Assembly (NCBI RefSeq): GCF_000143415.4
Contig: NW_003314336.1
Coordinates: 113,296 to 177,295 of the forward strand
Length of the DNA stretch: 64,000 nucleotides
Reading direction: 5' to 3'
Source: Selaginella moellendorffii
Taxonomy: Eukaryota > Plantae > Lycopodiophyta
Numbering within the stretch: the first letter of the stretch is position 1; each line of letters starts with the position of its first letter. Below are positions 1 to 64,000 of the stretch, one piece after another. A program made the position numbers and the translations under genes. Below the pieces are notes generated by a model. It was not told where the DNA came from. It worked only from the letters and a program-made list of their open reading frames with translations, and made no database searches.

Positions 1-2836
1 AGTGCATAATTGAATGAGGTATTTCTAATAAATATTTCACTCACCTCATATAGGAATGGCTACCACTCTCAAATGGCGTATCGCCTCATGCCATCACCTC
101 GCAATTTGTTATAACAATCCAATGAATTCATATTCGGCTTGTTCACCTTGAACTTTAAGTAAGATTTGCTAGAACAACTAAGAATTTATACTTGTTATTT
201 GTATCATCTCACCTAGGAATGGCGTAAGGCCACATGCCATCACGCCTCCTCTGATTCAGATTCAGATTGTTCACCTTGAAATAAAATACATTAGAAACTT
301 AGTAAAGGAATATTAATGAATCTCACCTTGAACTTGGGTTATGAATGCTCTTGCTGCATCTCTTGCATGGTCTGGCAAGGTGATAGTGGCACTCTGCTTC
401 CGCATCCAACCATGCACAACATTATCCACCGATATGCTTATGCTGGGATCCCTTGGATTCAGCACCCATCTCTTTTCTAGGCAATCCTTCATATATCCGG
501 AACTTAGCTTGAACCACTCCACAGTTACATTGAAGGAGTTAGTTTCTGCGTCCTCCTCTGCATCAGTGATGCAGCGCCCCACCCATATCATTTGTTTTTT
601 ATTACTGGGTCTGACAAGCACGACCATTCCTTTGCAGACCTGTACTGGATTGAATGTTGAATCCGGCTTCTTGTTCCTCGGCCCACAATAGTGATCCTCA
701 ACATCGTTATCTGTCACTGCATTTCCAGAGGATATTGTTCCGCTACTATCTGGTGCTCTGGGTTCTGGCCAAAAGGACTCTTCCAATTCTTCATATACAA
801 CCGGCCCATTTTGGATAGCAAATATAATCTTCTCCCAGTATTCTAGCAAAGGCTTGCACCTCTTAAAATAGGATTCTCCACCAAACACCAACCCCCTCTT
901 CCAGAAGGCAATATGCTATCTAATCCCGGCCACTATACTTTCCTGGTCTTTGAGTCCATCCGGGTGCATCGGCCGTGGGGAACCCTGAGGAATCATAGGT
1001 TCCCTAGTTATGGGATCTCTCTTGAAGAGTTCAATGCCGTCCACTGGCAGCCACACTGTATCCCATTCTCTCATCTTGTACCTCATCACTGGAGCACCGT
1101 CACGCATGCTGAAATGAAACTGAAGAGGCTTGGAGTGGCCAATCAGCGTTTCGAATCCGTCCCTGATGTAGCCTCTTACAAACCCCTTAAAGTCTGGAAC
1201 CTATGTCACAAGTGCAGCTTCAATAGTGCCTTTGATGCAATTTTGGAATTCATTGTAGAGTTGTGGGAGGGTGAGGACATTGGATCGCCGGAGGGACTCT
1301 GCCAGGTGGACCCATAGAGGTACAAAGAAGTTCCCATAGTTCTGGGCACCATGCCCATGAGCGATTATGCCAAACAGAGACACAGGCAGCTGCATGGATG
1401 AAGAGATTGCCTTGGGGGCAGGATTGAGTCGAGGTAAGCACGTCTTTTTCTGGTCCATTTTGTCGTGGATGATGCAGAGGTAAGACTCAGGTCTCTCCAT
1501 GGAGAGAATCCTGTTATGATAATATGTAGTCCTATAGCTTCTCTGCTCGATGTTGTGGTCGAGTCGCCTTCTAACCAACGTCTCTCGCTCTTGAGTGCTG
1601 CAAGAATTCTTCGACAAAGCCATTTTGATAGCAGTGCACTCGTCACACTTTGAAAAGCTGGAGTACTTTCCTATACTCACATCCCTGAACCTGTTGCTCC
1701 ACAATCTACTAAATCTAGATTGGCACAGCTTCTTGTAGCCATTACTCTGGAGTTCCCGATTCACATCTTCCAATATGGCCCCCTTGGTATACATGGAAGG
1801 GAGAACTCGTTGGGTGTCTCGTGTTCCATCTTCCAAGAGGCAGGTTTTATGTGGTTGCTGCTCGCTACATGTCTTGACAAACCTCTTGAAGATTGCCTCT
1901 CCATATACAACATGACCCTTGGTTTTGTGCGTACCGTCGCTCCCATGGACTGCCTGTTGAACCTTTTGTTCCTCGAACTCAGTTTTGATTCTGTAGAATG
2001 TGGTTCGAGGGACTCCATAAATGATTCTCCATGCCTTCATGCAGACCAAACCCCTCTGGAAGACCATGCCCCCCACCTGATGTTCTGAAGCATCAACAGA
2101 TGACCGTAATGCCTCATACACAAAATTGCGAGCTGCCTTCCAGGACAATATCTTGTATCTTGCTCTCTCCTCTTCAATAGCATCCCAATCAGCATGTTGA
2201 CAGCACCTCCTTTTGCAACAAGCAACTGTCGAGACCATTTGAACCTCCATCGCCATTTTCTGCCTTTTCGGTTCGTTGCTCAGATCCCTTTGGCTGCGCT
2301 TTAGGAAGGTGTACTTTCTTTTCCCATGAAGAGATGTTCTGTCATAAGTTGTAGTGGTGTTTGATTGTGAATCCTTCACATTCTCAAACACTAAGTGCCT
2401 CAATTTCCACCGCACAATGCTTCCAATAGTCAGACTATTTTCTTCTGTGTCAACAACCTCTAAAATCGCAACTCCAATATCATCCCAGCCCAATTCTTGA
2501 TTAGCAACCGCATCTCTTGGATCGACAACTGTGGCTAAGCCCTCAGCTACCACCTCCCCCTCGGGGTTGTTTAGAAACACCTTTGCCTGAATCCATGTAG
2601 CACGGTTCTTAAGATCCACGGAGGGAACATGCATCGCACTTGCACTGTCTTCAACATCTGCTTTCTTCTGAAGATTTTTCAAGGCAACAACAACATTTAC
2701 CACAACGACCATCTCTCCTCATTCAATAGCGACCACATTCCCATCGAAGACAGTCTCTACTGATACAGCAGCATTGCTTTCCCCAAGCCTTTGACAGTGT
2801 ATAACAAAGTTCCGATCCATAGACACAAGGGTCCCT

Positions 2837-3429
2837 TGTAAGCAACCAAAGGGAACGACTTGAGAGACGATCCATGGGGTTCAAATATAGAGGGAAAGGG
2901 CCCATGAATAAGAGTGCACCCCCTTTTCCAATCGGTTAAGGGTCTTGGGATATTTGGGGTTAAGCGTCCTTGGGTTTGAATAGTACTGGGCTGGGTGACC
3001 TCCCGGGAAGTCCAAACTCAGGAGCTTACATTTGGTATCAGAGGGGTCTCGGGTCCAACTCTGTTGGTTGGCTATGGGAATCACACCACATGTTGATTGA
3101 CATCTGGCTGGTCCAGTTTGCTCCCGCTGGGCTCGACCCGAGGGGTAGGGTGTCAAGAGAGCGAGGCTCTCGGGAGAGCTGCGGCTCTCAGCTTCCGTTC
3201 ACGAGGGCGTGAACTTGCAGGGAAGCGTGGTGGATTGTAAGCAACCAAAGGGAACGACTTGAGAGACGATCCATGGGGTTCAAATATAGAGGGAAAGGGC
3301 CCATGAATAAGAGTGCACCCCCTTTTCCAATCGGTTAAGGGTCTTGGGATATTTGGGGTTAAGCGTCCTTGGGTTTGAATAGTACTGGGCTGGGTGACCT
3401 CCCGGAAAGTCCAAACTCAGGAGCTTATA
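2837..3429 (+). mobile_element. Cassandra TRIM (5S rRNA-containing terminal-repeat retrotransposon in miniature), copy 1
   Basis: 194-bp LTRs at 2837-3030 and 3236-3429 (TGTAAG...CTTACA/TA, 2 differences). PBS TGGTATCAGAGG (tRNA-iMet-like) at 3033, PPT-like GGGAAGCGTGGTGGAT, 5-bp TSD TCCCT (2832-2836/3430-3434), 5S core in each LTR. Confidence 0.95.
2958..3013 (+). promoter_or_regulatory. 5S rRNA-derived Pol III internal promoter (A box-IE-C box) in the Cassandra LTR; equivalent segments occur in the other three Cassandra LTRs
   Basis: GGTTAAGCGTCCTTGGGTTTGAATAGTACTGGGCTGGGTGACCTCCCGGGAAGTCC matches the 3' half of plant 5S rRNA (A box AGTTAAGCG, C box GGATGGGTGACC). Confidence 0.9.
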
Positions 3430-3857
3430 TCCCTTTTGCAACTCTCTTCCCACCATTCAAAATGTAGACCTTTTCCCCAACCCTGAAGGCTATTCTGAAA
3501 GTGCAGAAAAGAAGTTAAGACCATACAAAAAATGATTGGAGAATGGCCTAAATCATAACATACCAAACAACCTCAATAATATGAGGCCACATGCCATTAT
3601 TCAAACATGCTATTGACACCCACATGAAATTTCGCATTCACAAAATTGGCATGAGGCCTCATGCCATCTTGATATACACACAGCTGCAGGCAAGTAAAAA
3701 CATACATGACAATACGCTAGCCATGAAATTGCAAGGGCCCAAGATGGCATGTGGCCTCATGCCATTTCTAAATGTGGTCCTAAGCCATTCCATGGTGAAC
3801 ATACCAGGAAGCACAAGTGCCGAATATCAAGAGGAAGCGGTAGCCACACCAAAGATA

Positions 3858-4050
3858 GTGCCGCTCGCAACACCGCAACTACTCGTAGCGCCGCTCGCAA
3901 CACCGCAACTGCTCGTAGTGCCGCTCACACAAACTGCCACTCGCATAAACTGCCGCTCGCAATGACGCTCGCAATGCCGCAACCGCTCGTAGACGCATAA
4001 ACCACAGCTCACAACGCCGCTTACATAAGCAGCGCTCACTGCGCTCAGCG
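3858..4050. repeat. GC-rich imperfect tandem repeats (CCGCTCGCAACACCGCAACT units) upstream of the transposase
   Basis: A 30-bp unit repeats at about 3860 and 3890, followed by degenerate copies. A similar CGCGCTCGCATCG-rich tract lies at about 5140-5310, upstream of the cargo gene. Confidence 0.75.
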
Positions 4051-4788
4051 GAACCAAGAATACGGCGCACAAAAATGATAGACCTAGGAATGAGTTCGAG
4101 AATTCAAAAATAACACACGCTTGAACGTCACATCAAATCCTCTGACAAACTAGATCTTATGATTCCTCTGACAAATTTCAAACTGAGTAGCTTCTAGACT
4201 TTGCTGTCGGAGGTTGAACTTTGTCACATCATGTCCTTGCCTCGATCCAGCTGTGCCATGTCAGTGATTCAAACTTTGCCATGCCATGTCAGCAATCCGC
4301 GCCAAGATTATTCGCCGTGTAAAGGAATAATTATACTGTGTATGTACGTCCATTTATGGCAATATAAGGCCACACGCCATTCAAAGAATAATGCTAATCG
4401 AGCATTTTTTGGTGCATTTTTGGGTTCAAAATTGCATGAGCCCACACGCTATAAAGTTTACCTGTACCAAAAATAGAAACAGCTTTATTTACTTGGGAAT
4501 TTAAGTGGTTGAGGCATTTTTAAACTTACAAACACATGCCCTACTTACATTCCTTTGGTTGCTTAAAATTCAAAAATATTATAAACCTTTCTTTTTGCAT
4601 TTTCAATGTTTTCAATTATGGTTTTTGATTTTCGCAGGACCAGCCTAGTAATCTATTTGCATCCCGTCATGTTTATAGCTAGCTTTCGTTTGTCCCCTTC
4701 GCTAGCCTGAGATACATCTGCTCGGCATCTGCCTCTTACAGCATTTGCCCAGAAAGGGCATCTTTCTTCACGCAGCATTTGCCACATG

Positions 4789-4807
4789 TTTAGGGTTTAG
4801 GGTTTAG
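4789..4807. promoter_or_regulatory. Short interstitial telomeric repeat / telo-box between the divergent genes
   Basis: TTTAGGGTTTAGGGTTTAG. A regulatory role is inference. Confidence 0.5.
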
Positions 4808-5507
4808 CAATTCAGTAGCTTGATAAACATGCAAATACAGAACTTGATATACCATTCTTTATTTAGCTGAACATCTGGCATTTTTGGAAATACAAGATGC
4901 TTTGGAATATCCAATCATGCATGGTATAAATATAGCGAGGGTATTAAATGATATCCCAATCATGATCTTTCTTTTGGATTTCGCGTGCATGCAGTCCGAG
5001 GAATGATGACGTTGCGGATTTCTTTTGGATTTCACGTGCATGCATGCACGCGGCGATCTAGAAATTAATGGTGGCGCCCAAGTCCGAGGAATGATGACGT
5101 TGCGGGATTACCAACCGTCGTGACATTTCACGCGTGTGAGGTTAGGTTTTGCATTTTGCTTCGTACTCGCGCTCGCATCGCGCTCCCACTCGCGATCACG
5201 CTCACATTCGCGCTCATCTACCTTTTCTACAGGTTTCTCGTGTGCATCGGCGTCCACTCGCGCTTGCATCACACTCGCACTCGCATCGCGCTCGTGTGCA
5301 TCGGCATCCATTTCAAGACACACCTAGTTTGTAACTTCGCCGCCAACTCCGCCACCCACACGCAGCCCACTTGGCGTCCCGGGAGATTTCAGCGCCACTC
5401 TCCAACTGTAAGTGGTAGAGTAGCCTTGCTGCTACGATCCGCTGCACACACAGTGCACATTCGCCAGCGAGTCCAGCCTCGATTGTCACGCCTCCATTCG
5501 GCTTCAA

Positions 5508-8500
5508 ATGGTAAGTCTTTTAGGCCAAGTAGAAAATGGCATGAGGCCACATGCCATTCAGTAGCAACATTGGCATGCACCGATTGGGCTATCGAGTGCA
5601 GTTCGGTTACAGATGGCGTGTAGCCTCACGCCATCTTAGGATGCAGCCTCAAGACATCTGATGCAGTGGTGAATGGCGTGTGGCCTCACATTATTTCCAG
5701 CTGCTAACTTTTCATCTATCAGCTCTAATTGTTGTGCATTTCTGAATAGGCGAGGAATTGCGTTCTTCTTCCAGCCATTGTTAATGTGGATGCAGAGAAG
5801 GGGGAGGAGCTCACCAGTTGGACTTTTGGGATGGAAGGCGAGGATCTGAGGCTATACAACACAGATAGTGGGAGAAAAGAATGCATGGGGATCCTCATCC
5901 AAGTGACAGACACTCCATGCAGTTCCATGCAAGAATATGGACGGGCACTTGTGGTAGAGACAGCGTCCGCCTTCAAGATCCACCTTGCACATCCTAGCGG
6001 CTTCCCGGAGGGGGGCAGCGGCTATGAGGAATTCCTAGAGGGAGCTAGGGAGAGGTTGTCCAGGAGGCCCACAATTTCAAAGACGCTGCGGGTCTATGAA
6101 GATCACATGGAATCCACGAACCTCACCTACGGCGATGTTCAAAAACTATATTCCAACATTGAGCCATTGAGAGTGCCTCCAGTTCGCGAAGCGAAGGGGA
6201 AGGGGGTCGATCTGGAAACTACCCCGAAGCAGAAAAGGGTGGTCAAGCTCAAGTCGACGTCCGACTCTCCTGCTCCAAAAAAGAAGCTACTCGGTGATGC
6301 CATTGCCTCAGGTTCGAACACTACACCCACCAAAAAGAAGAGCCGCAAAGAGCAGAAAGAGCAAGAAGAGGCAGCAAAAATCGTCGCAGGTAATAGTACT
6401 TGTTACTATTCCAAGAAAGTATATACAATTAACGTGAGCCATATCGACATCCAAAGAAAATACAACCACAGGCTAGTATCTGATGAGTGGGTGGAGAAAC
6501 TGAAGCAGAAGATGCTGGCAAGTCCAGTAACACCTGACATCGCAGACGTGATCCCCTACTACCGAACAATGAAGGGCGAGACAAGGTTTCCAGACTTGAT
6601 CAATAGGAAGGTGTTGGACGATCAGAACATCCGGTTCTATGCCGTCTTCGGGTAGCATTCTAGCTTGGCGATGCAAGAGATAGTTGTGGATATTATGGTG
6701 GGCGAGGAGGTGAAGAAAGTCTTCAAGACAAGAGTTGCCCGCCTGATAAAAGGCAACTCGCCCCTCCGATCTATCATATACATCTCCCACGCACAGAATG
6801 TCAAGCAAGAAACGTGCTACAAATCGGGTCTGCACGAGACATTGGCACGAACACGGAAGCTCTGGGTTCAACTGAAGAAGCCACAAAAACCAGGACAAGG
6901 ACGTGCACTAGCAACTAGCGCCTGGCAGGTAAGCCTCGTTGCATGTGGCATAGCATGTGGCCTCATGCCATTTCCATTGCAGGAATTCTTGAGTCTTCTC
7001 TCGAAAACACTGGGGGTCAATGACACACTCAACATCCATAACATTCTACTCGCGACAAAAGTTGTTTTTGACAAATGGGTAGATATGCTGAGGAGGTACC
7101 ATGACAGGGAGTTGCTAAACTCAATGGGTGTGGAGGACGGCCGGAAGCCCAATGATTTGAAGCTCAATGCCTTGCGTTTCTCGCGGTCTCTAGACGACGA
7201 CGACCTTCTGACAGTGGCTAATGCTCTTCTACGTGGTGAGGTAGTCTTCAACAAGACCAAAATGACTCCCGGCCATATTGTGACATACGAGGACTTGTGC
7301 ACGACTCTGAGAGCTCGTGCGCTATTGAAGGATTGGATCTTCGAGCAAGTGGCCGTGGAGAGGGTGAGCATCGACACCACGCAAGAGATGATGGAAGCGC
7401 TGGAGTTGTCAAATGAAGACATCGACGAGTACGTGAAGGGGGCCCCCAAGTTCATCGATCTGCTACGGGATGCTACGAAAAGTAAAGCTAAGAAGTTGGA
7501 TCAGTATCCAAATTTCATTAAGAGGGATGTCGACCGCCGGCTTCAGAAACAGCTCGACCCCGCAGCAGAGGCCTATCGAGAACCTTACCGGGTATACGTG
7601 ACGGCTAAGGAGCTTTCGAATCCAAAGAAAGCTCCAGGTGCAGCATGGGAAATGCTCAGCTGGGTCTTCAACGCAATAGCGGGTGACTCCAAGGGCAAAT
7701 GCGTTGTCGAGTACAACTGCGGCGGACTATTCTTTTGAGCCGCACTACTCAAGGGTGTCCCGTGTGTTGCGGTGACAAACTCCATTGAAGAGGTGACTTC
7801 AATGGAGCATATAATTACAGTTGCCAAAGAAAAACAGTATCTTCTCTGCGAACCTGGTGAGTACACACTTTAAGTTTAAATGTTATCTCACAAGCTCTGT
7901 ATGCAGGAGCGTGGCCACCCCCAGATGCTGAAACGGCGTTAACAACTACTATTGAAGATACCCATGTTGGGCCGAGCTCACAACCTGCACAAGGTAAGGT
8001 CACGTGAGGCCTCATGCCATTTTGATTATAGATTGTTGTGAATATTCAGACACGAGGACTGAAAAGCGCACTGGTGGCGCATCGAAGAAGGACAAACAAA
8101 CAAGCAATAGGAAAAAAGGAGGTACAAATTATATTTGCAATGGCGTGTGGTCTCATGCCATTCCTTGCAGGAGACACTTCTTCAAAGGCAAAATAGGCAA
8201 GCACCAGCCAAGCTCAAACTGACAGTGGTCATAAAAAGCGAAAGCACGTTGGACAGTCGTCGGGATCAGAGGTGTTTGATTCGAAAAGGAAGAAGGGCAA
8301 CGAAAAGATGATAGGTAATGCCTCGTGGTTATGGCGTGTGTGCTCATGCCATTCATTGCAGATCAAGGGCTGAGTGAAAGCAGCCAGTCACCACCTCCTG
8401 ACTCAGATTCCTATGGCGGACTCCCCTTCCCCAATCTCAATGGAGAGGTACAATGGATGAGGGATTCTTTTCAAGTAAGGGCCACGTTTTTCTCATCTCG

Positions 8501-10667
8501 TCGTCTTCGAAGGGTGCAAGAACGTGCAGAAACCATGCTAAGACAGGGTGAGGATACGGTCCTAGGTCACGCACTAAAACAGGCTATGGATGTCTTGTAT
8601 TTTGAGATGGAGACTCGGCCAGATGATTTTCCCAAGATGGTCCTGGAAGAACAAGCCATCCAGCCTGAGCAGCCTATGGAAGAAATGCAGGAGGGGGATG
8701 AGGAGCCAGAGAAAGATAATGAGCAGGAAGAGCAGAAGGATGAAGAGGAGGACAAAGAAGAGGAGGACGAAGAGGACTTGGATGGTCCTCACAATGGTGA
8801 TGATCACAATAACGACGACGACGATGATGACGACGATGGCCAGCCTAAGGTGGCCAAAGAGCAGCGGAGGAAGGTCATACAAGACAAACCATCAGGTAAA
8901 TAATAGTACATCCATTCCTAACCTTTTACCATTTCTAACATTGTCCATGTAGGTCGCAGAGCAAATGGTAAGTAGAGATTATTCAGTTGAATTAAGATAC
9001 AAACTCTAGCCTTTAGTGTCAAGGAAGGATAGTGCCAAGCAAGGGTCAAAACGTATGTCCAATCCTTCAGAATCAGCAGTGCGCCTAAGTGATATCGGTC
9101 CTAGTTCCTCAATAGCAGTTGATGGTAAATATAGTATAGTCGATTCAATGTGCTAATGAGTTTGTTTTTAGTAGCCAGTAGGGAGGATACCATCTCAATC
9201 GAAGGGAGATATTTGGACATGCATATGGATCCGCTAGTGGACTCTACTTGCCTGCAAGAGTCATCAGAGCTGGTGGAGGCTACTATCCATATCAACGCCA
9301 AGCAAGCTGACCACGCTCCACTTGATGCTGCCCATACCACTGAGTCAATCTTGTCCACGTATCCAACTGACAGTGACCAGGCGCCATTGGACCCGCATGA
9401 GGCCGCCCCAGCTGCCGAGCCGGTCGTATCCTCATTTCCAACGGACTCAACGTGTGCCCAATCGTCTGACTACGCGCCGTTGGAACCTCCCTACACCGCC
9501 CCTGCTGCCTGTTCGGTCATGTCCACTTTGCCAACGGAGGCACCAGTTGAAATGGCATATGATCACACGCCATCGGAACCACCCCATGCCACTGTTGAGC
9601 CAGTTGTACCAGAGTCTACAGCTGAAATGGCATGCCCACACGCCATCGGATGCGATTGACCCCACATTGCAGAGGAGAGTATTTCCGCCCTTCACATTTC
9701 CTCGACCAAAACTCTCTCAACGACCATCAGGAGCACCATTCGCTAATATTGTAGATGGTAAAATTGACTTGTACAATTTTTTATGCTGATGCATTTCATT
9801 TCAGAGTCACGGCAAAGGTATTGTATCGTTTTTGATCTGAACGGTGTCCTTTTCTCCCATGAGCGTGGCTCGTCCTTGAATGTCACTGCACCCTCCAAAG
9901 CCTGCGGTCGCAAGTTGGTCAAAAGAGACAGATTCACATTAATCACACGGGAGAAATTGCGGGATCTAATAATGACCATGCGACACTTAAAACAGAGGGC
10001 TAGGTTCAATTTGCAATTGGGAGTTTGGACATCCATGATGCGCCACAATGCATTAACGTTGCTACAGATGATGCACGATCAAACGCGAGTAATATTACCA
10101 TTTGACTTTCTCCTAACGCAGGAGGATTGCTTGACTATGGTCCATGTGAGGGGTAGGAAGCCCATCTTCGTCAAGCCAGAGGCTGTAGTGATGAACCGGA
10201 CTGCTAGGTCAAGTGAAATCCTCATCATCGATGACTCGCCGATTAAAACTGCAGCGAACACGCACACATATGCAGTGCACCCCATCTCTTGCAGTATGGA
10301 AACTAGGGAGAAGAAACCGTATGTTCTGGGGGACCTTGCAAAACGGCTTGGAGCGATGGTGATAGAGAACCGGCCAGTCCAGGAGGTGGCTGCAGAAATC
10401 AACCAAATGGCAGATTGAACGGTATATCAGAAGCCATTTGATCGGACAGACACCAGTCATCATTTATGGCATGTATATTGTCTAGCCAAGCACTATCCGC
10501 ATCTCCATAATCTGCTCAACCGGATGGGTTCTTCGACCACTGAACATGAGTGTGGACGTATTAGAGAAGCGATGGCATTACTATTGGGTTTAAATCTTGA
10601 TAGTGTGGAGAGTGATGAAATTCCAAGATTATTGTATAGGCGTTGGAGGCAAAAAATAACAGTCTGA
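5508..10667 (+). pseudogene. 11-exon transposon cargo gene: ParB/Sulfiredoxin-like domain, amino-MTase-like SAM-binding segment, acidic/low-complexity linker, C-terminal FCP1/NIF (HAD) phosphatase
   Basis: ATG at 5508 and GT-AG introns 5511-5749, 6929-6982, 7857-7906, 7994-8049, 8122-8170, 8315-8361, 8896-8952, 8968-9016, 9125-9171 and 9758-9804 join the ORFs in consistent phase. Motifs: YNHRLVSDEWVEKLKQKM...FYAVFG(Q>*)HSSLA; CVVEYNCGG...AALLKGVPCVAV; IVFDLNGVL...VWTS...IIDDSPIK. Four in-frame stops (6653, 7736, 8194, 10416) and a 2-nt deletion near 9633. Confidence 0.8.
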
Positions 10668-12578
10668 GATGGCATGTATTTATTTAAAAATGTAACTTAT
10701 TATGGCATGGGGTTCCATGCCATTGTATTAATATTAAAAGACAATTTTTTGAGAGGATTTGCATTATACTAGAAGTGTTACAGCATGTTATTGGAAGTCT
10801 ACGAAGTTGTTTTATTAATAAGGGGAAAGTAAAGATTGAATGGGGACTTGGGCTCCACCTAGACTCAGAGCAACTGAGCCAATATTAAAAGGATGGAAAG
10901 AAATTGGACGACGATGACAAGGAGAAGAGAGAGGTGAAGCAATGGCAGGGGGAGGAGAAGTGATTGAGTAAACATTTCCTTGTTTAAAACAAAATGGCAT
11001 GTGCCTCAATGCAGTTGAATTTTGTTATATTTATATACTATATAAAGGTTTGGAAACCTTATTTTACAAGTGGGATAATGACAATTCCCACTTTAACGAA
11101 ATAGAGCTTAATGGCAGGAAGTCCAAATTGACGAATAATGTACTCGTAAACAAACTTTGCTATAGACTGTTGATCTGCCTATCGTAGAGGGGTGGCCTCA
11201 GCCCATTTCATGAAATAGTCTGTGGCCATGATGATGTATTGCTATCCTTTTGAGCTCGGTGGGTTGATCAGGGATGAAGTCAAATCCCCACTAGAAAAAG
11301 GGACCTGGAGAAGTGATGAGCTGGAAAGGAAGACGTGGAACATGGCTCTGAGGGTTGAACCATTGGCACTACTCACACGCCTTTGCATAAGCCAAGCTGT
11401 CCTAGTGAATCCGAGGCCAAAAGTAGCCATGGTGCAAGAGGAGCTGTGCTGTGACCCGTCCCGAGAAATGCCCCACACAAGAGTGGAAAGCACGAAAGAG
11501 CTCAGGGACCTCATGTTCCCCCACACACCGCAACAAAACTTCCTAAGAAGTCCTCCTGTAAAGGTGTCCGTCGAGAAAGCAAAACCCCCATGCTCGGATC
11601 TCCAATGCCTTTTGTTGCACTGGTGAGGAATCTGCTGGCAACTGACCTGAATCTAGGTAAACTACAATGTCCTGTAACACTACTATACCACAAGAAAGTA
11701 GCTTCAGCAACCAGGAACCCGCTCGGATACATCACACGCTTTTGCTGCATGTGAAAAGTTTCTTGGACAACTTGGATGGTCACAATCCAAGATAAAGTAC
11801 GAGGACTGTGAACCGGTCACTGTAAAAGAAAGGTCAGCACAGTAAAACAGACATGGAAATGGATATAAGCTCCAGTGAGAACATGACGAAATCGCTCCAA
11901 GGTGTAAACAACAGCCACTACTTTTTCCACATCCACGTATTTCTTCTCAGTCTCCTTGAAAGAATGTGGGCATAGTATGTTGCATGTGGTGGCTTTCCAG
12001 GCTGTGAACATTGGCAAAGGCATACCAAAAGTCTCTATACCTGTTGTGATGTAAATGTCGAAAGAAAGTTGTCATTCTGGTGGATGGAGTATCGGGGCCG
12101 TGTGGAGTGACTGCTTCAATGATTCAAAGGCTTGTTGCTGGGACTCACCCCAAAGAAATGGAACATTGTGTTGTAGTAGAGCTATCAGAGGCCATGAACG
12201 TGCAACATAGTTGTGGAGGAAACAGCGAAAGAAACCCGTTTGCCCAAGGAAGCTGTGAAGCTGCTTCATGTTGGTTGGTGGGTTCCAATTCAGAATCTCT
12301 TGAGCCTTGGCTACCTAGGGCTTGATCTTATCCTGCAATACATCAAAGCCTAGCAACTAGCCTTCAGTCACCCCAAATTTACACTTTACCGGGTTTAATG
12401 AAAACCTGTGTTGTTGGCAACAAGTGAAGATCTGCTCCAAGTGCACAAGGTGATCCTTAAAGGAGTTAGAGGTCATGCATAGATCATCCATATACACCCT
12501 CAAGATGCCTCCAATCAAGTTATGAAAGGCGTGGGTCATAAAGTGCTGAAAAGTAGCTCCGGTGTTACACAAGCCAAC

Positions 12579-13129
12579 TGTAAGCAACCAAAGGGAACGA
12601 CTCGAGAGACAATCCATGGGGTTCAAATATAGAGGGAAAGGGCCCATGAACAACAGTGCACCCACTTTTCCAATCTGTTAAGGGTCTTGGGATAGTTGGA
12701 GTTAAGCGTCCTTAGGTTTAAATAGTACTGGGTTGGGTGACCTCCCGGGAAGTCAAAACTCAGGAGTTTACATTTGGTATCAGAGGGGTCTCAAGTCTGA
12801 CTCTGTTGGTTGGCTAAGGGAATCACACCACATGTTAATTGACATCTAGCTGGTCCAGTTTGCTCCCACTAAAGAGAGTTGCGGCTCTCATCTTCCGTTC
12901 ACGAGGGCATGAACTTGTAGGGAAGCGTGGTGGATTGTAAGCAACCAAAGGGAATGACTCGAGAGACGATCCATGGGGTTCAAATATAGAGGGAAAGGGC
13001 CCATGAACAAAAGTGCACCCCCTTTTCCAATCGGTTAAGGGTCTTGGGATAGTTGGAGTTAAGCGTCTTTGGGTTTGAATAGTACTGGGCTGGGTGACAT
13101 CCTGGGAAGTCCAAACTCAGGAGTTTACA
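12579..13129 (+). mobile_element. Cassandra TRIM, copy 2 (older, 42-bp shorter internal region), inserted in the Gypsy RT
   Basis: LTRs 12579-12772 and 12936-13129 (about 12 differences by eye), PBS TGGTATCAGAGG, TSD CCAAC (12574-12578/13130-13134). Removal restores RT FNVLQVG|LCNTGATFQ. Confidence 0.95.
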
Positions 13130-16100
13130 CCAACCTGGAGGACATTGAAAGCAAAGACGCCCCAAGGTGTTCGGAAGGCCGTAAAATCTCGATGATCGGG
13201 ATGAGTGAAGATCTTGTTGTACCCTAAAAAGCGATCCATGAAAGAGTAGTAATGGTGCCCAGCCATCTCATCCACAATCGCATCGATAAATGGATTTGGA
13301 AAGTGATCTTTTGTAGTTGCCTTGTTCAAGTCTCAAAAGTCAATGCAAAGGCGGAGTTTTCCATTTGCCTTGTGTGCAAGGATGAGATTGGCCACGCACT
13401 TTGAGCTCTCCAAAGGGTAAATAAAGCTGGCTGCTAGAAGTCGCTCGATCTCCCACTTCATCTCTGAGTGAGCTGCCGAGCTGAAATGCCGCATCTTTTG
13501 ATGGAATGGTTTGGCTAACTCTAAAAGCACAATACTGTGCATGATTGTGTCCATGGGAACTCCTAAAAGCTGGCTGTAGTCCCAAGCAAACACATCCTTG
13601 AAACAGTGAAGGAGATCCAAGAGCTTTGCTGCATTTGTTGAAGCAAGCGATGTGGCGATGCTAAAATTTCAGTGTAATACACTTGGATCTGTACCGGGGG
13701 CTCCACAGTAGAAAATTCTGAACTCAAAGAGCCATAACTTGCATGCAACATGTCCGATTGGCTTGATTCTTTCTGCCAGTTGTGTGTCTAGACGTCATCT
13801 TCCATTTCCAAGAAACGGCATGACAAAATATGCTCAGAGTTGTCAGCTACCATGATTTTTGTAGGAAGATGCTTGCTGTGTGACACCTTAGATAGTTGCT
13901 AAGGAGGATTGAGTTCGGCTGTGTCTTGTGAAAGATGGGCCTGGTCTGGAGTGACTGTGTCATTAAGTTCCATAAGAGAGAGTTGGTCCCATGCAAGAAA
14001 CGAATCAAGGAACCCTTCCTCTATCAAGAAACACTCCAAAAAGCTGGATATAGGAGCTTGTACCCTATAAGCCCTGCCACCAAATAAAAAGGGTGTGACT
14101 AGGGCTCGGCCTTACTCTCAAATAAAGAGAGTGAAGTTGAGAGATGTCTCGAGCTATCTAACTTATCTCCAACCATGTCAATTGCAAATCATGAGAAAGC
14201 ATCCGTCATATAGATGGCCGACTTCACCGCTAACTCAGGAAAAACCTCTATGAGCTTAAGAGGGAAGTGTGGTGTGGAGGCCATCTTAGTCTGAGCCTAC
14301 TGGGCTTGCTAAGAAAGAGCTCTGCCATGGTTGTTGAAAAAGGTAGCGCTATGGGTTCCATCACTAATTTCCATCTTGCCTTGTGCACTGTCAATGGTGG
14401 AATGGGCCATGGCTTGCCATGAGAGGCCAAGGATGATAGAGTCCTTCAAAGAGGATGTTCCAAGACATTGGTAGTCAACCACAAGGACATCTACCTCAGA
14501 AATAACACCCTGCACTGAGACCTTGACACCACAGCAAATACCTGCTGGAGGAATAGTGTGGTTGGCGAAGGTTTTGAGCACAATGGAGGAGCTCTCAGTG
14601 ATTTGTAGCTGTGCTGAAAGGGTAGCTTCAAGAAGGATAATGTTGCTTCTAGAACTGGAGTCAACCAAAACATCTATCTCACAAGAGGAAGTACAAATCT
14701 GCACCGGGATGAAGAATGGACTAGAATCTCCACCATATCTCGTCATGTCAACATTATGCACCTCTTGAGGAGTCCTCTTGAGAGTGCTCTCTGGTGTTCC
14801 TGACCGTACAAACTCCTCTAAACGCTGGCCGAATCCCGGGACAAGGCACAACATGTCTTAGAGCGAAAAGGTGACAGGAGTGTCAACCAGCTGTTGAAGA
14901 ACCAGCTTCGGAATAAGAATAGTTGTTGGTGAGATCTCAAGAGGAGAAGAGAGTAGTGACTTGAAGGGGAGCTTACAAGCCACCCTTTGTGTCACTAGAT
15001 CTGGTGCCAATAGAGATTCACTCTCAATTGACACTAGGGGATCTATGGCAGGATGAGTGCCTGCCTTCTTCTTCACTTGGGCTCGAGTGGCTGCGGTTTG
15101 CTGCTGTTGCCTATAGAGTTCCTTGGCTACAAAAATTGTGTTGATTGATGAGGTAGGTGCCTTGCCTTTGCTTGACAAAGGGGCTGCCTCAATTGCTTGT
15201 CGCTCCAACTGCTCTTGATATGTCTCTAGACTCCGAGACAATGTGGAATTATCAGCACGGGGATGTTGTTGGACACGTTGAGAAGATGGAGGCCAAAGCT
15301 CTAGGTGAAGCTTGAAGTAGCACTGCGTGTTATGTGTGTTCGTCTCGCAGTGAGTGCACCAACAGGACTTAAATTTGCATTCCCGAGCTATAGCCCTCTT
15401 TCCTAGACTCCACCAGCTCCTAGAGTAGTTTGTCATGGTGTGATTGTTGCTGAAAAATGATCTCCTTCAGCTACTGCATCTCGTTGACAAAGTTCTCAAT
15501 AGCTAGGGGTGTATGCTCAATAATGACGAGCTTTGTTGTGGACAAGTGAACAGCTGCACAAGGTGACTCTGACGGGGTGATGGCTTGGTCAAAATCAACT
15601 CTAGCAATCCCTAGGTCGACAAGAAGCTCTCTTTCTAGCTTTGTGGCAAACAAAAATGCCTCACGGCAAGACCTGAATGCCTTCTTAAGTTTTCGCTCCA
15701 GGTTCCCACACAGACCTGCTGCGAATGCCGTGATCCACTGTTGCTCATCTTGGACCACTCTGCAATCCCAACACTGCTTCCAATATGCTTGAAACTGAGT
15801 GATATAGTCAGGAACAGACTTGTGAGCACTCTACCTGAATGAAAAGAGGTCGATAAGTAGCCAATTTGTGGGGTTTTCTTCAATGAAATGTTCTCTGAAA
15901 GAGGCGAGTAGTGTCTGGAAGTTTGTCTGGTCCTCTAGGAGGAGAAAATCTGCCCCAAGTTGCTACTTTGCCTTCGAGAGAATGCAAGAAGTCGCAGCAT
16001 ATATGATTATCATCGACGATCATGTTTGTGGTGCAGTAGTAATCAAAGCGATTGATATGCGATGTTGGAGAGACTGTTCCAACGGCAGAGAAGGTTGGCA

Positions 16101-17366
16101 GATCACTCCCCTTCTACAGATTATGGACCTAAGGTCGAACTAAAGGTGGTTGCACCATAGCTCCTAGATCAAAGTCACTAGAACCTACTAAGGATGAAGA
16201 GGACTTGGCCTGAGAAGGTGTAGTGTCGTACTTAAGCTGCCTTTGGATGTTAGAAATTTTACTTTGTACTGTAGGGCCTTGAAATATGGTAAAAGGGTGC
16301 CAATTTGTTGCACGTCTAGTTTGGATCAGCATCAAATACCCTGAATACCCGTAGAGTAAGCGTTGACCTCTTGGAGTAGCCGGTAATCGGTAACCAGTGA
16401 CTAGTAACCAGTAACTAGGGAAATACCCTAAATACCCATAGAGTAGCCGCCAACCTCTTGCAATAGCCGGTAATTGGTAACCAGTAACTAGTAACTAGAA
16501 ACTAGGGACGTATAACTTGTAATTGGTAACCCCCTCTCTTGCTCCTACTCCTGCACCTACTTCAGCACCAACTCCTGTTCCTGTTCCTACACCAACTCCT
16601 ATTGCTTTTCCTATTCCTCTGCCTACTCCTGCTCCTGAAGATTGCTTCGTTCCCAAGGAACTCCCAACAAAGTTTAGCCCGAAAGAGAAAAATGAGTCCT
16701 CTAGTCTCGATCCTTCCCTATTTTGACTGTTGGTGAGCTCTTTGGAAAGGGCTCAGCCCTATCAACCCTCTGTTGCAAGAATTTGTGAAGAAGCTACTTC
16801 AATATTCCCAGAAATCCAAGAAGAGGTAGCCCAGAAAACCAATATTGTGGAAAAACATGTGCATGTCATTTATGTAGATGGATACAAAGGGGTTGTTGCT
16901 ATCTTCGGAAAGCCTAGGACCAAGAGCACCTCTACAAACAAAAGGCATCCAAAACAAAGCCCGGAGGAGCATAAATTTCTACTACAAAGATGACCCAATT
17001 TAGCCGGAGAGGAAAATCCTTTTGCATGTTGTCAATTTGGCAAAATCTAGGGCCAAGAATCACCACTACTCATAGATCTAGGCCAGATTTACAAGCCCAA
17101 ATGTGCTACTTTGAGAAATTGGGCCAAAAATCTAGGCGAGAAAGTGAAAACCCCAAAATGTTCCTCCAACCAAGCCAATAAACATTGTATCTCTTCAAAT
17201 ACTACATGGCTTCATGAGCGCCATACCTTGCTGGAAAGAGGAGATCCAAACCTATCCAACACACCTAAGATCAAACAAAACCACCACCAGACAAACAAGA
17301 AATTCCTTCCCAAAGTCTGTAGCCAAAAGAAAAAGAGAGAAATGGCGCCTCTAAAAGTGTTGCATG

Positions 17367-17383
17367 TCACGCCGGGTTCACCA
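17367..17383 (-). promoter_or_regulatory. Primer-binding site complementary to tRNA-Trp
   Basis: Minus strand TGGTGAACCCGGCGTGA, 2 nt inside the LTR. Matches the plant tRNA-Trp 3' end (CACGTCGGGTTCACCA) with one mismatch. Confidence 0.75.
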
Positions 17384-17674
17384 TTTGATGGGGGAAGGAG
17401 GGGTGCCTCCCCTAATGCTCGCTCAAAAATAAGAAATGCCTCAATGCTCTCTACAAAATGCCTCCCTTTGCCCTTGTGGGGCAAGGGTTTTATACAAGGA
17501 AGATGGGGAATATTCCAAGGACAGAATATTCCCTCTCTCTCTCTCACTCTCTCGGTGGCCACACCCTAATAGAACAGAGGGAAGCAGAGCTCTAGGAGAG
17601 AGAATTTGCGACATGGAGCTCTGGGGTTTATACTTAGAAGGATTCATGGGCCACAAATGAGTGTCTGCTGAACA

Positions 17675-20600
17675 AGGCATTCTATAGAGGCATTCGCCTA
17701 GTCACAGACTCACCACCCATTCTTGGTCTCAAAGCGGATGATGGAAAGTTCGTAGAGAACCAACAAGGCATGCAGGAACTGGTGCAAGAGTTCTACCAAC
17801 GGTTGTACACAGCACAACTAGGGACTATAGGTAGAGACCGGGCAGCAAAGAAGGTGCTGAAGACACTATTGCACAGAGTCCCACAGGAATTGAACCAACA
17901 GCTCGCGATAGATCTCACGAGGGAGGATCTTCGCAAGGCCTTGGAGAGATTGAGTGATGACAAAATGCCTGGGATAGATGGACTGCCCCCGAGATTCTTT
18001 GAGAACAACTGAGAGGTGATCGGTCCACTGATGATGGAAACTTGGACAAAGGCATAGCATACAGGGCAGCTACCAGCAGAGGTACTAGAGGGCCAGATCA
18101 TTCTGCTCCCAAAGAGAGGGGACTTGCAGAAACTGTGTAATTGGAGACCAATAACGATGCTTCCCACAGCATACAAAATCTTTGCCAAGGTGATGGCGTT
18201 TAAACTGCAACCAGTGATGCCTATCATTATTTGGGAACAACATACGGGCTTTTTTAGGGAGGCAGATTGCCGAGAACATCTGGACTCATCTTCTAGCCCA
18301 CCTCAAGTTAGAACGTGGTGGCGTGGCTACTAGATTTCAAGAAGGCATATGACCAGGTGGACTGGGACTTCCTGGAGGACTGCATGAGAAGGATAGGAAT
18401 CCTAGCATCCATGGTAGCACGTATCGCTCTCCTGTACCAGGGTGCCTTGAGCAGGGTGGCTATCAACGGCAAAACAGGTCCACGGTTTTGTTTAGGGAGG
18501 TCGGTGCAACAAGGCTGCCTGTTGGCTCCATACCTCTTCCTCATTGTCACTGAGGCTTTGGGCACGTTCTTGGCCGAAGGTGAAGAAATCAGGGGCGTGG
18601 AGCTACCCAAAGAAAGGTAGCAACTTCTCGGAACACAAGCAGTGGGAAGGAACTTGCTAGACAGCGTGTTTGCGAATGACACAACACTCTTTCTGCTAGG
18701 AACCAAGGCAAATCTGGATGCTACAAGAACCAGGTTAGAAACCTTCAACACAGCAGCAGGAGGAGCCATCAATTTGAACCAGTTGATAGGGATCAACTGG
18801 GGCAGCCCTGGCATCGAGGATTGGGGACGCAACATTGATTTCCAATGGCTAACACCGGGAGAGGAGACATGATATTTAGGAATACAGGTAGGAGGCGAAT
18901 TCAAAGCATCCATGCAGGACTCAGCATTGCTGCAGAGGACTAAAACTGCGATTCAGAAATGGGCTCCACAGAAATTGGGACTGCCAGCAAGAGTGGTGGT
19001 GGCGAAAAGCATCGTGCTTCCATATACGTGGTACCATCTTTCAGTATGGCCAGTTCTAGAGACAACAATCAAACGCATAAAAACTATGGTGTGCACGTAC
19101 GTGTGGAAGGGAGCACTGGTCAATGACCAGACGATGGCCAAAGTGGCATGGTAGTCCATGGCGAGGCCACGAGTCCTAGGAGGGTTGGGGATCATCGACC
19201 CAAGTGATATGAGCAAGGTGTTGAAATACAAAGTGATACTAATGGGCCTCCAACCAGGGGCCCAAGCTTGGAAGCTTCTTTTCAGGTAGAGCATGTTGGT
19301 GATTAGGCCAAAGCACAGATTCGCAAGAGTATGGGCCAAGGACCCCGGGTGGCTGTTTGCGGAAGGCCAAACACAGGTGGTAGGGGGAGGCCAGCTGATC
19401 CAGAGTCTCCATAGGCATTGGAATTCATTCCCACTAATGCAGGTCATTCCAACCAGAGCAAAGGATTGGCTGAATCAGCCTCTCTTTTGCAATGAGTTGT
19501 TTAAAGTAGGGGATAGAACACTGGGCCATGAGAACCATTACACCATATGGAGGTGGGTACACCAGGGAGGGTTCAGGACAGTTAAGCAGCTAGTCAAAGT
19601 GATAGATGCGGACCAACAGAAAGCATCCCAGCACTTCCAAGTCTTTGGGCTAGGGAGGTGGTCAAATCTGCTGCAAGACCTATTGAGGCTACTGAGAGCC
19701 ATGATAGAGGCAAGAACATTGGATAAATGGCCAGCACGAAGGCTACATACTGGGGACTTTATGGCAATCCAAAGGGAGGAAATGCCAGATGGAGAACAGG
19801 TTCCACTTGGAAGTTGGACTACAACATTCACAACACTTACTCCTGCATGGAATGAAGGGGAGACAGAGGTGTGGTTCGTGATGGACCCCAACCAAAACCT
19901 TGGCAAGCTTTTTCGAGTGGTGCGAGGTGACACACTCCTCGAGGTAGGGGGCATATAGAGGATGCCACAGATCACGGATGACGAAATAAAAGGATGAATC
20001 CGGGTCTTCTGGCAATCAGCAACTCGAACAGAAGTGGTCAAGTCACCATCCTGGCTTGAAGGGGACGGACAACTAGTATGGTGGTGAAAAGAGCTCTTAG
20101 AAGATCTGGATTGGGACCCAACAGCGTGGAGACGAAGAGCACATGGCTTCTTTACATACAAGGTCAAGGACATGTGGAACAGACTAATGGTGAACAGGGA
20201 ATTCAAGAGAGAGGAAATACTAAGGTTGTGGCAAAAGTGGATTGCACATGGAGTGGAGGCAGACCAGGTGATCAACAACAAAATGGCATTCTGGAAGTTA
20301 CCAATTTAGGAGAAATCAAAGGTTACCTTTTGGTTGGTGGCAACGAATGGCCTGCTAGTAGGACAGCGGTTTCAAGCGGAGAATGCTTGTAGGTGCTCGG
20401 AATGCGGGGAATTGGAGATAGTCGCATATCTCCTTTGGGAGTGTGACGTAGCCAAGGAGACGTGAAGGCAGGTAGCTAAGGCAACGAGGGAACTAGGGAG
20501 CAAGCAAGACATTGAAATGTGGGAAGGGGACATTACCCAATGGTTCCCAGAGGCAAGGGGGCCATGCACGGGATCAGTTTGGCAAAAGATTGGATGCTGG

Positions 20601-21110
20601 GGATGTTCAGGATGGGGCATTCAAGTTAAGTGGGACGCTGTAGGAGTCAAAATCAGGACCTTAGTGTGGGAGGCCCTGGGACAGATGAAATGGGAGATAT
20701 GGTGGGCTTCCAGGGTACAGGCACTTTGGGAAGCTTGGAACCATAACCACTTCGAAGGGCAAAACACTTAGATTTCAGCAATCATGGCAAATTGGTGCTG
20801 CTGTTCACTTGAGGGATACACTGCTCTAGGAACACGGGAAAAATAGGGAAGCACTAGTAGCTTGGCGATGACTATGGACCTTGTGCTATGGAGCAAAGCA
20901 TGAGGGAGAGGTCAAGTGGAAATGGAGACCACCGGACACGGTAATAAAGGCTCAACATGGCAATTTGGCACTAGATGCACTGCGGAGGCAATGACCACAA
21001 CAGCCACAGTTGGAGGACAGCAGTCGTTATTAGGCAAAGGACAGCAAGACGGCTTAATTGAGTGAACAGTGCTAAGAGCAACTCGTTTTTGTATTAGTCC
21101 CTAAGGGACT
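17675..21110 (+). mobile_element. L1-like LINE ORF2 (RT + zf-RVT), degenerate, cut at its 5' side by the Gypsy insertion
   Basis: KMPGIDGLP, NWRPITML..AYKIFAK, LDFKKAYDQVDW, SVQQGCLLAPYLF, FANDT (FADD), and a C..C...LLWEC zinc motif near 20390-20450. Many stops. Confidence 0.92.
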
Positions 21111-21129
21111 TGGAGTAATGTACATATTT

Positions 21130-22430
21130 GTTGCATCGAACCCAAGCACTAGAAAGTTAGGCCAACCTCTACATATGCATCTACAAGCAACATCACCTTG
21201 GATGCCTGAGGTGACTCCCCAGGCCAGTGTATCAATTTATATGCAATGTATGCTATGGATTATAGCTAGGAAGATAGTTCCTTCGAGCTTCCAAATCCTC
21301 TCACTTGGTTAATAGGATTGCACAAAATCAAAGTGGCATAACAGAAGTGTGGTTTTGAAGCTTGTTATGAGGCAAGGCTATCAAGATTAGGGAAATAGTT
21401 CCCAAGTGTTTAAAGAGATGGCTTTGAACGAAAGTTAATGTTTGAAAACTCTCACGCTTATGTATAGAACCATGTTACACTTGTCAAATGACTTGCTAAG
21501 CAAGATTGGAAAGTTGGAGGAATAAAACCTTAGTTAAAGGTGTTGACTTCAAAAGACGGTGGCTATAAAGCCAAGGATGGAGGACTCCATATATGATCAT
21601 AGGCTAATCAACAAGTGAGAGGACTTGGAAGCTCAGAGAATATAGGTTTCTAACTTGTGATTTGTAGCGCATGTTAGATATAAATTGGTGCACTAGTATA
21701 GGGAGTTACACCAAGCATCTTGGGTGATGTCATTTGTAGATGTATATGTGGAGGTTGGGTTTGAGTCCCAACCTTCTAGTGCTTTGGTTCAAGTCCTAAC
21801 CTACTAGGGTGTGGTGATGGCTTAGAATATGGGGATACTTATTTTTTTTGTGGTCATGGACTCTCAGTAAGGAGGCTAGCTTGGGCACACTATTAAGCAA
21901 GGGATGGCCTAAAGTCATGATACATGGTTAGAGTGCTTTGCGTGAAAGCTTGGCATATCTAGCTTGAATATTCTAATGAAAGTGGCACCAAGGATATGAT
22001 AAATGAGATGGAGACACTTAATTTTGATTGTTGTGGACCCTTGGCCGGTGCACCACCAAGTGTGGGGCATGCCCCTAGAGTCGTGGTCAACAACTTAAAT
22101 GTTTGGCAGATCTAATAACTAATGCTAAACCCATTAATATATTTATGTGGGATCATTAAGTGATCCCATTGTTGATAATCAAGGACAAGCTCCTTTGTGG
22201 GTTAAGGAATGGTGTTCCTAGTTCAAAAGGAAATGAGCTGTAACAATGTAATAGTATTATAAGTCTAAGAAAGTAGCCCTTAAGGAAGGAACTATGGAAG
22301 GTCGTAAGGTTGAGTTAGGGATAAAACCCACAACAAAAAATGCTAAAGAGACTTACTAAGGGTGAATACACCTTTGGATTTGGCCAGGCAAAGTCTTTGT
22401 TATAGAACCAAAAGGATACCTCAAGGATGG
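21130..22430. repeat. Decayed non-coding (3' UTR-like) retrotransposon fragments in both orientations
   Basis: 21720-21910 resembles 60180-60380 and, in reverse, 51700-51900. 21130-21325 is an inverted diverged copy of 21595-21800. Confidence 0.6.
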
Positions 22431-22432
22431 AA

Positions 22433-24540
22433 GTAACTTACATTCAGCGTGCCTTCAGGTCCTAATATATAACATTACTCAATTTCTTAAATAGATTCTT
22501 TAATTGAATTTTGCATAAGTATATAGAGTTCTATCCTGCAAAAATTTGTTCACTAGATCTTACGCATTTGCTAGGTTTTCCTCTAGTTCCCATGTTGCTT
22601 TGCAATGTGGAAATCCTTTCCACTTCACATGGAACTCCCTCACCTCATGTCCTTGTCACTTGCTCTTATGCATATTGAGGATGGCCTCAACTTCATATTT
22701 CTTTTCTGCTTAGATAACCTTAGGTAAAAGTCTTATGTGGTCCTTGCGAAATGAATCCTCAAAGTACAGATTGAATAACTTCATGTGGAACGTAGGGTGC
22801 ATCTTCCCCATCTCCCAAGCAAGTCGGAGGCGGTAGCCACCTTACCAATTCGAGCCTCAATCTCATAAAGCCCCACAAACTTTTCAACTTAGTGTGATAC
22901 TGTTCCAAAAAAGTTTTCCAGAACTTACTGATGAAGATCTTATCTAAATTTGAGATAATCTTTTTTGGCCTTCCTCACACTTGAACCACTTGTTTGAAGA
23001 ACAACTTTACCACACCTTCCACATCCACTTCCATTGTGGTGGGTGTAAAATGTGCCATCTTTAAGAACTAGTCCACCACCATTAATATTGCATCAAACCC
23101 CTCACTTGGGGGGAGTATTGTGATGAAGTCTATCGTAAGACATTTCCACAAAAAATCTGGAGTTGGGAGGCTTTGTAACAACCTTCCAGTAACCTTAGTT
23201 ACGGCTTTGACCTGCTGACATGTTGGACATGTCTTTACATAATTTTGGACATTCTTAGCCATGTATCAGTGATACTTCCTCTTGAGTAAGCCCATCATCT
23301 TGGACACTCTGCCATGTCTTGCAAAAGGTCCATTATGACACTCTTCTAAGGCTACCTTGTCCAACTTTTTTGAGAAAAACGCTATTGGATGGTTGTCTTG
23401 CTTCAAAATTGCACCCAATGCAAACTTTGAAGCACCTTGAAGTCCTTACCAAAGTGTAGTAATGCCAATATATGAGCCTTCCTCAACTTCCTTTTGAGGT
23501 GGACAAATGCCACCTCGCATTCCACTATCCACACCATCTTCCTTTTCTCATTTAAAGGTAGGGCTACTCTCGAATAGAGGTTGATATACTTTTGGTAGTA
23601 GTTGCATAGCCTCAAGAATGCCCTTAACTCGTGTACATTTGATGGTCGTTCCCATTCCTGGATCGCTTAGACCTTTTCAACGTCCACTTTGAGCTCGTCC
23701 TTGCCCACCACATGCCTGAAAAACTTTATCTCTTCTTGAGTAAAGTCACATTTGCTCTTTTTAGTATACAACTTGTGTTCCCTTAGTTTTTCAAACACTT
23801 TTATCAAGTGTTCGGCATACTTCTCTAGTGTTTTGCTATAGATCAAGATGTCGTCAATATAGACGACCATGATATGATCTATATAGAGTACAAAAATGTG
23901 GTTCATCGGTACTAAGAACGTTGTTAGTGCATTGCACAGCCCAAAGGGCATCACTAGAAATTCAAAGCTTCCATACCTTGTCCAACAGGTTGTCTTCTCA
24001 ATATCTTCCTCTGCTACCCAAATCTAGTAGTATCCTGACATTAGATTAATCCTCAAGAAGTATTTTGCCTTTCCCAATCTATTGAATAAGTTCTCAATCC
24101 TTGGTAAAGGGTATTTATTTTTTTTTGTATACTTGTTGAGCAACCGGTAGTCTATACATAGTGTATAAAGCCATTTTTCATTTTCACAAATAACACCGGT
24201 GCCCCATATAGCAACTTACTCAACCTAACATACCCCTTTTCCACCAACTCCTCAAGTTTACAATTGAGCTTCTTGAGTTCCTTTTCGTTCAACTAATAGG
24301 GGGGACGAACCACCACCTTAGCACCCTCAACCACCTTAATATTATATGCTATCAATTGTGTGGGGGTAACCTTGCTAGTAACTCCTCCAGCATGGTATTT
24401 TGAAATTGGTCCAACATCTACTGAATCAGTAAAGGTATTTTTTCTGTTCCTGTTTTTTTGTCACTCCTCATTGAGAGTAAAAACAAAAATGCTGCCTTGG
24501 TTCTCTTACACCTTACATTAGCCATCTCCCAGCAATTCGC
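22433..24540 (-). mobile_element. Deleted chromovirus (Ty3/Gypsy) fragment, same family as 57636-61576
   Basis: RT (MPFGLCNA, YIDDILIYS), integrase (CPTCQQVK, DFIT) and chromodomain (YEVEAILN...REFHVKWKGFP). The 3' flank is homologous to 60000-60105. Confidence 0.9.
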
Positions 24541-26988
24541 CTCTATCCTTAAAACTAACGAAAAGACTCCAATACCAAATTGTAAGTTTAAATAAATTTT
24601 GCCTTTCCAATTTACTAGCTTACTTTATCTATCCAATAAACTTTATTATAATACAATTAATTTCTTAATGTTAAGTGTACTTTAGCTTCCTACATTTCTG
24701 TAAATATCCACATTGATAGGAATAATATTCAAAATAAAAAAACAAGTTTTATATCATATATGGAAGTTTGGATTTCAAAAGTTATAGGGAAGTTATGATT
24801 TCAATATCTTTAAGCAAGTTTAAAACATTTGAACATTTGAGGGGAACCTTTGATTGTCCTTGAGGAGTGTTTGAATTTGGGATTTTGGTTTAGATCTAAC
24901 TTTTGCATTGTCTAGATCTAACTTTTTCCATTTTCTTTCTTTTGTTCTTCCTTTTCAGGAGTTTGGTTTAGATCTAGCTTTTTGCATTGTCTAGATCTAC
25001 AATTTCCTTCTAGCTTTTTGTCATTGATCTTCTTTTGCTCTTTCTTTTTCGTTCATTTTCATGGCAGATCAACAATCTCCTCCTTTGACTCTGGAGCAGC
25101 AGTTGGTCTAATTACTTGATGCTATGCACTTGCAATTGAACAACCAAACTCAATTGATGGTGGCATTCACAGCACATGCTACAACTCCTCCTACTCTTGG
25201 TGTCAATCCTCATGTTCAGCTGGAGTTCTTTCGCAGGAATTCTGGGGATGATGTGTACCATTGGTTCGATCACTTCACAGTGATTGCCACATATCATTCT
25301 TGGGATGATATTTGACATTTGTGTGAGTTTCCCACGTGTCTCCAAGGGACGGCGTTGCAATGGTATAATGGTTTGAGTGTAGCCACTCGTGGGGATTCAA
25401 GTGTTCTCCCGAATGTCTTCAAATGCGCTTTTGGACATGCCGATGACTGTGATTATGCCTTCCAACAATTGCATCATCTTCGCCACGGGCCATCTGAGTT
25501 AGTGATGCAATTTGGCATTCATTTCTAAAGTCTTTTGCTTCGTGCGGAGCCCAATATGTCAGAGCGGAACAAGCTAGGAATATTGTGGCTAGCACTTCGT
25601 CAAGATCTTGTCGGACTTGTGTATGCACTTGCTCCCGCCACCCTTGATGATGCTCTTCGTTTGGCACAACGTTATGAGATGTCACCTCTTCCACTTCTCG
25701 CTGCACATCCTTCAGCTCCACTTCCTATGAGTGATGGTCCTGTTCCAATGGAGGTTGATGCTGCTGCTACTCGAGTCCAAGGACAAGGGCGAGGATGTGG
25801 TCATGGCTGTGATGTTCGCTGCTAGGCATGTGACGAAGTTGGTCATACTTATCGGTGTTGTCGGTGTTTTCTGGATTGGTGACCTCCATTTCAAGGGTGG
25901 AGACCTTGGCATCAGCAACGTCCCATTGGTGTTGCTGCAGTGGAAGTTTTGGACACCGAAATGAGGAGTCGCACAAGTAATGGAGGGACCTTGCGCAAAT
26001 AAGTTGGTGACCCCTCCATCTTTCTTTTGGGAGTATTATCAAGGGGTTCACTCAGCACTGATTCATCCAGTGTTTACTTTCCAAGATCATTTTTATAACA
26101 AGAGGTCTTCTATTATTCTCTCCGTGTTGGTTGATACAGGTTCAAATTTATCTTCTATTGCTCGACCTGTTGCCACGCATTGTCATCTACACTTGCGTCG
26201 TGTGGCGGAACCAGTTTTCATTCTTTATAGCAACAGCCGTATACATGCATGTCATGGGATGAGACGGACCTGGTTGTGCATGTGGGTGATCTCAAGCTTG
26301 AGTTGCAGTCGTTGCGGGTGGTGCCGAGTCAAACTTTTGACCTCATTCTCGGTATGGATTGGTTGCAGCGCAATTATGCCAAGTGTGACTTTGAGGCTTC
26401 TCCCCCTTATCTCATACTTCCTTATGTTTCATCCATTCCTCTCACTTTCGTACCTCTTTGTTCCTCTACTTCTACCTCTGCTTCTATTACTTTCTCTCCC
26501 CCACTATGTCCTCCTATGTTTCCATCTTGTTCTACTCTTCCCTTTTCCGATCCCTTTGACGATCTTTGTGTTGCAGCGGTTGACCGGCTCATGAAGGACT
26601 ATTCTGATCTCTTTGAATTTGACCTATCTTCTCAGGCCAATATTGCCACACGTCATCCGATTCCAACCAGGGATGCTCGTCCAATCAAGGTTCCTATTCG
26701 TCGTCGGTCACCCAAGGAGATCAAGATTTTACGTGCAAACATCAAGGAGATGCTAAAGAAGGGTGTTATTTGGAAGTCGCGGAGTCTTTGGGCATGTGAA
26801 CCTCATCTTGTGACGAAGCCTGATGCGAGTATTTGTTTCTGCATTGACTATCGTCCGTTAAACGAAGTGACGATCCCGAATGTGTACCCTCTTCCTCACT
26901 GTTGATCTCTCTAGGGCAAAGTCATTGGTTCACCAAGCTAGATCTTGCTTCTGGGTACTGGCAAGTACCGATGGCCGAAGAAGATATT

Positions 26989-28647
26989 TGTAAGCAACTA
27001 ATTTTTCCATTTTTACTTTAATCACTTAACCGCACCTCCGACCACTTGGAGGAGTCTCACTCATAACCTCCGTAAGTCCTATTTTGGACTTGGGCTTACT
27101 AGCCCCGAGAATCACATCCCCGCCACTCAACTTTTGCACTTGGTCCAAGTGCTCCATGTGTCCGATCCCATGACCGACACCCCAAGGTACCACCAACATA
27201 TCAGTCCGTTACACTAAGGCCATGCCTATTCACCTTGGTCACACCGATGGTCTGACACCACCTGCACCCCAGTCCCGTCACTCAAGGACTGGGCCATCCA
27301 TCCACGAGTGATCATCCCAAATCCACTCCTTAGCATCCTTAGGATGCCCACAGACATGGGGATTAACCTTCCCCAATATCTCCGTTCCAGTCCCCACCAA
27401 GTCCCTTTCCGTCCTTGGCCGAGTTCGCCAACGCTGCCACTAGATCAAGGCTCACGGGCCCAACCATTAAGTCACACTGTCCTCTAGGACTTCCTCCCTG
27501 TGTGATTGTGTCCTTGGTCACCACACCAGAGGGCTACTCCTCTTCCTTTCCACAGTCTGGGACTTTGGGACGACATTTCAGAACACCGTGGCACTACACA
27601 GGCCTTGTGGGTACTCTCCCTGCCTTTCGCCTTTAGGTGCTCTAGCCATGGGGTTAGAGCGAGGTTCCATTGAGCCACACTAGGTATCCAAGTAGGTAGT
27701 GCCACCCACACTTGGACTGGGAGCATCGGCCAGACGATCTCCCGGGGGAACTAAAGCCGGCTCTTGAACACTTCACCAAGCTACCCCGCTTGTCGGTCCG
27801 TGTTCACTCTAGTCTTGGACTTCCCAGTGGTCAGCTCATAACCCAACACTGGGTGTAGACTCTCTGGGCCAAACTGGCCTTTCCTGGCCAAACTGGCTCC
27901 ACTGCAGTCCTCCCCCTTACTATACTTTTGGAGCTCACCAAACCCCCCAGGGTCTGGGAGACAAACGCTTTGGGCTTTCACCCTCTTAGACTTGAACTCG
28001 GACTCAGACTCGGACTCGGACTCGGACTTGGCCTCGGTCTCGGTCCCGGTCCCGATCTCGGTCTTGGTCTCAGTCTCGGTCTCGGTCTCGGTCTCGACCT
28101 TGGACTCCATCTCGGGTCCTTCTCGGACTCCATCTCGGATTCCATCTCGGGTCCATCTCGGACTCCATCTCAGACTCTGTCTCGGTCCAGCTCGGACTCC
28201 GTCTCGGTCCACCTCGGACTTCGTCTCGGACTCCATCTCGGACTCCATCTCAGTCCATCTTGGACTCCATCTCGGTCCACCTCGGACTCCATTTCGGACT
28301 CCATCTCGGACTCCATCTCGGACTCCATCTCGGGCTCCACTTCGGACTCCATCTCGGGTCCATCTCGAGCCCCACTTCGGGTCCATCTCGGACTCCACTT
28401 CGGGTCCATCTCGGACACTTCCACGTGTCATGTGTTGGTCCTTTTGGGTCCCTTTTTGGAGCCTCGCTTATTGCTCGCTTCATACTCGTTCTTTGAGCAC
28501 TCCATTGAGAGTTCCACTCCTGCTCTCAACCTCTCAAGTCGGAGCCTTTTAGTCCAAACGTGTTACGCTCGTTTGGCTTTTGCTTCGGCCACTACCACAT
28601 GGCACCCTTTCGGCTCCACTTTGGGGCTTAGGGATTTGTGTCTCACA
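26989..28647 (-). mobile_element. Solo LTR (1659 bp) related to the chromovirus LTR family, inserted in RT
   Basis: TG...CA ends and TSD ATATT (26984-26988/28648-28652). Removal restores EEDIPKTAF. Shares repeat array and terminal sequence with the LTR at 60444-61576. Confidence 0.9.
27995..28420. repeat. 6/12-bp tandem repeat array (GACTCG, GGTCTC, GACTCCATCTCG) inside the LTR
   Basis: Directly visible. Homologous arrays at 57722-57826 and 60530-60790. Confidence 0.9.
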
Positions 28648-29737
28648 ATATTCCTAAGACTGCTTTTCATACACCATTTAGTTTGTAGAAGTTCTTGGTG
28701 ATGCCGTTTAGTTTGAACAATGCTCTAGCAACTTTCCAATAGATCATGGACGAGGTTTTTTGCGATATGCTGGAGGTGACTGCTGACTTCATTGATGATG
28801 TCTTAATCCACTCGGAGGGGACGTGGGAGGAGGACGTTCGTGATGTTTGTAAAGTGTTGGATCGGCTGCGCGACGTTAGTTTAAAGCTGAAGCGGTTGAA
28901 GTGCATGTTTGGGTCCAAGGACACAACTAATTTTGGGTATTATATTTTTTGTGAAGGTTTGCATGTTGATCCTGACAAACTTGTGGCTGTTCTAAAGTTC
29001 CCTACTCCAAAGTGTGTGAATGATGTGTAGTGCTTCTTGGGCAAGGTGCAGTATCTCGGTCGTTTTGTGGATCATCTTTTTGATCGCACTGCACTGTTGC
29101 AAGCATTGCTAAAGTTATCAACATCATCTTTCATCTAGTCTCTAGATTGTGAGTGGGCATTTGGGGATCTCAAAGAACTATTAACGACTCCTCCGGTTTT
29201 GGCATATCCTAACTACACTCAACCTTTTATTTTGCGCGTGAATGCTTTTGACATTGGTCTTAGAGGTGTGTTAATGCAAGAGAGCTCGAGTGTGCCTAGT
29301 CAGCACCATCCTATTGCGTCTATAAACCGTACATTACAACTAGCGGAGATGAACTACTCCACGACAGAGAAGGAGTGTTTAGCAGCAATCTAGGGTTTTG
29401 AGAAACTTCATGCATATTAAATGGTTCTCAAACATTACTTGAAGGTGACCATGCTGCTCTTATCTCATTATTGAAGTAGAAGAACTTGGTCGTACTGCTC
29501 GATGGGCTTTGAAGCTTCAAATATATGATTTTGATGTTGTTCATCGCCCAGGGAGTTCTATGGCTGATGCTAATGCTCTTTCTCTAGCTCTTCTTCCTTC
29601 TCCACTCTCTTCTCATATTTTTTACGAGCCTGTTGTTCCAGCATCTATGGATTTTTTAGCTGAGGATTCTGTGCTGATGGCAATTACTATACTTGACGTT
29701 CAGTGTCCACAAGGCACAAAGCAAGATATACCTTCTC

Positions 29738-30548
29738 AGTTGGAATCTTGAGTCAATCTACCAAAGAAGGCTTACTTGGAGCGCTACCCCGTCTAGCCTC
29801 GAGTGCCTCAACACGCCCACACATGGTATCTATCATGCCATACATCTCGTCTTGCATCTCTTGCTAATTTTGATTAAGGGCTCATAGTTCATGAACCACA
29901 TCTTGAATGGTCCAAATCTCCATAGCTTTGTCGGCACCATTGTTGGCACCACCATCGACAATAGGATTCCAGCGTTCAGCTTGGTCAGCCATCACAACCA
30001 ACTTCTCTGATGAGCAATGATACCAATGTTAGGATCCTATCCCTTACACCCTAAACCAACTGGCTAAAGGGGTGATCACTTGATTGTAGGGCCCTTTCCT
30101 TATCCTATTATCTTGACTGGTGCCTAACAATCCTCCCTCTAGTCAGGGAATGATCGTCCGTGAACATACTTAGGCCACCCTCTAGTCACCATGGTCCTTC
30201 TCTTAGGGTCTACCAAACCTTGGTTCTCCCTCTAGATTCACCATGTTGAATATTCCTTCAGAATATTCCTGCCCCACTCCTCAGCCACGAGAATCGAACT
30301 GGTCTCTGATACCAATGTTATAATCCAGCGCAAAAAGACAAAGATCTAGTTGCCCTAGATTATGCTACGCCACCTTTTGAGGTTCCTCACCACCTAACCA
30401 CCCCCAAGCTACCTCAAAAACTCCACTGTGCCGCCGCTCCTCTGTGAGCCCTAGGGTAGGTTAAGTCCCTTACCCTAACATGCCTTAATATACCCTTGAG
30501 CCTCCCTTTGACTGACATTGACCATGTAGTCAAAGCTGGCGCCTAACA
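29738..30548 (-). mobile_element. Inverted 5' end of the Gypsy element that continues at 32613-36995: 233-bp LTR (30316-30548), embedded TRIM part, PBS and gag start
   Basis: The LTR is the reverse complement of 36763-36995. Its outer flank (GTGTT on -) equals the flank at 36996-37000. gag ...LKIPT joins FSGDGGVDE at 32613. Confidence 0.88.
30027..30315 (-). mobile_element. Non-5S TRIM segment: PBS, 170-bp internal region, PPT, 103-bp LTR (30027-30129)
   Basis: Minus strand: TGGTATCAGAGACC ... AGAGGGAGGAT | TGTTAGGCACCAG...GGATCCTAACA | TTGGTATCA. Confidence 0.75.
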
Positions 30549-30843
30549 AACACTTTGAAGCAGCACCCACCACTCTGGTTCCACCGCGTCACAGCACCAC
30601 ATTGAGCAAAGCCACTGCCAGATGAAGAATCCAGGAGGCTATGGTGGCACACAAGTTCCTGAGCAGCCCCAGCAACAAATGCAAGTACTCCAGGTAGAGA
30701 AGCGAGGGATGATTAAAATGGTGTCCAAGACCCTTGCAGAGTTGGGAGGATCATAGATCTGACTCTAGTGCAATCCAATTCTCAAAGTACTCTCACAGCG
30801 CTGGAAGGAAAACAAGGATCTTAGGCAACAATTTGTCCACATA

Positions 30844-31980
30844 TGTTAGGCACCAGCTTTGACCACGTGGTCAACATCTGTCAAAGGGAGGCTCAAGGTA
30901 TATTAAGGCATATTAGGGTAAGGGATTTAACCTACCCACAGTGGAGTCGTGGCATAGTGGAGCTTTTGAGGTAGCTCAGGGGTAGTTGGGTGGTGAGGAA
31001 CCTCAAGAGGAGGCGTAGTATAGTCTAGGAAGACTAGATTTTTGTCTTTTTGCGCTGGATCATAAAATTGGTATTAGAGGAGTTGGTTGCGATGGCTGAC
31101 CAAGCTGAATGCTAGAATCCTATTGTCGATGGTGGTGCTGATGGAGTTGCGGAGATTTGGATCATTCAAGATGTTGTTCATGAACTACAAGCCCTTAATT
31201 GAAATCAGCAAGAGATGCAAGATAAGATGCATGGCATGATGGATACCATATGTGGGCGTGTTAAAGCACTCGAGCTTGGACATTGTAGCGCTCCAAGTAA
31301 GCCTTCTTTGGTAGATTGACTCAAGATTCCAACCTTTTCCAATGATGCTGGTGTAGACGAGTGTCTCACTTGGCTAGCCAATGTGAAGTTCTTGGCTGCT
31401 AGAGGCTTTAGTGGCTATTCCAATGGTTTTGCGTAATGCGGGTTTTCGATGGTGGAATTGGCTTGAGGAGTCTCATGTTATGGATAAGAAACCACCAGTG
31501 TCTACCATGGATGAGTTTGAGGCTGCTTTCCATTTACGTTTTGCCCCTCATTACGACGTGGAGAATGCTCGTACAAAACTTTGACATTTTCAGCAAGGGA
31601 AAATGACACTTGGGGACTATATTGAGAAGCTTACTCGCTTGATTAGCCATGTTCCAACAAAGGATCCAGATCAGAACAAGTCCTACTTCATTAATGGCCT
31701 ACAGTGAGAGCATGTGGCAACACTTGCGTCATTCTCAACCTACAAAGAGTTTGCAGGAGCTCTTTGATGCGGCTCATCGACTTGACAATGACAAGCACAA
31801 GTCTCCCATGCGGTCGTAGAGTCCTTTTGTCAAGAATCATTGTGATGATCACCATGGACACAAGGATGGGAACAAGCATCACAAGTTGAAGTCAGTGGTG
31901 ACTACTTCGGATGCAAAGGGGTCCAAGAAGCAGAAGTTCTTTATGAAGAATTATAGATAGGGTGTCATAATTGCGGCGAA
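30844..31980 (+). mobile_element. Truncated second copy (LTR-PBS-gag) of the 233-bp-LTR Gypsy family
   Basis: LTR 30844-31067, PBS TGGTATTAGAGG, gag paralogous to 32620-33280. Breaks at about 31980 in the zinc knuckle. Confidence 0.88.
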
Positions 31981-32615
31981 GAGACGGTAAATAACCATCC
32001 CAATCCGAATGTTGAAAGTTCACATACTTCGCGATCATCCCTTTGAACATCTGAATGAGCGGTTCCACCAAATCATCTGATTGTGGATGATAAGCACTCA
32101 TAAAAGTGTGGCATATCCCCAACTGAGATGTCAAAACATGAAATGCCTCAGCCATAAATGTGGAACCATTATCCGAAAGAATCTGCTCTGGACAAGAATC
32201 CTGGAACACCACTCGATTGAGGAGGAAGTATCTAACAACAATTACAGAGGCATTAGCAAGGGCACCAACTTCCACCCAATGAGTCAAGTAGTCAGAAGAA
32301 ATAATAACATACTCATTACTAGTAGTCGATCGTGGAAAAGGTCCCATAAGATCAAACACCACCAACTCAAACAGATGGGAAACTGCAATTGACTCCAACC
32401 GTCCTTCCGCAGTATGAGGGGGAATATTACGAGCTTGGCACCAAATGCAACTATGCACATACCGGATAATATCACGTCGCATCTCCGGCTAATAGAAATA
32501 CCTGCGCAGCTTCTCAGCCATATGACGATATCCCATATGCCCACCTAGAATAAGAGAATCATGGTAGGCATGGAGAAACCACAGAATAAAGACAAAAGGC
32601 ACCACTAGCCATACT
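31979..32615 (-). mobile_element. Integrase fragment belonging to the 25061 Gypsy (inverted)
   Basis: HAYHD...GGHMG, CIWCQ, FDLMGPFP, ILSDNG, AYHPQSD motifs. Confidence 0.88.
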
Positions 32616-35600
32616 TTTTCTGGTGATGGTGGTGTGGACGAATGTCTCGTTTGGCTAACCAATGTGAAGAAGTTCTTGGCTGCTAGAGGAACTCCAGATG
32701 CAGAGGCTTTAGTGGCTATTCCGATGGTTTTGAGTGATGCAGGTCTTCGATGGTGGAATTGGCTTGAGGAGTCCCGTGTTGTGGATAAGAAACCACCAAT
32801 GTCTACCATAGATGAGTTTGAGGTTGCTTTCCGTTTATATTTTGCCCCTCATTATGACATGGAGAATGCTTGTACAGAACTTCAACATTTCCAGCAAGGG
32901 AAAATGACGCTCGGGGACTATATTGAGAAGCTTACTCGCTTGATTAGTCGTGTTCCAATGAAGGATCCAGATCAGAACAAGTCCTACTTCATTGATGGCC
33001 TACATAGTGAGAGCATGCGGCAACACTTGCATCATTCTCAACCTACAAAGAGTTTGGAGGAGCTCTTTGATGCAGCTTGTCGACTTGACAATGACAAGCA
33101 CAAGTCTCGCAAGCGTTCGTAGAGTCCTTCTGTTGAGAATTATCGTGATGATCACTGTGAACACAAGGATGGGAACAAGCATCATAAGTTGAAGTCGATG
33201 GTGACAACTTCAGATGCAAAGGGGTCCAAGAAGCAGAAGTTCTTTGTGAAAAATTATAGATAGTTATCATCATTGCGGTGAACTTGGACACTACAAGGCT
33301 GATTGTCTGCAGTTGAAGAACAAGCAGTAGGACAAGAAGAATGGCCAATCTTCTTCTCACGGTAAGTCAGATACTAAAAAGTTGCAAACTTTGCAGCGTG
33401 AGGATGACGAGAATGACCATTCCGGTCAGAGGAAGCGACTTTCGATCATTGCTTATCAGCTCACCTATGTGTGGAACAAGATGGAGCTCGAGGATACACA
33501 TGAATCAACTTTAATGCGCATGTTCTGTAGCGATCCAGTGTGGATTTTACTGGATAGTGGGAGCGATGACAACTTTGTTTCGGTAAAGTTTGTTGCGGAG
33601 CATGGCCTAGTCACACGCAGAGTTCTTCCATACACAGTGGAAGGTGCAGCTACCTCTGCTCAGCATTTCAATGCTTGTGTCGAGGGGCTGGAAGTGTTAG
33701 TTGGCAAAACCACACTTGTGGAGACTTTTTATCTCGCGGATATCCATCGTGTGGATCTCATTCTTGGGATGCCATAGTTGGTGAAGGTGGATCCCGAGAT
33801 AAAGTAGAGTATTAAGCGTATCTCGCTGGAGTATGGTGGCGTTAAAGATGTGTGGTTTGGCAAGGGTGTTCAACCACCAGTTGTTATGCTCTCTGCTACA
33901 TCTTTGAAGCGGGCTTGTCGTAATGGAAAAGCACTTTCGAGTTACTTACTGTTTGTTCGTGACTTGGGGGACCAAGGCACATGTGGGGGAGAAGCAGCAG
34001 TATGGGATGTACTTAACGAGTTTTCTGATGTTTTTCCACATGAACTTCCTCATGGGTTGCCTCCATTATGAGGTGTGGAGCATGGGATTACATTGGAGCC
34101 GGGGACACGGCCAATTTACCGGTTTCCATTTCGGTTGAGTTATGCGGAGGAGCAAGAAGTTCAACGACAAGTCAAGGAGTTACTTGAGTTTGGATTTATT
34201 CAACCAAGTAAGTCTCCATTTAGTGCTCCGGTCTTGCTTGTGAAGAAGAAGGACGGTTCAATCCGGATGTGTATTGACTACCGCGCTTTAAACAAAAAGA
34301 CAGTGAAGGATAAGATGCCGATGCCACGTGTGGATGATATCCTGGACAAGCTTGGTGAAGCACGAGTGTTTACCAAGATTGATCTGAGGAGTGGATATCA
34401 TCAGATTGCAATGGATGATGCATCTATCTCCAAAACAGCATTTAACACAAACTTTGGACATTTTGAGTTTACAGTTATGCTGTTTGGTTTGACAAATGCA
34501 CTGGCCACATTTACTCGGTTAATGGTTTACTCGGAGGTGTTTGGGCGTTATCTTCATGAGTTTGTAGAGATTTTCTTGGACAATATTCTTGTTTTTAGCA
34601 AGAATATGGAGGAGCATAGGGTGCATTTGCACAAGGTTCTTTTGTTACTTCGAGACAACAAACTTTATGCGAAGAAGAGCTAATGTGAATTTGCAAAGTC
34701 GAAGGTAGAATATTTAGGCCATATTGTGACATCTAAAGGTGTCAAGACGGATCCAAAGAAGGTGGCTGTGGTGGAAAACTAGCCTACACTGACTACAGTG
34801 GCCGAGTTGTGCAGTTTTCTTGGTTTGGCTAGTTACTATCGACGTTTCCAGCATAAGTTTGCCAAGGTGGCTATTCCTTTGACGCGGTTGTTACACAAGA
34901 ATGTGCCATTCGAGTGGAAGAAGCCACAAGAGGAGAGTTTTGTGGCGCTGAAATGATTGTTGAGTGAGACTCTAGTACTTCACACTGCTGATCCATTGAA
35001 ACCTTACGAGGTGACATGCAATGCGAGTGGTTATGCACTGGGAGGAGTTCTCATGCAAGAGGGACACCCTATTGCATATGAGAATCGAACTTTGAATTCC
35101 GCAGAGCAACGTTATTCCACATATGAGCAAAAGTTACTCTCTATTGTTTATGCTTTGCGGATGTGGCGGCACTATCTTTATGGTGCAGTGTTCGTGGTGT
35201 TGACAGCTCACAAACCACTTGTGTATCTTTTCACACATAAGGAGTTGAACACTAGGCAAGCTCGTTGGATGGTTAAACTCATGGAGTTTGGGGAGTTTCC
35301 TATTGAGCATTATCTAGGAAAATAAAATGTGATGGCAGATGCTTTATCTCGTGTTTGTCATGTGACGACGTTACAAACACGATTTTGTCATCATTTGAGT
35401 AAGGTGGTCAGCGAGTTTGGGCAGTTGGTTGAGCATACTCTAGCTTAGGATGCTGAGGTGGCCTCTTTGTGAGACCAGGTGGAAGCTCCTTTCTCATTGG
35501 TGGATGGGATTGTCTACTACAATGGCCATGTATATTTGCCACAGGTGGATGCGTTAATTACTCAAGTTTTATTCCATTATCATGATCATCTAGAAGCCAA

Positions 35601-36995
35601 TCATTTTGGGGGGAAAAAGACGTATGAGTTGATTAAGCGCAACTTTTATTGGAGGAATATGAAGGCTGATATCCTCAAGTATTGTAAATCATGCGAGCTT
35701 TGTCAGCGAGTTAAGGTGCCACAGGAGAAGCCGGGGGGACTTTTGCAACCTTTACCTATTCTCAGAGCCGTTGGTGTAGTATCTCTATGGACTTCATCAC
35801 TTGTTTGCCATGAGCACAAAGACACAAGGAGCAAGTATGGGTCATAGTGGATCAGTTGACGAAGTATGTGCGGTTGTTGGCTCTTCAGAAGACTGTCACT
35901 ACCTCAGACTTGGCTGCGGTTTACTTGGAGAAGGTTTTTCCTAATTTTGGTTCGCTAGAGGACATCATTAGTGATCAAGATTCAAAGTTCACCGGTGGAT
36001 TTTGAAAAAGCTTTGCAAAGGCTACACAAGTGACTTTGAAACTCTTAAGTGGAGATCATCCTCAGATGGATGGGCAAACCGAGCATGTGAATCAGGTGGT
36101 GGAGGATATTCTACGTTGTAGCATTGGTCAAAGGCAAGGACAATGGGATTTATATCTTCCGTTGGTGCAATTTGCTTACAACAATAACCAACATAGTGGA
36201 ACCAAGCTAAGTCCTTACTTTGCCATGTTTGGAAGGCATCCTTGAACAGCAATGGAGTTGGGATTGCATTTGAGTAAGGACATTCAAGATAAGTTTGATT
36301 CCGAGGTGACTGATCTGGCCACAAAACTTGATGAGATTCTGGTGGTGAATTTGCAAGCAGCTCAGGATAGAGCAGAGAAGTTTGCCAATAAGCATCGCCA
36401 ATTCCGGGAATATAAGGTGGGTGATCTCGTCTTTGTGCACGTGATCTTTTCATCAAGTGAGCGACAGAACACCTTGGTGCCTTTACGGACAGGGAAGAGT
36501 GATAAACTTTCCTATCGATATGCTGGTCCATATGAAGTGCTGGAGCGCATTGGTAAAGCATTTTATAGGGTGCAGCTGCCAGCTGGGGTGAAAATTCATC
36601 TGGTATTTTATGTCAGCTAGTTGAAAGGTGTACTATCTCGGAGTGACAGGCCCAATGCCTCCTTGATGTATATGGACCAGGAGCTTGAGCAGGGTTCCCC
36701 AGAAAGGGTGATCACCGGTACAACTCATCCTTGGGACAAGGACTTTGTTGAGGGGGAAGAATTGTTAGGTGGCAACTTTGACTACATGGTCAATGTTGGT
36801 TAAAGGGAGGCTCAAGGGTATATTAAGGCATGTTAGGGTAAGGGACTTAACCTACCCTAGGGCTCACAAAGGAGCGGCGGCACAATGGAGCTTTTAAGGT
36901 AGCTCGGGGGTGGTTGGGTGGTGAGGAACCTCAAAAGGTGGCATAGCATAGTCTAGGGCAACTAGATCTTTGTCTTTTTGCACCGGATCATAACA
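32613..36995 (+). mobile_element. Ty3/Gypsy retrotransposon body (gag-PR-RT-RH-INT, no clear chromodomain), PPT and 3' LTR 36763-36995
   Basis: LLDSGS, CIDYRALN, IDLRSGYHQ, FLDNILV, CELCQ, HPQMDGQTE, YAGPY. PPT GAGGGGGAAGAAT. Many stops. Confidence 0.93.
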
Positions 36996-38017
36996 GTGTT
37001 AAAGCCTCCAACTCCAAGTTAAACCACTTGCTGCCCTTGGGTTTGACAAATGTCCTCTTGATTTTTATCTCCGAGGCCTATAAGCCTGAGTCTGGGCCCT
37101 CCACCTTCTTGACACTGCCTCCAACAGCTACACCGACCTCTGCTTCAGCTATAATTTTGCCACGCTATATGGCCCTAGCTTACCAGCCTCTTACTGTTGT
37201 ACGATTGCTGGGCAACATGGAGAGTGATGGGGGTGCAAGTGCTGTGGGAAGCTTGCAATCAGAACCACTTTGAGGGAAAACAAGTGAGGATCTCAGCAAT
37301 CATTGCAGTGTGGTAGCGACTAACATTGGAGGTGATTTGTTTGCACTACTCCATTCAAGAGGGCACAGGAAAACCGGAGACCACGTGTAAAGCCTAAAGT
37401 GAGTAGGAGCATTGCCTCGTGTAGTAGAATCACCACAGATGGGCAGCCTTGGTAACTCACCCATCCTCCCAACCATGTACATAGCACTAACAGTTGTCAT
37501 GCACTCGCGTCTTTGTGGTAGAGACACCCATGAGACACTCCCATAAACACTTGATACTGAAGGGATGGAATAAAGATAAGTATAGCACTGAGATGGGTCT
37601 ATCCCACCTCAGCTGAAATGCAGCCTCCTACTTGTGAGGCAAGCCTTTGGCAAAATACGTCTGCTCAGTACGTTCAGGATCCTCCCAGGGCTCGGCTTGC
37701 ATTAGCTTGACCCCAGGCATATGATATCTTCCTGTATAGGGAGGATAGTCCGTCAAGCTCCTCGGACTGGCCACGTGTCACTTGGTGACACATGGATGCC
37801 CATGAGGTACTGCAACTTCCCCATGGTTCAGCTACTCCCCAGTGGTTGCCCACTTAGCCTTGCTTCATGTTGGGTCGGGTTGGTTGTTTCACAAACACTG
37901 GAAGAAGGATCTAGAAAATCACTAAAACTGGAAGGAATTTATTAATCAATATTTTTATGGTGGAATGACTCTCTCACCACAGAATCATTTGAATAGCACC
38001 ACTATATAGTGTTTGTT

Positions 38018-38894
38018 TCACTTAAACTTATATGGTTTGTGAACATAATGATAGAGTTCCCAGTGGTAGTCCTCAGACGCATCTGATTTTTTTGGCGGAA
38101 GGGCTGAAATTGGCCGGGCTGCTTCAATGGCAACAACGGGCATCTTGGGCGGCTCCGGCGGAGCAGTACAGGGCCTTGGAGGACTACGCACCAGGAATGG
38201 CTGAGGCTTAGCTGGTATATTCATCTGTTGCTCCTTCTGCCAGTTGATAACATTTAGATTTCTTGTGCCTGACATTTTGCTCTGGATCCTCAGCCTCCTC
38301 AATCCTGCTCTCCACCTGCGCATGAGGCGAATGAAAATTAAGATACCGTCGAGATGCTTTTCAAACTCGCACGTTGCCATTTCTTCCAAGTATTTGAGCT
38401 TTTGGCCTTCGTAACCATCATCATATTCCATGCTAATAAAGTTGTAAGGCGCCCCTCCCTTGTTCGGATGCTTTTCCTTGATCCTTAAAAAATAATCGCT
38501 CCTCAGCTTTGTCTCCCATTGCTTCTCTCTTTCCTCGTATACTTTTTCATCTCTGTACGCTTGATGAGCTCCACGAAAAACCCTTTGTTTCTGAAGGAAA
38601 ATTTCTGAAGGAAAATTTCCGAACCTTCCAATCCTTTATTACCTCTTGCTTCACTTTTCTCGCGTTATGTTCAGCTCGAAGCAATGAGTCAAAGTCTCTG
38701 TCCAACCTGCACTCATCCGGAGCATAATGAGTGCATTCTCGAGGCGGTTCCACAAGCTCCTTCGTTCTATACACGGTATGGCGCACAAATCCAAACGTTC
38801 TACTGGCCAGCCTCCGTTTCTCCAGAATGTCAAGGTCTTTTGCATTCATATGCTTGCCGCTGTCCGAAGTGACAATTGCAGCCATTTTCAACAA
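38018..38894 (-). CDS. Host gene of unknown function (intron-containing, possibly damaged)
   Basis: ORFs 38547-38894 and 38018-38431 plus the intervening frame (AHQAYRDEKVYEEREKQWE...PYNFISMEYDDG). A 57-nt GT-AG intron in the last ORF restores MAT|WRAGLRR. The junction near 38570-38625 lacks a clean acceptor. Confidence 0.45.
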
Positions 38895-39191
38895 AGCTTA
38901 TAAAGAAAAGACGCTTTTCCTCGCTTCCCGAAATTGAAGGAAGAGATAGCTGACGGAAACTTCCATATTGGACGGCGCGCCATGGATGAAACGGTTTTGC
39001 TGCCACGCAACCTAATCTCCAGATGATTTCCCTCGGCGCCTCCATATCAACAGCTTAAAACCATCTTACGGGTCAACCTTACCGTGGCTAGAAATCTCAA
39101 TCCAAAAAGTAGGACATTATTACAAGCTGCCACGTATTACATTTTTATTGGCTAGTCAGATAGGATTTCCTGGAGCTACCAAGGGTTTGCT

Positions 39192-41158
39192 ATGGGGCCC
39201 AGTGCTGCACTGATATTATTGGGATTTCTCACAGCGATCCAAGTCGCGATGTCAAGAATTGATGGATACAGTCTTAAGGACGCCCAGGCACTCGTTGCAT
39301 TTAGAGCCACAGTCTGGTATGATCCACTTAATATTTTCGCCAGCTGGCATGTCACCGGCGTAGTAGGCGAGCATGCCTGTAACTTCAAGGGCGTTGAATG
39401 CGATAGAAACCTCTACAGAATCAAGTACGTGGATATTTCGGGGTGCCAGCTGCGAGGAATTGTGCCTGCAGTTCTTGGCAACATAACACTCGCTTGGGGA
39501 TTCAACCTTAGTAACAATGAGTTTATGGGGCCTATTCCCAGAGGCTTTGGCAGAATGCCAAATCTCAAGTATCTTGATCTCAGCAACAACTTGCTTACTG
39601 GTAAAGAGCATTTGCAACACGCTGATCTAACGATTTCCTGGCAGGAGGCATGCCTCCCGATGTTGGTAGGCTGCGTTACGTAAGGTATTACAGCCTCGCA
39701 AATAACCTCCTCAGTGGCTCGCTCGGCTGGCTCAACATAACCTGGTTAAATCACCTCGACCTTTCGGGCAACAGTTTTAGGGGATCCATTCCGGTTACCT
39801 ACGGTGCGTTGCTGAACAACATTAGTTATTTAAACTTGGCAGAAAACAAGCTCGTCAGTCGGATACCCGAAAACATTGGATACTTACCAAACCTTCGCTG
39901 GCTCGACCTTTCAGACAATAAACTGACCGGCAACATTCCTTACTCCCTCACCATAGCAACACAAATCAAGAAGCTAAGGCTCATGAACAACTCACTTTCT
40001 GGTAAAGTCCCAGACACGCAAACCATGCGATTGTTTGCCATGACAGCGTTTTTCCCCGGGAATGATGGACTTTGTGGATCAGTACTGGGTAAAGAGTGTA
40101 GTCCTTCGGGCTTGTGGAAGAAAATTGTGATGGGTATCTTTCTTCCAGCTCTCATACTTTCGGTGCTTACAGGAATCTTGCACGTCGTGAAACCTCCGGA
40201 CGAGTATTCGCTGCGAACCATCAGGAGGATCACTGATAATTTCAACAACAACAAGATTCTCAGTGTGGGAGGCTTGTGGACAATTTACAAGGGAGTCTTT
40301 TTCAATGGTAAGACAGTGGCTGTTAAGAGGGTCCGTCCAGAGTATTATAACGGCGAGGGGAAACTTTTTGAAGAGGAACGCAAGTTCCTCAAGGCCATGA
40401 GTCATCCCAACGTTGTTAAGTACCTTGGAGCGTGCTCTACCCCGAAGCTCAAGGTTTTGGTATACGAGCATATGTCCAATGGAAGCTTGGAGATGCACCT
40501 ACACAAGGAAAGAGCAGGCATTTCCAGCTTGTCATGGAGTTCGAGAATGGATATTGCTGCTGGAGTAGCTCAGGGATTAGCGTACTTGCATGGGGAGTGG
40601 AAAGAACCTCAAATGCATTGCGATCTCAATGGCAGCAGTGTTTTGCTCGATGACAAGTTCAACGCACGCATTGCTGATATCCGCTCAAAGAACGCCAGCA
40701 AACATTTCACTAGCCTAGAGACCAACATTGGAAGGTCAACCGGATATCATCCTCCGGGTGAAAAATGTGATTTCTTTTTTATGACTTGTTTCTCACTTAT
40801 AATTTTGGCCTTGCATTTCAAGGGTGGAGCAGAGTATTCGATAACAAATGAGCCTACCCCGGAAGGCGAAGTTTTCAGCTTTGGAACTTTGCTTATGGAG
40901 CTCTTGACAGGAACAGAAGCGGCTGGTCCAGTGAAAAATGGTGTGAAAGGAGGGCTTCAAGGAATCATGGACAGAGCATTTCCCGATAATATCCAGTCTG
41001 TGCTCGACCCAGCTATACTAAATGGCGCGTCCCATGATCAAATTGTCCTGTGTACTAAAATTGCATTAGATTGCACAAGGACAAATCCCCAAGAACGACC
41101 CAAGATGGAGCATATTCTTGGCATGTTTGAGCGAGCATATTCTACCGGCCCAGCGTAA
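39192..41158 (+). CDS. LRR receptor-like kinase (short ectodomain; probable pseudokinase)
   Basis: Signal peptide, LRRNT (SW...CNFKGVEC), plant LRRs (LDLSNNLLTG, LDLSDNKLTGNIP), GNDGLCG cap, TM helix, kinase VAVK. Introns 39601-39644 and 40758-40832 (restores GYHPPEY). Confidence 0.93.
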
Positions 41159-43484
41159 GCTTTTCTTTTTAGTTTTTCCGCTCTTATAGTTATTCGTAGT
41201 ACAGGCCTATGCAATCTACGGCTTCATCGCTGCTCACATCCACTGAGACATCGAGGCTGCTTGGATGGCCAACTGTTTGGAGCAGCCTCACAAAAAATTT
41301 GCTTGGAATCAAGCCTATTTTGCCTTCGCTCAACCAGGTACGGATACCTTGAAATCCATGCAATGAAAAGCTACCTTGTAAAGTTGCTCATTTCAGCAAG
41401 ACTGAGAAGATTTCTGCTTTCTGATGCTTTATCCTTTTATCTTTTCGCTAGATAGACTGTGAAAGAAAGGCTAGTCATGATTAGGAGCAATTTAAAGTAG
41501 AAGATAGCAAACTTAAGGTGGCACCTAAACTCTAGACAGTGCCTCAAGCGAGATCACACCAAGGCTATAGCTGCCTATATTTTAACCTCTTCCGTTTTAG
41601 AAAATGTTATTTGTGGCTTGTGGCAAGAGGTTGTTATAGCTGTCTATGGTACCCTTAGCCTGCTCAAAAACCCTCAAGCGCTGATGCCAAATGCATAATG
41701 GCTTAGTGTGATGCTCCACGCAAAAACTAAGAGTTGGAGTCCAAAACTGTCATGAATCAATGAGACATATCTGATGATGCTCAATTCTGGGTTGTCATGA
41801 AAGAAACGCCTCTGGAAGCGAGTAAATGCCACTCCAACCAAATCGATCTTATACCGAGCATCCACTGCCAGTGCCTCGTTTTTGTTTGGCTCAACCAGGG
41901 TGCCCATTGCAGTCTTTACATCCTTCTTGCTCACCTCCTTCCTGAGTCGTGAAATGTTCGAGTTGATGTTTTCATGCGGGTTATATCTTCTAAGAGAGCA
42001 GTGGTGTCGAGAGCAGCTCCAGTGAGGGCCAAGGATTGTGGGGCTGCAACAAGCAAGGGAAGGAGGCTGTGGTGACTATGGCAGTGACTAGAGGTGTATG
42101 CAGATTTTTCCTGTATATGAGTGTCTTAGGAGCTTTTTTTGTGGCAGATAGATGGAGAGGATATTGGGCAAGAAGGACATCTGAATATTGGGTTGGAAGT
42201 TGGAGGAAGTTGGTGCTTGTATTTTATTCCAGGGTTTTGGTTCCACAACAAAATTTTGAAATGTTACAAGATGTGTTCTGATTTTACACCGGATTTTAAC
42301 GGCATACAGGCTGATATGAACAATACCTGATGGGAGCACTGGGCGTTCATGGCACAACACGGCACAACACATGTTAACTTTTATGTCTTTCTTTAGGTAT
42401 GACATGCAGCACATTGAAAGATTGTGAAAGGAGTCTATGAAAAAGTGATGTGGTTCTACTTCTGTTCTACAACAGTCCATGGAGAAAGGGAATATTTCAA
42501 CCCAAGAAACAGGATTCATATTCATTACTTGCATGCAGTACTCATTCACAAATTGCAGCACTGAACTTTCCAATGGGTGGATTGCCGGAACCTCCACAAA
42601 ACATGTTTCTGCAACCATGGGCCAGGCTTTCTGTCCAGTTACCAACCTGAAAATTCATTTAGACCAGCCGAACAAACACCACCTTTAATTCCACCTCCAA
42701 GAATGCAATATTACCCTTTCGATCTACAGGATCATTTGTCCCTTGGCAACATAAAATCTATCCTCCGGGATCTCAAAAGAGTTAGAGACAAGGCTTTCTA
42801 CCTGAATTCAGATGCAAGAACACCTTTGGAGCAGCGGTATGAGATGCATCTCAACCTCGTGCTACATAGTAGATGCCCAGAAACAGCCTGTGGCAGCACA
42901 TGTGCTCAGCATCCTCCATCGCGATGATGTTGAGCAAGAGCCAGGTGCTCAGCTCTTGTATGCCTTGTAATTCCCATGAAAAACATAGCACAATCCTAGA
43001 AAAAAAAAAGAAGAAACACATAAACCATGTAATATAGCACAATCAACCAGTAAAAGGAACATTTGTAACCCCTAATACTCTAAACAGATAACTATACCAG
43101 TAGAGGGATGTGGATTCAACTTACATCTCAGACTACTTCCTTCTTAGCAGTGGCATCTTGCCAATACATCCTTGTCTCTTGAGGCATGGCAGATTGATTG
43201 GGATTGGAGCTGACAATTGCATGATCTTGATGGCCTCTCCAAGAGTTATCCTAGGCACTAAAAAATCTCTAGCACTACTGCATAACTCTTCAGCATTCTT
43301 GTGTTGGCCCAAAAGGCCATAGCTAGTTGTGGCTAAGAGTGGTGATAGTCCTTCTTTTGCCGCACCTCCATTTGCACCTGGGTGGATAAACCAGCCATCA
43401 AGTTCTCAGCTACCGTCTGTGGCTCTTACTAGGTGTTGGAGTTTGTGCTATGTTCATGGCTAGCTAGGAGTCACCTTCTTTCCA

Positions 43485-43797
43485 AGGTTCCTCACCACCC
43501 AACCACCCCCAGGCTACCTCAAAAGCTCCACTGTGCTGTCACTAGGGTAGGTTAAGTCCTTTACCCTAACATGCCTTAATATACTCTTGAGCCTCCCTTT
43601 GACCGATGTTGACCACGTGGTCAAAACTGGTGCCTAACAATTCTCCCCCCCCAACAAAGTCCTTATCCCAAGGACGAATTGTACCAATAATCACCCTTTC
43701 TGGGGAACCCTGCTCAAGCTCCTGGTCCATCTTCCATAGCCATATACATCAAGGAGGCATTGGGCCCATCACTCCGAGATAGTACACCTTTCAACTG
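43485..43797 (-). mobile_element. Fragment (integrase end, PPT, partial 3' LTR) of the 233-bp-LTR Gypsy family
   Basis: Reverse complement of about 36618-36930. Confidence 0.88.
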
Positions 43798-43799
43798 GT

Positions 43800-46700
43800 G
43801 TACTATCTTTAATAAAGTTTACTAAAGTTTACTAAAGAATAATAGAATTTCTATTATGTATCTCGTTTTGCATTTAAAAATATACATAAGTAAATTTATC
43901 CAGATTTCTATTACATTTATATTAAACCTCATAAACTGGCAATAGAGAATAGTTCTAGACATATTGAGAAATTATAAATTGACCAAACCTAAGAAATGTA
44001 GAATAGTTACTTGCAACATATAAAGATAATGTAATTTTTCTATAAAATTTTTAATTATGCAATACTCTAAAAGCAATATTCAAACTATAGTTATATGGTG
44101 AGTGAGAACCACCAAATTCTTTATACATTTTATATACATGAAAGAAAAACTATCCCTTATTTGCTATTACTTGTGCCAAAAGTTTTGTTTTATTTGGGTA
44201 TGTATAAAGGATCTAAAAAGCTGCTGGTGCTTCTTTTTTACTTTTTTGCTAGTGTATTGACAGGCTTTTATTTTTATATAATAGATAAATAATCTTAAAG
44301 GCTAATTGTGCCAATGTAGAAATAATACTGTGCCATGACAAATCATGGAAGATGAGGAAAGATAAAGTAAAATATCAAAGCTCTAGTTTACCATCCACCT
44401 GGAGATATAAAAAAATTTAATATTAATACTATTATGTATTTCAAAAGAGTAGGAACATCTTTATATTTGATTTCTTGCTTCAAATACACAATCCATTATC
44501 TGGTTCTGAACTAATAACCTTCTACAAGCCTAATATGAAATTCTTATATTTTAATATTCAAATTCACTACTTGAGCTCTGCATTATTATTAAACTCACTA
44601 AGTAAGTTTATACAAATTGCTACCATATTTATATTAAAAATCATGGAAATAGAGAATGGTTCTTGGTATCTAATAAGTATAAACTATCTCATATACATAC
44701 AAATATGAAATCCATTTCATAGTAATATCTCAAAACATATCTACCTCTTATATATTTTCTATTGATCTTCTTGCTCATAATATTATTTAATTTTTCAGCA
44801 TCTTTACATAGTTTTAATCTTTAGTTAAAATACTGACAAATATTTTATATAAATATTTTGTTATTTCTCTAGATTTTCTCTGCAATTGTATTATGTCAAT
44901 CCCTGAGAGTTGTTACCTAAGCATGACTAAAATATCCAGTTTTTTCATAAGGCTAAATTAAGTTTAAATGACATACAGAAGTTAATTGTTTCAAAATAGA
45001 GCACAATTATGTGTTATATTTGCAAGATCCTCTGGAAAAGATAGAGTATAATTTTTTTAAAAAAATATAAAATATTAATACACCTCAAAAACCTTTCCAA
45101 CCAGAATATGCTTTAGTATTAGATCATTATTACATTTTTTATATAGTACATTATTGAATTTTTTATAGAAATTAATCATTATATAATGAAACATGAAGTT
45201 ATTTTATTTTATATTTACATTGTTGTATCAAAAATATAATTTGTGAATAAAATGTTATTAGTGCATTTTATCCTCTGTACTTCGTCATTATCCTATTTTA
45301 AAAATTAGAACGCTGAAACCGAAATTTTAAAGAATAGAAAATAAACATAAATTTAGGTCTAATATATTATAATAGACATCAATAATATAGTTCCATAAAA
45401 ATAATATACCATTATATACATATAATGTAAATTAAAAAAATTTAAAAAATAAAAATAAATACAAATAAAAACAAATAAAAACTTTAAAAAGAACATATAG
45501 ATAAAAAATTTATATATAACTAAATATTTGTTTAAATAGTAAAAAATAATAATTTATAATATTTGTACTAATATATTTTAAATTTTCTTCCATGTTCTCA
45601 AAAGAAAATCCTATATCTGATGTTGAAGTAAAAAACTTTTACTAGATAAATTTTAAATTATTAATTATGAATATAAAAATTTGTTTTTTAGTACTTGCTT
45701 ACAATATTTCTACATTTTGTCATGTTGTAAACCCCATTTTTATTACCTCTATTCCATGTCCACTACCTAGATACCTTAAAAAAACAAATGCTAATGTGTA
45801 GCAATTTCTAATCAACACGCTATGTCTAAAACTTATGAACCACCATCACTAGAAGTATTATATTTGTAAATTTTATTTCTTTTTGGAAATAATATTTTAT
45901 GTAAAATTTTTATGATGGTATAAATATATTTATATTATAACTAGACTTAATATATATAATCAAAGTAGAAATATTATTTATAGAACTTCACACAAATTAT
46001 AAGATAATATAAAAGTATTATAATATTATAGAATTAAATATACACAGTATGATGTTATTAACTTTTGAGGGACTTCTTTGATAGTGGATTTAATTTTAAC
46101 TCGATTTTAAATTTTAAATATTTAGAGTTTACTCCACATTAATATTTATTAACTATTTATATTTAATAATAATTATATGGAGAACATAGATTTACTCATA
46201 ACTTTTCTCCATATAACTATTTTTAATGATGGACAACTTCAAGAAATGAATTTAAATATTTGGAAAACTGGATATATGAGAGACATTAAAATAAAAAACT
46301 ATAAAAGATAAATTAATTGAAAGTATATACTCTATAAAAGTTTAGATATTTATGAAAGTCAGTTTCATCAAGATGAGCTAATGTTTCAGCTAATTTATGT
46401 ATTACTTATCATTTTTTTGTCTAAGTTTTATATTTTTGAATATAGAGATAGTTTAAGTAGGTAAACATTTTAGCATATTCAGAAAGACCACTCAAAAGTT
46501 CTTTCTTGTTGTTATAAAGTTAATTATATATGTTGACATGATAAGTGAATGATTTTTAGTTTCTTTACTAAAAGAGTAATATACATGGCATGATTTATTT
46601 TATCATTCATCTTGAAGTTAAAATATCAATAGATTAATAAATATTTGTACATATAGATGTAATTATGAAAAATTGAAGCTCATCTAAAGGTATTTTTCAA

Positions 46701-47440
46701 CATAATAAGAATTTATATCAATCTACTTTAAAACATTTACAGTTTATTTATTAAAATTATTATTTTTAATCGTTAATTCAGATACTATTCATCAGATTAT
46801 ATGAAATCTTCATACCATTACTGCACTTTTCTCAAACACTTTTTCCACTCTCTACAGAAATATAAAATATTAAAACTATTTTCAAAAACATTATATAAAA
46901 GCAATATATTTTAGCTGGGATTGATATTAGTTTTAAGATGAATGTTGTAGAAAATGCTAATCTGAAAATACACTTTGAACTCATAGCAATATTTTTATTT
47001 AATTTAGAGTTATCTTTAATATTTATGTTTATTAGTAAATTCCTTAGCATTTTTTAATGTAATTTTATATAACTATTTCATTTTAGTATTATATATTATA
47101 TTTTAGTTTATCCTATAATGCTAAAATTCTGCTATATTGCTACAATAATATTATAATTTATAATTTATATGAATATATTTGTATTCTCATGTTTTTATGA
47201 AATCTTCGTTTTCTCTAGATTAAAATTTTATGTTTTTTTATCATATCTTTTAAATTTTATTAAACTTCGATTTTAATTATGAACTATAAGTGCTATAAAT
47301 TGGCTATAAACTAATGTTGCACCAACTTTTCATATATTTTTATTATTGTGAATATTCAAGTGAAATGACTATAAAATGATGATTAACATACATTACTCCC
47401 TCTTTCTATTTTATTCTAAAACCTTAACATGATTAATGGA
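43800..47440. other. Very AT-rich island of unknown origin
   Basis: Sharp compositional shift (roughly 75-80% AT by eye), no long ORF, no simple tandem period. Confidence 0.8.
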
Positions 47441-47499
47441 ATCACAAGTCCTCAATCATCAACCATTTTGGAGGTTCTGGTACCATCTAGGCTTTTCAG

Positions 47500-48960
47500 A
47501 GTATTTACTTAATAAATATTCAGTTTTAAATGGTGATTATTCAGACAACAGTCATGCCCTGGCATGGAATTGAAGAGAACTTGACATTCTTCCAAGTGAT
47601 CTAGCTTCTGGGCCTCAACAACAATTGGTTATGCTGATGCATGCTTCTAAAAAGCCTCCATACAGACCCATTACCAAACACATAGATTTTCCTGCTCATT
47701 GCTTAGGATCCTGCTGCTTCTCTTTGCTCTTGTTAGCTGTAAAAGCCTGAATTCAAATACTTTATGATTTGAAAAGTACACACAAAGTGGGAACGCTGGG
47801 TTGTATTCCACCACCTGTATATTTTCGTAAAGAAATATCCCTGTCTGGCCATGAAATATTTCATCAAGTTCAAAGCAGTAACATTGTAGTGACTCACCTG
47901 CTAGATACTCCTGTTAGGGAGCTGAATATCACATCACCAAGAATAAGAGAGTACTTTTCAACTTCTTGTAATACAAAAGTGCAGTCGAATTTACCACCAT
48001 GGCCAGCAACATCAATCAAAACACTAAAGAAAATCTGCACAATGAAAATCAAGTAAACACACAAAATGAAATTAGATTGCAAATCATTACCTCATCTGGT
48101 TTCACATGTTCTTCCTTCATGTCATTGTAGATGGAAAATGACTGCTGCATGCATGAACAGCTGCTGTATAAGGCTCCAGGGATCCTCAGATTCCACGCTT
48201 GTGCATCATGGTGTTAACTACGGAGTTTCCCTGAAAAATTTAGCTGTCACAACAAAGCCACAGAAATCATAAAAACCACTTACATCTCCTGCTTTTGAGC
48301 ATGCATCCATGAGCAAACACATTATGGCATGATTTGGATCTATAGGACTTTCAGACTTCAACTCTGTGAAGACCTCGAATGCTCTTTCACTGCTCCTGAC
48401 CGAAGCTTTGATTAGCTACTTGAAAATGACTCAATCGGATTTTATTTTCTGTCTGACAATGGATTACATAAAGTTGCTGCTAATTGTTGAATCAAATGAC
48501 GTAAACCTTTGAGAGCATGATCCTGTAAATTCCAAAGCATTAGCGAGCTTGCCAGTTCGGGTGCAGCCATCGATGATTGCTCCATATGTAAGAAAGCTGG
48601 CTTTAACACCAACACTTTCCATTTCACGGTAAACCTGCGCTATAACCGAGTTACTCAATGAAGGACAGGACCAAAATTTCTTGCTTGAAAGATAAGATCC
48701 ATCTTAAGAGCTGTTGAACAAAGTTGAGATTAGTGTAGAATCATGCAGTCTGGCTTACAACCAGCTTGTTTCAGCGCCTAAAAAGCTCCAAAACCCCTAC
48801 ACCTGGCATCCCATGTCATGTCAAAACAAGTACTTCAAAACCATAAAAAAATGCTTAATACCATTCACGTTGCAGCAGACTGAAAGAAGCATATTATATC
48901 AACAGTCCCTTTGCATAATCAAGCTATGTACTCGACATAAACCATGGAGCCTATAGGTGG
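47500..48960 (-). pseudogene. MRL1: MRL1-like PPR protein gene remnant
   Basis: TYGAIIDGCTRTGKL, ERAFEVFTELKSESPIDPNH, YTAAVHACS, IYNDMKEEHVKPDE|IFFSVLIDVAGH occur in the order known for MRL1. Stops and frameshifts present; introns retained. Confidence 0.7.
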
Positions 48961-49506
48961 CCTGTTGCAAGTCATCTCTTCTCCTCCAGTAATCCTGCTA
49001 AGCAATAAGCAACAAGTAAGCAATGCAAAGCTTACACCATATCATTCACTGTTAACTTTCACAAAGGCTGGCTTAAATTCCATGCTTGGCAGACTCTGAA
49101 TCATGTAAATATGTGGTAGTTATTCCCTCTGTCCCAGTAGAGAATTTTCCTCCTCTTTAGTGCTACTAATATCAGATATAAAATCAGGTGTGTGTGAGAG
49201 AGAGAGAGAATTTACAATGGATCGCCACTTCACTCTTTTGTTTTTTTTTTTTTTCTCATTTAGAACATTTTACTCTTCCCTCACTGCACCAAAAAGGCTT
49301 GCAATTTTCAAAAGCAGCGTGTGAAGGTACAGTTGAATACCCATTCTTTGTGTGGGTGGCAGCAGTGTGATAATGTCTAGGGAGACAAGATCTTTGTCTT
49401 TTTTGTGCCAGATTATAACAGCTTAGGGTTTGCTTCTTATTTTTTTCATTGGTATCAAAGTACCATATTTTGTTAGGAAGGGTGGAGGAATTAGATATAC
49501 ATTTTG

Positions 49507-50348
49507 ATTATAAGTGACTAAATTTTTCATTCTACTTTAGTCACTTTACCACACCTTTGACCACTTTGAGAAGTCTCACTCACAAATTCTATAGGTCCTC
49601 ATCCCAACTTGAGGTATTTGCTAAGTCCCAAAAGTGAATTTAATGCCACACTAATTTTGCATTTAGTCCAAGTTCTCCATGTGTCCAAGTCCCACCTCAG
49701 ACACCCAATGGTACCACTAACATCCCAGCCTTCTACTCTAAAGCTATATACATTCTCACTGTTTTATTAGTAGTCCAATACCATTTGTACCATGATCCTA
49801 TCTTTCCAAAACTAGACCATACATCATGAGTGGTATGGCCACTCCTTAGCCTTTTTGGAATGCCCCAAAGTATAAGGGAACACCATCCCCCAATATCCCT
49901 TCTTTGATCCCCACCAAATCGCTCTCTATCCACAATAATACTTGCCAACACCACCGTTTAGTCAGGGCCTAAAAGCCTTTACTAAGTGCCACTAACTTTT
50001 GAGACTTTCTCACCATATAACCATACCCTTGGTTACTAGGCAAGAGGGCCACTCCTCTTCCTTTCCACCATTAGGGACTTTGGGATAATTTTTCAAAACA
50101 CTTTGCCCAATGTGAGCCTTGTAGATACTCTCCCCAGCTTTTGCCACTAGGGTTCCTTAGGCATGTGGCTAGAGCAAGGTTCTGACTTGGTCTCAANNNN
50201 NNNNNNNNNNNNNNNNNNNNNNNNNNNNNNNNNNNNNNNNNNNNNNNNNNNNNNNNNNNNNNNNNNNNNNNNNNNNNNNNNNNNNNNNNNNNNNNNTATA
50301 CAAATCACCTTTGGCTCCACTTTTAAACTTTAGGGATTTGTGTCTTAG
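49507..50348 (-). mobile_element. Decayed solo LTR related to 26989-28647 (spans an assembly gap)
   Basis: Colinear similarity to 26989-27670 and to the terminus TTAGGGATTTGTGTCT. More AT-shifted than the other copy. Confidence 0.75.
50197..50296. other. Assembly gap (100 N)
   Basis: N run. Confidence 1.
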
Positions 50349-51299
50349 AACTCCACCACCCATAGACTAGTTTTGATGTTATTGAATGATAATATATTTT
50401 CTGAAGTAACCCTATCATGGATTACCATTTAATCTTTGCACCAAGCCATTATTCGTCAATGGTTTACACTGAAGGCTCACCATGTCTTCCATATCCTCTA
50501 AGGAGTATGGAACCTCCAGCTTAGAGACTCATTGAATCACTTGTGATGGTTATCTCACTTTGCTAGTTTAGATCTTGCTAAGCTTACTAGAGACACCTTT
50601 TGTATCTCAATCTTACCACTCATTTTGGAGAAGTCTTGAACCATATCAATATAAGGATTGCTCTTTAGAACCTTAACATTGACTTTTCATATTAATTTCC
50701 TAGGTGTATTCAACACCTTCTAATGCATATCTTTGTTTTATGAACTCTAGTTTTTTCATTCTAGGGAGTTTTTCACTTGAGGACACCATCATCCTCTCTT
50801 TTATCTTGTGCCAATCTAGGTACTGTATTCCACTTATCCATAATTTATGTTAGAGATACTCATAGCACTATCATTTAACTACATTGCCACTCTATCTTTT
50901 GGAGCTTTCACCTTTCACTAAATTAGAGTAATTGGGAATTCCATCCTTTTGAAACTTAATACTTTTCCCATATATCCATTAGCACCCACCCTTTTGTGGT
51001 CTCTCATCTTTATTATTTGGATTCATTTTAATATTTTTTAGGCTCATTTTTTGCCACTAGTCTTTTACACATATCCTTTAATTATTGCACCAAACAATAT
51101 AGGATCACTACCTCTATCCTTGGGGTATCCTTTTTGTTTGATAGCAAAGACTCTGCTTTGCCAAGTCTAAAGGGTGTTCACCCCTAGTAAATCTTACCAT
51201 CATTTTCTATTGTAGGAACTATCTACAGCCCAATCTCATGATTCTCATTCTTAAAGACTACTACTTTTTTGGACTCATAATACCATATATTGTAATAGA

Positions 51300-52110
51300 T
51301 CATTTCACATTAGATGTCTTTCCCACTTAAACACCATGACTAAGTCATTTCATTACCAATTGTTCAAATCATTGCTTTGAGTTAGGAACTTTATTCCTTA
51401 ACTTAGCAAGGATCTTGTTCTTGATTAGCCATAAGATCACCTAATGATCCCATATAGACACCTCATCAAATTTATCAATATGTACTAGAACTATCCAACC
51501 TTTGAGTTATTGACCACGATCCTGAAGGAATCCCCCACACTTGGCAGTGCGCCCAAGTCAGCTCTTCTGGCTAAGGGTATATGGCAACTGAGATTGGGTG
51601 TCCCCATCCCATTCACCCCACCCTGACACCACTTATATTGAAGTATTCAAGTTAGATGTATTGAGTTTCCATATCAAGCACACTAACCATGGACCACAAC
51701 TCTGGGGCATCCCCCAGTTGGTAGTATGCCTAATATAGCTTTTTTACTGAGATTCTATGACCACTAAAAAATGAATGTCTTCATATTCCAGACCATCACC
51801 ACACCCTAATGCTCTACTAGCACTAAATGGTTGGGACTTTAACCCAAACTCCACATATGCATATATGGACAACATCACACATGATGTTTAGTGTGAGTCC
51901 CCATGCCAATGCACCAAGATTATACCCAGGCTAACAAACTTCTTTCATATATACACTACTATGGTCACAATTTAGGGATCTTACTGGTCCTACCTTCCAA
52001 ATTATCTCACTTGACAAACTAAGTGATCAAGCTATGATCATACATAGACTCCTCCATAGTTGGTCTCATAAGCCTTCTATTCTAAAGTCAACTCTTCAAT
52101 TAGGAACTTC
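51300..52110 (-). repeat. Decayed retrotransposon non-coding fragment
   Basis: Reverse-strand similarity to 21520-22260. Confidence 0.6.
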
Positions 52111-52169
52111 GTTCTTCTGACTTTCCATCCCATTTAGCAAGTGTGTAAGTTGTAAGTATGTCACTTCCC

Positions 52170-52620
52170 ACTGGGACCAAGTATGGAAGTTAAGAAAACC
52201 AAATTTTTTCAATGATCCAGAGCTACCTGCTAAAGAAATGAAAACAACATGAGCAAAGAGCAAGCTTTTTAATCTTTCAAAACATGAAAGCTTGGGATTA
52301 TCTTCGGGGCTGTCTAGCTCAAAGGCAAGCTCTCTGGCTGCCGCTACCACACCAGCATGGCCATAACGAGGATTTGATGACGAAATTTCATGCTTTCCTG
52401 TGTCACCCGACCTGTGTAGAGTATCAAACTTATAGGAAATGAGAGCAAGAGCACTACTTACATGAACAATCCCTGAAAATCATTGTCAGCAAGGATGCAT
52501 TCACGTCCCAGGCCATCTGTGAGAAGATACTCTGGTGTTTCAGTCCCACGAACAGAAAAAACAACCAACTTGAGTTCCTTCAACTCAATCACGAAGTAGA
52601 CTGTCTCTCGGTTTCTCTGA
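52170..52620 (-). pseudogene. Class 3 lipase (DAG-lipase-like) gene fragment, two exons
   Basis: YFVIELKELKLVVFSVRGTETPEYLLTDGL and YGHAGVVAAARELA. Runs into retro-derived DNA before any GHSLG motif. Confidence 0.75.
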
Positions 52621-53022
52621 AATAGTGAGTGACATAAAAGGCAGATATTTGCAGGATGGCCATTGGCATCCACAGACAACTTGAACAGTTTCCTACCCAA
52701 TAAACATCTATAAATACGTCATGGACTTTAGAAGTTTCAACACAATATCAAAAGGAGAATTATAGCAATAGTATAAGGCAAGCCATACAACAGAGTACAA
52801 AAAAGAAAAGTAAATCTAGCCTCTTCCCACACATTTTCCTCTGTTATTTTGAGTATATGTTTTTAATGAAAATTCTTCGAATGAAGTAGACATTTATAAC
52901 CCACAGCGCAGATGTCAAAATCAAGATCCTAGAAAAGAAAGGGACATCTTTACTAGCATCTCCGTCAAACTCTAGCATCTCCTTTACTAAAATCCCTAAA
53001 AAGGGCTTCCTTTGTCTTGACT

Positions 53023-55936
53023 ATGGGAGTTACCATACGCATCGAGAGGCTACTTCAGGGCCTTCAAAAAAGCATGCATTCTCATGAAAAGGAAGCAGAG
53101 GCCTCAGAAAACTCGTTTGCTCGAGAGGATTACAAATGCCATGCTCAAGTAGTCTTAGATAATTTTTCCATGCATCCTGTTCAGCCGGGCATCAATGATG
53201 TGCTTGAAGAGACAACACGGTCTCATCTTACAGTAAGCTACATTTCCTACAGAAATCTTTTAACCTGTCTATTTTAGGGTGGAATAAGTGAACGGGGCAG
53301 CCCTCAAAGCTCAGTGCCGCTCACTTCAGCGGATGATATGGACAGTGATGGGAGTATGTGACATTTTTGAATTTTGCTTGTATCTAAACCGTTGCCACGT
53401 TTATGCTAGCGAGATTGTTTCAAGACGAGATTACAAAGCTTGTTAAGCAGCTTGGGGAAAGTAGAGCTCGTGTTGCTACTCTTGAAATTCAATTTGAACT
53501 GTTAAGTGAAGAAAAAAATAGGGAGAACTCCGAACACGAGTACCATTTAAAACAGTAAGAGTCCAAAATGCTACAGGATGCTAATCTTGTGACAGATATG
53601 AAGATCAGATACAACAGTTAGAAAAACAAGCTGGTATTGAAGTTGCTGAGCTGAAACAACGGCAAAGTATAGTAGGTCCTCGCTTTTACATTATTCAATT
53701 TATCTTTCATTTAACAGATTGAGTGTGAAATGCCGGCATTGGAAGAGCAACTTAAATCGCTCAAAAATATCATTTGTGATCTTAACCTCACAGAAACTCA
53801 GTAAGAGGTAGCACTCACTGTTACACACTTTCTCATGGAAACACTTCAGATATGCTGAACTTAAAGTGATCTCCGAGGAAAGAAAAACTATAAGAGATCA
53901 TATTTTGATAATGAATTTTGAGAAAATGAAAAGTTTCTATGAAAAAGAAAAATTACTGCTCCATGAACGTGACATTCAAGGTCGCAAAATCATTTACGAA
54001 TTTTAAAACTGAGACTTCGAAAACATTTCAGGGAGACTTTGACGAGAGCGAATGATGAAATTGAAAGGCTACAAAGAGATGTGCAGCGATTAACTGCTTC
54101 TCATTTGCTAGAAATGGGGGAAATGGACAAAAGNNNNNNNNNNNNNNNNNNNNNNNNNNNNNNNNNNNNNNNNNNNNNNNNNNNNNNNNNNNNNNNNNNN
54201 NNNNNNNNNNNNNNNNNNNNNNNNNNNNNNNNNNNNNNNNNNNNNNNNNNNNNNNNNNNNNNNNNNNNNNNNNNNNNNNNNNNNNNNNNNNNNNNNNNNN
54301 NNNNNTAAAGAACGACATGTCGAAATAGAACAGCAAAAACTTAAGGCGGAACATGCTGCAACAACCTTAAAAGAACAAAGAGAACATGCTTTACAAGCCA
54401 ACAAAGAGAAAGATCACTCATTTGCGCTTCTCAAAATGGACAAGGTAGAAGTTCTTGGAGACTTAGATTTTTCTAATAGCATATGCATGTTTTAGCAAGC
54501 CATGCCCAGGCATATCTCACTCAGGTTTAAAGCGCAGGAATACCTAATCCGAGAGCTTAAACTGAAAGAAGACCTGGTGATACAACTCGAGCTTGAAAAC
54601 GAGCAGCAACGACAGAAGATAAAGGAATTAAAGCGTTCCAAGCATGAGCTATACGAGCGTATCATTCAAGACACTCAGGAATCAACTGCTGTTCAAGAAC
54701 AACGCTTTCAGGTAAGTCCTCAAAGAGCAAATACACTTGTATTTGCACTTTTCGGGCAGAATGAGTTACGAAGGATACAAGATCAAGCACAATGTGACGT
54801 CAAAACGGTTCAAAAAGAAACAGTTGAAATGGCTAGTCGCGAGTCTCAGTAACGCTTAATAGTAGCTATGCCTGAATTCCGTGACAAAATATACTACAGG
54901 GCCTTGCGTGAAGTGAGAGATGTCGTTTTGGCTCAACTCCAGAAATCTCAAACGGCGGTACAAGAGCTACAGGCTGCTTACGAAGAACTTAATTTAAAGT
55001 AAGAATTACCACATCCATTGGTTCATCTCTCATGCGTTTTCAGGCATAATGCAATTCAACGCGACATGTCTATAAAAGAAATGGATGTTCTTAACGATGC
55101 AAAATTGAAAGCATTCATGTTCGATCGCCTTCAAAGTTTACATGAAGAAACTAGTGTAAACCTGCAGCGTTCCAAAATTGAGAATGAGGCACTTACAGAA
55201 AAAGTTAAGGTATAATAATGATCTGGACAAATGGTACGACTGATATTTCAGGTTTTGACAGACAGATATTACAATCTCGAGTTAGAATTAAAAACTATGG
55301 AAGAAAAGGCAAGTGTGAAAGTTCACAAAATTCCTGATGAAAGCTCACCAACAATAGTTGATACACAAGGTAACATTCTCTTGAAGTTTCATTGTACTGT
55401 TGTAGTCCTTGTAGTGTTCACAAGAGAACGAGTATTGATCCAAAAGTTGGCGGCAGCTGTTAATGTAATTGTTCAGAGACAATTGCAAAAAATGGAAAAC
55501 AAGTGTCTGCGTCTTCAGACAACTCTTGAGGCTGCTCAACAAGAAAATGCAGACAATAAGCTCATGGTTGAAGAAAATCCTCCTGAGGTAAATGACTACA
55601 AAGATGCATTCATACTCACTTGACATGTCAGCAGAATCGGATATGTGGAACCTTTACACATGCCCAAGTGGGAGCTCTTCAAACTGCATTGAGGTACAAC
55701 AACATTATCTCTAGGAAGAAAAATCACCTTTTGTCATTAGACAAGCAAGAATACAGAAGAGAAGGGTGACAAATGTTTTAGACAAAATGAAACAAGACTT
55801 ACTGAAATTGATAGCAGCTCGAGGCAACATTGAAAGTTTACAAAATATACTAGCAGAAAAAGGAAGCAAAGTGAAGGACGACGTAATGAGACGGTTTAAT
55901 AATCTAAAAGACTTGGAACTATGTAGTAAAAGCTGA
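53023..55936 (+). CDS. PIBF1: PIBF1/CEP90-like centriolar coiled-coil protein (many short introns; start uncertain)
   Basis: Spliced peptides DLNLTETQYAELKVISEE, LLKMDK|EYL, KAFMFDRLQSLHEET..NL...ENE.LTEKVK|VLTDRYYNLE and MKQDLLKLIAAR resemble conserved PIBF1 blocks. GT-AG introns of about 40-95 nt. Confidence 0.72.
54134..54305. other. Assembly gap (172 N) inside the PIBF1-like gene
   Basis: N run. Confidence 1.
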
Positions 55937-58900
55937 AAATTATTTGTTTTACGGATATCAAATTTAAACATAGCAAATTGGTTCACCTCAGTGCTTTCAA
56001 ACTTGCCGAAAGAAAAAAGGAAATATTTTGACCAAGTGCTGCAACCTCTCCATTTTTATTTATACATACGTGCCCAGCGGAATCATTGCCTGTATGCATG
56101 GATGGCTGTGCCACCGAGAAAATTCCTAGTTCTAGGTGATATCTGTGGTTCTCATATTTTGAAGACAACTCAATCCCACAATTTTCTATTGCAACGTCAA
56201 ACATCTTGTTGAATAAGGATCTCAGCTATGAGCTCAGAAAGCTTCTCAAGATGAGGATTCGATGTAAGTTTCTGGTATTTCAAGCCATTGTCTCTTATTT
56301 TTCTGTGTGATATCCTCGCAGGAAAATCAAAGAATTCCAGAAGAAGGTGGAAGTCCAAAAAGCTGATCGTGTGAGGTTGGCAAAGATTGTCAGAGAATTT
56401 TATCTGAGAATGGAGAGCACCCAGTTACTGCAAAAGCTTGCTAAAATTTTGGAAAGTGGATCCAAAAGTCTTAGAAAAACTCTGTTTCTAACTACAAATC
56501 TTCTCACGAGATCATTCATGTTTACTCCATTGAAATTCAAGCAAGAGTTCTCGGCTATCTAGCATCTCCAAAGGCTACCTTGATTGAAAACAAAGGAACG
56601 AAAGGTTTGGAACATTTAAATGGAATTGGAGAATGATAAAGCACTGTGGGCGGTCTTTGACAGGATTTCATTCCATGCTTGGCTCCTGGGGTTCATGTAG
56701 GTGTTTCTTCTACCTACATGAGCCCCATGTCCTACTCCATTATTGGTTTCTACAATAGTTTATAGCTATTGCGGGAACTATAAAAAATATTCTTTGCTCC
56801 ACCTGGATCAAAAACTTCAGTACAAAATGGTTGTTGAGCGAGGCTCCAGTGCTTCGCATTGTTGATCCATCAAAGGCTTACGAGGTGACATACAATGCAA
56901 GTGGTTATGCATTAGGAGGAGTTCTCATGCAAGAGGGACAATCTATTGCATATGAGAGTTGAACTTTGGATCTTATAAAGCAATACTATTCCACATATGA
57001 GCAAGAGTTATGTTTATTGTTTATTCTTTGCAGACATGGCGGTACTATCTTTATGGTGCAATGTTTGTGGTGTTGACGAATCAGAAACTTCATGTGTATT
57101 TGTTCACATAAAAGGAGTTGAACACTAGGCAAGCTCATTGGATGGTCAAACTCATGGAGTTTAGGGAGTTTCCTATTGAGCATTGTCCAGGAAAATTGAA
57201 TGTGGTGGCAGATGCTTTATCTCATATTCGTCATATGATAACATTACAAACACTATTTTATCATCATTTGAGTAAGGTGGTCAGTGAATTTGGGCAATTG
57301 GATGGACATACTCAGGCTCAAGATGCTAAGATGGCCTTTTTGCAAGACCAGATGGAAGCACCTTTTTCATTGGTGGATGGGATTCTTTACTACAATAGCT
57401 TTGTATATTTGCTACAGATGGATGCGTTAATTACTCAAGTTTTATTCTACTATCATGATTGTCTAGAAGCCGGTCATTTTGGGGGGAAGAAGATATATGA
57501 GTTCATTAAGTGTAATTTTTATTGGAGGAATATAAAAGCTGATATCCTCAAGTATTGTAAATCATGTGAGCTTTGCCAGGAGGTTAAGGTGACACGGGAA
57601 CTTTTACCTATTCCTCAAAGCTGTTAATGTAGTATTGTAAGGAACCAACTTGCCAAGGTGTCGTAGGCTAAAGGAGCCCCGAAAGCATGACCAAAATGAT
57701 AAAGAGTTCATCGGATGGGACCAAGTCTAAGATCGAGTCCAAGACCGACTCTAAGACTGAGTTCAAGATAGAGCCCAGAATCGAGTCCGAGACCGACTCG
57801 GAGACCGAGTTCGAGACCGAGTTCGAGAAGGTCCAAGCGATCCAGGATTGGGAGCGACCATCAAATGTACACGAGTTAAGGGCATTTCTGGGGCTATGCA
57901 ACTACTATCAAAAGTTTATCAAACACTATTCGAGAGTAGCCCTGCCCTTAATGGATCAAATGGGAAAAGGGAAGATGGTATGGACAGCGGAATGCGAGGC
58001 GGCATTCGTCCACCTCAAGGGGAAGTTGAGGAAGGCTCCCGTGTTGGCATTACCAGACTTTGAGGTAGAAACGGATGCTTCAGACTTTGCGTTAGGCGCA
58101 GTTTTGAAGCAAGACAACCATCCAGTAGCATTCTTCTCGAAGAAGTTGGATAAGGCTTAATGGAAGTGGCCTACTCATGAGAAGGAATTGTTTGCGGTGG
58201 TCAAGGCACTCAAGGAGTGGCGACACTACCTTGGGAGACACTTCAAGGTTTACACGGACAATATGGCCACGAAACACTTCTTGTCATAGCCTGACCTAAG
58301 GGGAAAACAAGGTCGGTGGGCCAATGCTTTGGCCGAGTTTGATTGCGAGATTCTGTACAAGCCTGGGAAGAGCAACATCATGGCAGATGCGCTAAGTCAA
58401 AAAGCGAGCTTGAAGTTGGTGATATCCAGCGCAATAGCAACCTTTTGGGACGATGTGCGGACCACATACGAGAATGATGGTCTAGCACAAGAATTGTTGC
58501 TGAGGAATCTAGAGGCACAGGAAGCTCACCAGAGAGGTGAGTTGCCAACGGAAGAGAAAACGAGTTATGCGGAACGCAACGGACTCATATATTATAAGAA
58601 AATGAGGGTGTATGTTCCAGAAGGGGAACTAAGGAAGGTAGCCTTAGAAGAGTGTCATGACAGACCTCTTGTGGGACATGGCGGAGTGCCCAAGACAATG
58701 GGCTTACTCAAGAGGAAGTACCACTAGCCAGATATGGCTAAGGACGTCCAAGACTATGTAAAGACATGTCCAACATGTCAGCAGGTCAAAGCCGTGACTA
58801 AGGCTAGTGGGAGCTTGTTACAAAGCATCTCAATTCCAGATCGTCCATGGAAATGTCTTACGATGGACTTCATCACGGGACTCCCTCCAAGCGAGGGGTT

Positions 58901-59142
58901 CGATGTGATATTCATGGTGGTGGATCGAGTTTTGAAGATGGCACATTTCATACCCACCACAACGGAAGTGGATGCGGAAGGTGTGGCAAAGCTGTTCTTC
59001 GAACAAGTGGTTCAAGTGCGGGGAAGGCCAGAAGAGATTATCTAAGATCGAGATAAGATTTTCACCAGCAGGTTCTGGAGAACACTCCTAGAACAGTATC
59101 GCACCAAGTTGAAATTCAGCATAGCCTATCACCAACAGACAG

Positions 59143-59189
59143 GTAATGGGTATTAAGTCAAGTTTGATGGCACTAACACTTCTTGACAG
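59143..59189 (+). other. Putative spliceosomal intron 1 (47 nt) in the integrase core
   Basis: G|GTAATG...CACTAAC...TTGACAG|AC. Removal restores YHQQT-D-EQMERVN (HPQTDGQTERVN motif). Confidence 0.85.
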
Positions 59190-59607
59190 ACGAACAAATG
59201 GAAAGGGTGAATAGGCAGCTGGAGGATTATTTGCAATGCTATGTCTCGGGAGACTAAACCGATTGGGTAAGTCCTTTGGGACTTGCGGAAATGTGTTATA
59301 ACAACTCACCACATTCGAACATCGGGGTGAGTCCATGGGAAGTCATCAATGGGCGAGCTATTGAAGGTCCTGTGGAACTCGGGATGGCCGAGTATCATGG
59401 AGAGTTACCCGCAATGGAGGCATTCACGGCGGATAGACTCAACATTTGGAATCTAGTGAGGGATTCCTTGGAACGGGCTCAACAAAGGCAAACCAAGTAC
59501 GCGAACCAGAAGCGTCAAGACGTAGAGTTCCAAGCTGGGGAGAAGGTGTGGCTGAACACCAAGAACCTCAGGCTACCAAGTGGGATCAGCTGGAAGTTGA
59601 CCCAAAG

Positions 59608-59658
59608 GTAAAAATGCATGTATTCCGTAAATGAATTGATCTTGAGTTCCTTAAGCAG
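59608..59658 (+). other. Putative spliceosomal intron 2 (51 nt) before the integrase GPY/F motif
   Basis: AG|GTAAAA...TTAAGCAG|G with an in-frame TAA. Removal restores KLTQRFAGSY (KL.PR..GP(Y/F) motif). Confidence 0.85.
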
Positions 59659-62600
59659 GTTCGCGGGGTCTTATGAGATTGAGGCTCGAATCGGTAAAGT
59701 GGCTTACCATCTCCGACTTCCTCGAGAGATGGGGAAGATGCACCCCGTGTTCTACGTGAACTTGCTCAAGCCATATTTTGAGGATCCGCTTCGCAAGGAC
59801 CAAGTAACACCTTTACCTAAGGGTATCAAAGGGGAAGAGGAATACGAAGTCAAGGCCATCCTCAATACGCGCAAGAGCAAGCGACAAGGACGCGAGGTGA
59901 GAGAGTTCCATGTGAAGTGGAAAGGATTTCCACACTGCGAAGCAACATGGGAACCGGAGGAGAACCTAGCGAACGCGCGAGATCTAGTGGAGGAATTTCT
60001 ATAAGGCAGAACTCTATGTACTTATGCAAAGTTCAATTAAAAGTATCAATTTGAGAAGTTGAGCAATGGCATATGTTGGGACCCGAAGGCGCGCCGAAGG
60101 TAAGCTAATTAGCATGGGTTAGCTAAGTCGACCAGGCGTAGGGAACTACGCCTAACTCCCTACGGGGATATCGAATCCGTAGACGTATTCTATGGAGGTT
60201 GGGTTCAAGTCCCAACCCCCTAGTAAAGCAAGGCTGGGTTCAAGTCCCGACCCCATACTAGGGCATGGTGAGGTGAGGAATATAGGGACACCTATATTCC
60301 GTTGTCATGGGCTCTTGGCCAGGGAGGCTAACTTAGGCACACCGCTAAGTGGGGGGATGCCCCCAGAGACGTGGTCAACAAGTCATAGGATAAAAAAGAG
60401 ACGTTCGATGTGGGTATCAAACTTCTTCTATGGGTGGTGGAGTTGTAAGGAACCAACTCGCCGAGGTGTTGTAGGCTAAAGGAGCCCCGAAAGCATGACC
60501 AAAATGATAAAGAGTTCATCGGATGGGACCAAATCTAAGATCGAGTCCAAGACTGACTCTAAGACCGAGTTCGAGATAGAGCCCGGAATCGAGTCTGAGA
60601 CCGACTCGGAGACCGAGTTCAAGACCGAGTTCAAGACGGAGTCCGAGATCCAAAATCGGGTCCGAGACCGAGTCCGAGGTTGAGTCCGAGGTTGGGTCCA
60701 AGATCGGGTCCGAAATCGAGTCCGAGATCGAGTCCGAGACCGAATCCGAAGTTGGATCCGAGATCGAGCCAGAGACTAAGTCCGAGTACTAATACGGGTC
60801 AAGGGGTGAAAGCCCAAAGCGTGCGTCTCCTAGGAGGGGGGGGGGGGGGGCTGCAGGGGGTTCCAAAAGTATAGTAGGGATAGTGAGGTCCAGGAACCAG
60901 TTGTGAAGGAACTCTCCAGGGGGGCTTCCAAACTAACTTGAGGTTGGGACTGGGACCGAGGGGCCTTGGGTGGGAGTGAGCATGGACTTGGTTGGTGCCG
61001 GAGGGGCCATCCAAGGAAGTGCTCAAGAGCAGCTCCCACTCCCGAAAGGGAAACCGACTGCGGGGCTCCTGGCTCATGTGGAGGGGTGCCCCACTTGAGT
61101 ACCATGCGGCTCATTGGTCCTCGCCCTTCCTAAAGGCTTGGACCTTTCCTTCGGGATGGAAGTGGGAAGGGTAAAGGTACCCATACCGGGCCGTTAGGCC
61201 ACGGTGTTTCGCCCCGGCGTCCCGATGCAAGTGTTGCACCCAAGACTTGGGATTTAGAGGGTCCCATGATCAAGTTTTGTAGTACCAAGGAATGTTAGGA
61301 ACCTGGAAGCTTGGTGTGCTTGGCTGCTTGTGCTTGGGGGGAGTGTAACTGAACCTTTAGTCTAGTCTAACCCGGGGAAGGGGATTGGGAGAGATTTGGG
61401 AATCCGTGGATGGATGGCTAACACTCCGTTGCTCGTGTAGTGAGTAGCTGAAACCAAGTAGGAGCTGGTACCATAGGCAGGAACCTTGGCGAGGGGACTT
61501 AGCAAAAGCTAAGGCAGTGTTGGACGGATAGACGAGGTAAGCTGGCAAATTGGAAAGGAAAAATTTGTGGCTTACAAGTATTTCTGTGGACTTCATCACT
61601 TATTTACCACGAACACAAAGGCAAAAGGACCAAGTATGGGTCATAGTGGATCGGTTGATGAAGTATGTGTGGTTGTTGGCTCTTCAAAAGATTATCACTG
61701 CCTCAGACTTGGCTGTGGTCTACTTGGAGAAGGTTTTTTCTTGATTTTGGTTTGCTAGAGGACATCATTAGTGATTGAGATTCAAAATTCACTAATGGAT
61801 TTTGGAAGTGTTTTGCAAAAGCTATACAAGTGACTTTGAAATTCTCAAGTGGAGATCATCTTCAGATGGATGGGCAAACCAAGTGTGTGAATCAGGTGGT
61901 GGAAGATATGCTACATTGTAGCATTGGTCAAAGGTAGGGATAGTGGGATGTATATCTTCCGTTGGTATAATTTGTTTAGAACAATAGCCAATACAGTGGA
62001 ACTAAGCTAAGTCTTTACTTTGCCATGTTTGGAAGGTATTTCTAACCAGTGGTGGAGTTGAGATTGCATTTGAGTAAGGATGTTTAAGATAAGCTTGATT
62101 CTAAGGTGACTAATCTGGCCACAAAACTTGATGAGATTCTGGTTGTGTGCAAATGGAATTTGCAGGTAGCTCAAGATAGAGCAGAGAAGTTTGCTAATGA
62201 GCATCATCAATTTTGGGAATATATAGTTGGTGATCTTGTCATTGTGTAAGTCATTTTTCTATCAAGTGAGTGATGGAACACCTTGGTGCCTTTACGGATA
62301 GGGAAGAGTGACAAAATTTCACATCGATATGCTGGTCCATATGAGTGCTAGAGTGCATTGGTAAAGCGGCTTATTAGGTGCAGCTACCAACTGAGGTGAA
62401 AATTCATCTGGTATTTTATGTTAGCTAGTTGAAAGGTGTACTATCTCAGAATGTAAGGCCCAATGCCTCCTTCATGTATATAACTGTGGAAGATGGACCA
62501 GGAGCTTGAGCAAGGTTCCCGAGAAAGGGTGATCACCAATACAACTCATCCTTGGGACAAAGACTTTATTGTGGGGTTGTGGGGGGGGGGGGAATTGTTA

Positions 62601-64000
62601 GGTGCCAATTTTGAGCATGAAAAACTGCTAGAAAGCATCTTCAACAGGATAAAGTTGCTGCTGGAAAGCATCTTCAACAGCCAAGATACGGAAATCCTGT
62701 GTGGATAAAGTCTTGAGAGAAAGAGAGCCATCTTTGAGTCATAGCATGGAGAGGCTGCCCATATTGTTGCCTGCCTGCTTTAAGTGTTTTTTGCTCACAC
62801 ATTTGATTGCTATTTTGACAGAATATTAGAAAGGAAGTTGTGTCCATGATTGCTAGATACAAAGCATTCTTTTTTCAACCAAGTCTGCCCCCCAGAAAGA
62901 ATGATTGCGATACACTTTGAAGAGCTCATAAAGTCATAGGTTGAAAAAAAAAAAAAAAAATGAAGTGCAAGATATTATAAGGTTAACTGATATTTTGTTG
63001 ATCCTTGGAGCCCTCCCAAGATAGAACCTTCTTTCTAAGAGTAAAGTAGCCCACAACTATTTAATACTTCTTTCATATTTGTCCAAGTATTTGGAAATTT
63101 ATAGTTTTGGAAACTTTAAGTTTTAAGTCAAGTGGAAGACAAAAGAGATGGAAACGTACACTCTTGGTTTGTACATACTTCTCCAATGCTATAATATGTG
63201 TTTGAAACTTTGAAGGCACCAAGAAAAGCAATCGCAAGAGGCTGAAAGACACATTAACCACAAGTCCTCCAACAAATGATGATGAAGGTATTTTCTTCAT
63301 CTATTTCGCTGAATTTGCAGGGTACTGAAATAAAACAGGCATTAAGAAATGCACATCTGAGATTCATAAGAGAAAACACAAAGCAGCTGTTTGACCATGT
63401 GAGATGGAAATTGAAGACATGACCAGGGACGTTAATATTCCATCGTACTTAGTTGATTATCTCTACGGTTCTAAAAAACCAATACTTACAAGCTGGAAAA
63501 AGGATTCAATACTTGTCAAGACACAAATGATAAAACATCCACCTGTGGGGAGGTTTGTGTTGGATGTTTCTAATGATATCATTCGTTTTGCACCAATATC
63601 CAAAACCGAGGAGCTTACACTGGGTTTAGGGTTTATTGCAATATATTAAATTATATATTTAATTGTAAAATAATATTGCAAGAGCTTCTCAATACTTTTA
63701 TACCACGACCTCTTCTTCTTCACATTCATGCATCCTAAGAATATCGACCTTTTGCTGATACTAGGGAGTTCAATTTATATGTTTCCATTGCACTTACCGA
63801 AATAGCTAGATTCTTGACTGGGTTTTAAACTGGTGCGTAAACCTCCTATACCACCTCAAGAGAAAGAACGTGGATGACTTGATTTCAAACTGATGCAGAA
63901 GCCTCCTGCTCCGTTTCAAGAGAAAAAAAAAATCATGTAATCCAACAAATTTGGACCTAGCATAGAATTCCCAAGCTTTGAAGTCCCATCCCTCTCGACC

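Follow-up and report, generated by a model that had tools for sequence, protein, structure and literature searches.

Shared terminal signals point to a probable Galadriel-type chromovirus family as a candidate helper of Cassandra elements in Selaginella moellendorffii

Cassandra is one of the oldest and most widespread TRIMs of plants. In LTR elements, reverse transcriptase (RT) primes at the PBS and the PPT, RNase H fixes the start of U3 at the PPT joint, and integrase recognizes the LTR tips and fixes the length of the TSD. The element that supplies these activities to Cassandra is the question raised by a 64,000-nucleotide stretch of the Selaginella moellendorffii genome (contig NW_003314336.1, positions 113,296 to 177,295, forward strand; the window), which holds Cassandra copies together with a chromovirus, X, that an initial annotation proposed as their autonomous partner. 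The partner of Cassandra was called "unknown" in a 2020 paper (PMC7215508).

The two Cassandra copies of the window lie on the plus strand. Copy 1 (2837..3429, TSD TCCCT) is 593 bp long and is built of two 194-bp LTRs and a 205-bp internal part; comparison of the two LTRs shows 2 differences in 194 sites (K 0.010). Copy 2 (12579..13129, TSD CCAAC) has a total length of 551 bp, with two 194-bp LTRs and a 163-bp internal part. Both copies display the features of a Cassandra TRIM, namely a length below 1 kb, paired LTRs, a Met PBS, a PPT, and no coding region. The 5S rRNA-derived domain of the LTRs was matched by RF00001 of Rfam in three of the four LTRs with E values of 0.0026–0.033, the best at 2940-3027 in copy 1, all below the gathering score, and the Rfam search of the window returned nothing beyond these domains. 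The PBS of copy 1, TGGTATCAGAG (3033..3043, plus strand), is of the initiator-Met type, is positioned 2 nt past the LTR end, and is present as the same motif in published Cassandras (PMC10853983). A hairpin with a 7-bp stem and an AGGG loop, a short spacer, and a PPT ending in GTGGTGGAT occupy 3197..3235 (plus strand).

The four Cassandra LTRs start with TGTAAGCAACCAA (at 2837, 3236, 12579, and 12936), and their U5 ends read GCTTACA once, GCTTATA once, and GTTTACA in both LTRs of copy 2. Among the U5-end variants listed for run X1, only C>T at 3025 was present, at about 7% of the summed depth, and GCTTACA looks like the usual form of the family. Contigs from one of two DNA runs of one sample and from a second organism were mapped to copy 1; mixed flanks start exactly at the predicted tips, and 19,820 contigs of run X1 fall on 0.7 kb of Cassandra. 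A Cassandra is expected to be transcribed by Pol III from its 5S promoter; RNA depth climbs inside the 5S domain, and reads resembling those of 5S genes accumulate there as well. Copy 1 is inserted in another high-copy repeat (2780-2836 and 3430-3480), the flanks of which are joined directly in contigs that represent empty sites. An adjoining stop-free frame of 505 codons (1201-2718, minus strand) and the frames at 5750-7738 have no Pfam match, and 9768-10418 has a weak NIF-like phosphatase match (E 3.5e-6).

The chromovirus copy X (57636..61576, plus strand, TSD AGTAT) is nested in a gypsy element of the G family and is defective. A stump of about 190 bases is left of its 5' LTR (57636..57824, plus strand) and is joined directly to the end of RT; the deletion removed U5, the PBS, gag, protease, and all of RT but its end. 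The deletion is not the general state of the family, because other X copies continue normally at the contig loose ends at 57825 and 57828. The retained coding region, on the plus strand, encodes the RT end, RNase H, a zinc finger, and the integrase core (57825..59141, four in-frame stops), followed by the C-terminal part of integrase with an SH3-like domain and a classical chromodomain (59192..60004, two internal stops). Pfam matches in the latter part include PF00385 (E 1.5e-15) and PF24626 (E 4.6e-13), and the order RT–RNase H–integrase with a C-terminal chromodomain is that of a Ty3/gypsy chromovirus. The 3' UTR (60005..60443, plus strand) is structured as a row of hairpins (z -4.4). The pre-PPT hairpin occupies 60403..60422 (plus strand). 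The PPT, GGGTGGTGGAGT (60432..60443, plus strand), follows a pyrimidine spacer. The 3' LTR (60444..61576, plus strand) is 1133 bp long, starts with TGTAAGGAACCAA, as does the stump at 57636, contains a 12-nt tandem array, and ends with GCTTACA.

The copy at 57636-61576 is thus a dead deletion derivative with six internal stops, and therefore only the X family, not this copy itself, could help Cassandra. The family is abundant: 64,191 contigs of run X1 fall on 4.4 kb of X, and numerous other insertion flanks occur in contigs at either end of the 3' LTR. The contigs mapped to X came from both DNA runs of the one sample and from a second organism. In run X1, Cassandra and X reach summed contig depths of similar magnitude, a measure that is not a copy number. 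The contig pieces listed, all shorter than 350 nt, include no intact X copy, and the viral contigs scanned gave no match.

Two hairpins of the X 3' UTR carry GGTTCAAGTCC loops, and related stretches are located at 21685-22252 and 51352-51917. We take these loops to resemble the T-loop of tRNA; ARAGORN detected no tRNA anywhere in the window. The 12-nt arrays in U3 of X-group LTRs (60521-60809, 57713-57838, and 27991-28416) differ in the number of units. Part of the X LTR (60928-61515) is covered by RNA reads on one strand, at a depth of about 15 and with fixed loose ends, which are probably the transcript of another locus that holds a piece of the LTR.

The similarity of Cassandra and X is concentrated at the PPT-U3 joint. 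The LTR starts TGTAAGCAACCAA and TGTAAGGAACCAA are alike in 12 of 13 bases, and 21 of the 23 aligned positions across the joint are identical. Anchored at the LTR start, the joint of X scores 15 against that of Cassandra, compared with 9 for the related 3' end F and 3–6 for copies of the unrelated G family; none of 40 foreign plant joints exceeds 5. None of 100,000 random joints reached 15, and, given TGTAA, seven of the eight following bases were matched by chance in 39 of 100,000. Without the anchor, the 23-nt match has a BLAST E value of 2.0, the best found, and beyond the tips the two elements have no similarity. Of the LTR families compared, about four from one window of a genome that surely contains many others, and of the 40 foreign joints, X resembles Cassandra most. 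The foreign joints were called among 80 metagenome loci and make up a redundant panel that is weighted to Galadriel-like elements, with few non-Galadriel rows.

The GCTTACA end reported for both elements is present in X and in one Cassandra LTR, so that it is exact in one of the four Cassandra LTRs of the window. The occurrence of GTTTACA in both LTRs of copy 2 implies that an exact U5 end is seemingly not required. Furthermore, the U3 and U5 matches are partly a single signal, because LTR ends are inverted repeats. The motif TGTAAGCAAC at 26989, cited initially as an exact match from a related solo LTR, corresponds in reverse complement to the end of U5 in Z, a solo LTR on the minus strand; it was rejected as a U3 match, being of the wrong end and the wrong strand. 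The true U3 start of Z, TGTGAGACAC, agrees with Cassandra in 9 of 13 bases, a level that G, an unrelated family, also reaches (8–9 of 13).

The PPTs and the inverted repeats before them lie where they had been annotated (3197-3235 and 60403-60443). The loop of the X hairpin is TGGG and not AGGG, and its stem has one mismatch. The hairpins show no folding excess over shuffled sequences (z -1.5 and -1.1 in Cassandra copy 1; -0.4 and +0.4 in X). We nevertheless regard them as real, because related elements keep paired, sequence-divergent stems around an AGGA or AGGG loop before the PPT. Such a hairpin is commonplace in Cassandras and in Galadriel-type chromoviruses. The T-containing PPTs, described at first as atypical, are normal in both groups; GGTG is present in 65 of the 81 PPTs published for Cassandra, for which reason that description was dropped, and 8 of the 81 end in GGTGGAT (hand count, PMC10853983 supplementary table 2A).

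The PBS deleted from the X copy was recovered from other members of the family. Past the U5 end, ATT and a Met-type PBS follow, which bears out the expectation that full-length copies use a Met PBS; this PBS was present in 49 and 41 contigs of the two runs of one sample, and 45 contigs have mixed flanks. It differs from the Cassandra PBS in one base, and the relative Y has the same PBS type in decayed form. The four TSDs of the window, TCCCT, CCAAC, AGTAT, and ATATT, are all 5 bp long, as had been stated. X therefore shares with Cassandra its PBS type, PPT, LTR tips, and TSD length, features to be expected of a partner. Met is the commonest PBS type of plant elements (39%, PMC6317226) and occurs in all 22 chromovirus rows of the beet supplement. 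The Met PBS, 5-bp TSD, hairpin, and T-containing PPT do not single out X, because family G likewise has a Met PBS and a hairpin before its PPT, and the layout recurs in Galadriel-like elements elsewhere among plants.

The relatives of X in the window combine its signals differently. Y (22431..24660, minus strand) is an older relative, 82–87% alike to X in pol, with its U5 end at 24581, the decayed Met-type PBS next to it, and remnants of RT and integrase. The solo LTR Z (26989..28647, minus strand, TSD ATATT) starts with TGTGAGACAC and ends with GTTGCTTACA; its strand was called from the 12-nt arrays, which are inverted relative to those of X. F (49508..52092, minus strand) has the PPT of X at 50350-50361 and an LTR start of the Z type. 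The sister subfamilies Z and F thus have the U5 end or the PPT of X, yet another U3 start. The control gypsy family G (30845..36996, plus strand) is unrelated; it has LTRs of about 240 bp (TGTTAGG...ATAACA) and a Met PBS, and a hairpin precedes its PPT. The frames scanned gave no chromodomain match, and the family falls outside the Galadriel-like group in trees. Further stretches of G lie at 43485-43796 and 56825-62617, and another G copy hosts X. A gag piece of the copy at 30845-36996 is duplicated (31332-31980 and 32613-33282). The frame at 39626-41158, with LRR and protein-kinase matches, is a piece of a receptor-like kinase.

X is probably a Galadriel-type family, as judged from its protein and terminal sequences. 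Its closest full-length proteins are 44–46% identical. In two quick-mode trees of RNase H and integrase (RH-INT), it joins Galadriel-like and moss-like rows with modest support (SH-aLRT 80 and 92) and is separated from the rows of Reina-like, CRM-like, and G elements; the Galadriel labels were assigned by eye against Beon1, and the second tree comprised 34 loci chosen from the 80, two loci being left out for low coverage. Galadriel is the chromovirus clade spread over vascular plants, and its members from non-seed plants have a classical chromodomain (PMC6317226). Other X copies and Y have the tRNA-Met PBS of this clade and are not self-priming. Membership of the Tcn1 clade, defined by self-priming without a tRNA PBS (PMC6317226), was rejected based on the Met-type PBS of the other X copies.

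The 3' end of X is laid out identically to that of Galadriel-like loci, with a hairpin, a pyrimidine spacer, and a GTGGG-type PPT. This PPT type occurs in 29 of 38 called joints of related loci (L013 and L065 excluded); the calling rule demands a hairpin, so the joint count does not test for hairpin presence. The sequence of the hairpin stem differs between groups with pairing kept (L004, L005, L038, and the moss-like L018 and L020). The Cassandra primers of barley, oat, and apple contain the hairpin core of the Galadriel-like locus L004, which in those of barley and apple reads CGACG-AGGA-CGTCG; the same loop is also present in the CRM-like locus L078. Among the 22 beet chromovirus rows, only the PPT of the Galadriel element Beon1 contains GTGGGGG, and the PPT of beet Cassandra likewise contains it. 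Since angiosperm Cassandras share the hairpin-spacer-PPT layout with Galadriel-like elements, the link may be lineage-wide, as these terminal sequences suggest.

The integrase of X contains an unusual segment. A conserved integrase motif is divided into two frames by 47 nt (59143..59189, plus strand) that begin with GTAATG, end with GACAG, and so have the GT...AG form of an intron, with a CTAAC-type motif. The segment is not private to the X copy, because diverged contigs cross it without a gap. In related loci, one alignment spans the integrase motif in 65 of 69 cases, three stop at the motif where their contig ends, and a simple frameshift accounts for the remaining one. RNA depth at the segment is below 1.1 in one run, too thin to read splicing, and none of the 15 joints listed, of 357, skips it. 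Our literature search found no report of an integrase intron of this kind. The segment may be a retained intron, which would be an unusual control of integrase supply in a gypsy element. It may also be an insertion that carries a 5-base duplication and has become fixed in a non-autonomous subfamily, and this would weaken X as a helper.

The proposal that the X family mobilizes these Cassandras stands as far as the shared signals and the first rank of X in the window are concerned; the signals are partly generic, and mobilization is what we infer from them. The reading we prefer, on which our judgement is evenly balanced, is that the Cassandras are copied in trans by the RT, RNase H, and integrase of intact X members or of immediate sister subfamilies. 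Cassandra RNA from the 5S-derived promoter would enter X particles, and the hairpin before the PPT would be the likely signal for its recognition. tRNA-iMet would prime at the Cassandra PBS, RNase H would cut at a PPT joint that mimics that of X, and the X-group integrase would act on the matching tips and generate 5-bp TSDs. Selection would keep the Cassandra tips matched to those of the helper present locally. LTR divergence is equal in Cassandra copy 2 and the X copy (K 0.065), an overlap in age for one copy; copy 1, at K 0.010, inserted more recently than the X copy and hence requires a helper active later. The three published fern Cassandra PPTs are without GGTG, and the Cassandra of the window has GTGGTGGA, as X does (PMC10853983). 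In two RNA runs labelled as one species, reads cover the internal part of Cassandra on one strand at a depth of 7–36, in contrast to a depth of at most 1.35 over the X coding region (one run).

A wider form of this relationship, which we put forward tentatively, is that Cassandra parasitizes Galadriel-type chromoviruses across vascular plants, having taken the hairpin-spacer-PPT module from them, while its tips track the local helper, here X. X would make full integrase only from RNA that lacks the 47-nt intron, and the packaged RNA would keep it. Retention of the intron in packaged RNA would, within this reading, weaken the cis preference and thereby favor hitch-hikers such as Cassandra. Tips that co-vary across species, if confirmed, would mark a long-lived pair of parasite and helper.

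Galadriel-type chromoviruses in general might serve Cassandra, its 3' end being derived from them, with a family other than X as the working helper. We consider this possible, if doubtful. The AGGA/AGGG-loop hairpin, pyrimidine spacer, and GTGGG-type PPT recur in Galadriel-like loci (29 of 38) and in angiosperm Cassandras, the relative F combines the PPT of X with another LTR start, and the X copy is older than the youngest Cassandra. However, the U3 bases after TGTAA are particular to X, and lineage features alone do not produce the match of Cassandra and X, because no foreign Galadriel-like joint exceeds a score of 5, against 15 for X.

It is unlikely, in our estimate, that Cassandra uses any active LTR machinery and that its match to X combines generic chromovirus signals with a lucky stretch of eight bases. 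Generalist mobilization is argued for in a 2026 beet study, in which 61 of 115 non-autonomous families have no traceable partner (PMC13570524). The Met PBS, 5-bp TSD, TG..CA tips, and pre-PPT hairpin also occur in family G and in the CRM-like locus L078, the unanchored match has an E value of 2.0, and Galadriel elements are scarce in pear (7–8 copies) and in beet (6 of 921 RTs), where Cassandra is abundant. The match nevertheless falls exactly at the functional joint and extends to both sides of it, and its U3 part alone has the low chance frequency given above even when TGTAA is granted. An old template switch that gave Cassandra the PPT-U3 joint of X, with other helpers moving it now, would account for a similarity that does not extend beyond about 23 nt at a single joint, and module swapping has been described for non-autonomous elements (including PMC13570524). 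We regard it as very improbable: the U5 end of Cassandra matches X as well, and X must be packaged together with Cassandra for a template switch to occur, so that it would have been a helper already at that time.

Several systems resemble the proposed one of Cassandra and the X family. The Cassandra of the window has a 5S-like LTR domain and a nearby Met PBS, as do the fern Cassandras of Sphaeropteris, Didymochlaena, and Nephrolepis (PMC7215508, PMC10853983). Fern Cassandra LTRs measure 187–208 bp, compared with 194 bp here, and both lack coding capacity and have 5-bp TSDs (PMC7215508, PMC10853983); both the length of the LTRs here and the closeness of the PBS to the 5S domain agree with a fern-type Cassandra. 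The PPT differs, being GCGTGGTGGAT here and AAGGGGGCGAT or GGGGCGGTTGT in ferns (PMC10853983), and the tips read TGTAAG, whereas those of pear and sugarcane Cassandras read TGTAAC. X shares the Met PBS and the classical chromodomain with the Galadriel clade, which includes the lycophyte element SM-Galahad and Beon1 of beet (PMC6317226, PMC3350952, PMC3605345), and further resembles it in the GTGG-type PPT behind a hairpin and pyrimidine spacer and in its RH-INT tree position. It is unlike the clade in its long branch, the 440-nt structured 3' UTR, the LTR tandem array, and the intron-like integrase segment.

The available portions of PMC13570524, PMC10946416, PMC4079214, PMC7215508, PMC10886601, PMC4717578, PMC3605345, PMC3350952, PMC6317226, PMC4668562, PMC4918200, PMC12486564, 10.64898/2026.03.01.708851, and 10.1101/2023.07.14.548913 name no helper of Cassandra; Kalendar 2008 and Maiwald 2021 may treat partners. 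Pairs of the kind proposed here have been described elsewhere among LTR elements. Dasheng, a non-autonomous element, is reportedly paired with the autonomous RIRE2. Helenus has been paired with Copia or Gypsy elements by shared cis signals, as here (PMC10886601). The 11 TRIM-helper candidate pairs of Gao et al. share 79–98% of the LTR, in contrast to the tips shared by Cassandra and X (PMC4717578). Retrozymes are a parallel in the form of the argument: their Ty3-gypsy helpers were likewise inferred from two short boxes, one spanning the 3' end of the LTR plus the PBS and the other the PPT plus the 5' end of the LTR, with no other similarity (PMC4918200). They differ from Cassandra in having hammerhead ribozymes and 4-bp TSDs, and neither Galadriel nor Cassandra occurs in the available text of that paper (PMC4918200). 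By their terminal sequences, Cassandra and X add one more candidate to such pairs, and with a candidate family and its lineage named, the question of the Cassandra helper becomes testable.
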